From positions 38,377-74,369 of the forward strand of contig QPGO01000282.1 of the NCBI GenBank assembly GCA_008632985.1: a DNA stretch of 35,993 nt, given 5' to 3'. The notes below the pieces were generated by a model, which saw nothing but the letters and a program-made list of their open reading frames with translations, ran no database searches and had not been told where the DNA came from. The DNA comes from Psammoneis japonica (taxonomy: Eukaryota). Shown here one piece after another: positions 1-35,993 of the stretch (within the stretch, counting starts at the first letter, position 1; each line of letters opens with the position of its first letter). The position numbers were made by a program, and so were the translations under genes.

Positions 1-499
1 AAGCCTGTGGGAAAGCAAGAAGCTTGTGCAGGCCCCCAGCTGAGGTTTGGGAACAAGGCTTGAAAGAAATCTCCACCCAAGAATGAATGTTTGCACCCAA
101 GCACAGGAGCAGGGTCTGGGCAATTGAGTGGTGACAGAAACTCCAGTGTTGTGGAAATTGTGAGACTGCTCTGTGCAAGCTCAAGCATTTGGTGATGCAT
201 GGCTTCTGTGCCACTCCTTCATGCAATGAGATGTGCCAATTGTGGGGCAGTCAGCTGGGTCATGATTTGCCTGTGCAAAACTCCTGTGGATGACAGCAGG
301 CTCACAAGGTGCTTCTGCATGATCAGCTGCACCTGTGGGCCAGCCTGCAGACACAACATGTGCTGTGCAATTTGGTGTTGCCCACTGCACAGTGGCACAG
401 GATTGTCGTTGTCCAAACCAGCTGGTGCTGCACAATTGTCCAGGTGAACAATTCTTGATGAATGCCCGCCCACTCCATCTCATTGGTGGGAGCTGCTGA

Positions 500-1500
500 T
501 GGCATGGCTGCCAACAATCTGGGCTTGTGCCCTGGTGCTTGTGCTGCTGCTGCTGGCACCAAGAATTTTGTCATGCACCAAAGAGTGCAAACACCTTTGA
601 AACATGCATCAATCTGCACAGCTGCCACTGCGTGCTGGGTTGACCCAAAGTCTGGTCAACCTCACCTGCTGCCAGCCCACAAGGCCATGCACTTTGAGGG
701 CCAGATGAAAATTTTGCTCTTCACCCCAGCCAGTTGGGCTCAAATGGGTTGGGGCTGCTCATGATGCACCTTGCAAGCTTGACAAGAGCAGCACTCTCCT
801 CACTCTCAGCTGCATTCTTCCATGGTGCTCAACAAAAGTCACAGCCCTGCTGCAATCAGAGGGAGTTTTGCTGGAAATTGAATCTGACAAACCTTGCTCA
901 GGTGAACCCAGTCAATCTTCCATGGCTGGAGCTGACATTGCTGCCGAAGTTGGAGCCCTTGTTGACACTTCTTTGGACAAAAGGAGGGAGATGTCCAAAG
1001 TGGTGCGGCGGCACTCCAGAACAGATCGGGGAAGGCAAGGACCCCCAAATGTGGTTGGCTGTCAGAAGATCACACGTCATTTGGGTGGAAGAAACTCTCT
1101 TGACTGTGACACGGAGTCAAGAGCCTCCATCACATCATGGGCAATGGCAAGAATTTCACAGCCAATGTGGAAATGGTGGAACAAGATGTTTGAAGAAGTT
1201 GTGCGAGGCACACGATGCACCCAGTTTCCAAGAGCATCTCTTGACAATTGCCTGGACAGGATGTGCAGTGCAGAAGCTGACATGCCGTTCAAACCAGAGC
1301 AGATGCACTGAGTTGTCTTTGCCTGAAAACTTTGCCTCTGATCCTGTCAGCACACAAACAGTCTCCTCCCCAACAGCACTGACATGGAACTTGAGTGCCT
1401 TCTCTCCATTCCCTCTCTGCTCATGGGGTTTGGTCGATTCCAGCCACTGAACCATCTGTGCAACAACCAGGTTGCTCTCAGGCTTTGCAACCCCACTGGT
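500..1500 (+). mobile_element. Heavily mutated Ty1/copia (CoDi-like) pol relic: protease-adjacent region to start of integrase
   Basis: Frameshifted pieces occur in the expected order: 'GTKNFV', 'TAATACWVDPKSGQPHLLPAHKAMHFEGQM' (cf. CoDi 'TAATAY.DP.TG..YIL..HEALYFG..M'), 'PSQLGSNG', 'LPWLELT', 'GFGRFQPL'. Positions expected to be Tyr read C or H. Recognised from memory; ends are approximate. Confidence 0.55.
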
Positions 1501-1589
1501 TGGAGAGCAGATGTGTGTCATCTCCCCAATGAAATTGCAGTGGGCATGACAGCATTTCCCCAGACCTTGATGGGGAATGAGAGGAGCTC

Positions 1590-3150
1590 GGTCAAATGGG
1601 ACAAAAAGCAACAGCTCAATGCATCCCCAGCACATCTGAGATGGCCAGTTCCTTCCCATTGAGACATGTGGAGTGCCAGTGCAGTGGCAAGGATCCCTTC
1701 ATGCCGTGCCTGGACCAGTCATTCATCCCCAACAACTGCAAATTGTCTCGATGCCTTTGATGCGTTTCTGTTTTGCTGACAAATTTCAAAGCTCTCTGCC
1801 GTCATCCATTTGGGTGAATGACAAAGTGCAGCTGTTCATTGACATTTTGGCATGGGCTGGGCATCTGACCACAGTGATGTCCCCAATCCGGACACCACAT
1901 GTCCAGAGCCTCCTTCTCCAGTGCAAATCTCGTTCTGTGCATGCAAGTCATCACCGCTGCTCTGATGCACTTTATGATTTCCTGCGTTGGGCATTGTGCA
2001 TCTCCAAACCTGTGCACGAGATGTTCCATGCTTGGCATGCCTGAAACAAAGCCACCACCAACCCAGCACAGACACACGCCCTGCAAACGCGCCAGACTTG
2101 CAAATTCCTCCTCCATGCTGAGCAATGCAGAAAAGGCAAGAGCAAAACCAAGGATGTGTGGCCAAGGTGTGCTTTGACATGCAAGGTCACAACCAGCTTT
2201 GCCCACAATTTCTTTGTCAAAACACAAAGGAACAATGGCCGACCTTGATGACACAAACAAGAGTGCACAATGGAAATGTTGCATGAGCCCTGTCTTCGCT
2301 TTTTGTGTGGCAAAACACAGATGGCCACAGCATCATGCAGCACAAACTGCAAGACACCACCACACATGAAAATCAAGAAAATGGGCTGTGACACCTTGAC
2401 GACTCTGCCCATTCTGCAGCAGGTGGTGCAGACCCTGAGTGCAACAGCAAGAAGAATTGCAGTGGCAGAAAAGGCAAAGCCAAGGCCACGCAGCACCCCG
2501 CTCAGGTGGCTGCAATCCACCTGGACCTTTGGCAGAGGCGGAGATGTGTTGGCAGCTCCATCACACAAAATGTGTGGGGTCAAACTGTGCCACGTTCCAT
2601 CTCAAATGATGTCTGCAACAGCATCAAACATGACATTTCCGGTTTCTGGATCTTTTCGTTCCACAAAAATGAGCAGCTGGCAGTGTGCATGGTCAAATCA
2701 AGAATCTCTGTTGTCAGGTCAACGGCAATGGGACCCTTGTTTCCCACAAAGCTTTGCATTGACAGGGTGCTCTCAATGGGAGATGCTGTCAAAGCAAGTG
2801 ACGGGGCACAAGCAGCCAATCCCACAGAGATTGTGGAATCATGCAGAAAGATCCCCAGATCTGGAGACTTGAATGTTCTTTTGACTGGAAGCTGATCTCA
2901 CGTGATGGGATGGCTCTGAAGCTCTTGCATGCTCAAAACCAATGTGTCTGCTTCCACCAGAGCTCACAAGTTCCTGGCATTGCAGTCTGGACAAAAAGGA
3001 TGGAACATCTGGAGCTTGTTCCACGAGCCACTTGCAGGGTGCAGGTCATCTGAGAAAATCCACGCACTGTGATCATCTCCAACGATCCCCGGCAACAGCA
3101 AACCAAGGGCATCAGGTTGTTCAGCCAAGGGAGAGATTCCAGGCCGCAAA
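1590..3150 (-). pseudogene. Class C (7tm_3, GABA-B-like) GPCR pseudogene of the type expanded in diatoms
   Basis: Minus-strand fragments in colinear order: 'WIFSD', 'GLAAC', 'DGAANTSPPLPKVQVDCSHL', TM1 'LRGLGFAFSATAILLAV', 'RVVKVSQPIFLIFMC', 'SAIVPLCFD', 'GCDLACQSTPW..ILGFALAFSALLS', and a possible TM7 end 'LLLFVP' (~1600). Many frameshifts. The part below ~1750 is uncertain. Confidence 0.75.
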
Positions 3151-3200
3151 ACAGCAAGGTGTTGCCCAGGTTTTTACACCATGTTGCTGGAGCACATTTT

Positions 3201-3280
3201 AGAGCGGGAGGGAAGAGAAGAGGAGAAAAAAGGAAGAAAAAGAAAGAAGAGAAAAGAAAAGAGAAAAAAGGAGGGAGAGA
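3201..3280 (+). repeat. Polypurine (A/G) low-complexity tract
   Basis: About 80 nt composed almost entirely of A and G, read directly. Confidence 0.9.
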
Positions 3281-3529
3281 CTCTGTTTTTTCGCCTTGCA
3301 ACAAAGCATTCGAAAAGCATTGTGTTTTGTGGACATCGGCATTGAATTTCAAATGTCCATTTTAGAAGCTCTTTTGCAGGGAGCTTGAGACCATTTCAGA
3401 TGTTTTTAGAAGCGGCTTTGGAGCTCGAAGTTCTGCGCATGTGTGGGCTTGCCAGAAATGCACGTGTGCAATTTGTGCCAATCCACACACACCAGAATTG
3501 AGCAAAAAAGGCCTTCCATCACTTTCCTT

Positions 3530-3652
3530 TCAGCCAATCAGAACCAAACAAAAGCAAGAGATGTTTCCCCTCAGCCAATCAGAAGTCAGCACGTTCATCA
3601 CGTCTGTCATGCGTCAGCCCCGTCAGCGTGAGAATGAGCCTTTGGCCAATGA
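3530..3652 (+). promoter_or_regulatory. Cluster of CCAAT boxes and CGTCA motifs (promoter-like or TE-terminal sequence)
   Basis: TCAGCCAATCAGAA occurs twice (3530-3543, 3571-3584) and GGCCAATGA once (3644-3652), with two CGTCA motifs between. Function is inferred only. Confidence 0.35.
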
Positions 3653-4761
3653 CTCCCTGCATCACTCGTGCCAGTCGTCAAATCTTATTTAGATTCACTC
3701 GCATCTAAAGATGAAGGTTCAACTGATCTCTCTCATCTCGGCCTCCATCTCATCGACAACACTGCATTGTGGCATGCAAGCACAGTTGCGTCTGGCATGT
3801 GATGCGATTTGCCTGAAAATGTCAGGCAACGACAATGTTGTTTGCAATCTTCAGGACCTGACAAATCTGAATGCACAATGCACTGACCAAGCATCTGGCC
3901 GTGGGGAGTTTGGGGCGGGGAGCAGGGGTCAGGAAAATTCGAGAACCTGATGGACGACAGACGTGGTGCTCTCTCTCTCATCAATGCATTGCATCACTCA
4001 TCACTTTCCAAGAAGGAAACAGCAAACCATCACCGTCGTCACATCCTTTGGGTGTTCCTACAAGCCAGAATGTCTCCATTGCCAGAGGACTGAAGTGGAG
4101 GTATGATGCTCATTGCACAACTGATTCAACAATGACAATGGAATTGTGGTGTGTTTTTGTCTGACGAATGACACGTGGCCGATTGACATGTTTTTTTCTC
4201 TCCTTGTTTTCCGTTGTGTGCTGTCGCATTTTCCGAATTGTCCTTGAACCTTGTTCTCCGCAGCATCCTAAAATTTCTTTATGTGCTTACATGCATGCCA
4301 ATGGGATTCCAAGAAAAGCACTTTTGGCGCTTCTTTGCTTCGAAATGTGAGACTGTTGTGGCGTGTGGTGGTGTGTTTGGCCGCCGATGGTGCGAAACAG
4401 CGATCAACATCACCAACAACACAGCATGCTTTTAACAGCCCCACAAACAAACAAAAACAACTGTCTTGGTGCTTCGAACTTTGGTGAAGTCGTCAGGAGC
4501 AAACTCAAAACGAGCAGACTTTAAACACACGCCGTGGTCATGACGATGAAGATTGTAGCGGCTTCCGAGTTTGGATTCGAGATGATACTTGGATCAAACC
4601 CAGCACTGGTTTAAATTGTGTCAAAACCAACTTGCCACTTCGCGGACACGATTCCCTGCACGCAAAAATCTGAATGCGCAAGCACGCACTTTCCCACACA
4701 CTCTTCGTCTCACAATCGCAGTTCTGGCAAGAAAGTAAAGTGTCGCATCAACAATGTCACC

Positions 4762-6005
4762 ATGTTGTACACTTTCCTCTTCTTGAATGCCTTGTTTCTC
4801 ATCGGCAACTATGGCTCAGCCATTTCTTGCCTGCGCAGGGATCCTAAAGAGTTCCTGGTGGGCGCGGTGCTCTGCTTCGTCTTGTGTTGCTTGTTGAGGA
4901 ACATCGACGTCTGGATCGTCGTCCGAACCTTTGTGGTTGCATTTCTCCTCTGGCTCCACACGATCCTTACTGCGGCATTGTCCAAGCAGACAAGGTGGAA
5001 TTGTTCTGAATTTATCCAGCCTCCCCACGTTCCTCGCAGCCACTTTGTGGAGGCGCAATGCAAGACGCATCGTTACGACGTCAATGAGCCATTTGCATCG
5101 TAAGTTTTTGTTGCTCTTGTTGCACTGCCTGTTGTTGTGACGCTTGTTTCTAACGTCACCTTCTTTCTTTGACATTCCATTTCTTGCGTTCAGCTCTGCT
5201 GACAGCACTGGTTCCAACAGTGGAGTGGCTCACGAGCCGTCTTCAAACTACAACCCCCCACCCTCCGTCGATTTTAAAGAAAAAGACAACGTCAAAGCTT
5301 CACCTCCCAAGCCGAGCCTTCCAAAGTGCCACTGCAACGTCAAACCAGAAAAAGACAACGTCCAAGCTTCACCTGTCAAGCCGAGCCCTCCAAAGTGCCA
5401 GTGCAGAGTCGGTGAGAGAGTTTTGCACACGAGTGGCAATGCCAACGACGTCGCTTCTGCCAAGATCATGGCACTCACCGGACGACAAAACTCGCACTAC
5501 ACTGTCCTCTTCTCTAACAACAGAGAGAGGCAGACGGTTGAAAAGAATCTATCGCCCATCCCAAAAACACCAACGTCAGAAAAAGACGACATCGAAGCAT
5601 CGCCTCACAAGCCGAGCCCTCCAAAGCACCAGTGCAAAGTCGGCAAGAACATCAGCACACGAAAGCAATGCCAACGACGTCGCATCTGCCAAGATCATGC
5701 ATTCACCTTGACGACAAAACTCCGCACTACACCATCCTCTTCTCCAACGGCAGAGAGCGACAGACAGAAGAAAAGAATCTATCTCCCGCCCCCAAAAACC
5801 GACGTCCAAGTACGAGAAGGGCCAAGACGTGCATTGCTGCCGCAACAACGCTCGTGTGTTGGCCAAGATTCTCAGGGTGTACTTTGATGATGATCTCGTG
5901 GCGCATTACGACATTAAATGCATGGATGGGAGCGAGAGGCAGACGATTGACAAGCACCTGGAGGAATGTCCGGCTCCCGAGTTGCAGGGAGTGCGACGAG
6001 GCTGA
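4762..6005 (+). pseudogene. Spliced gene: hydrophobic N-terminus plus three copies of a small Tudor/SH3-like repeat; frameshifted and partly TpA-mutated
   Basis: ATG at 4762. A GTAAG...CAG intron at 5100-5193 joins the two ORFs in frame. Repeats: 'CRVGERVLHT..AKIM..HYTVLFSNNRERQTVEKNL', 'CKVG..AKIM..HLDDKTPHYTILFSNGRERQTEEKNL', 'YEKGQDVHCC..AKILRVYFDDDLVAHYDIKCMDGSERQTIDKHL'. TGA at 6003-6005. The fold assignment is inference. Confidence 0.6.
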
Positions 6006-6702
6006 GTTTTTTGCTGTTGCGGGTGAAGAAGATCGTCTGTGATTGTGCATCTTATTTTTCATTCAGGCCTGCATTGTCGTGAAGACGTGTTGGGCAGAAA
6101 TTGTTTCAGATGTCAGCTTGTGGTGCGCATTCACTTGTCATTTTGGTGCTCGAGTTCAACTGCAGCAGCAAAGTTGGAAGAGGCTTTCCAGATCTCGCAT
6201 TCAGGCACGCATTGTCAAGACGACACATGTGAGTTGGCCGCCGTTTCGGAACTGGTTTTGTGTGCCGGCAGAAGAGAATGCAAGATCCAGTTCGCCTCTG
6301 AAAGCTAATGTTGAACAGCAGCAACACTTGTTCCAATGTTCAAGTCGAAAACCATTGCAGGACTGGCGGAATCGAATGAGAAAACGAGAAACAAACATTA
6401 GACGGGCTTTTTGCGTGCAAGGTAGAAGCTCACGGATTGTCAGGTTTAGTGTGGCGGGCATGGGGCATGGGAGTGGGGCTGGGGCTGGGGCTCGAGAGGG
6501 ACCAGTTAGCGTGCTGTAGAGCATTAGGCCTGCAGATCAAGATTGTGAAAACAAAACAAAAATTAGAAAACGCGTTGTCAGAACATCTCTTTTGCACTTT
6601 TGAAAACTCGCTTTCACATCGTCCTGCTTGCAATCATCCGCTGTCAGTGCAAGTGAGGTAACCAAGACTGTCATTGAGTGCAAGGTTGTTGGTTGAGAGC
6701 GT

Positions 6703-7364
6703 CTGCTTTGTCCAAAGATTGCCGCACAGGTTGCGACCATCAGCATTGAGCATCTCATGTACCGCACGAATCCACCAGGCCCGCTTCTGGCTTGGTCGGC
6801 AATCTCAAGGGCGGTCTCCACCAGAATGTCAAGGATCTTCGCATCGTCAAGGACCCAACAAAGGATAAAAAGTATCCCAAGTAGCTCGGGGCCGGTTGCA
6901 GATCATTTTGTGCCGAGGAGGGTGCGTCCGTGAAGGTGTTGCTTGAATCGGAACGGGCAATTCTGCACATCTCATTCGACACTTTGCCCACGCTTGTCCA
7001 TTGTCGCCTTGTGCTGATGCCATTAACGACACAGCCACACACTGCTTTGTTCAAAGATTGCCACATGCCGCAGGTTGCGACCATCAGCACGAAGCATCTC
7101 CTGTGCCGCACAAATCCACCAGGCCCGTTTCAGGCTTGAACGGCAATCTCAAGGGCGGCCTCTACCAGAATGTCAGGAACTTCATGTCGTCAAGGACCCG
7201 ACAAAGGATAAAAAGTGTCCCAAGCATCTCGCGTTCGGTTGCAAATCACTTGGTGCTGAGGAGGACGGGTCCGTGGAGGTGTTGCTTGCATCGGCCGGGT
7301 GACACTGCACACTTCACTGATGCTTTGCCGATGCCTGTCCATTGGCGCCTTGTGCTGATGCCAT
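6703..7364 (+). repeat. Diverged direct duplication, ~320-340 bp x2 (6703-7024 and 7043-7364)
   Basis: Alignable by eye through shared blocks such as caggttgcgaccatcagca, aatccaccaggcccg, acaaaggataaaaagt and cgccttgtgctgatgccat. Confidence 0.9.
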
Positions 7365-7382
7365 GGACGATGCAGGCCATGC

Positions 7383-7786
7383 CTCAGAACAGCAAGCGCT
7401 TCTACGCTGAACTGTGTGCACGAGAAGAGCATTTTGCGGAAGGCACATCCTTCATGATGTTGGGACTCGGCGCTTCGAGTTGTCATTTCTTCTGCAAGGC
7501 CGCCATGGATGTGGAGGACAGGATGTTGGAGTTGGGAAAAAAACTGGCGACGGTTCGGCGGAAGATGCAGGCTGTGCTTCAGAACGGCAAGCGCTTCTAC
7601 GCTGCACTGTGTGCATGAGAAGCGCCTTTTGCGAAAGGCGCATCCTTCATGATGTTGGGACTCGGCGATTCGAGTCATTGTTTCTCTTAAAGGCCGCCAA
7701 AGATGTGGAGGACAAGATGTTAGATTTGGGCGCAAAAAAGCCTGCTTCCCACGGGAACTGGCGACGATTCGGCGGAAGAGGGCAGG
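7383..7786 (+). repeat. Diverged direct duplication, ~190-210 bp x2, of the flavodoxin segment
   Basis: Shared blocks gcaagcgcttctacgctg, catccttcatgatgttgggactcggcg and gatgtggaggaca at ~7392-7520 and ~7587-7715. Confidence 0.9.
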
Positions 7787-8610
7787 AAGAAGGACTTGCG
7801 AGTGGCTTGACGGCGTCTGGCCCACACTTGATGTCCCCCCCAAGAGTTCCCGCACGTTGCGCCGGTCAAGGTTGGGTTTTGGCTTTGTCCAATTCTGCTT
7901 GCAACAAAGGACCAACAGGACGAGAACCAATGCTTTACATCCGAAAAGATGTGCCCCGAGGACTGTGGCCGAGACTTCCGTAACATCAAGTTCGACAAGG
8001 ACGTTGACTAGAAGTCGGCGATCCGCTCGACATCTTCCCTCTGCTCAGCGGACTATGACGAACGTGCCGTCGTCAACATTCACGCTTGGGAAATGGATGG
8101 AGACGTTTCTCTCGTCTGTCTCTTTGCCAGTGCTCTTGATCTGTTCGGAAGCCAAGCACTCACTTCATGCAGCAGTTTGCAACCTTTGAGACCGATCCAG
8201 AACAACGCAAGACAATGTTGGATCCGAGCTTTTTTGCTAGAAAGAAGCAAAGGCTAACGGCAACAGGTGCGGGTGCAATTTCACTGCTTCGATTCGAGAC
8301 GGCGCGTCCTCCTCTGCCAACCCTTCTCGCGATGATTCCATTGAACAAACCGCATGCCTGCTCTGTTGCCAGTTCGCCATCCGCTGGCAAGGATTGCATC
8401 AAGCTCTGCATGTTGATCGACACTTGGTGCGCGGACGGCATGATTTGTCCAAAAAACAAAACCAACGTGATAGAAAGGATCGCAGATGACGATCGCAGTT
8501 CTAGCTTGGTTTTGAGACAGCGGTGGGACGACGGCGAAGCGTCATCGCCAGACCGCCAGATTCAAATCTGCTTCGCCACTGGCTGGCTGGAGGGTGGAGT
8601 GGCACTGCAC

Positions 8611-8842
8611 TGTTCCAACGCTTTCACTTCGACTCATTGTGTGGCTAAATGTTTCGATTCAATGATTAAAATTTCAAAAGATGCCGACGAAACATCAAAA
8701 GTGCCTGAAAATTTCAAAAGATGCCGGAGTTCAACGCACACACCTGTTCCAACGCTTTCACTGCGACTCATTGTATGGCTAAATATTTCGATTCAAGAAG
8801 ATGCCGACAAAACATCAAAAGAGTGCCTGAATAGAAAATTTC
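8611..8842 (+). repeat. Direct repeat, ~100 bp x2 (8611-8715 and 8745-8842)
   Basis: Both copies begin tgttccaacgctttcact and contain agatgccgac.aaacatcaaaag. Confidence 0.9.
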
Positions 8843-9170
8843 GAAATCCGCCGTACACACGCTGTATGTCTGTCTGTCTGTCTGTCTGTACATAAACGTA
8901 AACAGAAAGCACAAAAACCCAAACGCCAAAGCAGTGAAAGGATGCGAGAATGCGATGCGGGATGCGGCGGAAGCGGAAGGAGCTTGTGCGTGAAGTAGAG
9001 TATCCAAGAGCAAAAAAGGGTTGATGCGAGTGTGCTAGTAGTCTAATAGCAACCTCCTTATTACCTTTAGAACTACACCAGTGATCTTGTTGACCCATAT
9101 CGATTGTTCTTCATTCTGATTGGGTTCAAATTTGTGAAAAAATCCCGCATCCAACGAAAGATACAGAAGA

Positions 9171-10281
9171 ATGAGCGTCAGCCACGAAGCGAAAACGAGC
9201 ATGAATGACGAGGACGAGAAAGCGGTCCTTGCTATTTTGAAAGCTGCCAAAAAGTCCGATATTATGGATCTCGATACGTGTACCAAGATGGATAAAAAGA
9301 CGGGTCGAGTGACGGAACTCAGTCTGGGTCGATGCAAAGAACTGTCGGAGATTCCTGCCGAGTTGGAGACATTGACGGAGCTCGAGCATCTCAACCTTCG
9401 AATGTGCACCAGCCTGAAAACGTTACCACCGCAATTATCAAAGCTGGCAAAACTGAAACGATTGGATCTTCCGGGATGTAAAAATCTACAAACGATACCC
9501 AGTGAGGTGGGACAGCTGTCGGAACTTGTAGAGTTGGATCTGGGTGGTTGCGCGAAACTCGAAGAACTTCCACGCGAGATTGGAATGCTGCATAGACTGG
9601 AGAAACTGAACTTGTCGCGTTGTCGAAGCTTGACAGGACTACCCTCAGAAATCGGGGCTCTTGAGAATTTAAAAGAGCTTGATCTAGGAGGCTGCACCAA
9701 GGTCAAGTCGTTACCACCCGAGATTGGCCAACTGAGCAAGCTAACGAGCCTTTCTCTTTGAGTTGCACACAACTCACCTTGTTGCCTCTAGAGATTGGTC
9801 AATTGTCGTCTCTCTCTACCCTTCAGTTGGATGGGTGCGAACAACTGAAAATGCTTCCCAGCAGCATTTCCAACCTGTCGGAACTCAAATCCCTGAGTCT
9901 CAATCTTTGTACGCAACTCAAAGCTCTTCCGACGTATATTGGCGAGCTATCCAAGTTAGCGATACTGGACCTTCGAGGGTATGAATGAAATCGATACCAA
10001 GGAGATTGACACTGACAATTCAAGAAGCTTGACCTCATTACTGTCAGTTGATCGGTCCTCCGAAGTGGAGGGTGGGGTCAGTTGGCAGAATGTAGGAATA
10101 TCTGGACCTTCGAGGGTGCATCGAATTGAAATCGATACCCAAGGAGATTGGACAACTGACCAATCTCAAGAAGCTTGACCTCAGTTACTGTCAGTTGATC
10201 CGGTCTCTACCAAAAGAAGTGGAGGGGCTCAAAGGTTGCAATATTATAATTGTTGGCACCTACATGTCTCCAGATGCATGA
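9171..10281 (+). CDS. Intracellular leucine-rich repeat protein (24-aa LxxLxLxxCxxLxxLPxEIGxL repeats), frameshifted in this assembly
   Basis: Regular LRRs in ORFs 9171-9761 and 9758-9988, joined by a 1-nt shift at ~9760. A deletion-riddled stretch follows (~9980-10100), then clean 'LDLRGCIELKSIPKEIGQLTNLKKLDLSYCQLIRSLPKEV...PDA' ending at TGA 10279-10281. Confidence 0.85.
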
Positions 10282-11840
10282 ATAGTAGTGTTTACATATC
10301 TCTAGTAGAGTTTCCTCGCAAAGCAACAACGCTTGGAGGCTTGCCATGAGGCTAAAGTGTGAATACACGTAACTACTGTATCCGGATTCTCCGCGCGTTA
10401 GCCCAACATGCCATACGGGATCACTATATATATAATATTTTGGACATCATTTGAATTTTCGAGAAGAGTTGCCGACAAACTAAATGTGGGTTCTTTGCAT
10501 CCGCACCAACTTCTCGAGTAAAATACGAAAAGCAGCATCTCACGTTTGGAGTTTTCGATTTCTTTGGAGCTCACACTGTATGTCCGCTATGCTTGGTGTA
10601 GGTTCGTTGTTTTAAAGACAACGTTAATCACAACATGGAAACTATCTAAACCAAGTAGCGATTCGCTACAGCACTTAGCATCGGGCCGAGCAAGCGAAAA
10701 CCGACCCTGGCGTGTGCTTGTGCAGAAGGCGAAGGTGCAAGCAGCAATTGATGAGAAACGTGCGGCGCGAAAGAGGAAGAGCACGACAGAAAGGGTAAAA
10801 AAATCCAAGAAAGAGCTCAAAGAAGAGAGGGAATCATACATATAGTGTCTAAGCAAGATAGAGATGTCTTTTAGCTGCGGCAACAACGCCATGGTGTGTT
10901 TTCATGCATCATGCATCGTGGATCTTCGAGATCGGGGCGCGCGCTCGTTTTGCAGTGACGTTTTGAGGTTTTGTAGTGACGCAGTACTTAGGGCTTATAC
11001 AAGTCCAGTTTTTCAAATGACGTTGTTCATATCAAAATATATATGGATATAAATTTAAAATTAATAAAAATAATGAGTTAGCCGGGGTAGGGCTAGTTGG
11101 TCGCGCACGTTTGGGTTCGATGCAGCCGTGCAACTAGCCATACCCTGCAGGAAGAGCTGTTGGTGGCGCGCGAGCAGAAGCAACAAAGCAAAGAACACGG
11201 CGTGGGTCAAAACGTTGTAAAATGACGCAACAACAAGCAGCGAGAAGAAACCCAACTTGACCCATGAATACAGCGCATACATATTGTCCAACCACTTCAA
11301 TAGTATCTCGTATTCCCAGCTTGTAGATGAGGGGACGGCGTTCGCGTTTCTCGCCATGGTGTTGTTGTGCGTTATCGTGTTGTTTGCGCGCGAAGACCAC
11401 GGGATCTATTTATCCGATAATAACTCTGTTTTGGTAATAGTAGATGTTTTACTGTATTCAATCTGAGAATATTTTGAGAAGCGCTTCGGGGCGACCCTGT
11501 TCGCACCGTTAAATAGAAATTTTTTTTATCCAGATTCCAGAGTTCTTTCGGGGTGTTCTGTCAGACTTTTGAATTGGTATATACATATATTAGAGGCCTT
11601 AGCAAAATCAATGATATGTAATAGCCTCAGAGACCAACATAAATTTATGTTCCATGTAGACCACGTAGATTGTGTACCGGCGGAAAATCCACGGCATGTC
11701 AATCACTCAGTAGTAATTCTACGTATATCCTACTTACACCTCACACACGTACACACACCTACACAGTCTAATAACCGCGCACACGTGCGCGAGAAAAAAG
11801 TCCAACACACACAACACACCCGCCCCCCGCCGCAACAACC

Positions 11841-12527
11841 ATGGCGACTGACACTCCTGCTGACGCTGCTCCTGAAGAGTCGTCATGGGTATTGAAATCC
11901 TTGAAAGAGAATCCTCCGCCAGACGCGTTAGCAGTAGGATGGATCTTACGACAGAGCCGATCTATGCCGGGAACGTACTACTACTACCATCAAGAAACGG
12001 GATACAGCCAGTGGGACCCTCCGCTAGATCAGCCAAAAGAAGAAGAACATGCTCCTCAAGAGATTGCAGTAAAATCAGTTGATAAAGAAACAAAGAAAAG
12101 ACAAGAAACTCGCGTTGCAGCGCAAGAAGAACAGCCTCCGCCGAAGCGCTCCAAACCGACAAAGCATCAGCCGAAAGAAGTTCGCGTCTTGCACTTGCTC
12201 AAGAAACACAGGGGCTCTCGTCGACCCGCGTCATGGCGAAATCCCAAAATTACCAGCACCAAAGAAGAGTCAACGGCGGAATTAGAAGAGTTGGCTGCCA
12301 TTTTAAAGGAATCACAAACGCCTGAAGAAACAAGAGCGACCTTTGAAGAGCTTGCCCGAACCGAGTCGGATTGCAGCTCGGCGAAACGGGGTGGCGATTT
12401 GGGATTTTTTGGTAGAAAGAAAATGCAACCCGCCTTTGAGAAGGCAGCGTTTGATTTGGAAATTGGGGAGTTGAGTGGTATTGTGGAAACATCGAGTGGG
12501 GTGCATATTTTGCTGAGAATTGGATAA
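11841..12527 (+). CDS. PIN1: Pin1/Ess1-type parvulin peptidyl-prolyl cis-trans isomerase with N-terminal WW domain
   Basis: WW domain 'GWILRQSRSMPGTYYYYHQETGYSQWDPP'. Phosphate-binding loop 'HLLKKHRGSRRPASWR'. PPIase motifs 'ESDCSSAKRGGDLGFFGRKKMQPAFEKAAF' and 'VETSSGVHILLR'. Intact 228-aa ORF with an accATGG start context. Confidence 0.97.
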   Translation: MATDTPADAAPEESSWVLKSLKENPPPDALAVGWILRQSRSMPGTYYYYHQETGYSQWDPPLDQPKEEEHAPQEIAVKSVDKETKKRQETRVAAQEEQPPPKRSKPTKHQPKEVRVLHLLKKHRGSRRPASWRNPKITSTKEESTAELEELAAILKESQTPEETRATFEELARTESDCSSAKRGGDLGFFGRKKMQPAFEKAAFDLEIGELSGIVETSSGVHILLRIG

Positions 12528-13764
12528 GCGAAGAAGACAGTCGTTCTTGTTGAATAAGAAAGTATGACAGGAACGCTACTCTAGAGGTCCATGGCGTGGG
12601 GAAAGCCCATTGTGTGGCTGTGCACACATACAGTATCTATAATTTTGTTCCCATAAACAAGTAGTGAAATACTTTTCATCGGAGGTTTCTAGCTCGTGGA
12701 TTAGTCACCTCAAGGACATTGTCTACTCTAGCAAGCTCTACGAGGTATGCTTTGAAGCATTCTCGAAGTAGTCAGTCTCAACACAACGCAGCCGCTCTGC
12801 GCTCCTTCGCATTGTCGACGGGTGGTCCAGCAGTGTATCATCATGAGAGAACTGGACGCGATGCAGAGGATATGTTGTCTTGGGCTGTCCGAAAGAGCCA
12901 ACTACCTCATTTACCTACTACAGATCAGAGGATATTGTTGGATTGGCCGGAAAATGCAGATAGATGATTTAATGCCTGACGTAGCCCTTGTCGTCCACCA
13001 TAAACTGAAGGATTGCCGAGGCTTCATCATGGTCAATAGCCCCAACCCCTTCATGAGATCGTCGACTTCGTTGTTGCGGGAGCAGCAATGACGTGGGCAT
13101 TGTCAACTTTGAATGTAACTTTTCCTTGGTTATTCGCCAGCGTCGTCACCGAGACCATCTTCCGAATCATCGTCACTGTGATCCCGCAACGTTCGATTCA
13201 GATGGAACTCCCCAGCCGCAATCACGACACAGCCTCGGTATCGTCTTGATGATTCACCATAGTCGTTACTTTGTTACGTGATTATGTATGCTTCACCAAG
13301 ACAAATCATCGAGCAGATACAGCAGTGATGATTCCAGTTCCTTCCTCCTTCGTTTCAATTTGCCCATCGCACACCAAATTTGAAGCAAAAAGTTGCTTTC
13401 CTATCCGCAAACCTCATCGTTGCCTCGATACAAAATGAGTTTATTTCGACAGCATCCTCTTGAGACGCTGTGCTGTTGTCCAATCATCAACTCAATGGAG
13501 AATATGGATGTTTATCCGCGGCATCATGGCTCATGGCGATCATCCAACAACTCGGAGGTGGTACGGTATGAAATCGTACGCATTTTCCCGTAGCATCCAA
13601 TAAACAATATTAAGATACAGTTATAAGATAAAAAATTCGAACCGTTTTCATAGGAGAAAAATTCAATGAACTTATTTCAAGGCTTTGGAGTTACATACGA
13701 AAATCGCCAGCCGTCATTTCTTACATTAATTTTTAACCATTAATTTTTTATATTCATTAGACGC

Positions 13765-13836
13765 TACGGGGAATTCAACGCAATTCTCGGTATGGTATGC
13801 CACGGGGAATTCTACGTAATTCTCAGTATGGTATGT
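13765..13836 (+). repeat. 36-bp tandem repeat x2 at the left edge of the TpA-free block
   Basis: tacggggaattcaacgcaattctcggtatggtatgc (13765-13800) followed by cacggggaattctacgtaattctcagtatggtatgt (13801-13836). Confidence 0.9.
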
Positions 13837-14680
13837 GACGGCATGATGTCGTCATCATGATGTCATGACGCCATGCAGAAGTAAGTGCACCAGGGCCCTA
13901 ACTAACTGTGCCGTACAGCCAAAATTCTACCCAAGAAGTGTCATGCACGCATTGTGTTGAAATGCTTTTTCAGTTCTTCTCTTTGCATTGCCCTTTTGTT
14001 GCTCTGGCTCATGTTCATTTTGTCCCAAGCAACATTTTGTCATTGCAGAGCAACAGTTTTTGCAGTGCACAGCAACGGCCAAAAAACGGGCAGCTTCATT
14101 TTCGTCAGAGCAACATTTTCCATTTGGCGCAAAAACATTTTCATCTCTCCGCTTTTGCTGTCCCTCCTTGTTTCTCCCCATGTGATTTTTGCATGGGTTC
14201 GATGCCCATGTCAATGATTTGCTGTGATCCTGTCTGTCTTCACGTGTTTTTCTGTGTGTCGTGTCCTTTGCGGGGGATCAGCTCAACACAGAAAGCTCCC
14301 AGCTCAAAGATCCGTTGATGAATTTGTCAAATTGGCTCACAAAAATTGATGCTCTTGTTCACCCTGCATGATGGTGCACCTGATCAGGAGTTCAACCATC
14401 CACTGAATCCCCGCCGGTTGTTTTTCAGCACAGTGGTCTCCCCCCTGTTTGGCACCTCCTTCCTCCGCAGCACACCATGGTGAGCTCTGCTCCTCTCCAT
14501 CATCTTCGTTGACATGGGTCTGTGACAACAGAGTCTGGTTGTCCTTGGAAGAAGGGTGCAAGCTGCAGATGGTCTGTGAGCGATGGAAAAAAAAACTGTT
14601 GCTTCCAAAAGCACAACTTTTCCCTCCACCCATCCATCTGATTTGGAGCGGCTTGATGGTTTTGTTGTGGCAACTTTCAG

Positions 14681-16900
14681 ATGTTCATCAACCCCATGTC
14701 TGCTCATGCAATCAAGCACTGCAGAAGCAGGGTCCACTCTGGCAAGTCCTTGGAGGATCTCAACACTGAGCTTGAAGCAGACAAGAAGCCTTGGAGACTT
14801 TGTGCTTCTCCCAGGTTTGCTTTCTCTGTTTTCCCAGCTGCTGAGGAGAATTGTGAGATGTGGTGCAAGAAGTTGTGGTGCTTTTTTTCAATGGTTGGCA
14901 ATTGTGACTCCATGGTCATGCTGTTGCCTCACCCACCAGCTGGCTCAAAGTGCAAAACTGTTGCGCACCGCCCCCTTCAGCATTTTGCGGTGCATTGCTG
15001 CCAGGCCTTCAATCAACCATTGAAGTCTTCCTTTGTTGACTCTGTTGCCTCTGACCCTGTTTTGGACATCCACGGCAACAACATCAGATGTGAAGGTTGC
15101 ATCAACAATGCCAAGGGATTTGCCAACATTTGTGCCACCTTGACAAATTCTTGGTGGCAAGCTTGGGACAAATGGCAGCTGCAGAGAGCAGCGTCAAGAC
15201 TGTTTGCAGTTGCTTCATGTGCAAGGGTTGCATTTTGCACCAGTTCATGCCACAATGTTGGAGCACAGGTCTTCCCACAATGACCACACAGCACAAAGAC
15301 CTTGTGAGGTGGGTTGAGCAACAAAACACAGCCAGCGGCTGTCAACCAAAGTCAAAGTCGCCTTTGTTTCCTTCAGACCTTTGGGACATTCATGCCTGCA
15401 TGATTTCCAAAACTGCACCTGGTGGGCTCAATGATTTTGCCAGGTGCACTCAGGTGTTGGCTGCCATCCATGTTGCAGCCAGGTTTGATGGTTGCCAAGA
15501 CATTCATGTGGTGGAAGACTTTGGTTTGTTGCACAAAGACTGGATGATTGAAGAAGCTCCCTTTTTCATTGCCAACATTGCTTTGAGAGTGAAGGAAAAG
15601 ACAGATGGTGACTGGCTTCACTGCATGATCAAGTTCAAGGATGAGACTCCCCAGCTCTGTTTCCTCAGGCATTTGTTGGTGCACGTTCATGTGCCAGGTG
15701 CAAAGGAAGGCTGCATCTTTCCCTCTTCTGCAGACTTGGCAGCACTGTCCATGGCGCTGGCGCGTTGACTCTCAGTCTGAATGCAATCCTGTGTGCCCTG
15801 TTCCTGCCACGTGTGTGTCCATCTCTCGCTGGCTTGTGGAGAGACTTGAGGAAAACTGCAAAAGAGGTGACAAAGCTGATGTTGGCTGCCGCTCTCTCAG
15901 GCACACCTTTTGCACGTTTTCAGTTCTTGGAGGGTGGGAGGAGAGGACATTGAACAAAAGGAGTGCGTGCCACAGGGATTGGGAAACCTCTGAGAAGCAC
16001 ATGAAGAATTGCACAAGCGCTGCAGAGGACATGATGAAAGATCCTGTTCCAAGGAAAAGGAGCAAGATCTGGAAATTCCAAGATGTGAAAATTGAAAGAA
16101 GAGCACAAAGCAGGAGCAGGCTCAACAGCATGATGCCTCGCTCATGTTTCAAAGCACTTTGTTGAATGAGGTGCTTCTTGTGATGCCAGATGACCCAAAC
16201 TGCAAGAACCCCCGGCAACTTTTGCAAAAGAGCAGCTGCTCCATGACCTTGGCCAGTCACTCTTTGGATGAACAATTGCACAGCTCTTCTGCAGCAATTG
16301 GTTGTCTGACATGCACCCTGCTGTGTGGAGCTTCAAAACTTGGTGCACAGCATGGTTGAAAAATTGTCTCATCCAGTTTGTTCTTCAATGTGGGCTGCTC
16401 CATTTGCAGCCATGCTGGGCACAATTTCTCCACAGATTCCACTTGTTGGTCACTCTGTTGCTCCACCTCTTGCCAATTTTTTGCTGAGTCTCCAGCCCTC
16501 TTTTGTTCCCACCCAACTGTTTGCACATGTTGCCACCAACAACACAGACCGCTGTTTTTTTCTCTGTGACTTGGGGAGTGCTTGTGGGCTGGACAAGGAG
16601 AAGGTGGCCAAGTTCAAGAATCTTGGCTTCCACAAACAGGCCATGCAGCTTGAGGCTCTTGCAATGGACATTGTGCAGGTGGGGTCATCTAACCCAGCCA
16701 AGAGGCCACAAACTGTGGACACTGATTTGTTTGTCAGGGCGCACAAGATGGGAAGGAAGAAGCTGTTGTCTGATCCCAAAACCAGAAGCTGGCTCAGCCA
16801 CAACCATTTGAGATTTTTCAACTGTTTTGTTTGGTGCCACCACCTTTCCATTGAAAGCCTCATCGGATCGCACACCTGTGCCACAGGCAGCAAGTTTCAT
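14681..16900 (+). pseudogene. Crypton-type (CryptonS-like) tyrosine recombinase, inactivated
   Basis: N-terminal 'LWCFFSMVGNCDSMVMLLPHPP...PVLDIHGNNIRCEG' and 'GCILHQFMP..STGLP...SPLFPSDL'. Catalytic-domain motifs in order: 'AARFD' (R, 15481), 'VKEKTD' (K), 'LCFLRHLLV', 'GCIFP', 'GCRSLRHTF' (HxxR box), 'SACH...SEKHM' (H...Y box, Tyr position = CAC 15998-16000). Several frameshifts. Confidence 0.82.
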
Positions 16901-17240
16901 CATGACTCATGCAACGCCAGGTCTCAATCATCTGCACCACAATCTGTGTTGCTGGCCCAGATGCTGCAGTTTTTTCCTTGACCTTTGGCCAAAATCTGTG
17001 CTTTCCATTCAACCATCTTAGCCCTCAAATGCTGCACACATCATTTCTTTGGCACAGCGGATGAGCAGTTGTTGCTTTGATGCAGCCCCTTTTCCCACTG
17101 ACATTGTTGTTGGTGTTTTCGTGGCCGCCACACTGGCAGAGAAGAAAAGGGATGTGCAAGTGCAAAGTTTTCTTGAGATGGACATTGGTGACTCCATTGG
17201 CTCCCAGGTGAGCCATGGCAAGAACCATGGAAGGGCATTG

Positions 17241-17890
17241 GAAGACCATTCTTGTGTCAACTCAGCCACTTGTGGCTCTTAGATTGTGCAGGATTCAGCC
17301 ACGAATGCCCAGCTGTTGAACAATGGGAAGTGCTTTTGGAACAGTGCAGCTGCAAAGTTGCACTGTGATGGAATTGGGTGACTGCCTTGGGTCCAGGGGA
17401 AGTCAGCAAAAACCACCAGCGGGCAAGGGAAGAACATTCTTGTGCAGACGTGACCAGTTGTTGCTCTGAGATTGCAGAACTCAGAGCTGACAACCCTGGT
17501 TTTGAATGGCAGGAAGTGATTGTGCAGCAGGGCAGCTGCAAAGTTGAACATTGGCAGATCCATTGTGTTGCTGGGGAGTCAGCAAGAAGCATGGGCAGGC
17601 ATTGGAAGACCATTCTTGTGCCAACACAGCTGCGTGTCACTCTGAGATTGCAGGATTCACCCAAGACAACCTGGCTGTCAAACCATGGGATGTGAGTTTG
17701 GAGCTGTGCAAGTGCAAAGTTGTCTTTTGATGGACTTGGGTGACTGATCAGAGTCCCAGGGGAGCTGGCAACACAACCACCAATGGGTGCTGGAAGACCA
17801 TTTTTGTGCAACCACAGCTGCTTGTTGCTCTGAGATTGCAGGGTTCAGCACAGACAACCCAGCTGTTGAATGGTGGGACAACTTGCTTTT
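17241..17890. repeat. Four diverged tandem units of ~175-190 bp (probable relic of a repeat protein)
   Basis: The anchor gaaga(c/a)catt(c/t)ttgtg...ctct(g/t)agattg recurs at ~17241, 17430, 17605 and 17793. Confidence 0.85.
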
Positions 17891-18783
17891 GGAAAAGGGA
17901 AAGCAAAGAGTCAATTTGTGATGGATGTGGGCATCTCTGCTGAGTCTCCAGGGGGGGGGGGGGTGGCAACAAGCATGGAGGGAAGCTGAGTGACCATTGC
18001 GGCAACTGTCTCATTTTCTGAGTGACTCTGTCACATTGGTCCCTTGCAGAAAGTGCGAGCCAACAGCTTGCCAGTGACAGTCATGGGTCAAGGCATTGAA
18101 ATGACATGAAGGTGCCCACACAATTGCAGATGTGGACAATGAAAGGGAGACAGACAATGAGTGGGAGGCAGACATGAATGATCATTGGCAGAAAAGGCAA
18201 GAAAAATGTGCAACTCTGCACGGACGCATGAACTGCAGAAACAAACATCAACAAATGAAGATGACATTAAATTTGTGTGCCCAATTGTGGGAAAGCAACT
18301 GTTGCCTGTGAGCCCTTGTCATTGCAGTCATCATGGGAACTCTCTGTGCAGTCTTTGCCATGACAAACAAAGCCCACACAAACTTGCATCAATTCCATGT
18401 TTCTTGCACTTTTCAGGTGATCATTGAGGCTTTCCAGGTGCTCCGACGCTGACTCTGCAATGGAGAACTTGGGGTGAACTTCCTCTCCACCAGAGTGCAC
18501 GACAGAGAGGTGATGCACAAACAACATTTCTTTCTTGTCTCCCAGCAAGTCATCCTCAGAAATCTCCTCATTGTCACTTTTCAGAGTGCCACAAAGAACC
18601 CCCATTGGGTGCAGGAGCCTTTCCTCCACCACGAGGCCAAATCTGTCAACCCACAGACCCTTTTCATCAAAAAGGGTCTCATCAAATTTGCAACAACTGC
18701 TGCATCTCTGTTTGTCTCAACTGTCTGCTGAGAATTTTTGGCCAAACATGTTGCGCTGATTGACTCGAACAATTTGTCAACAT

Positions 18784-19203
18784 GCAGCATGCATGCAGAC
18801 AAAAGGTCATTTTGTCACGCCCTTTGTGACATTCAAAGGCTGCAACACGTCGCCGTGGTGCACCAACTCTTGTCAGCAGCTGTGTGTTGCACTCCTCCCC
18901 ATGCATCACGCGTCCATGCGGCTCTTTGCCAACGTGTGCTGACACTGCACGGTTTTGGCGGAACAGTGTGGGCACGTGCGAAGGAACACATCGACAGTGA
19001 TCAATGTTGCTGCAGACAACTCCCACTCAGGGTTTCGAACCCCTGGCCTCCTGCCCAATGGTCACACGATGAACCACTCCGCTGTGAATTCACAACGCAG
19101 CATGCATGCAGACAAAAGGTCATTTTGTCACGCCCTTTGTGACATTTAAAGGCTGCGACACGTCGCCGTGATGCGTTGGCTCTTGTCAGCAGCTGCACGT
19201 TGC
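18784..19203. repeat. Direct repeat, ~107 bp x2 (18784-18890 and 19097-19203)
   Basis: gcagcatgcatgcagacaaaaggtcattttgtcacgccctttgtgacatt is identical in both copies; the remainder differs by transitions. Confidence 0.92.
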
Positions 19204-22200
19204 AAACAACCCAATTGCAGTTTTCCAAGCACCCCAGATTTGCTTGCAACACTTCGTTCCAGAGGTGCTCACCAAAACTGCCTTTTGTGGAGACAAACAT
19301 GTTTGCAGCTGCAAGACTGAAATGTTCCAGCACAAAATTGGGCCCTTTGGAAAATGGCTTGTTGGCTTTTGCACCAAGGGTGACTTCCAGGTTGTCTGTC
19401 ACCCCTTTGAACCCTTCAAGAACCATCTTGCAGTGACGCCATTGAGGGGGGGAGTCTCTCACAGGACCCAAGCATTGCATGGTCAGCGAATTGTCAAAAG
19501 GCAGCCTGCAAACAATGGAGGAGTTGAAGGCCACATGTTTGGAGCAGTGCTCTGGAAATTCATGCAACCCAACAAACAGCTTTTCAAGAATGGCTTCAGG
19601 GTCATCTTCCAGCTCCTTCTTCATCTGGGCTTCCATTTGAAGGATTTTCCCACCTGGCACGCTTCTTCAATGGCAAATTTTGTTCACAGTTGCCCAGCAG
19701 AACAGAGAGAACACAGTGCTGCAACACAATTGTTGCCTCGCTGTGTGGTTGGAGTCAGTCTTGAACCAGTTTGGGCTGGGATGAATTGAGTTGTCACTCG
19801 CCTTCTTTTGGAGAGATGCAGTGCATGCCAAGGCACTGACTCAGCGCCCCAAAACAAAGTCATTGTTGCAACAAAAAGTGGCAGTCAAACAGCTGAAAAA
19901 AATGAAGGCAGTGGACAACAAAACTTGCGAGTTTTTGCCTTCCAGCAACTGCCAAGAGGTGGGCAAGTGGGGGCACTGGAGGGCCATGCTCAGCTTCCAG
20001 CTGCACATGCCCAACTCCTTGAACCTGAGTGAGGAGCTTGCTCCTCGTGTGCTGGACAAGGACTTGTTAAAAAAAAAAAAAGCTGCTTGAGAGGACAGCC
20101 TGTTTTCCATTTCCATGATTGAGAAATGAGAGATGAGACCCAAGCACTGCCACTTGAAGATTGCTGGTGTGTCTGCTCTTTTTGGGAGACACTCATTGCT
20201 GGTGGAAGGAGAGGATCCAGTCCACAGTTGACACAGCAGGATGATGTGTTCCAGTTTGAGAAATTCATGCAGTCAAGTCATTGCAAGGAATCATGGAAAG
20301 GAAAGTTCAGGTTCATCCCTTCTTCTTTCCTGACTCCCTTCCACAGATTCAGGAGGCTGTTCATCAACAATGATCTTCAGCTTGTTCAGGCAAATGCAAA
20401 CAAGGAGTGCAATTTTTTCAAGGGCACAACCAACCATGGCAGAGAGACCTGCATCATGCAACAGGACAAGTCATGGAGGACAAGCACCCATGGTCATGTG
20501 GACCACATCCCCACATGTGATGCCAGTTGCCACATTGACCATTCAAGCATCAGCGCAAATCAACCATGACAGCTTGTGCATGTTGACAAAGCACCTGCTT
20601 GCATTTTCAGGGTTGCAGGGGAGGATGTGGCCAGAGAGGTGAAGCATGGTGGGGAGAAATTCACAGAGATTTGCAAGAATGCAGAGATCAAGGAGATTCA
20701 GAACCTTGGTTTGAGGTGCCAGATGACCAAGAACCGCGGCTGATGGAGCAACACAAGGCAAGAGATTTGGAGAGGCAAGTCAAGAAACAAGGAAAGCTGA
20801 AATTTGATGAAATGTTGAGTGCTGCTGTGGCGATGCAGCATGTGGTGGGAACAACCATGAAGGAGGGAAAGGAGATGCAGTGAAAATGTGGGGTCAACAA
20901 AGAAGTCAAGTGGTCAGCCCATGCAAAAGTTGGAGATTCTGGCAAGGGAGACAAGTGGGTTGAACCAGCAGAGAGAGTGAAGAGGAGCAGGCACAACTTG
21001 CAAACAGCGGCAAGCAGAGGAGGAGGAGGAGGAGGAGGCTTTGGTTGATTCAACTGAAAAGCTTGCAGCAAGCGACAATGCAGAAGAGGTGGCAGAAGCA
21101 GTTGAAAAGGTGGCTGGGTCCAAAAAAAGTGAGCCAATGCAAAAGCAGAACAGCCAGAAGTCCAGCCACAAAAGTGCAGCCAACAGAAGGAAAAGAGCAA
21201 GAAGAAATTGAACAAAGACAATGACCGAATCACTCAAACAGATTTGTGATCCTGCAAATTGGTTGTGAGCAAAACCCAAGAGAGGAAAAAAGAAACCGGC
21301 GGTCTGTGCTGCAAAGCTTGGAGCAAAGCAACCATGTCAGCCAATGGAAGCATGTTTGTGGTGCTGACAAATTGAGTCCCAAAGGGCCCAGATGCTTGTG
21401 CCATGGCAACAAAGTCAGTTAGAAGGGGGGTGCCACCAGGAACAAAGCCACCTCCACACTCAAACTTGAGCATGAAATCAAAGGAGATCTGGGCAGTGGC
21501 AGAGCAAACTGAATCCATGCAGAGTTGCAGTCTTCCTTGAAAGTGAGGCACAAGCCCCCACAATCTGCGTCCAACATGCCCACCCTGGGAAAAGAAGCAA
21601 GAGCTTTAAACAAAACTTGAGTGGCTTGTTGGGGCAGGCACAAGCTGCCAAGAATCAGCTCAATCTTTTTGCAGAGGGGGTCCACAAGTGACAAATTTTG
21701 AAACCCTCTTAAACACCTCCACAGAGAACATTTCTGTGAAGGGATCACTGGGGGGGATCACTGGGGGGGCATGAACAGGAGATTCAAACACCAACAGCAG
21801 CTGCTCTTGAGGGTCTCTCTGCTGCTGTCCTCCTCTGAGGCATTCTGTCTGCCACAAACAAGTTGGTGGAGGCCAGGTGCAGGACCAAATCTCAAAGGAT
21901 GCACAGAACAACAATTGGAAGAGTCTCCAGAGGTGAAGGCACAATTGACAAGCAGGGTCATCAAACACAGCTGTGGTGGATGGTGCTTCTTGTCCTCAGA
22001 GTGTGGTGCAACAAGTCTGTTTTGGAGCAAAGTGTGCACTGGGGCCACAACTCAACATTTTCTTCATGACACATGTCACATCTGCTTTGCATTGTTGATC
22101 AGCACTGCTTCCACAGCTGCACATTCAAAGGAAATTTTGTAAAAAACAACCACATGCTGCCATGGAAACTTGCGCAAAAATGCGCTGGGGCAGCCCAGGC

Positions 22201-22470
22201 ATTGGAGCTCTGTGTGTGGCCATCTCAACACATGAAAAAGTTGTTGCAAATGTCTTGCAGCATGAGAGCTTTTGTTGCCAGTTCAAAAGAGTTCTCTTTG
22301 TGCAAGACAAGAAAAAAATTCCAATTTGTTGCATCACAGGCTCCCAGTCACCAGTCAACAGCCGCACACAAACAAGCAGAGAAGATTTTGTTGGCACTTT
22401 TTTGCTCATGAGAAGCCAAACCAAAAACTTCACTCCAAAGACAAGAGCGGCCCTTCACATTCTGGGGCAA

Positions 22471-25128
22471 TTGAGAAAGAAAGAGCAGCTGCTTGTTTTG
22501 ATGTGCTCCAGTGTTGGGGAGCTTGTTTTTGTGTCAAAGCATTTGCAAATGCACAAAGACACTGTTCTCTGCTCAACAAAGCCGTTGCACATCAGTGCAA
22601 AAATCACAGTCCATGCAGCAGCTGCCACTCCCAACTGGGAGGTCTGCAAGTGGCACAGAAGAAGGAAAGAGAAGAACTCCCATGGATTGCAACACACTGC
22701 TGTGCTGCACCAGGCCAGCCAGCAAAGCTCAAAAAATTTGTGCCGTGTGTTTTTTTTTTTGTTCCTGGCACAAAACCAAAAAATTCTGCACAGAATTTGT
22801 GCAGCCACCATGGCAAATTTGCATCGCATGAACCGTCATTGTCACCATTTTTCACAAGGCAAGTCACTCAGGATGTTGTTGGCATTTGTCCACAGCGCCA
22901 CTGCACACTGGCACAATTTTGACAAGTGTCGCTCCGTGTGCAAGAATGAGGATTTTAACTCCTTTGGTGTGTGAGCATGCTGCTGTTGTTGCCGTTCCGG
23001 TGTGTTTTGTCAAGTTTGTTGTCACTTCCCTTCTCTCATCCCTTGACCTGTGCATGGCTCATTTCACAATGAATGTGGATGAAAGGCGCTGATGTGTGGG
23101 AGACACCTTTGGAGTGTTTGAGGCAAGCTCTGGACGTTGCGGCTCATGGCTCATGTGTTTTCAATGGATGAAGGGCCCCACACTTTACTTTGTCAAACAT
23201 GTTGATGGTGCAAGCAGCAGTGGATTTCATTCAGATTGTTCTTTTTGCTCTTGTCCTTCCCAAGCTGCAACAACTGGAAAAGAAACATGCCGGGCAATGG
23301 CTGCCATTTGGTGTCCTTGATGTTCTGTGGCAGAGCACTGTGTTGAGCACCGAGCATCCTTGCCACATTGTCGCCATGGGCAAGTGCCATCATGGATCCA
23401 GCGAGATCACACCATCCATGTCACCCCCCATTGAGCCACTGCTTCCCAATGACGGAATGTCCATGGCAAGCCTTGGGGTGCTGACATTGTTCAATGTGCA
23501 ACATTTGCAAACCATCAAGTTCCAAGCATTGCAGCTCTTCATGCAATGTCTGTGTTTCTCTTTTGACCAGCGCATGTGTCATGTCACTGGGTGCTGGCTT
23601 TTGCAAATGACAACATCTCTGTGCATTTCACTCAGTCATTTTTTCTTTTTCTTGCGGTCGCTGTCCTTGGGTTGGCAACTGCATTGGCAAATGCAATCAC
23701 CAAATCTTTTTTCTCTTTTTAAAATGTCTGCTGTCAGAACTGACCATTCTGGTCAGGGCCTTCTTGTGTGTTCGAGTGTTGCTGAATGCTCTTGAACAAG
23801 AAATGTCAGAAAGAAACGGAGGGATTGGGGCCATTCTGAACACCACCACCTTGGACGTCATCAACTCTGGCACATCATCTTGTCCATGCCACTCATGGTG
23901 TTGTGTGGGGTTTTGCTGTGTGCTTTCTCACTGCTGCTGTGGTGGAATTGGCCACTGCTTTTTCAAATTTGCTTGCAGCTCTGATGGTCAGTCTGCATGG
24001 TGGTCTGCCTTGTGGTTTTGCTGGCAAGAACACTGTCACTTGATTTCAAGAAGATTGGTGGCAGAAAGATCACCCCTGTGGGACCTGTTCAGACAAAGCC
24101 AAAGAGTCTTTTTGCTGTCTTTTCATGTGTCTTTTTTAAGACTGGGCTCAGCTCTTTGCTTGTTTTGTCATCTTTCAGACCTCCTTTTGACTTCAATCCT
24201 GCTGTGTCAACTTGTGCCAAGTTTTCTGAACCACCACACTTCACATTGGTGTCAAGAGAGCAAAAGCTCTGAAAGAGACCTTTCTTGTTTCTTCTTCCAT
24301 GTTGTTTTGGATTGGTGGTGAGTGGGCATGTGGCGCTGAATGAACATCAAAAGCATGAAGCAACAAACCTCTTGGTGGGAGCAAACAGGAGACACCTTTT
24401 TGTGGGACTGGGGTGGAGGGCAGATGTTTTGCACCAGGCCAGCATGCAATTTGTGCAAGGCACGCAGAAATCACACAGAAATCTGTCTGTGCACCAGCTA
24501 AAATGTGTTGCGGTCCACGGGAGTGGGTGGCAGCTGCACTCTCAAAAGAACGAGCGGTGCTCTTCATCTTGCCCCTCATGTCATTGATGAGGAAGGTCAC
24601 TCAAGTCAGCCAAAATTGACGCTGTGGAGCAGTTGAAAAAGAAAGAGCAGCTGCTTGTTTTGACATGCTCCAGTGGTGGGGAGCTTGTTTTTTGTCAAAG
24701 CATTTGCAAGTGCGCGAAGACACTGTTCTCCACTGAGCAAAGCAACTCCACATTGGTGCAAAAATCATGGTCCATGTGGTGACAGCCACCTCCTCTCAAA
24801 AGAAAGAGTGGCTCTCATGACCTCACCACTCATGTTTTTGATGAGGGAGGTCACTTGAGTTGGCTGCAGTTGATGCTCTTGTCAGGCATTTGAGAAAAAA
24901 AGCAGCTGCTTGTTTTGACATGCTCCAGTGGTGAGGAGCTTGTTTTTGGGTCAAAACATTTGCAAACACACAAAGACAATGTTCTCTGCTCAACAAAGCA
25001 GTTGCACATTGGCGCGACAACAACGGTCCATGCAGTGACAGCCACACTCTCAAAAGAAAGAGCGCGGCTCTTCACCTCAGCCCTCATGTTGCTGATGAGG
25101 AAGGTCGCTCAAGCTGGCCAAAGTTGAC
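22471..25128. repeat. ~260-bp repeat family: partial copy 22471-22620, partial copy ~24511-24620, full copies ~24633-24864 and ~24890-25128
   Basis: Shared blocks agcagctgcttgttttga, gagcttgttttt, catttgcaa, ctctcaaaagaa and tgatgagg.aggtc. Confidence 0.88.
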
Positions 25129-26643
25129 AGTGCCCCCCCCCCCCCCCCGAGCATGTTGCTGCCAACACACAGCAGCAAGCAGTGGTTGCACAATGTGGTG
25201 GCTCTTTTCAAAAGATGCAGCTGTTCAGAGAGGCAGCTCAAGCCAGGCCAGAGATGCTGCATGGGTGCACATCAGCTCTGTCTGTCAGTGGAAAAAGATT
25301 TTGGCAGAGGCCCAATCTTTGCAAATGTTGTTCGCACTTTCATCTTTGGCAAGGCCACAGCTTGAGAACCTGGAAGAGGCACCCAGAGAAACAGACATGC
25401 TGGTTGGCGCCCACCACCGTGTGGGTGCTTTGTTGGATGTTGTGCAGCCGCAGACCACCGTGCTCACTCCAAGAAGAAGCAAAGCTGGCTTTGAGCTGCT
25501 TGCCACAATGAGAGCTCCTGGCCAGTGTGACATCCTGCTGCCACCCACTTTGGGCCAAAAGAAGAGTTTTGATGGCACCGACATGAGGTGTGCCGATGGC
25601 ACGCATGGCCCAGCTTTGGACCTGCAGGGACAAATGCCCTCCATTTCTGATGCTGAGCACAAAAACATGAAAAGGCAATCTGCAAAAATGCCAGTGCTTG
25701 CCTTCCTGCTGGTCGACCATGAGAGTGCTCCCGCTGGCTTGCCAACCCAAGATCCTGCCGCGCGCGCTGGCATGTCCTTCGCGCATGTGGCAGCACCGCT
25801 CCACCTGGCAAAAACAGCCACAAGGCAACAAGGGCTGAAATCTTAAGCCAGGTTGATGCCAGCACAAAAAAAAACAAAAGTGCGCACATCTGAATGAGCA
25901 TAGCTGCACTGGGGGGCCGGAGACAATTTGAAAGGCTGAAGCTCGCCTGGCAAGGGGGGCCAGGGGCCAAGGAGCAGAGTCGCGCGGCCCGCAGCTGTGC
26001 CAACAAGGGCCGGCACAATGCCAGAGAAAGAATGCTCCAAAGTTTGGTTGAAGTGCAGCATGCAAATGTGAGTCCTTTCAGCACACGTGCAAGACTGCAA
26101 CAAAGAAACAGTGCCAGCCTGAAGCTGTGCTCTTTTGACGATTGATGGCTGCTGGTTTGGCTGGACCGCGAATGTGAGAAACCCCGCACCTGCAATGATG
26201 TGCTGGCCCGACTGCTGCTGTGAACCTGGGTTGGCAGTTTTCCACTGGGCCCCAATTTTCTTTGCCCAGCACTGCTTCTTCCTCTCTCAACTCGACAGCA
26301 TTGTGCTGCGCACCCTCACAACAAGCAGCCGTTCACATTGTGCGTGACTCAGTCATCACGGGCGCGAGTTTCGGTTGCCAACGCGAACATCAAAAAATAC
26401 AGCATCTTGTTCCATAACTATTTATGCCCCTAAACACTCGACAGTTCAAGACACAAGTGCAATTAACCACAAGATAGATTACTAAATAGGACAATGCCTT
26501 TTCGACAGTATAATACGTCTTGTCCACGAATGTCTTTAAGTATTCTCCAGAGAACGGATGAGGGGGAAAAAAGAATCGATACTTTCGCATTCTCGTTTTG
26601 CCTCACACAAAATTAATCGGTTTATCTTTCGACAACGGTTACC

Positions 26644-29202
26644 ATGACGATTCCTGCCCGTACGGGAGTAGTTCTCCTTTTTGGTGTCATTGCTTCTCAA
26701 GGGAGTAATGCGCAAAATAATATGGTAAGTGTTCTTTTGTTTGAACGCTACCGACATTTGTGGTCTACCGGTATCCACGTTCTCTCACTCGCAACCCTGG
26801 AAATTGTGTCTCACATGTTTTATATCATTTCGTTCTTGCGCCATTTCTTTTAGGGTTTTCAAGATGGTAAACGGCATTTACAAGTAAGTTGAGATATGCC
26901 TTTTCTCGATGCCATTTTGTGGCTGGCTCGGTGTCATTCCTTGTTTTTGATGGGCGACGCCGGATAGTTTGAAATCCTCCTTTTTCCGTGAAACAGTTCT
27001 CATCTCTGCCGTTGTACTATGATTATCTTTTGTCGCTCCATAGCAAATCCAAATTGATCCAGCTCCTGTAAGTGTCAATAAGACAGTTCCTGGTGTTTTT
27101 TTCATTCGAGATGTGAGAACTTGTTGCTGTCGTTTCTCATGAGAGTTCTAAACACCGTTTGTGCGGTCCTTGATTATTTTGCAGTCGGGAGCTTGCTGCG
27201 ACTTTGAAACTTGCTCAATCACGACCGAGCATGAATGTCTGCGCGGGATGCCATTACCGCCTGATCGCAATCGACAACTGCCCTCCCAAGCGGAATGGAA
27301 AGGGCCTGGCTCCACTTGCGAAACGGACTGCAAAGGAGCTTGCTGCCCGGAACCAGGATCCGATAAGGATTGTTTCAAGGGAACTAAAACTGAATGCGAT
27401 GCAAATGGGGGTGATTTTACGAATTATGGCATAACGTGTAAGAACGCGAATTGCCCAACCTTGTCACCCACGACTTCTCCTACGGAGAGTCCTACAATGG
27501 CACCAACAACCCCGTCTCCTACTATGGCTCCCACGACCCCTTCTCCTACCCCAGATCCTACCCTGCCGCCAACAACCTCTGATCAGAGCCCAGGCGCATG
27601 CTGCACCTTGTTTGATGGATGCAAGTTCATTTCGCAGGAGACTTGCGTTTTGGGTGGTGGTACGTTTGTTGGTCCAAATGCCAAGTGCAAGGACAGCAAG
27701 TGCCCTACCAAGGGAGCTTGCTGCAAGGAAGACGGCTGTGAGGTCACCTTCAAGAAAAAGTGCACCAACCATCAGGGCGACTTCAAGGGATTTGGTGTGA
27801 AGTGTGAACTTGGTTTGTGTCCCACCAAACCGCCGACACCGGCTCCGACGACTCAAGCTCCCACACAGAAACCTACAGTTGTTCCGCCTCCAACTGGAGC
27901 ATGCTGCAATGTTGAGAAGGACACCTGTGAGCAGACCACGGAAGAAGATTGTGACACTGGTGTATTTCTCGGACTTGGCGTCAAGTGCAAGCCAGGCATT
28001 TGCCCCACCAGGACATCCCCCGGAGCCTGCTGCCTCGCCCGTGGAGAGTGCCGGTTCTGGTCTCAAAAGACGTGCGCTAGAAATGGTTCGTTCTTTTTGG
28101 GTCCTGGTACATCCTGCAAAAATGTCGTTTGCCCTATCAAGACTCCGAGCCCAACCCCCTCACCTCCGTTGAAATTGACGGGTGCTTGTTGTTTCGAGAA
28201 TGGATTATGTCGAAATCTCAGGCCTGGAAATTGCAGGAAAAAGTATGGCAAGTTCTTACCCGATAAAGAATGTGATGACTCTGTATGCGCCGCAGAGACT
28301 CCAAGCCCTACACCCTCTCCCCGGAAGAAACCACTTGGCGCTTGTTGTTACGAGAACGGTATTTGTCGCGACCTCAGGGCGGGTGTGTGCAAGAAGAGGA
28401 AAGGAAAGTTCTCGCCCAATACAAACTGTTACAATATCGTCTGCCCCGTTGCAACTCTTGGGCCCGCTACTACACAAAGCCCCACGGTTCCCTCAAAACC
28501 TACTCTTCGTCCGACGAAACCTATCGGCGCATGTTGTATTGACAATGAACTTTGTCACAACCTTAGGCCGGGTGTATGCGAGAAAAGGAATGGGAAGTTC
28601 ATGGGCATTGGGACAGTTTGCCTGCCCTACAAGAAGTGCCCAATCTCTGAGAAAAAGCCAGGAGCTTGCTGTGTACCAGATAAAGGATGTATCGAGGGAG
28701 TAGATGAAACCAACTGCAGTTTTGTCGATGGAGAATACAATGGTGACGGCAGTACATGTACAGAAGCTACTTGTAGCGCTACTCCGGGCGCGTGCTGTTT
28801 ACCAGGAGTTTGTCAGACCCTTCAAGGCATGAAATGCAAGAAAAAGGGAGGGAGTTTATTGGCGCAGGCACAGTATGTGGTGTGGAGACCTGTCCTGCGG
28901 CATATGGGGCCTGTTGTTTGATAAGTGGCTCGTGTTCCGTGGTGAGCCCAAAGGGCTGTGATCGTAAAGGCGGGAAGTTCGTCGGATTCGATACCGTGTG
29001 CGGACTAAATACCTGCCCTGTCCTCATAAAGCGTGGTGCCTGCTGCTGGATGAATGGCAAGTGCAAGTTTTTGAAAGAGATGAGATGCAAAAAGAGAGGA
29101 GGCAAGTTTCAAGGGAATGGTGTCAGGTGTGAACCGACTACTTGTCCGGTAGATCCCGACTACAAATTTTTGCCTGTGTACAAATCTTTGCCTCTGGATT
29201 AG
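26644..29202 (+). CDS. Secreted cysteine-rich protein, ~717 aa, with 13 'GACC' six-Cys modules and Pro/Thr-rich linkers; 4 exons
   Basis: Exons 26644-26724 (signal-peptide-like MTIPARTGVVLLFGVIASQGSNA), 26854-26883 (GFQDGKRHLQ), 27044-27067 (QIQIDPAP) and 27185-29202. All three introns are GTAAGT...YAG and phase 0. One missing G at ~28850-28852 joins the 586-aa and 136-aa ORFs. Confidence 0.88.
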
Positions 29203-29457
29203 AGTGGCTAGCATCACTCTCCGGGAAACGTGGAACCTTGTTATTGTGTAATTTGGGGCAACGCTACAGGGAGTTCTCATCTCGTGTTGATCGCTGGCTT
29301 TTCAAGATGGCATGAATTGGTCTGACAAAAGATGTATTACAAATGTCGCCATTAAAGTTGTCTTTGACGTTTTGATTCGTTTTTGAAATCAAACGGAGTG
29401 AGTCGTCCTCAGTCGGCATGCGAAGACAGATTACGGAAGGAGGACACTCTGCAGGTG

Positions 29458-30849
29458 ATTGTTTAGTTAACCATTCTGCATAGACATCTCTAGATGGAGT
29501 GTTAGTAATACATAGAGCCCGTTGTATGAATCGCGTGAATATAGACCGAAAAAGTAGTGTAGCGCTCAGCATATCATCCCGCTCCACTATTCGGCAACTG
29601 ACATGGCCAGATTAGTCTGTAACACTCGTTTGTATTCCCTCTCTTCGCCCATTCCACAGTGGTCTATGCCATCATATGGTTTGACTCTTGGCCTTGAACC
29701 TGCGCTCACATCTCGCGTAAACCTTGCCGGTAGCTTCATACTATCACTGATTCAAGCTGTTGTCTTCGTGGCAAAGCAAAGAGCGAGAGCAAATCCTGGC
29801 TTTCATGCAGGAGTGAGCAATATCTATGCGTTTCAGGGCGGGTCAACGCTACAGACGAAGAAAGAGACGTATACGCAACTGTAGCTACACTGATGAAACT
29901 AAATTCCTAATAAAACAACCTCATCATATACCGGTAGTGCATACAAGCTTTTGCTCACTGCTCGGTTCGGAGAAAATCTAAGATGTATCTTACTCACGCT
30001 CTCCGACAATTGCCCCCCCTCCCTGCTGTGACGAAGCTTGTTGCTCGGTCTTCTTTGCGACCCAGGTGGGGACTTTATCGCTGGTGCTGCGCTGGAATAC
30101 AAGTCCCCGTACCGGTGCCTCATTTTTGGTGAGAGAATTATATGTTGAGATATATTGTTTAGTTAGCCATTCTTCATAGAGATCTCTATATGGGGTGTTA
30201 GTAATACATAGAGCCCGTTGTATGAATCGCGTGAATAGACCGAAAAAGTAGTGTAGCGCTCAGCATATCATCCCGCTCCACTATTCGGCAACTGACATGG
30301 CCAAATTAGTCTGTACCACTCGTGTATATTCCTTTTCTTCGCCCATTCCACAGTGGTATATGCCATCATATGGGTTGACTCTTGGCGCTACACCTTGAAC
30401 ATGCGCTCACAGCCCGCGTAAACCGTACCGGTAGCTTCATACTATCACTGATTCCAACTGTTCTCTTCGTAGCAAAGCAAAGAGCGAGAGCTATCCTGGC
30501 TTTCATGCAGGAGTGGACAATATCCATGCGTTTCAGGGTGGGTCAACACTACAGACGATCGCGAAGAAATAGACGTATATGCAACAGTAGCTATACTGAT
30601 GAAACCAAATTCCTAATAAAGTAACCTTACAATACGGCATTCAAGCTTTTGCTCACTGCTCGGTTCGGGGAAAATCTAAGATGTAAGATTCATCTTACTC
30701 ACGCTCTCCGACAATTGGTCCCCCTGCTGTGACGAAGCTTGTTGCTCGGTTTTCTTTGGGACCCAGGTGGGGACTTTATCGCTGGTGCTGCGCTGGAAAA
30801 CATATCCCAGTACCGGTGCCTCATTTGGTGGGAGAAGGTTGAGATATAT
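29458..30849. repeat. Head-to-tail tandem duplication, ~696 bp x2 (29458-30153 and 30154-30849), covering the 3' end and flank of the minus-strand gene
   Basis: Long near-identical blocks, e.g. gtgttagtaatacatagagcccgttgtatgaatcgcgtgaata and gacccaggtggggactttatcgctggtgctgcgctggaa, occur in both units. Confidence 0.95.
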
Positions 30850-31708
30850 GGCAATAAAGGCAAGAAGGGTTTGAAGCGTGTCCTTCTTGGAGCCAAGGAT
30901 TTGCGGAGGGCGCAAGAACATCTTCTCGTCGACGACCCCAAGATTGACAAGGACGGTAACCGAAGTCTTGAAGGCCTCAGTTGTGTAATATTTGATGCCA
31001 CGTAAGAAATCGATGATCTCCAAAGCTTCTTCTTTTAGTTCGATAGTGCCTAAGTCGCCTACCGTCTGCATGAAAACATGCTCCCCCATCTCGTCCGCAG
31101 TGATGTCAGAGATGCGCAGATTCCTACGAACAAACGACGTGTCTAGCCACGCCCTGGTAAGAAAAGCGGGCCTCGTATGATCACGAAGTTGTCGGACTGA
31201 TGTCAAAAGGTACGTGATTTCTTGAGGATAGCTCCATCGTTGTCAGCGATTGCACCTTCGAGGTCCTTCTTCAACTTCATGGAACTGTCCAAGACCTTCT
31301 TGAGATGCTCCACGTACTCCTCCAATTGGGTGTGGTAGCCGATCACAAATGTGTTGAGCGCTTCAATTTCCTTGTCCAGCTGATGAATGTTTAAGACGGA
31401 AACATCTCCTCCACCGCATAGGGTCTCGAAGAAATCTTTCTGCTTCGTGTAATTGGTGGCAATCTCGTACGCACGGAATACTCCTTCGTCGGGCGCAAGC
31501 TGTACACATTCCTCGACGGATCCAGGGAGTGTGCAAGTTTGCTCGTCCTTGAAAATACCTTTCAAGACTGGACGAGTCTGGGAGGAGGGGACGGTCACGA
31601 ACGGAGACGTCGGAAGGGGCGTGCGCATCAATGGGTCGGCATACGAATATGTGGTCGAGACCCGTTGCGACTGCCGGGAGTGCTGAAGTTATACGGCGAT
31701 GGAAACAT
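30676..31708 (-). CDS. Hypothetical protein, ~344 aa, with a coiled-coil-like middle; split by two 1-nt homopolymer deletions
   Basis: gccaagATG at 31708 begins MFPSPYNFSTP. Restoring one base in the runs at 31633-31635 and 31205-31208 joins three ORFs into one frame ending at 30676. No family recognised. Confidence 0.65.
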
Positions 31709-32311
31709 CTTGGCGACGGTGGAGTGAGGTACTGTAGAGATGAGAGAAAGTGAAAACTCACGAGAAACGAGTGACAGTTGTGTTCGTTCGCGAATTGTGA
31801 GATTGAGTGGATCGCTCACAGCAAACAATAAGTGTTGCAAATGCGCGCGAAAAACAAGAGTCATCGACTTATTTACCACGATCAAAATGTGACAAACAGC
31901 ACTTATGGCATCCATGATCATGAGGTGTACTTAATGATCGCGTTTACAGTACTTAGGGAAACCGACTTCGATAATACAGTCCGGAATGCTAAAAGGGAAA
32001 TGGCCATGACGTCATACCACGACACAAACTTTTTTAGCTCGAAAGAAAGAGGGAAACCGGAAGCCCCTTCCAATTAAGCTTCTCTGACCGCCAGTGACAA
32101 AACAGCACATAGCTTCCCGTGATCGCGTGTAGAGTACTTATTGGAAGGACTTTCGATGGTCCAGTCCGGAATGTGAGTCTCTTCCAAGTACCGAAAAGCT
32201 TTCTTGAATTAAGCTTCTCCGGTCTCACATCTACTTCACACTACTCAAAGCCTCCTTTGCCTTTGCCAATCTTTGAGCATAAGTCGTTCCAAAGTGCAAC
32301 GAGATATTGGG

Positions 32312-32491
32312 TACATCCTTGACCGATGAAAGAAGACTCCAGCTTTCCCTCTTTGCTTTAGCATCGGAATCAACTTGGTTCTCTTCTTCCTTCTCTAACT
32401 ATACATCCTTGACCGATGAAAGAAGACTCCAGCTTTCCCTCTTTGCTTTAGCATCGGAATCAACTTGGTTCTCTTCTTCCTTCTCTAACTA
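32312..32491. repeat. Perfect 90-bp tandem repeat x2
   Basis: 32312-32401 is identical to 32402-32491. Confidence 0.97.
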
Positions 32492-32559
32492 TTCTTTGGC
32501 AGACGTTACACTGTCATATGGCAGTTCATAGAGAGAATCCTACTCGTCTTCGCGAAGAA

Positions 32560-33120
32560 GGAGTTTGACTCCGGTGTGTCGGTACGTTTCTTTCTCGGCA
32601 AAGTCTTGATCCTGCAGCTTGAAGGCCAAGTACGAAACGGGCGACATGAGCGCAAAACAACTTCTATGAGGAAGACTTGGGCATAATTGTAACTGGATCA
32701 CCGGCATTAGCAATACGCAAATGATGCAGTACGTGATTGAGTCTCTTCCAAGTACCGAAACGCTTTCTGGAATGACACGTCCCCGAGCCGAGGTGAAGCG
32801 ACACTGACGCACGTAACAGGAGTAGGAACCGAGGTGTCGCCATCGACGAGCTCAGCCGCAACTTCCATGGAAAGCAAGGTTACCAATGCGGCGCCTAGCA
32901 AATGTCCCGAGCAATACAGCTTAAGCGTCTTGAATCTGTCGTCCTGTTGGAAGAGCTCCTTGGCATGCGTAGGGAATTCGTCGTACTTTGTTTCGCGCCC
33001 TCGGAGGTTCCTCTCGAGAAGATACTCGTCAAACCCATGATGCAGCCATATCTTACTATCCTGTCCCTTGATACCCTTCAAACGATTATCCCACTTGCTA
33101 AAGGAGATGGAAGCACTTTC
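32560..33120 (-). pseudogene. Class 3 lipase (alpha/beta hydrolase) pseudogene fragment
   Basis: 'LHHGFDEYL', 'LYCSGHLLGAAL' (GHSLG with the nucleophile Ser replaced by Leu, TTG at 32901-32899) and 'VTCVSVASPRLGD..FQKAF..LE'. In shifted frames, 'HLRIANAGDPVT' and 'YRHTG'. Confidence 0.85.
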
Positions 33121-34331
33121 GAAACATTTTAAAAATGATTCAGATTCAATTTGTTCGAGAGGCCTGCGGACTTCCATGAGATGCTGCACATTGCTACGTA
33201 GAGAGCAGCACCGAGCTTTGAAAGGTTGAACCAGACTCGGTATCGAAATACAAATCCAATCAAGCACGGTCTGGACCAGCACTTGATGCAATTTTCTATT
33301 TTCCATATGCATGAAAATGAAAGGCATAAGAAACACACGAGTGTGACTGAGATTAACTTGTGAAGAAACAAAAGCATTCTGACAATTCCCATAGTTCTCC
33401 CAATGCTGTCTTACCGTCGATGCTTGGTTCCGTCGATATGGTGCGATGGTATCGTTCAGCACCGAACTTGATGTCAATGGCTTCACCCGAAGCATAACGA
33501 TGACGGCGGTATTTGGCACAACGTTGAGCTTCAAGGTTCTCTTCTGCCACTTGTCTGGAATGTCCATGTCATATTTTTGACGTTGGTATTTGGCTTTTTC
33601 AAAGGGATCACGGTGTTACGGCTGTTGCTGTTGTCATAAAGAGAAGCGACGGCAGCAGCGACAGTTGGCTGTGCTATCAGTCCTCTTCTGTTACAGCACT
33701 CTGCAACGCATAAACGTGTCTTAATCGCCACCGCAGGAGCACGGCAGAAGGAATACTCCTGGCCACGCATGAACTAGATAAAAAATATTGTTGGATAAAT
33801 CCGGAGACTCGCATGAGTATTTGAATCTCCCTGATCGATTGGACAAATGCCGAATTCGCCAGCAACGACTCATCCGGGCGCAAGGAGTACCGATTCATAA
33901 CTGGCAGGAAAGGAGCAAAAATCACGCGTCCTTGATGCAGGACAGTCCAGCTGGATATCTCAGAGGATCGTCGCGAAATGAGAACTCGCTTCCTCGTCTT
34001 CACCAAGCGAGGGAGCAAGCGTAGCGCATTCCCACCCGGGCACCCAGCTCTGCAATCGGTGGACTACATATGATGATACCGCCCTCATAAGCTCCTTCGT
34101 AGTGGCTGGCTCTGGTTGATCTTGATAGGTCCCTGCCATGTAGGCAATAATTCGGCCAGTTTCCCAGAAAACTGCTGTTCTTCCAAATGCATTTCGGTAA
34201 TGAAGGAAAACCCAATTACTCTCGTCGTATTAGTCCCGTGATCCGTGACCACAACGACAACACAGAGTCCAGTGAAGCGAGAGACTGCAATAGCAGGCTG
34301 GCACTGAGCATGAATCTAATGACTGCCTCCG

Positions 34332-35220
34332 TCACTTTTTATTCTTCTTGCCCTTTCTTTGCATAATCGGCAACATTTCCGCACGTCGGTCAGTCGTAAC
34401 CTCCCTGTTCAGTCCTTGGTACCTCAAATTGTGGTTGGCAAATCCAAACTTTTTGTCTTGCATGACTTTTGGTATATTATGTTTGTCTACTCGATCGGCT
34501 CCTGACGCTGTCATGCTGTATTCTGAGGACGGTGCCGGATATCGGTTTCATCTCCCAACTAGTCATCGTCCACGTGAAAGGCACCCCGGTGGTGATAACG
34601 TTGCATGAAGCTGTACTTCGTTTTGTCCTTGGTCTGTTCGTTATTGTCACGAAGATTCACGATTTCTTCATCCGCATGTTTCGTTGTCGACTTTGGATCC
34701 TCGTCACCTGGTATTTCATTTGTGGGGCCACCACCCTCTTCTTGCTCGTCTTGACTTCTTGCTCGTCTTGAAGAATGGTGATAGTAGTCTGTTCGTCCAT
34801 GGCAGCCTTGGCCACCATGGCTCTTGATTCCATAATTATTTGCTTTTCCTTTTTTTGCTTGACAGGTCGCTCCTTTTCTTTGCCTCTAGCTCTGCTTGCT
34901 CGGCTTGTATTTGAATCTTTCTCTTGTGTTTTGGAACAAAGACTGGTTTGATACGGACTTCTTCTTCAGACGATGATGACTCTTCACGTCTTCACTACCA
35001 CTGCTGCTACTGCTCTCGAAGGAGGACGATGTCTTGACGGGTTTCTTTGGAGGAGATTTCAGCAGGAAGTTACTTGACGTCTATGATTCTGATTCGGCAG
35101 TTTCTGACGGTGATACTAGCACGGGACTTTTGTCTGAATTCCCTTATTCCTGTAGTTTATTGTGCGTTCGTTTGCGGCGATTGTCAACCGATGAGTCGTC
35201 GTCACTATCAGCCTTGTTAT
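34332..35220 (-). pseudogene. MFAP1: MFAP1 (spliceosomal B-complex protein) pseudogene
   Basis: An acidic/Ser-rich region, then 'IKPVFVPKHKR', 'ESRAMVA', 'KYSFMQRYHHRGAFHVDDD', 'ASGADRVDK..IPKVMQDKKFGFAN..RYQGL.REVTTD'. In-frame TAG at 34561-34559, plus other stops and frameshifts. The 5' end is approximate. Confidence 0.85.
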
Positions 35221-35917
35221 AATTAGATGACGATTAGTGGCTCGATCATATTCCCATTTTTTTGGATAGCCCCTCTCAAACGCCCTTTGATCTTTCCCTC
35301 AAACGATGGTCCAGAAGCAAAGTTGTGATTCCGCGAGAATCTAGAATTAACCATGCCGTCGTTTCGGCTCGTCCCAAATCAGATGCATGGTGCCTCAACA
35401 AAGTAGGCAACAATGGTGATTTGCACTCTGCTTTTGCCTGCGCGTCACTCAAATTTCATGAGCAGCGAGTCTAGTTGTTCCGCACTCCACTTCCGTCGAG
35501 ATTGGCCTGTGTCTCGCCATGAGCACACAAAGTAGAATCGAACAATAAAAGTCCACAGACACCCGCCCGTTTTCAGGTGTCGTCGTGCAAACGCGCTGCT
35601 CTCGCGTTGACGTAGCAGCCTTTCGTATCCGGGTTCAATCTTCAATCTGGACGCACTCACTTCTCGCTTGAGTCGTCCCGTGGCTCGTGACATTTTACTA
35701 GCTAGCGAGCATCATGCTGCTTTTCGTTTCTGCATAGCCATACACGTATTCGCTGCGCTGTCGAGAATCGACAATCCTGTCGAGCAGAACAGCTCTTTTC
35801 ACGAGGTAAATAGGTATGCTCTTGAGGATCTACCGCAATTTACAGTTTGACGGCAGCGGTGCGCCAACATTGTTTCTTCTTGCACCGCTGTCGTCTCTAT
35901 CGTCGTCTCATCGACAC

Positions 35918-35993
35918 TGCGGGTGATTGTTTGGTTGGCCAGATGTCTCTAGACGGGGTGTTATTAACACATAGAGCACGTTGCATGATCTCG
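35918..35993. repeat. Diverged dispersed copy of the 29450-29535 segment, running off the window end
   Basis: ggtgattgttt.gtt...tctctaga.gg.gtgtta.taa.acatagagc.cgttg.atga aligns with 29454-29530. Confidence 0.8.

Follow-up and report, generated by a model that had tools for sequence, protein, structure and literature searches.

The window analysed here, a single stretch of 35,993 nt from Psammoneis japonica (QPGO01000282.1:38377-74369) from which all counts were taken, contains ordinary gene-bearing DNA and regions that have lost most or nearly all of their TpA dinucleotides (Table 1). In the cores of two such regions, block 1 and block 2, TpA is practically erased (observed/expected ratio, o/e, 0.01–0.02) and CpG is strongly depleted (o/e 0.06–0.4, or 0.23–0.25 of the ordinary density). 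A further zone beside block 1, here called the halo, is low in TpA but retains CpG. The baseline was 14.75 kb of ordinary DNA within the window, and ancestral densities were taken as equal to it. This baseline is imperfect, since gains and losses fail to balance class by class at the trinucleotide level (TAT lost 117, whereas TGT and ATG together gained 49), and the same error therefore enters the context ranking and the dose fit given below. The sequence of the TpA-depleted parts stands at assembly level only; one 2019 data set contained 0.53 of the sampled words of positions 1–10000, which was uninformative.

Table 1. Features of the 35,993-nt window (positions counted from its first letter)
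Feature	Coordinates	Strand	Basis or details
Block 1 core, with TpA erased and strong depletion of CpG	1–3170		1 TA, 43 CG in 3170 bp
Transition zone, both dinucleotides intermediate	3171–4100		8 TA; CpG 0.56 of ordinary density
Halo: TpA down to a flat plateau, CpG retained	4101–8770		Dinucleotide counts; GC 0.507
Tudor/Agenet-like repeat relic	5278–6005	+	Units 5346–5576, 5577–5806 and a diverged third unit to 6005
Tandem duplication a1/a2	6703–7370	+	~330 bp each, 82.5% identity by BLAST
Diflavin-reductase gene relic	7376–8550	+	Pfam Flavodoxin_1, FAD_binding_1
Short tandem pair across halo right edge	8610–8831		Copies 8610–8709 and 8744–8831
Ordinary gene region (baseline)	8771–13928	+	TA o/e 0.69, CG o/e 1.03
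LRR ORFs	9138–9985	+	Pfam LRR; in ordinary region
Pin1	11775–12524	+	Pfam WW + Rotamase; in ordinary region
Block 2: TpA erased between step edges, with graded CpG depletion inside them	13929–26397		TA positions, dinucleotide counts
DHHC palmitoyltransferase relic inside block 2	23656–23796	+	Pfam DHHC, E = 1.6e-5, below cut-off

The earlier note had described the depleted DNA as TE cores, which our searches do not bear out. Pfam searches (E ≤ 0.01) of 150 ORFs of at least 90 aa across the window found no viral or TE family, and at the same threshold the ORFs of at least 90 aa in the block 1 core matched no family at all. Among 128 ORFs of 45–89 aa, all of them from block 2, no viral or TE family rose above chance. 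When the window was compared with itself by BLAST, the only repeats were internal tandem ones; terminal repeats were lacking, and blocks 1 and 2 showed no similarity to each other. The relics that can be recognised in depleted DNA are of cellular type, namely the reductase, the DHHC protein and the Tudor-like repeat. The DHHC relic matched ZDHHC9 (8hf3_A, E = 5.4e-8) in a phmmer search against PDB, and its conserved GKRNYRYF motif now reads GKCNHQIF, with replacements that include R to C, Y to H and R to Q.

The halo contains four tandem-repeat families. The Tudor/Agenet-like relic is a 230-bp tandem repeat (82% identity) in which single-base indels have put unit 2 out of frame, and units 1 and 3 still match in BLASTP (E = 3e-5). 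A Pfam search with this relic gave no match and no homologue was found; the link to Tudor/Agenet is only a lead, from ESM-Atlas (score 0.77). The codons that had been cited as signs of partial tyrosine-to-cysteine or -histidine conversion in these repeats are all present at the positions given, and the repeat alignment pairs TGC 5396 with CAC 5627 and TGC 5402 with TGC 5633. The homology of TAC 5811 to these codons is not established; the match between units 1 and 3 begins 17 residues downstream. On visual inspection, TAC 5811 matches 5396/5627 more closely than 5402/5633.

In the diflavin-reductase relic, the flavodoxin half is duplicated (7365–7565 and 7560–7779) and is followed by a linker and the FAD-binding part; the N-terminus and the NAD-binding domain (629–703) are missing. 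Residues 268–490 of the homologue P0121 align at 7571–8149 in frame 2, with in-frame stops, but from 8149 on the alignment continues in frame 1 (residues 491 to about 600), which indicates a frameshift. To judge from their sequence, the "host genes" supposed to have been hit in the halo are non-working relics, marked by truncation, tandem duplication, frameshifts and stops. Such lesions are beyond a transition mutator, and the relics therefore count against a spill-over of mutation into working genes.

TpA density in the halo is 12.8/kb versus 46.0/kb in ordinary DNA of the window, with 60 TA observed where the ordinary density per kb predicts 214.6 (Poisson P = 8e-36). About 72% of the TpA has gone, and about 88% in sensitive contexts. 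CpG, with 269 observed versus 249.4 expected (z = 1.2), stands at 1.08 of its ordinary density. The two dinucleotides do not fall in parallel, and the central claim of the earlier note, that TpA is partly lost and CpG kept over this 4.7-kb zone, was confirmed. Counts in 1-kb windows agree: over 4001–9000, TpA o/e is 0.17–0.28 versus 0.41–0.96 in ordinary parts, and CpG o/e is 0.79–1.13. When five halo windows were compared with 14 ordinary ones, the ranges of TA o/e were disjoint (0.14–0.26 versus 0.45–1.01; Mann–Whitney p = 8.6e-5), and CpG o/e gave p = 0.22 in the same test. As an external control we used a homologous segment of ~930 bp from seven metagenome loci encoding the same reductase, placed by offset and possibly containing introns. 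In these loci TA o/e is 0.33–0.80 and CG o/e 0.69–0.93, compared with 0.19 and 1.02 in the window's copy, which thus exceeds all seven orthologous loci in CpG.

The direction of change, from TA to TG or CA, is evident from YpR constancy, tandem copies and tyrosine codons. The sum of YpR steps (TA + CG + TG + CA), 239.5/kb in ordinary DNA, hardly changes: it is 242.2 in the halo, and 242.9 and 232.8 in the cores of blocks 1 and 2, respectively. The halo has lost 33 TA/kb and gained 32 TG + CA/kb, reaching 171.7/kb; TG and CA each have an o/e of 1.37 there versus about 1.1, and the gain in GC matches the loss of TA. In the block 1 core, TG + CA amounts to 229/kb versus 140/kb in ordinary DNA. 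TG stands opposite CA at the same dinucleotide in 9 of 735 duplicate positions of the halo and 21 of 906 in block 2, versus 0 of 760 in ordinary DNA, and the differences between a1 and a2 include four of TA versus TG/CA and three double differences of TG versus CA. Among 45 aligned cells of the reductase relic where homologues have tyrosine, there are 0 Tyr, 20 Cys and 5 His, whereas in the Pin1 control 58 of 62 such cells are Tyr and none is Cys or His. For example, the YY of the homologues' conserved GLGDSSYY reads CH in copy 7376–7543 and HC in the copy from 7571 onward.

TG and CA occur interleaved and in equal numbers (halo 396/406, block 1 356/370, block 2 1270/1278), with runs tests not significant, and both strands were therefore hit. 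Surviving TA are also biased in context: TTAA or CTAA/TTAG account for 85 of 678 TA in ordinary DNA, but for 21 of the 60 left in the halo (Fisher p = 2e-5) and 19 of the 26 left in the blocks (p = 1e-11), and ATAT is absent from the halo, where about 21 are expected. These shared survivor contexts support the conclusion that halo and cores were affected by the same TpA process.

Block 1, previously taken to be fully depleted over 1–4100, is so up to about 3170, but 3171–4100 is intermediate. Five of the eight TA in this transition zone are in TTAG/CTAA contexts, and in 300-bp windows CpG o/e climbs from 0.41 to 0.69 while TA o/e is 0.09–0.15. Across 3000–4800 both dinucleotides recover gradually. 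Between 4800 and 8700 the density of TA is level or declines a little away from block 1, and TA counts inside the halo give no upward trend along that distance (Spearman rho −0.42, p 0.11); the density then steps up within ~65 bp. At two sites copy 8610–8709 of the short tandem pair has TG where copy 8744–8831 has TA (8774 GTAT, 8784 ATAT), and CTAA is kept in both copies. This locates the right edge, formerly put at 8790, between 8709 and 8774, which is some 400 bp upstream of where the LRR ORF has its first ATG (9171). Block 2 is stepped on both sides (13928/13929 and 26397/26398), with no halo outside either. On its left the final TA is at 13928 and the next at 16690; on its right TA 25901 is followed by none before 26398 and by dense TA beyond. 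Positions 13929–25579 hold 15 TA and have a CpG o/e of 0.22. Relative to ordinary density, CpG in block 2 is 0.44 at the left edge (13929–14650), 0.23 in the core (14651–25579) and 0.80 at the right edge (25580–26397), where 0.8 kb retains 2 TA versus 38 expected. Since TpA in the halo forms a level plateau that ends abruptly on the right, with no gradient, the proposed spread from TE chromatin is unsupported; the three edges other than the halo's left one are steps.

In the cores the CpG deficit is matched by an excess of TpG/CpA, whereas the halo has no CpG deficit. Among the segments compared none has lost CpG without losing TpA, and CpG-depleted DNA is always nested within TpA-depleted DNA. 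A model with a common dose over six segments, which assumes ordinary ancestral densities, was rejected (deviance 58.3 on 15 df, p = 5e-7), with the misfit coming mainly from the halo (269 CpG observed versus 200 fitted). These results support the earlier view that TpA loss is separable from CpG loss, is faster and leads it.

Our preferred reading, held with moderate confidence, is that the window contains TpA-specific hypermutation domains with a slower inner decay of CpG, the halo being a separate domain of dead fragments that received a lower, uniform dose. It builds on the shift in composition and its direction, the context bias, the plateau with its step edges and the broken genes. The domains would be sharply bounded stretches of silent, decaying DNA in which two transition processes convert self-complementary YpR steps to TpG/CpA. 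The first would be fast, TpA-specific and strand-symmetric (TpA to TpG on one strand being CpA on the other), with ATAN sites attacked first and TTAA and CTAA/TTAG resistant. It is most likely enzymatic deamination of adenine in DNA, by analogy with what has been proposed for Bigelowiella natans. The second would be a slower decay of CpG to TpG/CpA in inner domain parts only, for which deamination of 5-methylcytosine is the simplest reading. The halo would then be its own domain of already dead gene fragments, without spill-over onto working genes, exposed to a uniform, lower cumulative dose of the first process and to little or none of the second. Chromatin or silencing presumably selects the domain, and CpG methylation is probably absent from the halo.

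Alternatively, "separable" might mean merely "faster": both processes would act jointly in silent DNA at a fixed rate ratio, TpA decaying several-fold faster, and the halo would be younger or less exposed. We consider this unlikely, although the strict nesting and consistent order of segments agree with it, five of the six segments fit well with the fitted relative rates (TA 7.6 in sensitive, 4.4 in middle and 1.3 in resistant contexts, CpG = 1), and 17 of 59 CpG-bearing aligned sites in halo duplicates differ by a transition versus 3 of 37 in ordinary duplicates. The halo could have lost 10–15% of its CpG. However, it is chiefly halo CpG that rejects the common dose, and the model could be saved only by an ancestral CpG o/e of about 1.25, which exceeds the values of all ordinary 1-kb windows (at most 1.19) and of all seven orthologous loci; moreover, the right edge of block 2 combines core-like TpA loss with CpG at 0.80 of ordinary density. 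We judge it quite unlikely that a TpA mutator recruited to TE heterochromatin at 1–4100 leaked over several kb and killed working neighbour genes, with CpG methylation spreading less far. The halo does adjoin block 1 directly, spreading would also predict the gradual recovery across 3000–4800, the nesting of CpG loss agrees with it, and the destruction of tyrosine codons at catalytic positions means that a mutator could in principle have killed genes. Yet TA stays flat up to the ~65-bp step, block 2 has step edges without a halo, and the reductase piece lacks both ends and carries internal tandem duplications and indels that transitions cannot make. Besides, the scanned ORFs of both blocks gave no TE domain, and the block 2 core holds the cellular DHHC relic.

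The remaining explanations fare worse. Heavily modified bases of silent DNA (5mC at CpG, another modification at TpA) might have been systematically misread as TG/CA in a long-read consensus, in keeping with the nearly complete and context-dependent erasure. Modification-linked miscalls can indeed have both properties. Such an artefact is nonetheless very unlikely: as in real old pseudogenes, frameshifts, truncations, transversions and tandem duplications are also present in the affected genes, the halo's GC gain matches its TA loss, and the same spectrum, TpA to TpG/CpA, is reported from Illumina reads in the main text on B. natans. Homology-triggered, RIP-like mutation of the halo as duplicated DNA is highly improbable. 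It would suit the four tandem-repeat families, whose copies were mutated independently after duplication. However, an ordinary tandem duplicate at 29458–30849 (2 × ~700 bp; 87% identity by BLAST, 92.6% over ungapped columns) is untouched, the two ordinary duplicate pairs together have 40 TA present in both copies (TA o/e 0.76–0.91), and the halo edge divides the two copies of a tandem pair; duplication is thus not the trigger. Most halo and block DNA is also single-copy within the window, the main B. natans target is single-copy according to the preprint's main text, and the chemistry is opposite to that of RIP. Hyperediting of transcripts by an ADAR-like A-to-I activity, with the products then reverse-transcribed and reinserted, is extremely improbable, even though ADAR prefers U before the edited A (10.64898/2026.01.13.699255, Discussion). 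TG equals CA and is interleaved with it, so both strands were hit; a tandem pair is split by an edge in situ; the scanned ORFs showed no sign of a reverse transcriptase or retroelement; and the B. natans mutations, as the preprint's main text describes them, arise in place in integrated DNA.

Among known systems, APOBEC3 and ADAR of animals, both cited in the B. natans preprint (10.64898/2026.01.13.699255, Discussion), resemble the process inferred here in that they hypermutate unwanted nucleic acid by deaminating bases next to a fixed preferred neighbour. In the accounts drawn on here, however, they act on single-stranded retroviral cDNA (APOBEC3) or double-stranded RNA (ADAR) with strand-biased C-to-T or A-to-G changes, whereas here chromosomal DNA was altered in place and symmetrically on both strands. 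The cores, with their CpG deficit and TpG/CpA excess, recall the decay of CpG in methylated repeats, and diatom TEs are described as CpG-methylated (PMC9998398). Decay of 5-methylcytosine leaves TpA alone and therefore cannot explain the halo, where CpG is intact.

Fungal RIP is likewise an irreversible, transition-only, dinucleotide-specific attack on unwanted DNA that leaves gene relics behind. RIP of ascomycete fungi converts CpA to TpA and raises TpA, whereas here TpA falls to 0.01–0.21 o/e and CpA + TpG rise. RIP also requires duplication (10.64898/2026.01.13.699255, Discussion), a dependence not seen here, where the 2 × 700-bp duplicate was spared. The diatom DNMT4 enzymes, described as related to RID (PMC9998398), may offer a lead, for the CpG arm only.

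The closest parallel comes from Bigelowiella natans, in which integrated viral DNA undergoes TpA-specific hypermutation (Mettrop et al., bioRxiv 10.64898/2026.01.13.699255): in Illumina-sequenced mutation-accumulation lines, 230 of 231 mutations in two regions were A to G or T to C, all on TpA. According to the preprint's main text, the likeness extends to TpA alone being hit, to TpG or CpA by strand; to both strands being hit, here with similar numbers of TG and CA; to confinement to regions; to long-term low TpA with high CpA + TpG in clusters of 1-kb windows; and to many affected CDS that cannot be annotated, some with ordinary cellular domains. The host here is a diatom-like stramenopile, the recognisable targets are relics of cellular instead of viral genes, and erasure is far more complete (core TA o/e 0.01–0.02 versus a Rho of 0.45 in the B. 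natans NCLDV region). In addition, CpG depletion accompanies TpA loss in the cores, unlike in B. natans as described, and here neighbouring bases bias the loss and the edges are steps; the preprint's main text makes no mention of CpG, diatom, context, flanking or boundaries. Taken together, these features make the halo look like a place where a TA-specific hypermutation, described so far in one other alga only, has acted at a lighter dose.

TpA is partly lost from the halo, a stretch of dead gene fragments at 4101–8770, while CpG is kept. Taking expected counts from the per-kb density of ordinary DNA (8771–13928 and 26398–35993, 14.75 kb), we found 60 TA in the halo versus 214.6 predicted (Poisson P = 8e-36) and 269 CpG versus 249.4 predicted (z = 1.2). 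The observed/expected ratio (o/e) of TA was 0.14–0.26 in five halo windows versus 0.45–1.01 in 14 ordinary windows (Mann–Whitney p = 8.6e-5), and no difference in CpG o/e was detected between the same sets (p = 0.22). These counts confirm the earlier note, which had described reduced TpA with retained CpG in this interval. Neither a parallel fall of both dinucleotides nor a gene-like TpA level, the two outcomes it had named as contrary to its view, was found in the halo, so the observation stands.

In the two TpA-erased domains, block 1 and block 2 (13929–26397), TpA is nearly absent and CpG strongly deficient. The core of block 1 (1–3170) holds 1 TA and positions 13929–25579 of block 2 hold 15, with CpG o/e of 0.21–0.22 and TpG/CpA o/e of 1.7–1.95. 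The right end of block 2 (25580–26397, GC 0.553) forms a second, smaller zone in which TpA is gone and CpG mostly kept, and could derive from a CpG-rich promoter or first exon. As an outside control we used eight metagenome loci encoding relatives (47–58% protein identity) of the reductase relic, a diflavin-reductase remnant in the halo, and compared about 930 bp of roughly homologous sequence in seven of them. For this segment, set by a fixed offset with introns unchecked, TA o/e was 0.33–0.80 versus 0.19 in the window copy, and CpG o/e, under the same fixed offset, 0.69–0.93 versus 1.02. At such identities the relatives are too distant for base-by-base polarisation and therefore serve as composition controls only.

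We next consider the direction of change. Only the shares of the four YpR steps (TA, CG, TG and CA) shift; their sum per kb is 239.5 for ordinary DNA, 242.2 for the halo, and 242.9 and 232.8 for the two cores. Relative to ordinary DNA, the halo has 33 fewer TA and 32 more TG+CA per kb, and its GC content is raised by about as much as TA to TG/CA conversion would add. Both strands are affected alike, with TG and CA symmetric; runs tests for strand-wise clustering of mutations were not significant. In alignments of tandem copies, TG stands opposite CA in the same dinucleotide at 9 of 735 aligned positions in the halo, 21 of 906 in block 2 and 0 of 760 in ordinary DNA. Such a pair is one step per copy away from an ancestral TA (or CG) and otherwise takes two steps.

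The clearest case is the conserved Tyr pair in the FMN-binding loop of diflavin reductases, which reads Cys-His in one halo duplicate and His-Cys in the other. Across the reductase relic, the 45 aligned cells in which a homologue has tyrosine (eight homologues, so the cells are non-independent) contain 0 Tyr, 20 Cys and 5 His; against the best homologue alone, nine tyrosines are replaced by six Cys, one His, one Phe and one Ser. The intact Pin1 gene, taken as a control, keeps Tyr in 58 of 62 cells and has no Cys or His. The best relatives of this Pin1-type ORF reach at most 67% identity over the full query and at most 83% over the rotamase part; among the 120 matches listed, eight carry a full organism name and all eight are diatoms (Fragilaria, Minutocellus, Odontella, two Cylindrotheca, Bacillariaceae sp., Thalassiosira and Cyclotella). 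On this basis we take the DNA to be from a diatom or a near stramenopile relative. The codons that the earlier note had quoted as examples of partial Tyr conversion are all present at their positions. TGC 5396 and CAC 5627 do lie opposite each other in the repeat alignment, but homology of TAC 5811 to those sites was not established.

The genes in the halo had been regarded as host genes under attack. They turned out not to be working genes: the relics are truncated, duplicated, frameshifted and interrupted by in-frame stops. P0121, an 813-aa homologue of the reductase relic with flavodoxin (residues 216–346), FAD-binding (402–590) and NAD-binding (629–703) domains, can be aligned only from residue 268 to about 600, with several in-frame stops and a frame change at 8149. 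The flavodoxin half is present in two tandem copies, the N-terminus and the NAD-binding domain are missing, and a ~330-bp unit upstream of the relic is duplicated with 82.5% identity. A PDB search with 6947–7615 returned a single weak match, a sulfite-reductase flavoprotein, and one with 8140–8892 returned no match. The closest database relative of the relic, P0122 (240 aa, 59% identity), has Cys at two sites of conserved Tyr in other homologues (...PRACSIAS..., ...LKCEIGD...) and may be another partly TpA-mutated copy from a different data set.

Elsewhere in the halo, a three-unit repeat of a small domain carries frame-breaking single-base indels in its unit 2. It matched no Pfam family and no homologue (5712–6002 searched against longer proteins); the sole lead is a Tudor/Agenet-like match in the ESM Atlas (score 0.77, query 5141–5884). 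The long "ORF" at 5141–5887 is open only because TAA and TAG cannot occur there. No homologue was found for 4101–5140 or 6043–6700, the ESM Atlas gave no usable match for 4615–5100, and loosening Pfam to E ≤ 5 added nothing for the halo ORFs. Searches for tRNA and Rfam families in the window were negative.

Coordinates of features in the window
Feature	Position	Strand	Description
Three-unit repeat	5278–6005		halo
Reductase relic	7376–8550		halo
Long ORF antisense to reductase relic	7190–8044	minus	284 aa
(CTGT)n-type run	8862–8890		~100 bp past halo right edge
Pin1-type ORF	11775–12524		WW + rotamase
Short tandem repeat	13766–13835		36-bp unit ×1.9, ~100 bp before block 2 left edge
DHHC palmitoyltransferase relic, cellular type	23656–23796	+	block 2, fully depleted; vs human ZDHHC9 8hf3_A, E = 5e-8
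Ordinary tandem duplicate	29458–30155 and 30154–30849		~700 bp per copy; 87% identity by BLAST, 92.6% over ungapped columns
Perfect tandem duplication	32312–32492		90 bp, 100%; ordinary DNA, beside lipase-3 ORF
Lipase-3 ORF	32710–33615	minus	

The loss of TpA depends on neighboring bases. The TA that survive are a non-random sample: TTAA and CTAA/TTAG together account for 85 of 678 TA in ordinary DNA, but for 21 of the 60 left in the halo (Fisher p = 2e-5) and 19 of the 26 left in the blocks (p = 1e-11). In the halo, density relative to expectation is 0.94 for TTAA, 0.71 for CTAA/TTAG and 0.08 for ATAC/GTAT, and not one ATAT is left of about 21 expected. The same bias in the halo and in the cores argues for a single process acting at different doses. 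The most over-represented product is TGC (+90, z = 6.9). Within individual classes, gains do not match losses, so ordinary DNA is only an approximate proxy for the ancestor, and we draw conclusions solely from how resistant contexts compare with sensitive ones. TadA and ADAT2 deaminate adenine after U, and in the bacterial substrate the next base is C (U-A-C in tRNA). By analogy, this preference would fit both the TA requirement and the TGC excess, and we treat it as a lead. A scan of 69 periods from 60 to 400 bp detected no significant periodicity of surviving CpG or TpA (best power 5.0).

Is TpA loss separable from CpG loss? Every segment with CpG loss also shows TpA loss, but the converse is not true. 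We fitted a kinetic model in which each of six segments received one dose and four site classes mutated at fixed relative rates; with CpG set to 1, the rates were 7.6 for sensitive, 4.4 for middle and 1.3 for resistant TA. A single common dose was rejected (deviance 58.3, 15 df, p = 5e-7): five segments fit well, and the misfit arises mainly because the halo has 269 CpG versus 200 fitted. This test presupposes ordinary ancestral densities; to rescue the model, ancestral CpG o/e would have to be about 1.25, above all ordinary windows and all orthologous loci. On the other hand, transition differences occur at 17 of 59 CpG-bearing aligned sites in halo duplicates versus 3 of 37 in ordinary duplicates, which suggests that the halo has not escaped CpG decay entirely. 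In our reading, TpA loss outpaces CpG loss and, within the halo, proceeds largely independently of it. The nesting of the two losses and the rejection of the common-dose model support the earlier proposal that TpA loss is separable from CpG loss and, of the alternatives offered there, that it is faster.

The earlier note also raised the possibility of spreading from TE chromatin into neighboring genes; we found no support for a spread into working host genes, the domain edges being sharp and the halo genes dead. Counted per 311 bp, TA does not become denser across the halo away from block 1 (Spearman rho −0.42, p 0.11). The halo ends on its right ~400 bp before the first ATG (9171) of the LRR ORF; there, copy 8610–8709 has TG at two sites where its tandem copy 8744–8831 keeps TA (GTAT 8774 and ATAT 8784); CTAA is retained in both copies. 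Block 2 is likewise bounded by TpA steps: 26 TA occur in the 300 bp before 13900, the last TA ahead of the block is at 13928 and the next only at 16690, and at the other end one TA lies at 25901 and the next at 26398, beyond which TA is dense. CpG recovers gradually inside these edges, at 0.44 (13929–14650), 0.23 (core) and 0.80 (25580–26397) times the ordinary density, while the same margins hold 0 TA versus 33 expected and 2 versus 38 expected. Gradual recovery of both dinucleotides is seen only at about 3000–4800.

The "TE cores" themselves did not yield a TE or viral family in the ORFs scanned. Among 150 ORFs of at least 90 aa across the window, no transposon or viral Pfam family scored above chance, and a DHHC match remained sub-threshold; 128 ORFs of 45–89 aa in block 2 gave nine weak matches (E 0.009–0.035, all below cut-offs), about the number expected by chance, in a scan that left out the 50 short ORFs of block 1. 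Blocks 1 and 2 have no sequence in common and no terminal repeats. Gene relics also occur outside the halo: block 2 contains a relic of a cellular DHHC palmitoyltransferase. Compared with ZDHHC9, its conserved core shows R to C, Y to H and R to Q, so that CpG-type and TpA-type conversions can both be seen in one motif. The blocks may nonetheless be degraded mobile or viral DNA.

What, then, sets the target? Duplication as a trigger, in the style of fungal RIP, was dropped, because the halo edge splits a tandem pair and an ordinary tandem duplicate is unmutated. The latter (TA o/e 0.76–0.91), used as a control, indicates that being duplicated is not enough to attract TpA mutation, and across the two ordinary duplicate pairs 40 TA are retained in both copies. 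An artefact of assembly or base calling is very improbable: the depleted parts do rest on the assembly sequence, but they contain indels, truncations and transversions of the kind found in genuine pseudogenes. Common to the targets are dead DNA, sharply bounded domains and adjoining promoters of intact genes, which suggests that the target is set by a chromatin or silencing state. The best reading of the halo is a separate domain, made up of dead gene fragments, that has received a lower dose. A bolder proposal, tentative and on balance doubtful, is that diatoms, as a second SAR lineage, possess a domain-guided "TpA eraser". Such an eraser, an adenine deaminase acting on DNA, would be brought to silent chromatin without depending on cytosine methylation, would turn reversible silencing into irreversible sequence death and would act on silenced cellular genes as well as invaders. 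With such an eraser, the neighbor rule (ATAT lost first, TTAA spared, TGC the top product) would be the footprint of the enzyme.

The only report of TpA-specific hypermutation is a 2026 preprint on one chlorarachniophyte, Bigelowiella natans. If we read the window correctly, the process is present in a second, ecologically dominant algal group, is able to reach near-complete erasure and can be distinguished from methylation-driven CpG decay within one locus. Because the halo is unsaturated, the order of context loss is exposed, and this order offers a footprint for testing candidate deaminases. The halo is also expected to be still mutating measurably. There are consequences for annotation as well. 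Where TpA is erased, TAA and TAG are impossible, which leaves TGA as the sole stop and lets long, overlapping ORFs open up on both strands; gene callers would over-predict in depleted domains, and real relics escape domain searches.

In our full-text literature search, TpA-directed hypermutation was otherwise unreported beyond the B. natans preprint, and no report concerned diatoms. Diatom TEs are CpG-methylated, and many diatoms have DNMT4 enzymes of unknown function that are relatives of RID, the enzyme of RIP (PMC9998398). The window departs from fungal RIP on both points tested. In B. natans, as the preprint describes, the mutation rate of two integrated viral regions exceeds that of the remaining genome ~1000-fold, A to G or T to C substitutions, all on TpA, account for 230 of 231 changes, and there are clusters of TpA-poor, CpA+TpG-rich windows and a CDS set nearly devoid of TpA; its authors propose that an ADAT2-like adenine deaminase is responsible (10.64898/2026.01.13.699255). 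Its main text is silent on CpG, diatoms, sequence context and boundaries (10.64898/2026.01.13.699255). At the sequence level the window resembles B. natans, in that changes are confined to TpA, are transitions, affect both strands and are regional. To that system it adds a new lineage, near-complete erasure and cellular gene relics as targets, together with a neighbor-base rule, step edges and a nested CpG arm.

Follow-up and report, generated by a model that had tools for sequence, protein, structure and literature searches.

A nearly TpA-free tract of Psammoneis japonica DNA holds a dead Crypton-like tyrosine recombinase gene followed by a tandem array

The window (the whole stretch of 35,993 nucleotides analysed here) contains a 12.5-kb tract nearly devoid of TpA, close to the left edge of which lies a tyrosine recombinase (YR) gene that has been killed by hypermutation. 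The tract as a whole is fairly likely to be a repeat island situated between host-type genes, its left third representing a dead compact Crypton-like element and the remaining 8 kb being separate from that element. A sequence-only reading of the same DNA had taken the tract for a possible giant cargo-carrying element led by the recombinase, with simply nested relics as its fallback, and it is the fallback that fits the evidence better. The features identified are collected in Table 1.

Table 1. Positions and evidence of the features in and around the recombinase relic
Feature	Position	Strand	Evidence and remarks
TpA-free, CpG-poor hypermutated tract	13929..26397	.	dinucleotide counts
Dead tyrosine recombinase (YR) gene, nearly full length, at least 3 frame changes	14456..16940	+	tblastn, family profile
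Tandem array of ~176-190-bp units (4 clear, 1 degenerate)	17145..18072	+	repeat comparison; ~0.2 kb after YR gene
Open frame with the best codon-bias score of the tract	18267..18716	-	0.20 per codon
Two copies of a very abundant short repeat	18782..19215 (cores 18782-18900 and 19095-19215, ~120 bp)	.	repeat comparison
Open frame of 221 aa	19001..19666	-	codon score 0.07-0.13 (modest)
Solo unit of the 254-bp repeat family	22457..22642	+	repeat comparison
Dead copy of a DHHC-type palmitoyltransferase gene	23473..23796	+	structure-database sequence match, Pfam
Tandem array of 254-bp units, about 2.4 copies	24507..25133	+	repeat comparison
Mutated right end of the tract	25134..26397	.	depth 39-47, single-copy; overlapping open frames on both strands; no homologue

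The mutated tract and its edges

Dinucleotide counts gave only 17 TA in the 12.5 kb of the tract, which is bounded by dense TA, the last at 13928 and the next at 26398. Per 500 bp, the ratio of observed to expected is 0.00-0.09 for TA, 0.03-0.53 for CG and 1.5-2.1 for TG and CA. Mutation of TpA to TpG/CpA and of CpG to TpG/CpA would have rewritten the tract after the arrival of its parts. Host-type genes form the flanks, among them a PPIase/WW gene at 11775-12524 (identified by Pfam) and LRR, flavodoxin/FAD and lipase genes. Host-type genes at 3-9 kb of the window are depleted of TpA as well, and the edges of the tract therefore need not be the edges of an element. Positions 13835 and 26360, previously taken for element ends, are by the TA counts the edges of the TpA-free, CpG-poor tract; such sharp edges mark a mutation process in this genome and not transposon ends. 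A comparison of the tract in purine/pyrimidine coding, made against both the flanks of related loci and the window's other TpA-free tract (1-3 kb), gave matches only for the YR gene (15585-16045 with locus L001) and the internal arrays.

Only TGA can stop a reading frame in TpA-free DNA, so long ORFs are cheap there. Of 200 dinucleotide shuffles, 12% gave an ORF as long as the longest of the tract (303 aa). The tract has 9 ORFs of 200 aa or more, against 2.1 +/- 1.3 expected from such shuffles, an excess which hints that there may be coding relics beyond those identified. The right end of the tract has a G+C content of about 0.56 up to about 26.0 kb. The case corrects an over-reading to which such DNA invites, as neither the edges of TpA-free tracts nor the long open frames inside them can be taken at face value.

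The recombinase gene and its protein family

The YR gene was identified by homology. A tblastn search of the window with one family protein, P0001, gave three colinear pieces (14669-15109, 15217-15738 and 15785-16138; summed E 7e-42), and the profile of 11 family members matched four pieces (110, 147, 60 and 23 bits) that correspond to positions 72-818 of its 827. From this coverage the relic spans about 14456-16940, with a start, extrapolated from the profile match, ~0.53 kb inside the mutated tract. An inward-pointing YR gene near the left edge, as read from the sequence earlier, is thus confirmed by both searches, and the start then placed 0.8 kb inside the edge is that of the first matched residue.

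The codons of the relic record its death. At the 17 columns in which the family consensus is Tyr, the window has no Tyr codon, eight Cys codons (TGY) and three His codons (CAC), so that TGY or CAC occupies 11 of the 17; the relic is in this respect a clean protein-level read-out of the hypermutation, with conserved Tyr codons turned into those for Cys or His. The codon of the catalytic Tyr itself has become CAC, that of the conserved Arg preceding the catalytic His is TGC, and CGC stands in place of the first catalytic His. Because these three residues of the catalytic set are mutated, the window copy is dead.

Judged by sequence, the relic belongs to an unannotated diatom protein family whose members are 546-922 aa long. 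In the alignment of the 11 members, R330, K367, H464 and R489-H490 are invariant, Y499 is nearly so, and R467 is Arg in most. The catalytic residues R-K-H-R-H/W-Y, by which membership in the tyrosine recombinase superfamily is recognised, are accordingly present and in order. The family protein also has conserved cysteines in its C-terminal region (C883, C910 and C913) and a further cluster of C234, C237 and C249. The predicted structure of P0001 has a moderate pLDDT of 67, with most of the core at 70-93. Foldseek searches with this model placed Cre first (3crx_A, E 8.9e-5, prob 1.00, 322 columns, TM by target 0.44), followed by Ndc10, XerH, lambda Int and XerD, and a two-domain fold like that of Cre and the integrases is predicted for the family. 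In an atlas feature search, residues 280-520 adjoin clusters of 'Integrase', Phage_integrase and NDC10_II, with scores of 0.96-0.98. Four curated families, Phage_integrase, DUF3504, NDC10_II and DUF3435 (the last being the captain family of the fungal Starships), were matched by 0 of the 11 members at E<=1. Neither the two main YR frames nor P0001 nor the family profile retrieved a recombinase from the PDB sequences, and scans of viral contigs with P0001 and with the family alignment returned no relative.

The earlier remark that the stretch shows no RT, RNase H or DDE motif holds. By Pfam, none of these families occurs in 123 stop-to-stop ORFs of at least 70 aa, nor in 78 read-through chunks of 300 aa covering six frames of 18.1-26.2 kb, and the family proteins themselves are also without an RT, RNase H or DDE transposase domain. 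The RT and RNase H beside a YR that characterise the DIRS/Ngaro retrotransposons are consequently missing from the window by Pfam, and a RusA partner gene gave no Pfam match in the ORFs or read-through chunks either. A Crypton-like YR gene, accompanied by neither RT nor DDE, is therefore supported by homology and by Pfam.

The ~185-bp array and the extent of the element

The array behind the gene recurs in relatives. Of the five related metagenome loci that hold the C-terminal end of the gene, four (L002, L003, L004 and L009) have an array with a period of 183-194 at 0.2-1.3 kb after the gene end; the fifth, L016, is broken and has just 452 bases on the downstream side, with no array in them. 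The distant L012 lineage has no adjacent array. A period-186 array found there at 7851-8190 was not counted, since it sits within a different open frame and not in the block common to the copies. What lies past the array is visible only in L009 (645 bases), because the other three arrays reach the ends of their contigs. Neither in raw letters nor in purine/pyrimidine coding did the arrays of different loci show a common sequence or k-mer above controls, so that array and element are linked by position and period alone.

Searches for the termini of the element revealed neither inverted repeats of 25 nt or more within 12-28 kb nor long direct repeats on either side of the YR gene, and no termini, target repeats or empty site for the YR element; its limits are therefore drawn from the relatives rather than observed. 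As an array of the same kind follows the gene in four of five relatives, the element is probably about 3.6-4.2 kb long. The left third of the tract, from about 14.0-14.5 to about 18.07 kb, would then be one dead copy of a compact Crypton-like DNA transposon, consisting of a single intronless gene for a tyrosine recombinase of ~830-920 aa and of tandem ~185-bp units about 0.2 kb downstream, which are proposed as the 3' module of the element. By analogy with Cryptons, the recombinase of a live copy would cut out a circle and rejoin it at a short matching target. The array may supply repeated binding or recombination sites, or it may keep a site available through unequal exchange. That the array serves as a functional module in a hitherto undescribed clade of diatom YR transposons, and as a source of satellite DNA, is a tentative proposal to which we give somewhat less than an even chance. 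Should the array move together with the gene, it would be structurally unusual among Crypton-type elements and could act as a seed for satellite DNA.

The array might instead belong to an island older than the YR element, a silenced patch of repeats and satellites with a duplicated gene fragment, at the edge of which the YR inserted. Several unrelated tandem arrays are indeed found, both within the island and in other parts of the window (periods of about 230, 340, 195, 254 and 700), and such arrays are therefore common in this genome; nor do the array units share sequence with those of the related loci. Against this origin, a period of 183-194 recurs at 0.2-1.3 kb after the stop in four of five informative relatives from different samples and lineages, which is hard to attribute to chance, and an older island is considered unlikely.

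A family of large, unannotated Cre-fold recombinases in diatoms, whose elements have a ~185-bp array behind the gene, is the modest novelty of this work. The literature search found no description of a diatom family of Cre-fold recombinases with a ~185-bp tandem array behind the gene.

Copies and depth

Mobility, as expected of Cryptons, is seen in the relatives. The distant lineage occupies three independent sites (L007/8, L011/12 and L018/19) that have in common a block of no more than 2.65 kb (at most 3270-5915 of L012), and one of the copies, L018, is internally deleted. A tblastx comparison of the whole window with 19 related loci (E<=1e-4) matched only 14762-16945, besides a few short, weak pieces from sum statistics. 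The related loci thus share only the YR gene with the window, which corresponds in part to the outcome named beforehand as contrary to a giant element, namely that YR copies share only ~3 kb and the DNA downstream is unrelated.

Depth along the tract is uneven. Summed over contigs of one sample that are at least 80% alike, a measure that does not give copy number, it is 40-78 over 12.0-14.67, 15.3-18.67 and 24.7-26.7 kb. Higher values are reached at 14.67-15.3 kb (178), 18.67-19.34 kb (48,500), 20-22 kb (130-190), 22-23.3 kb (450-620) and 23.3-24.7 kb (140-320). Within the YR region, depth in the window's own sample is raised only at 14.67-15.3 kb, and one contig skips 14872-15449. Among the longest perfect-match contigs listed, gaps lie at about 14.8-15.1, 18.0-19.2, 20.2-20.5, 21.5-21.8, 22.65-23.24 and 24.08-25.13 kb. 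The parts of the tract that had no cover in run X2 were left out of the evidence. No copy colinear over the tract was seen among the sample contigs at least 80% alike or the related loci; hypermutated copies could fall below 80% likeness, so that old colinear copies may be invisible to this comparison.

The right-hand 8 kb

The three internal repeat families of the sequence-only reading are real, being the ~185-bp array, the pair of ~120-bp cores, and the 254-bp array with its solo unit (Table 1). The solo unit is 95% identical to 24619-24803 and 24892-25049 in purine/pyrimidine coding, against 61-84% in raw letters. The abundant short repeat accounts for a summed depth of 48,500 in the bin 18671-19337, against about 40-70 elsewhere. 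It was tried as a tRNA-derived SINE and rejected, since ARAGORN found no tRNA in it and Rfam gave no match.

The only Pfam family in 18.1-26.2 kb is DHHC. This relic matches ZDHHC9 (8hf3_A, E 7e-8) and Pfam DHHC with 29.7 bits (cut-off 28.7). Both halves of the Cys-rich domain are kept, the DHHC tetrad is lost, and 87 extra bases lie between the halves; with the tetrad absent and the frame broken, the copy is a pseudogene, and the relic is likely to run on to about 24.3 kb. One contig from the same sample connects positions 23558 and 23661 by 15 letters, and that sample contains an intact relative of the copy. Six whole-frame read-throughs (~4,166 aa) gave nothing against Pfam, not even DHHC, and the 300-aa chunks were used in place of this insensitive search.

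The other coding relics proposed earlier fared less well. The one at 23050-23800 on the minus strand gives way to DHHC, which is the recognisable relic there and lies on the plus strand. For that at 18267-18632 (minus), the open frame 18270-18716 (-) has no Pfam family and no relative in a homology search among longer proteins. For that at 19200-19660 (minus), the frame 19004-19666 (-) gave 0 matches at E<=0.001 among 1.84 billion representatives. Within 19800-21250 (plus) the sole ORF searched, 20123-20566 (+), obtained an atlas score of 0.77, which is meaningless, and this relic is likewise not borne out. The codon-bias scan, trained on ORFs mutated in silico, is a weak discriminator; it missed one of the four known YR pieces and therefore served only to rank frames.

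The right-hand 8 kb would accordingly not be carried by the recombinase but be a patchwork of separate pieces, namely the very abundant short repeat, moderately repeated segments, the 254-bp array and single-copy mutated DNA, with the dead DHHC gene copy as a duplicate within the moderately repeated segments. That they are what remains of a different large insertion of foreign origin, for instance an integrated virus or virus-like element, has very little probability: the mutation signature matches that reported for integrated viral DNA (bioRxiv 10.64898/2026.01.13.699255) and several open frames are without relatives, but no capsid, polymerase, packaging, integrase or other viral family was found in the 123 ORFs or 78 chunks, and short repeats and the copy of a host-type gene dominate the content.

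The same evidence bears on the giant element, according to which the whole of 13.9-26.4 kb is one recombinase-captained, Starship-like unit that carries ~8 kb of cargo, including a captured DHHC copy and internal repeats or satellites, and was later hypermutated as a unit. The recombinase does lie near one edge and point inward; the tract is continuous and sharp-edged between host-type genes and starts only ~0.5 kb before the YR gene, as would also be expected of one inserted block; it contains a host-derived gene copy, and ORFs of at least 200 aa are in excess. However, the depth is uneven: both ends of the tract are near single-copy depth, and therefore unlike shared termini, whereas inner parts are repeated 3-fold to >1000-fold, and sister or non-autonomous copies should share the ends. 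No empty-site joint from about 13.9 to about 26.4 kb is found among the 15 joints listed, out of 67, all of them from one sample. The relatives are compact, or consist of gene plus array, and 17-26.4 kb matches no flank of the 19 related loci. The tract edges are mutational, TpA depletion at 3-9 kb spans host-type genes as well, and DUF3435 is not matched by the family. The sole identifiable piece of the supposed cargo is the degenerate DHHC copy, with its intact relative in the same sample. The YR as captain of a 12.5-kb cargo element is left unsupported, and we regard the giant element as very unlikely; were it real, it would be a stramenopile counterpart of the fungal Starships, recognised and erased whole by TpA/CpG hypermutation.

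Comparison with known systems

In fungal Starships the YR gene comes first and points inward, and the YR gene of the window has the same placement. The differences are that DUF3435 is unmatched, that the host is a diatom and not a fungus, that the relatives are compact, and that there is no sign of downstream DNA moving with the gene.

Cre of phage P1, whose solved structures include 3crx, matches the family model best over both domains and has the same catalytic residues. Identity is only about 9-10%, with no sequence or profile match, and at nearly three times the length the diatom protein also has the Cys cluster (C234, C237, C249) and a long C-terminal extension.

The CryptonS elements of oomycetes and Phaeodactylum have terminal direct repeats of 5-6 bp, mostly TATGG (Kojima and Jurka 2011, PMC3212892). 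As far as the CryptonS passages of that paper go, the present element resembles them in its stramenopile host, in being a DNA element of a few kb with a single large YR protein and neither RT nor GCR1_C, and in having a conserved region C-terminal to the catalytic domain, here with C883, C910 and C913. The likeness is one of description. Terminal repeats are unreadable here, where the ends are undefined and TpA is erased. A downstream tandem array goes unmentioned in those passages, and a C48 peptidase partner is absent here. CryptonF-1_cRei of Chlamydomonas was the first Crypton seen moving, according to the passages on it in Lopez-Cortegano et al. (2023, PMC9977147). It differs in its host and in belonging to the CryptonF group, and no array is described in those passages; NDC10_II is matched by 0 of the 11 diatom family members at E<=1, the atlas (0.96) giving the only lead to it.

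The mutation itself has its closest counterpart in Bigelowiella natans, for which Mettrop et al. (2026, bioRxiv 10.64898/2026.01.13.699255) report TpA hypermutation of integrated viral DNA. The TpA-restricted A:T-to-G:C signature given there is shared, and would explain both the tract and the death of the gene in the window. The differences are that CpG is depleted here too, and that the target is a transposon with a repeat island in a diatom-like genome.

A diatom family of tyrosine recombinases

The candidate tyrosine recombinase (YR) frames had no match in Pfam or among PDB sequences. A word-index search with the frame at 15094-15768 recovered three proteins, including P0001, a family protein of 918 amino acids, and a hypothetical protein from Nitzschia inconspicua. 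A second search gave a family of 11 proteins, 546-922 amino acids long, from diatom genomes and metagenomes, none of which (0/11) possesses a Pfam domain. Intact members include two Nitzschia inconspicua genes, IV203_004652 and IV203_010862. Residues 65-545 of P0001 are colinear with 14669-16138 in three frame pieces (tblastn, summed E 7e-42), and the family profile identifies a fourth piece at 16310-16978. All pieces together cover profile positions 72-818 of 827, indicating that the YR relic, at about 14456-16940, is nearly full length and contains at least three frame changes.

In the alignment of the 11 members, R330, K367, H464 and R489-H490 are invariant, Y499 is nearly invariant, and most members carry Arg at position 467. 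The structure predicted by AlphaFold from the family alignment (pLDDT 67, core mostly 70-93) has Cre recombinase as its top match (E 8.9e-5, probability 1.00), followed by Ndc10, XerH, lambda integrase and XerD, and an atlas feature search returned integrase-type clusters with scores of 0.96-0.98. By these residues, the predicted fold and the atlas features, the family consists of tyrosine recombinases. The sequence-only reading was right to call the gene Crypton-like. No member (0/11) matches Phage_integrase, DUF3504, NDC10_II or DUF3435 at E<=1; judged by sequence, the family lies outside the curated families, and it is unannotated. Conserved Cys clusters are also found at P0001 residues 223-249 (C234, C237, C249) and 883-913 (C883, C910, C913), the former with weak TRASH-like Pfam matches (E 0.002-0.008). 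They suggest two small metal-binding modules, one on either side of the recombinase core.

The TpA-free tract and the death of the window copy

The window DNA is eukaryotic and diatom-like. Dinucleotide counts per 500 bases over 14.0-26.0 kb give obs/exp values of 0.00-0.09 for TpA, 0.03-0.53 for CpG and 1.5-2.1 for each of TG and CA. Dense TA is last seen on the left at 13928 and first on the right at 26398, with 17 TA between them, so that the edges 13835-26360, which had been taken for the ends of an element, instead trace the limits of a mutation tract. Between 3 and 9 kb, where a flavodoxin/FAD-binding (reductase-like) gene lies at 6947-8892, TpA is partly lost with CpG near normal; the edge of a tract thus does not have to be the edge of an element. 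Host-type genes flank the 14-26 kb tract (see table). A second TpA-free, CpG-poor tract is located at 1-3 kb (TA obs/exp 0.00-0.03), where Pfam gave no match. Hypermutation of the TpA type, in which every change is a transition, has been reported once, in a preprint on Bigelowiella (bioRxiv 10.64898/2026.01.13.699255).

The window copy of the recombinase is dead, and hypermutation is visible at the protein level. The 17 columns with consensus Tyr hold no Tyr in this copy, with 8 Cys (TGY) and 3 His (CAC), and the strongly conserved Tyr columns all (6/6) read Cys or His. In place of the catalytic Tyr codon stands CAC, and in place of the Arg preceding the catalytic His, TGC. CGC (Arg) is found where relatives have His at two conserved positions, 15886-15888 (the recombinase's first catalytic His) and 23659-23661 (second His of a DHHC motif further downstream); both are A-to-G changes outside the TpA context and, at n=2, may be due to chance.

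Just outside the left edge of the mutated tract, a 36-bp tandem repeat (13766-13835) adjoins a G+C-rich palindrome-like stretch (13838-13880) with repeated ATGATGTC/GACATCAT-type words. Other tandem duplications are located at 5336-5830, 6703-7386, 7352-7737, 29433-30841 and 32311-32492, with periods of about 230, 340, 195, 700 and 90. In purine/pyrimidine coding their identity is 91-100%, and some of them fall within the zone of the flavodoxin/FAD gene. At 10667-12000, immediately upstream of the PPIase/WW gene and reaching into it, contig depth sums to about 4,500, and this depth, together with many joints and loose ends at about 11.26-11.80 kb, indicates an abundant repeat there.

The 8 kb behind the gene

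The family alignment, used to scan metagenome contigs, identified 19 loci. In a tblastx comparison of the whole window with these loci, the gene alone matched at E<=1e-4, besides a few short weak pieces that the sum statistics of BLAST put together with the gene matches, a test that is weak for distant flanks because most of the 19 loci are short. Among 123 ORFs and 78 six-frame read-through chunks over 18.1-26.2 kb, Pfam identified a single family, DHHC, on the plus strand. Of the PDB sequences, ZDHHC9 matched (E 7e-8) through both halves of the Cys-rich domain; the DHHC tetrad is absent from the window relic. In a contig from the same sample, 23558 and 23661 are linked by 15 letters of its own, which, read by eye in the flanking window codon frame, give Ser-Lys-Phe-Asp-His-His and then Cys-Pro-Trp. 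This Asp-His-His before Cys-Pro-Trp indicates that an intact DHHC relative exists in the sample and that the window carries a degenerate duplicate. Run X2 covers mainly genic parts of the stretch and is patchy at 22.7-24.7 kb around the DHHC relic, with most of the TpA-free tract bare; it thus behaves like a transcript set, though labelled 'DNA?'. Its contig at 23481-23900 keeps the DHHC motif intact, and the letters flanking the motif are unmutated.

Homology searches with the frames of best codon score, 18270-18716 and 19004-19666 (both minus strand), found no relatives. ORF length is a poor guide in the tract, and the longest ORF length was reached in 12% of shuffles. ORFs of at least 200 amino acids number 9 against 2.1 +/- 1.3 expected, which leaves room for coding relics that went unrecognised. 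At 18760-19385 lies a short repeat of very high abundance (summed depth 48,500), one copy of which ends in a minus-strand stretch resembling a tRNA T-arm; ARAGORN and Rfam gave no match to the repeat.

Contigs of one public sample that contains the stretch were aligned to it at 80% likeness. Gaps between the perfect-match contigs in the table fall on bins in which summed depth is raised, and the tract ends (13.3-14.7 and 24.7-26.7 kb) have summed depths of 39-68. Summed depth is not copy number, a filter drops some records and heavily mutated copies may miss the 80% likeness limit. Allowing for these points, the depth pattern is a patchwork and does not fit a unit with ends common to its copies. 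None of the 15 joints listed, out of 67 in one sample, spans the tract, and an empty site joining about 13.8 to about 26.4 kb, proposed earlier as a check, is not found among these 15. The sequence-only reading is partly confirmed: its Crypton-like recombinase is retained, and its 12.5-kb giant cargo element is not supported and highly improbable. In one sample contig, 576 bases of the recombinase gene are missing (14872-15449), and the bin at 14669-15335 has a raised depth of 178; other, partly deleted copies of the element's 5' part are probably present in the genome.

Host-type genes, sample contigs, depth bins and downstream arrays (window positions unless a locus is named; the contigs are among the longest pieces)
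Feature	Position	Depth or period	Source
LRR gene	9138-9758		
Parvulin/WW (PPIase/WW) gene	11775-12524		Pfam
Class-3 lipase gene	32710-33615		
Perfect-match contigs	12874-14806; 15116-17963; 19168-20179; 20463-21460; 21830-22652; 23238-24078; 25133-26350	depths 29-38	
Summed depth	14.67-15.3 kb	178	
Summed depth	18.67-19.34 kb	48,500	
Summed depth	20-22 kb	130-190	
Summed depth	22-23.3 kb	450-620	
Summed depth	23.3-24.7 kb	140-320	
L003 array	from 200 bases past gene to contig end	period 183	
L004 array	from ~205 bases past gene to contig end	period 183-186	
L002 array	from ~600 bases past gene to contig end	period 190-194	
L009 array	~1.3 kb past gene	period 188	

Gene and array architecture

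The C-terminal end of the gene is contained in 5 of the 19 loci (L002, L003, L004, L009 and L016), and in 4 of these 5 the gene is followed by a tandem array (see table). L016, a broken copy whose downstream sequence is only 452 bases long, has none. The window array, from 17145 to about 18072, begins some 200 bases past the end of the relic and consists of units of 190, 186, 176, 188 and 188 bases, four clear and one degenerate. Arrays of different loci have no common sequence or k-mers; their place and period are conserved, not their sequence.

Members of a distant lineage at three independent sites (L007/8, L011/12 and L018/19) have at most 2.65 kb in common around the gene and are without an adjacent array. 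Compared with L012 3448-5915, L018 9082-10157 and L019 9734-10809 represent a copy of a distant family member that has lost about 1.4 kb internally and is likely a non-autonomous derivative at its own site.

In article text of Kojima and Jurka 2011 (PMC3212892) and Lopez-Cortegano et al. 2023 (PMC9977147), and in full-text searches of the literature, no description of such an array for Cryptons was found, a weak negative. What the analysis newly adds of most use is the architecture of this diatom recombinase family, a gene with a 185-bp array.

Follow-up and report, generated by a model that had tools for sequence, protein, structure and literature searches.

Blocks of nuclear DNA nearly free of TpA in a diatom-like alga, probably through hypermutation of TpA to TpG or CpA in place

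How can 12,461 bp of nuclear DNA lose almost every TpA dinucleotide while the adjoining DNA keeps a normal complement? We investigated this question in a window of 35,993 bp (the whole stretch of DNA analyzed), for which an initial annotation had counted about 17 TpA in 13930-26390 and a single one in 1-3170; a recount returned exactly these numbers. In 13930-26390, the 17 TA observed compare with 803 expected from base composition (observed/expected, o/e = 0.02), and about 530 would be expected if the o/e of the flanks (0.66) applied. The same stretch has the reduced CpG (185/754, o/e about 0.24-0.25) and the excess of CA (1359/765, o/e = 1.78) and TG (1355/792, o/e = 1.71) that the annotation had described, and the o/e values over all saturated DNA are 1.76 for TG and 1.77 for CA. 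GC content (0.49 vs. 0.48) is unchanged, with no AT enrichment; the AT dinucleotide is down and the GC dinucleotide up, both as side effects of ATA becoming ACA and GTA becoming GCA. The features of the window are as follows (+, forward strand; the other features carry no strand).

1..3170: saturated TpA-free block 1 (TA 1/189 observed/expected, CG o/e 0.21), extending beyond the window start
3171..9000: zone of partial mutation (TA o/e 0.21, CG 0.86, TG/CA 1.38), survivors enriched in YTAR
7376..8496 (+): flavodoxin/FAD-binding reductase pseudogene, relatives PFOR/CPR-fusion-like
8350..8379 (+): FAD motif PRAYSIASSP, read as PHACSVASSP, in the reductase pseudogene
9001..13929: TpA-normal island with intact-looking genes (TA o/e 0.3-1.05 per 500 bp)
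9138-9985 (+): intact-looking LRR gene within the TpA-normal island
11775-12524 (+): intact-looking Pin1-type WW+rotamase gene within the TpA-normal island
13930..26390: saturated TpA-free block 2 (TA 17/803, TG fraction 0.499), mostly at single-copy depth
15992..16003 (+): EKHM motif after SLRHTF...GG, supposed catalytic Tyr of a recombinase changed to His, a motif only
18512..19513: very high-copy TpA-free repeat (word depth 17,857-31,920 vs. about 30-50 elsewhere)
22520..23020: segment repeated to a moderate degree (depth 498), to which 24625-24776 and 24885-25035 are related
23656..23709 (+): DHHC palmitoyltransferase remnant, CPWVGNCIGKCNHQIF vs. ZDHHC9 CPWVGNCVGKRNYRYF
24537..25106: tandem repeat with a 254-bp unit in 2.2 copies of 77% identity (82% with YpR steps collapsed)
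26391..35993: TpA-normal right flank (TA o/e 0.64, CG 0.94)
26391..35993: genes of the right flank, namely exons of a lipase and of MFAP1, plus a Cys-rich ORF of 589 aa

Hypermutation is confined to discrete regions, which the TpA-normal islands 9001-13929 and 26391-35993 adjoin. The sharp return to normal flanks noted previously holds on both sides of block 2: 19 TpA lie in 13722-13928, with 13928 the last of this dense run, and the next only at 16690, and on the right a TpA at 25901 is followed by one at 26398 and then by a dense run. Neither terminal repeats nor a target-site duplication were found at the block edges, and blocks 1 and 2 share no sequence similarity. Within block 2, TAA and TAG together number 16, against 274 TGA. 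With TAA and TAG nearly gone, each of the six frames looks open, and the lack of Tyr codons that the initial annotation remarked on in these Cys- and His-rich ORFs is built in by the near absence of TpA (17/803).

The direction of change was read from protein remnants and from duplicated segments. Relatives of the reductase pseudogene were obtained by exhaustive HMMER search; a word-indexed protein search, covering longer proteins only, returned nothing for this piece, nor did such a search for the DHHC piece, and PDB sequences gave no match to the reductase piece at E ≤ 0.001. Among the seven alignment columns in which at least three relatives have Tyr and a window residue is present, that residue is Cys or His in six, Ser in one, and never Tyr. 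Further changes include SSYYF to SSHCF and MRYG to MICP, and the earlier reading of PRAYSIASSP as PHACSVASSP was borne out against 10 relatives, with R to H at CpG, Y to C at TpA, and I to V across codons. The DHHC remnant has NHQIF in place of the core NYRYF and KC in place of KR, i.e., Y to H at TpA and R to C and R to Q at CpG. The reductase family is not natively TpA-poor, since all seven environmental relatives have normal TpA (TA o/e 0.46-0.77, CG 0.77-1.10); the objection that intact homologues might already carry Cys or His at these positions is removed by relatives that have Tyr there. At the codon level, against five environmental relatives, 7 of 51 deviating codons were explained by TA or CG changes vs. 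7 of 111 in leave-one-out controls, a difference short of significance (Fisher's exact test: P = 0.14). In-frame stops interrupt the pseudogene, which has also suffered a deletion and contains tandem duplications within it; from the stops and deletions it follows that the reading frames are under no selection.

Among the adjacent double mismatches between duplicated segments in block 2, CA opposite TG ranks first (30, ahead of 7 for the runner-up type, in 1,151 aligned dinucleotides), with 9/881 in the partial zone and 1/821 in the flank duplications; the duplicate pairs compared partly share segments, and the mismatch is compatible with either ancestral TA or ancestral CG. CG differs from TG or CA between repeat copies 20 times in the saturated block. 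Collapsing YpR steps raises the identity of in-block repeats from 79.6 to 90.0%, from 85.6 to 91.0%, and from 76.7 to 82.3%, while a control repeat in the flank stays at 87.3%. Mutation thus acted in place after the local duplications. The TG and CA products alternate at random, without strand runs (TG fraction = 0.499, runs z = 0.50), and their overdispersion (1.22) does not exceed that of the flanks. These values agree with the region-restricted, strand-symmetric process with co-located CpG decay that had been proposed (CG o/e 0.24-0.25); when strand choice is read from the tetranucleotides of the products, CpG-derived TG and CA act as a confounder. As read from the protein-level comparison and the duplicate pairs, the polarity is TA to TG/CA, which describes an end state and not observed events.

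The process appears to strike DNA of several kinds. We scanned 237 ORF translations against Pfam families (150 across the window and 87 from the two saturated blocks, some twice). The only family match in the saturated blocks at E ≤ 0.001 was the DHHC remnant, below Pfam's cut-off, and none of the 237 translations matched a domain of viruses, transposons, or retroelements, reverse transcriptase included. The label "TE domains" in the initial annotation is consequently not upheld, block 2 being, in addition, mostly single-copy by depth. None of three ORFs had relatives among viral contigs, hypermutated ORFs being poor queries, and NCBIfam returned no family for three ORFs. Against PDB sequences, ORF 15094-15765 had no match at E ≤ 1 and ORF 15629-16162 had chance matches only (best E = 0.42). 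Of the two other protein readings offered earlier, the motifs are present (EKYM to EKHM for a recombinase, VDYNYL to VDCSHL for a GPCR), and family and structure searches support neither; without PDB or NCBIfam support, the recombinase remains a motif guess, and 1975-2601 on the reverse strand, read as the GPCR, has no Pfam match. A weak 7tm_6 match lies at 6043-6516 (E = 0.0014, below cut-off). As judged by sequence, the targets include a cellular-type pseudogene, the DHHC remnant, tandem repeats, and unannotatable DNA. The high-copy repeat at 18512-19513 is made up of two incomplete units spaced by about 313 bp, with a T-loop-like motif near 19020. An origin from a tRNA or SINE was considered for it and rejected (ARAGORN: 0 genes; Rfam: 0 matches at E ≤ 1 in 18600-19400).

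TpA loss depends strongly on the neighboring nucleotides. In the partial zone, survival, expressed relative to flank density as a proxy for the ancestral composition of the blocks, was 0.14 for RTAY, 0.26 for mixed contexts, and 0.69 for YTAR (chi-square test over 10 classes: P = 4e-5); it ranged from 0.04 for ATAT to 0.74 for TTAA and 0.83 for CTAA/TTAG, the highest of the 10 classes. YTAR accounts for 14 of the 18 TpA survivors in the saturated blocks. RTAY is therefore lost first, mixed contexts follow, and YTAR goes last, mainly TTAA and CTAA/TTAG remaining. Mutagenesis of the pol-eta type follows the motif WA to WG, so that TA and AA are both targets. AA and TT are not depleted in the saturated blocks (o/e 1.27 and 1.29 vs. 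1.15 and 1.10 in the flanks), and the pol-eta candidate put forward earlier is excluded on this ground. CpG loss is co-located with TpA loss (CG o/e about 0.24 in the saturated blocks and 0.86 in the partial zone) and amounts to roughly one tenth of it. Across the two zones, CpG loss is proportional to TpA loss in the slow context, CpG and CTAA/TTAG loss both differing about 13-fold between them. Given this constant proportion, a single machinery deaminating both adenine and cytosine could cause both losses.

We propose, with a probability of about 0.75, that non-functional nuclear DNA in a diatom-like alga was mutated in place from TpA to TpG or CpA by the same kind of process as that reported in Bigelowiella natans (Mettrop et al., bioRxiv 10.64898/2026.01.13.699255, 2026). 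Non-functional stretches (pseudogenes, tandem repeats, unannotatable sequence) would be mutated where they lie, site by site, with either strand equally likely to be hit, until mainly TTAA and CTAA/TTAG sites of poor context are left. A slower decay of CpG to TpG or CpA, as expected from cytosine methylation, would proceed in the same domains. The agent might be an enzyme that deaminates adenine at 5′-TA in double-stranded or transiently opened DNA, a suggestion we make tentatively. To judge from the CpG loss, silenced chromatin may be the site of action, and the process may be directed by silent or methylated chromatin or by "non-self" units and may serve genome defence. That Rhizaria and stramenopiles share a TpA-reading, DNA-mutating defence, or that such a defence has spread from one group to the other, striking any non-genic or "non-self" unit and running to completion, is conceivable and rather unlikely; it would have a 4-bp footprint (ATAT fastest, TTAA slowest), as of an enzyme reading duplex DNA, and would leave TpA-free dead zones as its end product.

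The same conversion of TpA might proceed without adenine deamination, through a modified base at TpA that mispairs at replication (e.g., N6-methyladenine, or hydroxymethyluracil replacing T) or through biased repair at TpA. A DNA-modifying enzyme reading the duplex would suit the palindromic dinucleotide target and the 4-bp context, the equal and independent hits on the two strands, and the co-location with a signature of the cytosine-methylation type. We nevertheless hold this to be improbable: the window has no sign of a modified base, inosine pairing with C predicts transitions at the A:T pair of TpA and nowhere else, and the authors of the B. natans preprint favor a deaminase, also unproven, for the same signature.

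Much less probable is that the composition is native, i.e., that foreign DNA had always been TpA-free, or that TpA was purged by selection (e.g., nuclease avoidance). The sharp edges resemble insertion junctions and most genomes are mildly TpA-poor, but the edges lack the repeats and duplications of an insertion, relatives have normal TpA, conserved Tyr residues are now Cys or His and catalytic motifs are broken, stops and deletions leave the frames under no selection, and one site reads TG in one tandem copy and CA in the other. A sequencing or assembly artefact (a TA motif carrying a modification and systematically miscalled, or a polishing error) is just as hard to credit. The initial annotation had called for a check on raw reads, and eight long contig pieces rebuilt from k-mers of run X1 match block 2 with 0 differences; one of them (12874-14010) spans its left edge, so that no assembler artefact is involved. 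Block 2 shares the word depth of the flanks (about 30-50) apart from 18512-19513 and 22520-23020. X1 is the sole public run found with the block and possibly the window's own source sample, for which reason the rebuilt contigs do not independently confirm the DNA as such; no RNA run containing the block was listed among public runs, and the variants in X1 (3 of 18 letters TA vs. TG/CA) are too few to count. Miscalled TA could not, however, create the decay of CpG, the stops and deletions, or the divergence between tandem copies.

ADAR-like A-to-I hyper-editing of retroelement RNA, fixed by reverse transcription and integration, is the least probable reading, for although ADARs prefer U before the edited A, with a hot spot at 5′-UAG (PMC10661471), TG and CA are equal and uncoordinated between strands, TTAG/CTAA is the most resistant class and 3′ G thus not favored, AA is spared, the scanned ORFs have no retroelement domain, the blocks hold a cellular DHHC remnant and tandem copies diverged in place, and depletion is near total, far above editing levels.

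To our knowledge, no targeted A:T to G:C hypermutation of nuclear DNA was known before 2026. A diatom-like case would add a second lineage, one that is ecologically dominant and has genetically tractable model species, and makes the end state of the process visible as saturation with resistant contexts. The much faster loss of ATAT than of TTAA offers a biochemical footprint for testing candidate enzymes, and cellular-type pseudogenes and tandem repeats, not viruses only, can be targets. TpA-free blocks are also a trap for annotation because, with TAA and TAG lost, they mimic long ORFs in six frames and yield false proteins that are Tyr-free and rich in Cys and His.

Repeat-induced point mutation (RIP) of ascomycete fungi changes CpA to TpA, raising TpA, and requires duplicated DNA. 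The blocks resemble its products in region-targeted transitions, destroyed reading frames, a dinucleotide signature, and the frequent coupling to cytosine methylation, but differ in their erased TpA and enriched CpA (with GC 0.49 vs. 0.48) and in the mostly single-copy depth of block 2; the initial annotation had likewise remarked that RIP runs the opposite way. Decay through 5mC deamination shares the loss of CpG and the gain of TG and CA, confined here to the same blocks, but is unable to remove TpA; in diatoms, DNMT5-dependent methylation of transposons has been described (Hoguin et al. 2023, PMC9998398).

Among adenosine deaminases, the tRNA A34 target of TadA and ADAT2-ADAT3 always follows U33, a 5′-UA context like that at this locus, but their known natural substrate is the loop of a tRNA rather than duplex DNA. 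ACG is the context listed for TadA, against ATAT as the best one at this locus, and a review table gives the ADAT2 substrate as "RNA, DNA?" (PMC10661471). ADAR shares the A-to-G outcome and the U or T favored before the target; it differs in that its 5′-UAG hot spot (PMC10661471) has no counterpart here (TTAG/CTAA survival = 0.83), AA is untouched, strand-coordinated clusters are lacking, and the substrate is DNA in place.

The closest system is B. natans, and the statement in the initial annotation that no description was known is superseded by the preprint, which reports TpA to TpG/CpA hypermutation of integrated viral DNA experimentally, in mutation-accumulation lines. In two viral regions, 230 of 231 new mutations were A to G or T to C, all 230 at TpA; an ADAT2 homologue is proposed, unproven, and the main text mentions neither CpG nor a 4-bp context hierarchy (Mettrop et al. 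2026). The present DNA is not that of B. natans, since the best match of the Pin1-type flank gene is only 67% identical and all eight legible organism names among its best 120 matches are diatoms. Placed by this one gene, it probably represents a second lineage besides the chlorarachniophyte; we found no report of a TpA-loss signature in diatoms in a literature search whose scope left out most subscription journals. The two cases differ in that no viral signal was found in the targets here (237 ORF translations; three ORFs vs. viral contigs), the blocks are at saturation, and CpG is co-depleted, compared with 1 of 231 changes other than AT to GC reported for B. natans; given CpG loss here only, the machinery may be different. 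They agree in changing TpA only, to TpG or CpA on both strands (here read from the end state), in being restricted to regions with a huge contrast to adjoining DNA, in targets that are mostly unannotatable and can be single-copy, and in TpA-depleted clusters enriched in CpA and TpG, with a TpA frequency of 0.0018 in the low-TpA CDS class of B. natans (Mettrop et al. 2026) and 17/12,461 = 0.0014 in block 2.

TpA is almost absent from two saturated blocks of the window, and the feature is real and striking. Block 2 (13930-26390; 12,461 bp) contains 17 TpA, whereas its base composition would give 803 (observed/expected, o/e = 0.02), CpG is reduced (185/754 = 0.25), and CpA and TpG are in excess (o/e = 1.78 and 1.71, respectively); block 1 (1-3170) holds a single TpA against 189 expected (CpG o/e = 0.21). 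The TpA counts of the initial annotation (about 17 and one) were thus exact. A third state, which that annotation barely touched, occupies 3171-9000 (the partial zone; TpA o/e = 0.21, CpG o/e = 0.86), and ordinary islands at 9001-13929 and 26391-35993 have TpA o/e = 0.66 and CpG o/e = 0.96. Both edges of block 2 are abrupt: 19 TpA within 13722-13928 are followed by none until 16690, and on the right TpA at 25901 is followed by one at 26398 and a dense run beyond. The sharpness of the edges and the division into three discrete states suggest targeting of DNA units as wholes, with different starting times. CpG is back from about 26290-26340, 60-100 bp ahead of TpA, so that within 26290-26397 the two signatures stop at different bases. 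A TA-containing 36-bp direct repeat (1.9 copies, 13766-13835) lies ~95 bp outside the left edge. Because only 16 TAA/TAG remain in block 2 (vs. 274 TGA), all six frames seem open and Tyr is automatically missing.

An assembly artefact, a possibility raised in the initial annotation, was addressed with raw reads. Run X1, a public read set, carries 92% of the words sampled from block 2; contigs rebuilt from it differ nowhere from 12500-27500 in the eight longest pieces (0 differences), and one rebuilt contig spans the left edge (12874-14010). This excludes an assembler artefact; X1 may itself be the source sample, in which case read set and window share one DNA preparation. With a word depth of ~30-50, equal to that of the flanks, most of block 2 is single-copy; depth is higher at 18512-19513 (17,857-31,920) and 22520-23020 (498). 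The former is a TpA-free, very high-copy repeat with a T-loop-like motif near 19020, and matched no tRNA and no Rfam family. Among its variants listed at at least 10% of depth there was only one (18773 T>C), off TG/CA steps, so that repeat copies elsewhere appear to be TpA-free too. A divergent X1 contig has TA opposite window TG/CA at 12721, 12732, and 26388 (3 of 18 variant letters) and CG<->TG at 12665 and 26382 (2 of 18); they could be remnants of both processes in an allele or a paralogue, at and outside the block edge.

We scanned 237 ORF translations (150 + 87, some twice) for protein families, and only three matches fell inside the mutated zones: a reductase, a DHHC remnant, and a weak 7tm_6.

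Features of the window
2503-2520, minus strand: VDCSHL motif, initially assigned to a GPCR
7376-8496: flavodoxin/FAD-binding reductase pseudogene in the partial zone (family match)
15992-16003: EKHM motif, after SLRHTF, initially assigned to a recombinase
23611-24318: DHHC palmitoyltransferase remnant, score under the Pfam cut-off
29458-30849: ~700-bp tandem duplication, 87% identity, TpA-normal, control in the double-mismatch test
Mutated zones: 7tm_6, weak match
TpA-normal flanks: LRR, Pin1-type WW+rotamase, lipase, and MFAP1, ordinary eukaryotic genes

The reductase pseudogene has in-frame stops, a deleted ELGDALEI segment, and internal tandem duplications. The EKHM and VDCSHL motifs are present, but neither the recombinase nor the GPCR family gained support from Pfam, NCBIfam, or PDB searches. 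With these motifs unsupported, neither terminal repeats nor a target-site duplication found at either block edge, and viral-contig relatives found for 0/3 block ORFs, the transposable-element domains proposed in the initial annotation are not established; the content of the mutated zones is decayed, largely unannotatable DNA and tandem repeats. In the right flank, an intact 589-aa ORF without a Pfam family (27152-28918, plus strand) has about ten Cys-rich modules (GACC...C...C...CP) separated by Pro/Thr-rich linkers, and resembles a repeat protein that is secreted or displayed at the cell surface; at 27501-28000, inside this ORF, TpA o/e falls to 0.30 and CpG to 0.50. A 100% identical tandem duplication (32312-32492, 90-91-bp unit) adjoins the lipase exon and is evidently very recent.

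The direction of change was read from reductase relatives recovered by exhaustive HMMER search (n = 19, best 50-59% identical). KPRAYSIAS, SSYYF, and MRYGL in the relatives are KPHACSVAS, SSHCF, and MICP in the window, which bears out the polarity initially proposed from PRAYSIASSP->PHACSVASSP. Seven alignment columns have Tyr in three or more relatives and a residue in the window, which reads Cys at five of them, His at one, Ser at one, and Tyr at none. Seven environmental loci encoding relatives all have normal TpA (o/e = 0.46-0.77) and CpG (0.77-1.10), so the family is not natively TpA-poor. In the DHHC core, CPWVGNCVGKRNYRYF in ZDHHC9 and CPWVGNCIGKCNHQIF in the window, TpA accounts for a Tyr->His change and CpG for Arg->Cys and Arg->Gln. 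A codon-level polarised test with five relatives was weak because the pseudogene is too diverged (7/51 deviating codons explained vs. 7/111 in leave-one-out controls, P = 0.14). One 240-aa database relative (P0002) has Cys at three of the six Tyr columns it covers (PRACSIAS, LKCEIGD, NQCC), and from its sequence looks like another partly TpA-mutated copy in public data.

Adjacent double mismatches between duplicated segments require no outgroup. CA/TG doubles numbered 30 in 1,151 aligned dinucleotides of saturated-block duplications (next double type: 7), 9/881 in the partial zone, and 1/821 in flank duplications. Some of the pairs compared share segments, and the count does not separate TA from CG ancestors. 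The excess is that of one ancestral YpR step resolved independently in each copy, that is, of mutation in place after duplication. When YpR steps were collapsed, repeats within the block became 4-10 points more alike, and the flank control stayed at 87.3% identity.

Sites were struck independently and on either strand, without strand-coordinated patches (TG fraction = 0.499, runs z = 0.50; overdispersion = 1.22, not above flanks), in agreement with the strand-symmetric process at 5'-TA initially proposed; the lack of such patches counts against editing of a single-stranded RNA or cDNA. The polymerase-eta WA->WG signature, an early candidate, is excluded because AA and TT are undepleted (o/e = 1.27 and 1.29 in saturated blocks vs. 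1.15 and 1.10 in flanks). Loss of AT and gain of GC are by-products of ATA->ACA and GTA->GCA. Survival, measured as tetranucleotide density in the partial zone relative to flanks, differs among the ten context classes (chi-square, P = 4e-5): it is lowest for ATAT (0.04), ATAC/GTAT (0.11), ATAA/TTAT (0.19), and ATAG/CTAT (0.22), intermediate for CTAC/GTAG (0.29), CTAG (0.31), GTAA/TTAC (0.35), and GTAC (0.38), and highest for TTAA (0.74) and CTAA/TTAG (0.83). By class, RTAY survives at 0.14, mixed contexts at 0.26, and YTAR at 0.69 (R = A/G, Y = C/T), and 14 of the 18 TpA left in the saturated blocks are YTAR, including nine TTAA. There are hints that an adenine with a 3' A is a poor target, product analysis being confounded by CpG-derived products.

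Hits per site (minus log of survival) rise from 0.11 in the partial zone to 1.40 in the saturated blocks for CpG, from 0.19 to 2.51 for CTAA/TTAG, and from 0.30 to 1.17 for TTAA. CpG loss thus tracks slow-context TpA loss, ~13-fold between zones, and this scaling indicates that both processes were concurrent in the same domains; exposure of the saturated blocks was roughly 4-13 times that of the partial zone. Diatom transposons are methylated through DNMT5 (PMC9998398), and methylation of this type would fit the CpG decay.

The change is an in-place, region-restricted, strand-symmetric, site-by-site TpA->TpG/CpA conversion with a 4-bp context preference, accompanied by CpG decay. Its agent would be an enzyme acting on nuclear DNA, and the leading candidate step, held tentatively (probability about 0.4), is deamination of adenine, the resulting inosine pairing with C. 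An unlikely alternative would be that a base at TpA is modified, or that repair there is biased. In tRNA, A34, the target of TadA/ADAT-type enzymes, is always preceded by U33, which makes such an enzyme attractive for adenine deamination. A possible DNA activity of ADAT2 is listed in a review (PMC10661471). The ADAR hot spot described there, 5'-UAG, misfits, since TTAG/CTAA is the most resistant class, and ADAR-type editing is disfavoured.

The initial annotation knew of no description of such a system, which is outdated: a 2026 preprint (10.64898/2026.01.13.699255) reports TpA hypermutation in Bigelowiella natans. Its mutation-accumulation lines gained 231 mutations in an integrated NCLDV region and a virophage region; 230 of these were A->G or T->C, every one at TpA, a result that gives the direction of the signature an experimental precedent. 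The preprint also reports 124 clusters of TpA-depleted, CpA+TpG-enriched 1-kb windows, a TpA frequency of 0.0018 in 324 CDS, and a rate of about 6e-7 per site per generation, and proposes an ADAT2 homologue as candidate enzyme. Taking that rate, about half of sites as A/T, and the preprint's 3.3% TpA, we extrapolate very roughly 1e-5 per TpA per generation, whereby 97% TpA loss would take on the order of 3e5 generations, inferred across organisms.

A literature search that left out most subscription journals found no report of the signature in diatoms. The best database match of the intact Pin1-type flank gene is 67% identical, with no near-identical match among those listed (MMETSP, EukProt, and JGI sources included). 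All eight legible organism names within the best 120 matches are diatoms (Fragilaria, Minutocellus, an MMETSP organism with its name truncated to 'Pseud', Odontella, two Cylindrotheca, a Bacillariaceae MAG, and Cyclotella). On this one gene, B. natans is very unlikely as the source, and a diatom or a near relative among the ochrophytes is the most likely one. The hypermutation is of the kind seen in B. natans, already known if only just described, but probably in a second lineage, at saturation and on apparently nonviral targets. The main text of the preprint describes the context as a dinucleotide only and never mentions CpG, whereas the window adds a defined 4-bp context footprint and co-located CpG decay.

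Follow-up and report, generated by a model that had tools for sequence, protein, structure and literature searches.

What removes nearly every TpA step from more than 12 kb of DNA, and what decides which of these steps remain? The question is raised by a 35,993-nt stretch of DNA (hereafter the window), in which positions 13931-26397 hold 17 TpA where about 570 would be expected. The initial annotation had described this depletion for 16689..25903 and had suggested that the base context of the remaining sites is the mark of a mutator that acts per strand and is hindered by a flanking base.

Extent and base-step composition of the depleted DNA

The depleted block extends beyond the interval first annotated: there is no TpA at all in 13931-16689, TpA is dense from 26398 on, and the edges at 13931 and 26397 are sharp to a few tens of bases, with normal TpA in both flanks. 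The observed/expected ratios (o/e) in this main block are 0.02 for TpA, 0.23 for CpG, 1.79 for CpA and 1.71 for TpG, as compared with a TpA o/e of 0.63-0.69 in the window's normal parts. Three domains were delimited, none of which has a strand:

1..3000, no strand: second saturated domain, with 1 TpA (TTAT, 1972-1975); truncated by the window start
3001..8700, no strand: partly mutated domain, with 68 TpA (about one quarter of expectation) and CpG almost intact
13931..26397, no strand: main TpA-depleted domain, 12,467 bp, CpG-poor and CpA/TpG-rich, with sharp edges

No terminal inverted or direct repeats were found framing the main block, and an R/Y-collapsed self-comparison found no unmutated twin of it inside the window. 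The domain at 3001-8700, whose mutational dose is about 1/3.5 of that in the main block, served as the replicate for the context analysis described below.

A mass balance against the window's normal DNA accounts for what was lost. Per kb, the main domain and the first domain of the window lost 44.6 TA and 39.1 CG (sum 83.7) and gained 80.0 CA+TG, and the corresponding changes at 3001-8700 are -33.9, -1.2 and +33.5; ApA shows no depletion. Because only TA and CG were lost, and because the gain in CA+TG equals that loss, GC drift is excluded, as had been claimed at the outset, while the enzyme-like nature that was proposed in place of drift is something we infer rather than observe. The loss of TpA consists of transitions only, is regionally limited and depends on sequence context, and it occurred in place after local duplications: five pairs of tandem copies in the depleted DNA (two of the pairs share a copy) carry 9, 8, 3, 4 and 2 CA-versus-TG double differences, as compared with 0 among 50 substitutions in a repeat of a normal domain. 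Similarly, the window has CA/TG at 3 places where other genomic copies of a repeat at 22.8-23.1 kb still read TA, and at 5 where they read CG.

Genes and gene remnants in the depleted DNA

The mutated DNA includes the remnant of a recombinase transposon and a high-copy repeat, but pseudogenes for a DHHC protein and a diflavin reductase as well. The recognizable genes are:

14657..16280, + strand: putative tyrosine-recombinase (Crypton-like) remnant in three reading frames; invariant R, K, D and H residues retained, family tyrosines now Cys (TGY) or His (CAC)
23611..24318, + strand: DHHC palmitoyltransferase pseudogene; KRNYRYF motif changed to KCNHQIF, DHHC motif lost
6947..8892, + strand: decayed diflavin-reductase gene; flavodoxin and FAD-binding pieces, tandemly duplicated segments, conserved SSY changed to SSC

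The homologues of the recombinase remnant form a family of 700-1000 aa in which R363, K399, H494, R497, H520 and Y529 are conserved, positions that we take to be the tyrosine-recombinase catalytic pattern (R-K-HxxR-H/W-Y). Alignment to 135 homologues gave 468 columns, in which Tyr has a share of 4.0% in the homologues and zero in the window. The nine columns with at least 40% Tyr read Cys (TGT/TGC) in six cases, His (CAC) in two and Phe in one, and at 15998, where the catalytic Tyr probably stood, the codon is now one for His. Cys or His is therefore found at 8/9 Tyr columns, as compared with 38/417 non-Tyr columns (p = 8.6 × 10−8). Residues other than Tyr fared better, with 9/11 of the family-invariant ones checked (those with an aligned residue) being kept and the two others changed, H494 to Arg and R519 to Cys.

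The nearest protein-atlas clusters of the remnant carry NDC10_II, GCR1_C and Phage_integrase domains. In a Pfam search with 12 of the homologues no model reached threshold, the family giving one weak Phage_integrase match (E = 0.057), and a Crypton origin, in the sense of the tyrosine-recombinase transposons described by Kojima and Jurka 2011 (PMC3212892), is a lead given by these clusters. All four related recombinase loci from metagenomes, which are short and were found with a 6-sequence alignment (a 27-sequence alignment was too diverse as a query), have ordinary TpA (o/e 0.56-0.63), and none of the four provides a second TpA-depleted example; a metagenome scan with the mutated recombinase frame gave no matches. 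In the DHHC pseudogene, the conserved-motif changes are R to C, Y to H and R to Q, and a Pfam search of 138 stop-to-stop frames of the depleted DNA yielded nothing beyond a weak DHHC match. No homologues were found for the frame at 19004-19666 or for a 586-aa Cys-rich frame at 27161-28921. Run X2 is without cover over 13.8-22.5 kb, which says nothing on expression.

The saturated domains show CpG decay together with TpA loss, as would be the case if both followed from error-prone repair synthesis in a heavily methylated domain, with polymerase eta-type errors at WA motifs being provoked by the deamination of 5-methylcytosine. Polymerase eta inserts wrong bases opposite T within WA motifs, and TA is the hottest of these. 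However, at 3001-8700 three quarters of the TpA are gone while CpG is nearly intact, ApA is undepleted, and the changes are transitions, both by mass balance and at the Tyr columns (8 Cys/His as compared with 1 Phe). The hypermutations seen in mutation-accumulation lines of the alga Bigelowiella natans also speak against such a repair route, 230/231 of them being A-to-G or T-to-C and all 230 of these falling on TpA (Mettrop et al., April 2026, bioRxiv 10.64898/2026.01.13.699255). We regard polymerase error as an unlikely source of the depletion.

Sequence context of the remaining TpA sites

The roughly 17 remaining TpA reported by the initial annotation are all present in the main block, with the contexts reported for them: 9 TTAA, 5 TTAG/CTAA, 2 TTAC/GTAA and 1 ATAG. 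The coordinates below start at the base preceding the T, that is, the first letter of the tetramer:

16689..16692, no strand: surviving CTAA
17018..17021, no strand: surviving TTAG
17279..17282, no strand: TTAG, probably re-created; TGAG in three tandem copies
18267..18270, no strand: surviving TTAA
19146..19149, no strand: surviving TTAA; a copy at 18784-18891 has TCAA
20067..20070, no strand: surviving TTAA
21419..21422, no strand: surviving TTAG
21606..21609, no strand: surviving TTAA
21709..21712, no strand: surviving TTAA
22139..22142, no strand: surviving GTAA
22955..22958, no strand: surviving TTAA
23185..23188, no strand: surviving TTAC
23719..23722, no strand: surviving TTAA
24136..24139, no strand: surviving TTAA
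24498..24501, no strand: surviving CTAA
25843..25846, no strand: surviving TTAA
25900..25903, no strand: surviving ATAG

The eight TpA within 1-3710 (two TTAT, one TTAC, four TTAG and one CTAA) all read TTA or TAA, as had also been noted. As a mark of survivors, TTA/TAA holds for every one of these sites, but by itself it gives no protection, ATAA/TTAT being seldom retained.

The comparison that had been suggested, of NTAN tetramers in depleted and normal domains, was made within this one window, with a sample of 17 TpA for the main block (18 with the second saturated domain added) and 68 for the replicate. The comparison rejects uniform survival: TTAA accounts for 9/17 sites in the main block vs 27/679 in normal domains (odds ratio 27, p = 1.7 × 10−8), and TTAA together with CTAA/TTAG for 14/17 vs 85/679 (p = 2.8 × 10−10). 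The replicate domain shows the same skew, with TTAA and CTAA/TTAG at 26/68 sites vs 85/679 (p = 4.7 × 10−7) and ATAT and ATAC/GTAT at 3/68 vs 182/679 (p = 5.9 × 10−6). Taking the flanks of all pyrimidine-purine steps in the block as the null, a TTAA share of 7.0% is expected (binomial p = 5.8 × 10−7). The context effect extends one base beyond the immediate flank, since the outer flank is T/A on 21/34 TTAA sides in mutated DNA vs 16/54 in normal DNA (p = 0.004).

Such a skew might reflect the making of TpA rather than its destruction, if the remaining sites were newly created by back-mutation or by slippage in T or A runs. Two survivors have copies inside the window, and for one of these, the TTAG at 17280, a fresh G-to-T change is the better reading, so that the word survivor is not literally true of all sites; in addition, junctions of at least 3 T with at least 3 A make up 6/86 sites in mutated DNA vs 5/679 in normal DNA. 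However, when TpA is re-created from TA-free precursors by single substitutions (three transition:transversion weights), the predicted TTAA share is 5.8-6.9% as compared with the 53% observed (p at most 5.3 × 10−7), and TTAA plus CTAA/TTAG is predicted at about 18% as compared with 82%. The rank order of contexts at 3001-8700 moreover matches that of the main block, and with three quarters of its TpA gone most of what remains there must be old; even for re-creation at steady state, the skew would still require context-dependent removal. Re-creation as the origin of the skew is accordingly improbable.

Selection could also have retained TpA within functional signals, such as stop codons, splice acceptors (TTTTAG), branch points or poly(A) signals, and indeed all 17 sites read TAA or TAG on one strand and several TTAG lie in pyrimidine-rich, acceptor-like surroundings. 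The genes of the block, however, are dead (no Tyr codon, the recombinase in three frames with its likely catalytic Tyr changed to His, the DHHC motif lost), and Tyr codons would have been the first to be retained. Selection of this kind is very improbable, all the more since a rate model without any functional term fits all ten context classes.

This model treats a TpA as a pair of targets, the adenine on either strand, and sums the rates at which the two are hit, each rate depending on a single neighbouring base. Five parameters suffice for it to fit the 10 NTAN classes across two domains that differ in dose (deviance 15.0, 15 df, p = 0.45), whereas the data reject a rate that ignores context (likelihood-ratio chi2 = 87, p = 9 × 10−19; chi2 = 53, p = 2 × 10−11 when the flank composition of the block itself stands for the ancestor). 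The fitted relative rates for flanking A:G:C:T are about 1:3:6:9; depending on which of two proxies stands in for the ancestral NTAN composition the ratios are 1:3.3:6.1:9.1 or 1:2.1:3.4:4.8, the spread required being only about 5-9 fold. Under the model, TTAA would be the one class with a slow rate on both strands, and ATAA/TTAT (0/17 sites in the main block, 1/18 in both depleted domains and 6/68 at 3001-8700) would be poorly retained because its other strand is fast. The fastest sites are those with A at -2 or T at +1, ATAT having 0 survivors and ATAC/GTAT 3 vs about 44 expected, and CTAA/TTAG at 3001-8700 exceeds the fit (18 observed vs 11.6 fitted). With these refinements, the proposal of a per-strand mutator that is hindered by a flanking base, and from which TTAA is shielded on both strands, is supported.

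Of the two flanks, it is probably the base 3' of the adenine that sets the rate, in the order T>C>G>A. This choice of flank rests on product-direction tests, survivors by themselves being equally compatible with either flank: 14/19 informative cases fit the 3'-base version and 5/19 the opposite one (sign test alone, p = 0.064), most cases in favour of the 3' base being Tyr codons, which always carry C or T on that side. The likelihood ratio of the 3'-base over the -2-base version is about 10^5.5, falling to about 10^3.9 once four less certain columns are dropped. Products of TAA-to-TGA changes are scarce (ATGA vs TTGT, odds ratio 0.69, p = 0.012; GTGA vs TTGC, odds ratio 0.65, p = 0.007), with a like trend in the partly mutated domain; these are the two significant comparisons among six, the other four being not significant, and product tetramers are confounded by CpG decay and ancestor composition.

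A candidate mutator and known hypermutation systems

The reading that we consider likely is that of a silenced, pseudogenised nuclear block saturated by a region-restricted TpA mutator, with survival depending on the flanks. The block would be a stretch of a eukaryotic nuclear genome in which the remnant of a transposon recombinase lies together with dead genes of cellular type, with tandem repeats and with a high-copy repeat, and in which the mutator turned TpA into TpG or CpA, to near saturation, by A-to-G change at an adenine after T on either strand; ordinary CpG decay would have come on top. With the base 3' of the adenine most likely setting the rate (relative values near 9, 6, 3 and 1 for T, C, G and A), ATAT and ATAC/GTAT would vanish first, TTAG/CTAA would decay more slowly, and TTAA would be slowest because the palindrome reads TAA on both strands. 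As the agent we infer a polynucleotide adenine deaminase of the TadA/ADAT2 type acting on DNA, and the process would be the one seen live in B. natans.

TpA-specific hypermutation of invading DNA was first reported months ago, for one alga. According to that preprint, TpA is changed to TpG/CpA in the integrated viral DNA of B. natans, to which the hypermutations are confined, at a present-day rate about 1000-fold over background, and an ADAT2-like adenine deaminase was proposed (bioRxiv 10.64898/2026.01.13.699255). The window resembles that case in showing TpA transitions only, in delimited regions that form TpA-poor, CpA+TpG-rich clusters, with degraded genes being hit that may in part be mobile or foreign. 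It differs in the degree of depletion (TpA o/e of 0.45 in the giant-virus insert as compared with 0.02 here), in the CpG decay of its saturated parts, in that cellular-type pseudogenes are hit too, and in its adjoining host gene, which is diatom-like rather than chlorarachniophyte; this assignment to a lineage rests on the matches that show an organism name, 6 diatoms and 2 truncated names among the 120 listed. The main text of the preprint gives no flanking rule and does not mention TTAA, context, flanking bases, trinucleotides or CpG, and our literature search for TpA hypermutation in diatoms or elsewhere returned this preprint only. The just-described kind of hypermutation apparently occurs here in a second lineage, and what is new is a near-saturated scar adjoining genes for which the nearest relatives with a name come from diatoms; the process could accordingly be common among marine protists.

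Fungal RIP changes C to T at CpA, which enriches TpA and lowers CpA and TpG. Like RIP in ascomycetes, the process recorded in the window hypermutates particular regions by transitions at specific dinucleotides, inactivates mobile DNA and leaves its trace in the base composition, but its chemistry is the opposite, TpA giving way to CpA and TpG. As to the duplication dependence of RIP, the high-copy repeat at 10502-11835 keeps normal TpA. A more speculative possibility, which we hold to be rather doubtful, is that SAR lineages as far apart as a chlorarachniophyte and a diatom-like stramenopile share a chromatin-directed defence by a DNA adenine deaminase, a mirror image of RIP with a T-A-Y preference that goes back to tRNA-anticodon deaminases. 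The absence of TA except in TTAA offers an annotation signature for old silenced DNA, and if such a shared defence exists, TA-free, TTAA-only DNA would be a general scar of silenced invaders in protist genomes.

The natural site of TadA and ADAT2-ADAT3 is A34 following U33; these enzymes act on tRNA loops, and TadA-derived editors act on single strands exposed by Cas9. The window would agree with such enzymes in that the target adenine follows U/T, and its fast contexts are TAT and TAC. The fitted order T>C>G>A matches a 3' pyrimidine preference, the 3' flank itself coming from the direction tests (14/19), and a TadA-8e variant is described as editing within YAC (PMC13109818). ADAR-like editing of double-stranded transcripts, fixed by reverse transcription of a retroelement, would share the A-to-I(G) chemistry and the preference for a 5' U (PMC11334849), in line with the 5' T in the window. 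However, the ADAR optimum is given as 5'-UAG-3' (PMC11334849), whereas in the window a 3' G is second slowest, a 3' T is fastest and TTAG/CTAA are among the best survivors. Moreover, ADAR substrates are double-stranded RNA whereas the substrate here behaves as DNA in place, tandem copies having diverged by independent TG/CA choices, and the block, instead of being a single retroelement, combines the remnant of a DNA transposon with pseudogenes of cellular type and with repeats; an ADAR origin is highly unlikely. The flank rule (slow TAA, fast TAT and TAC, additive over the two strands) is new as a quantitative statement and usable as a fingerprint for candidate deaminases, and it speaks against a preference for UAG as in ADARs and would favour one of the TadA/ADAT kind.

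A sequencing or assembly artefact, such as miscalls from base modification, has a negligible chance of explaining these patterns, the independent Logan k-mer contigs of run X1 showing 0 differences over the seven block stretches listed and spanning the left block edge (12874-14010), the genes carrying frame breaks and the tandem copies being resolved differently; run X1 may be the sample of origin, so the agreement excludes an assembly slip rather than an artefact of the sample. The joint 9964-10102 was considered as an intron and rejected, and it is more likely a copy-number variant, because it is present in the DNA-like run X1 too and coincides with a tandem LRR unit.

TpA-depleted domains as a scar formed in place

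The window comprises eukaryotic nuclear DNA with a G+C content of about 49% and contains a Pin1-type gene and pieces of LRR, lipase and MFAP1 genes. Of the 120 matches listed for the Pin1-type protein, 8 carry an organism name, 6 of these being diatoms and 2 being truncated, and none of the matches was near-identical; the source was accordingly taken to be a diatom-like stramenopile. TpA occurs 15-38 times per 500 bases in the ordinary parts, 0-2 times in 1-3000 and 14001-26000, and 4-9 times at about 3000-8500, and finer windows showed that the edges of the main block are sharp.

1-3000: second saturated domain
3001-8700: partly mutated domain
11841-12527: Pin1-type gene (WW + rotamase)
13931-26397: main TpA-depleted block
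14657-16280: putative recombinase remnant, within the main block

Observed/expected ratios in the saturated parts were 0.01-0.02 for TpA, 0.20-0.23 for CpG, 1.73-1.79 for CpA and 1.71-1.98 for TpG, versus 0.63-0.69 for TpA and near 1 for CpG in normal parts. Independent contigs of X1, a sequencing run that is possibly the sample of origin, showed 0 differences from the main block over seven stretches and bridged its left edge.

Compared with normal DNA, the saturated domains differ per kb by -44.6 TA, -39.1 CG and +80.0 CA+TG, and the partly mutated domain by -33.9, -1.2 and +33.5, respectively; the lost TpA thus went by transitions, in a process that can be told apart from CpG decay. In 3001-8700, about three quarters of TpA is gone with CpG nearly intact (observed/expected 0.7-1.05 from 4500 on), whereas both are lost in the saturated domains, which again separates the two processes: TpA hypermutation can precede CpG decay or extend beyond it. 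Five pairs of tandem copies in depleted DNA, two of them sharing a copy, carry 9, 8, 3, 4 and 2 CA-versus-TG double differences, as compared with 0 in 50 substitutions in a normal-domain repeat, indicating that ancestral pyrimidine-purine steps were resolved independently after local duplications. At 22.8-23.1 kb, other genomic copies of a repeat retain TA at 3 and CG at 5 places where the window has CA or TG. The depleted DNA is thus a mutational scar formed in place.

Summed X1 contig depth was about 47,000 at 18506-19172 and 2,000-6,700 at 10502-11835, as compared with 30-60 elsewhere, and both are high-copy repeats. The former sits inside the TpA-free block; the latter has normal TpA, so that a high copy number by itself does not set off the putative mutator.

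Sequence context of the surviving TpA sites

Seventeen TpA remain in the main block: nine TTAA, three TTAG, two CTAA, one GTAA, one TTAC and one ATAG. The initial annotation had located these sites correctly, tetramers included, its coordinates being read as the base preceding the T, and all TpA of 1-3710 (8/8) are in TTA or TAA, as it had stated. TTAA accounts for 9/17 survivors versus 27/679 TpA in the window's normal DNA (odds ratio 27, p = 1.7 × 10^-8), and versus a 7.0% share among the flanks of all pyrimidine-purine steps in the block (p = 5.8 × 10^-7).

That survivors might be newly made sites had been raised as an objection. Only two, at 17280 and 19147, have copies inside the window. 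Three copies read TGAG opposite the first, which by this comparison is probably a new G-to-T change, so that re-creation does contribute; the second faces TCAA in its copy, which fits a kept or a new site. Re-creation alone cannot give the skew: single substitutions starting from the block's present sequence, under three transition:transversion weights, predict 5.8-6.9% TTAA (p <= 5.3 × 10^-7). Even in a steady state of gain and loss, the skew would remain a mark of removal that depends on context.

The partly mutated domain, which retains 68 TpA, roughly a quarter of the number expected, served as a second, less advanced sample.

Survival by NTAN class (TpA with one flanking base on each side) in 3001-8700, relative to normal DNA
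CTAA/TTAG: 0.81
TTAA: 0.77
GTAA/TTAC: 0.33
CTAG: 0.33
CTAC/GTAG: 0.27
GTAC: 0.25
ATAG/CTAT: 0.19
ATAA/TTAT: 0.17
ATAC/GTAT: 0.07
ATAT: 0

Inside the window, a single rate for all NTAN classes was rejected, both when normal DNA stood for the ancestor (chi2 = 87, p = 9 × 10^-19) and when the flank composition of each domain itself did (chi2 = 53, p = 2 × 10^-11). All 20 counts were reproduced by a five-parameter model (four rates and a dose ratio) of exponential decay, in which each TpA has two target adenines, one flanking base sets the rate of each, and the rates are additive (deviance 15.0 on 15 df, p = 0.45). The fitted rates, from one window and with a proxy for ancestral composition, were 0.15 : 0.50 : 0.92 : 1.39 (1:3.3:6.1:9.1), or 1:2.1:3.4:4.8 with the second proxy, and the modelled dose in saturated DNA was about 3.5 times that in partly mutated DNA. 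A spread this modest suffices to make TTAA nearly all that is left at saturation, and the fit supports and quantifies the earlier reading of a mutator that acts per strand and is hindered by a flanking base. CTAA/TTAG sites in partly mutated DNA exceeded the fit (18 vs 11.6). The flank effect reaches one base beyond NTAN: outer flanks of TTAA were T/A on 21/34 sides in mutated DNA versus 16/54 in normal DNA (p = 0.004).

Products in decayed genes and the flank that sets the rate

For the frame at 15094-15765 there are 138 homologues, each 700-1000 residues long, which align colinearly over 14657-16280 across three frames. Over 468 aligned columns, tyrosine makes up 4.0% of the residues in the homologues and is absent from the window. 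Nine columns reach 40% Tyr or more, and here the window has TGT/TGC (Cys) in six, CAC (His) in two and TTC in one; Cys or His thus occupies 8/9 of them versus 38/417 non-Tyr columns (p = 8.6 × 10^-8). Family-invariant R, K, D and H are mostly retained. Y318, Y407 and Y501 became Cys, Y529, probably the family's nucleophile, became His, and R519 became Cys by a CpG change. No Pfam model reached threshold for this family; its conserved residues and nearest atlas clusters (NDC10_II, GCR1_C and Phage_integrase) offer, as a lead only, a possible Crypton-type tyrosine recombinase. Related loci from metagenomes had ordinary TpA in 4/4 cases (0.56-0.63) and were CpG-poor in 3/4; these three elements, from other organisms, had CpG ratios of 0.02-0.16 with normal TpA. 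CpG decay is common in this putative transposon family, and TpA loss is special to the window's copy.

In a DHHC pseudogene, KRNYRYF became KCNHQIF, and in a decayed diflavin reductase SSY became SSC. Coding segments of the latter are tandemly duplicated (6703-7029/7042-7370 and 7365-7565/7560-7779, 80-83% alike), and local amplification may have preceded or accompanied the decay.

The rate could be set by the base 3' of the adenine (T>C>G>A) or by the base 5' of the T (A>G>C>T). By strand symmetry the survivors are identical under both versions, but at asymmetric sites these predict opposite products, TG or CA.

Direction tests, for and against the 3' version
Columns with at least 40% Tyr: 5 for, 0 against
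Columns with 20-40% Tyr: 4 for, 0 against
Flavodoxin SSY: 1 for, 0 against
Tandem copies: 4 for, 1 against
DHHC NY: 0 for, 1 against
Other genomic copies: 0 for, 3 against

The total was 14 for and 5 against (sign test, p = 0.064), the 3' version being favoured at a likelihood ratio of about 10^5.5, which drops to 10^3.9 once the less secure columns are left out; this evidence comes mostly from Tyr codons, which always have C or T at their 3' side. TAA-to-TGA products were under-represented (odds ratios 0.65-0.69, p ~ 0.01), partly mutated DNA trending likewise, and the other four product comparisons were not significant. We favour the base 3' of the adenine as the determinant, with a probability of roughly two in three.

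Known systems and candidate mutators

A preprint of April 2026 on Bigelowiella natans reports that 231/302 new single-nucleotide mutations fell in two integrated viral regions, 230/231 being A-to-G or T-to-C, every one on TpA; it counts 124 clusters across the genome that are poor in TpA and rich in CpA+TpG, and puts forward an ADAT2-like deaminase. None of the terms 'TTAA', 'context', 'flanking', 'trinucleotide', 'CpG' and 'diatom' occurs in its main text, and full-text literature searches found TpA hypermutation, in diatoms or elsewhere, only in this preprint. The phenomenon in the window would belong to the kind first described there this year, now apparently extended to a second lineage and seen at saturation; the flanking rule is new with respect to that main text and those searches.

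In their natural substrate, TadA/ADAT enzymes act directly after U33. For a TadA-8e variant, editing in YAC context is reported (PMC13109818). Both contexts agree with the window's fast T-A-T/C, in the comparison that the initial annotation had proposed for deaminases and polymerase eta. Errors of the polymerase-eta type, which target WA, are disfavoured as the source of the TpA loss: ApA shows no loss, the substitutions seen are transitions, and 3001-8700 lost TpA without CpG loss. ADAR has its optimum at 5'-UAG-3' (PMC11334849), whereas TAG is slow in the window. Fungal RIP runs in the opposite direction and creates TpA.

The stretch 13763-13878, which lies shortly before the main block begins, has a pair of 36-bp tandem units that are 89% alike and, after them, an imperfect palindrome with many CATGATG/CATCATG motifs, possibly an element end or boundary element. 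Within the block, a G13 tract (17951-17963) and a C16 tract (25133-25148) are mutually inverted, 7.2 kb apart. The 589-codon open frame at 27152-28918 (+ strand) encodes 64 cysteines in repeated GACC...C...C...CP modules with Pro/Thr-rich linkers between them; it gave no Pfam match and no homologue in a word-based search. At 9964-10102, contigs of X1 and of a second run, X2, join across 137 bases that match one tandem LRR-coding unit, so that alleles of the LRR gene probably differ here in copy number.
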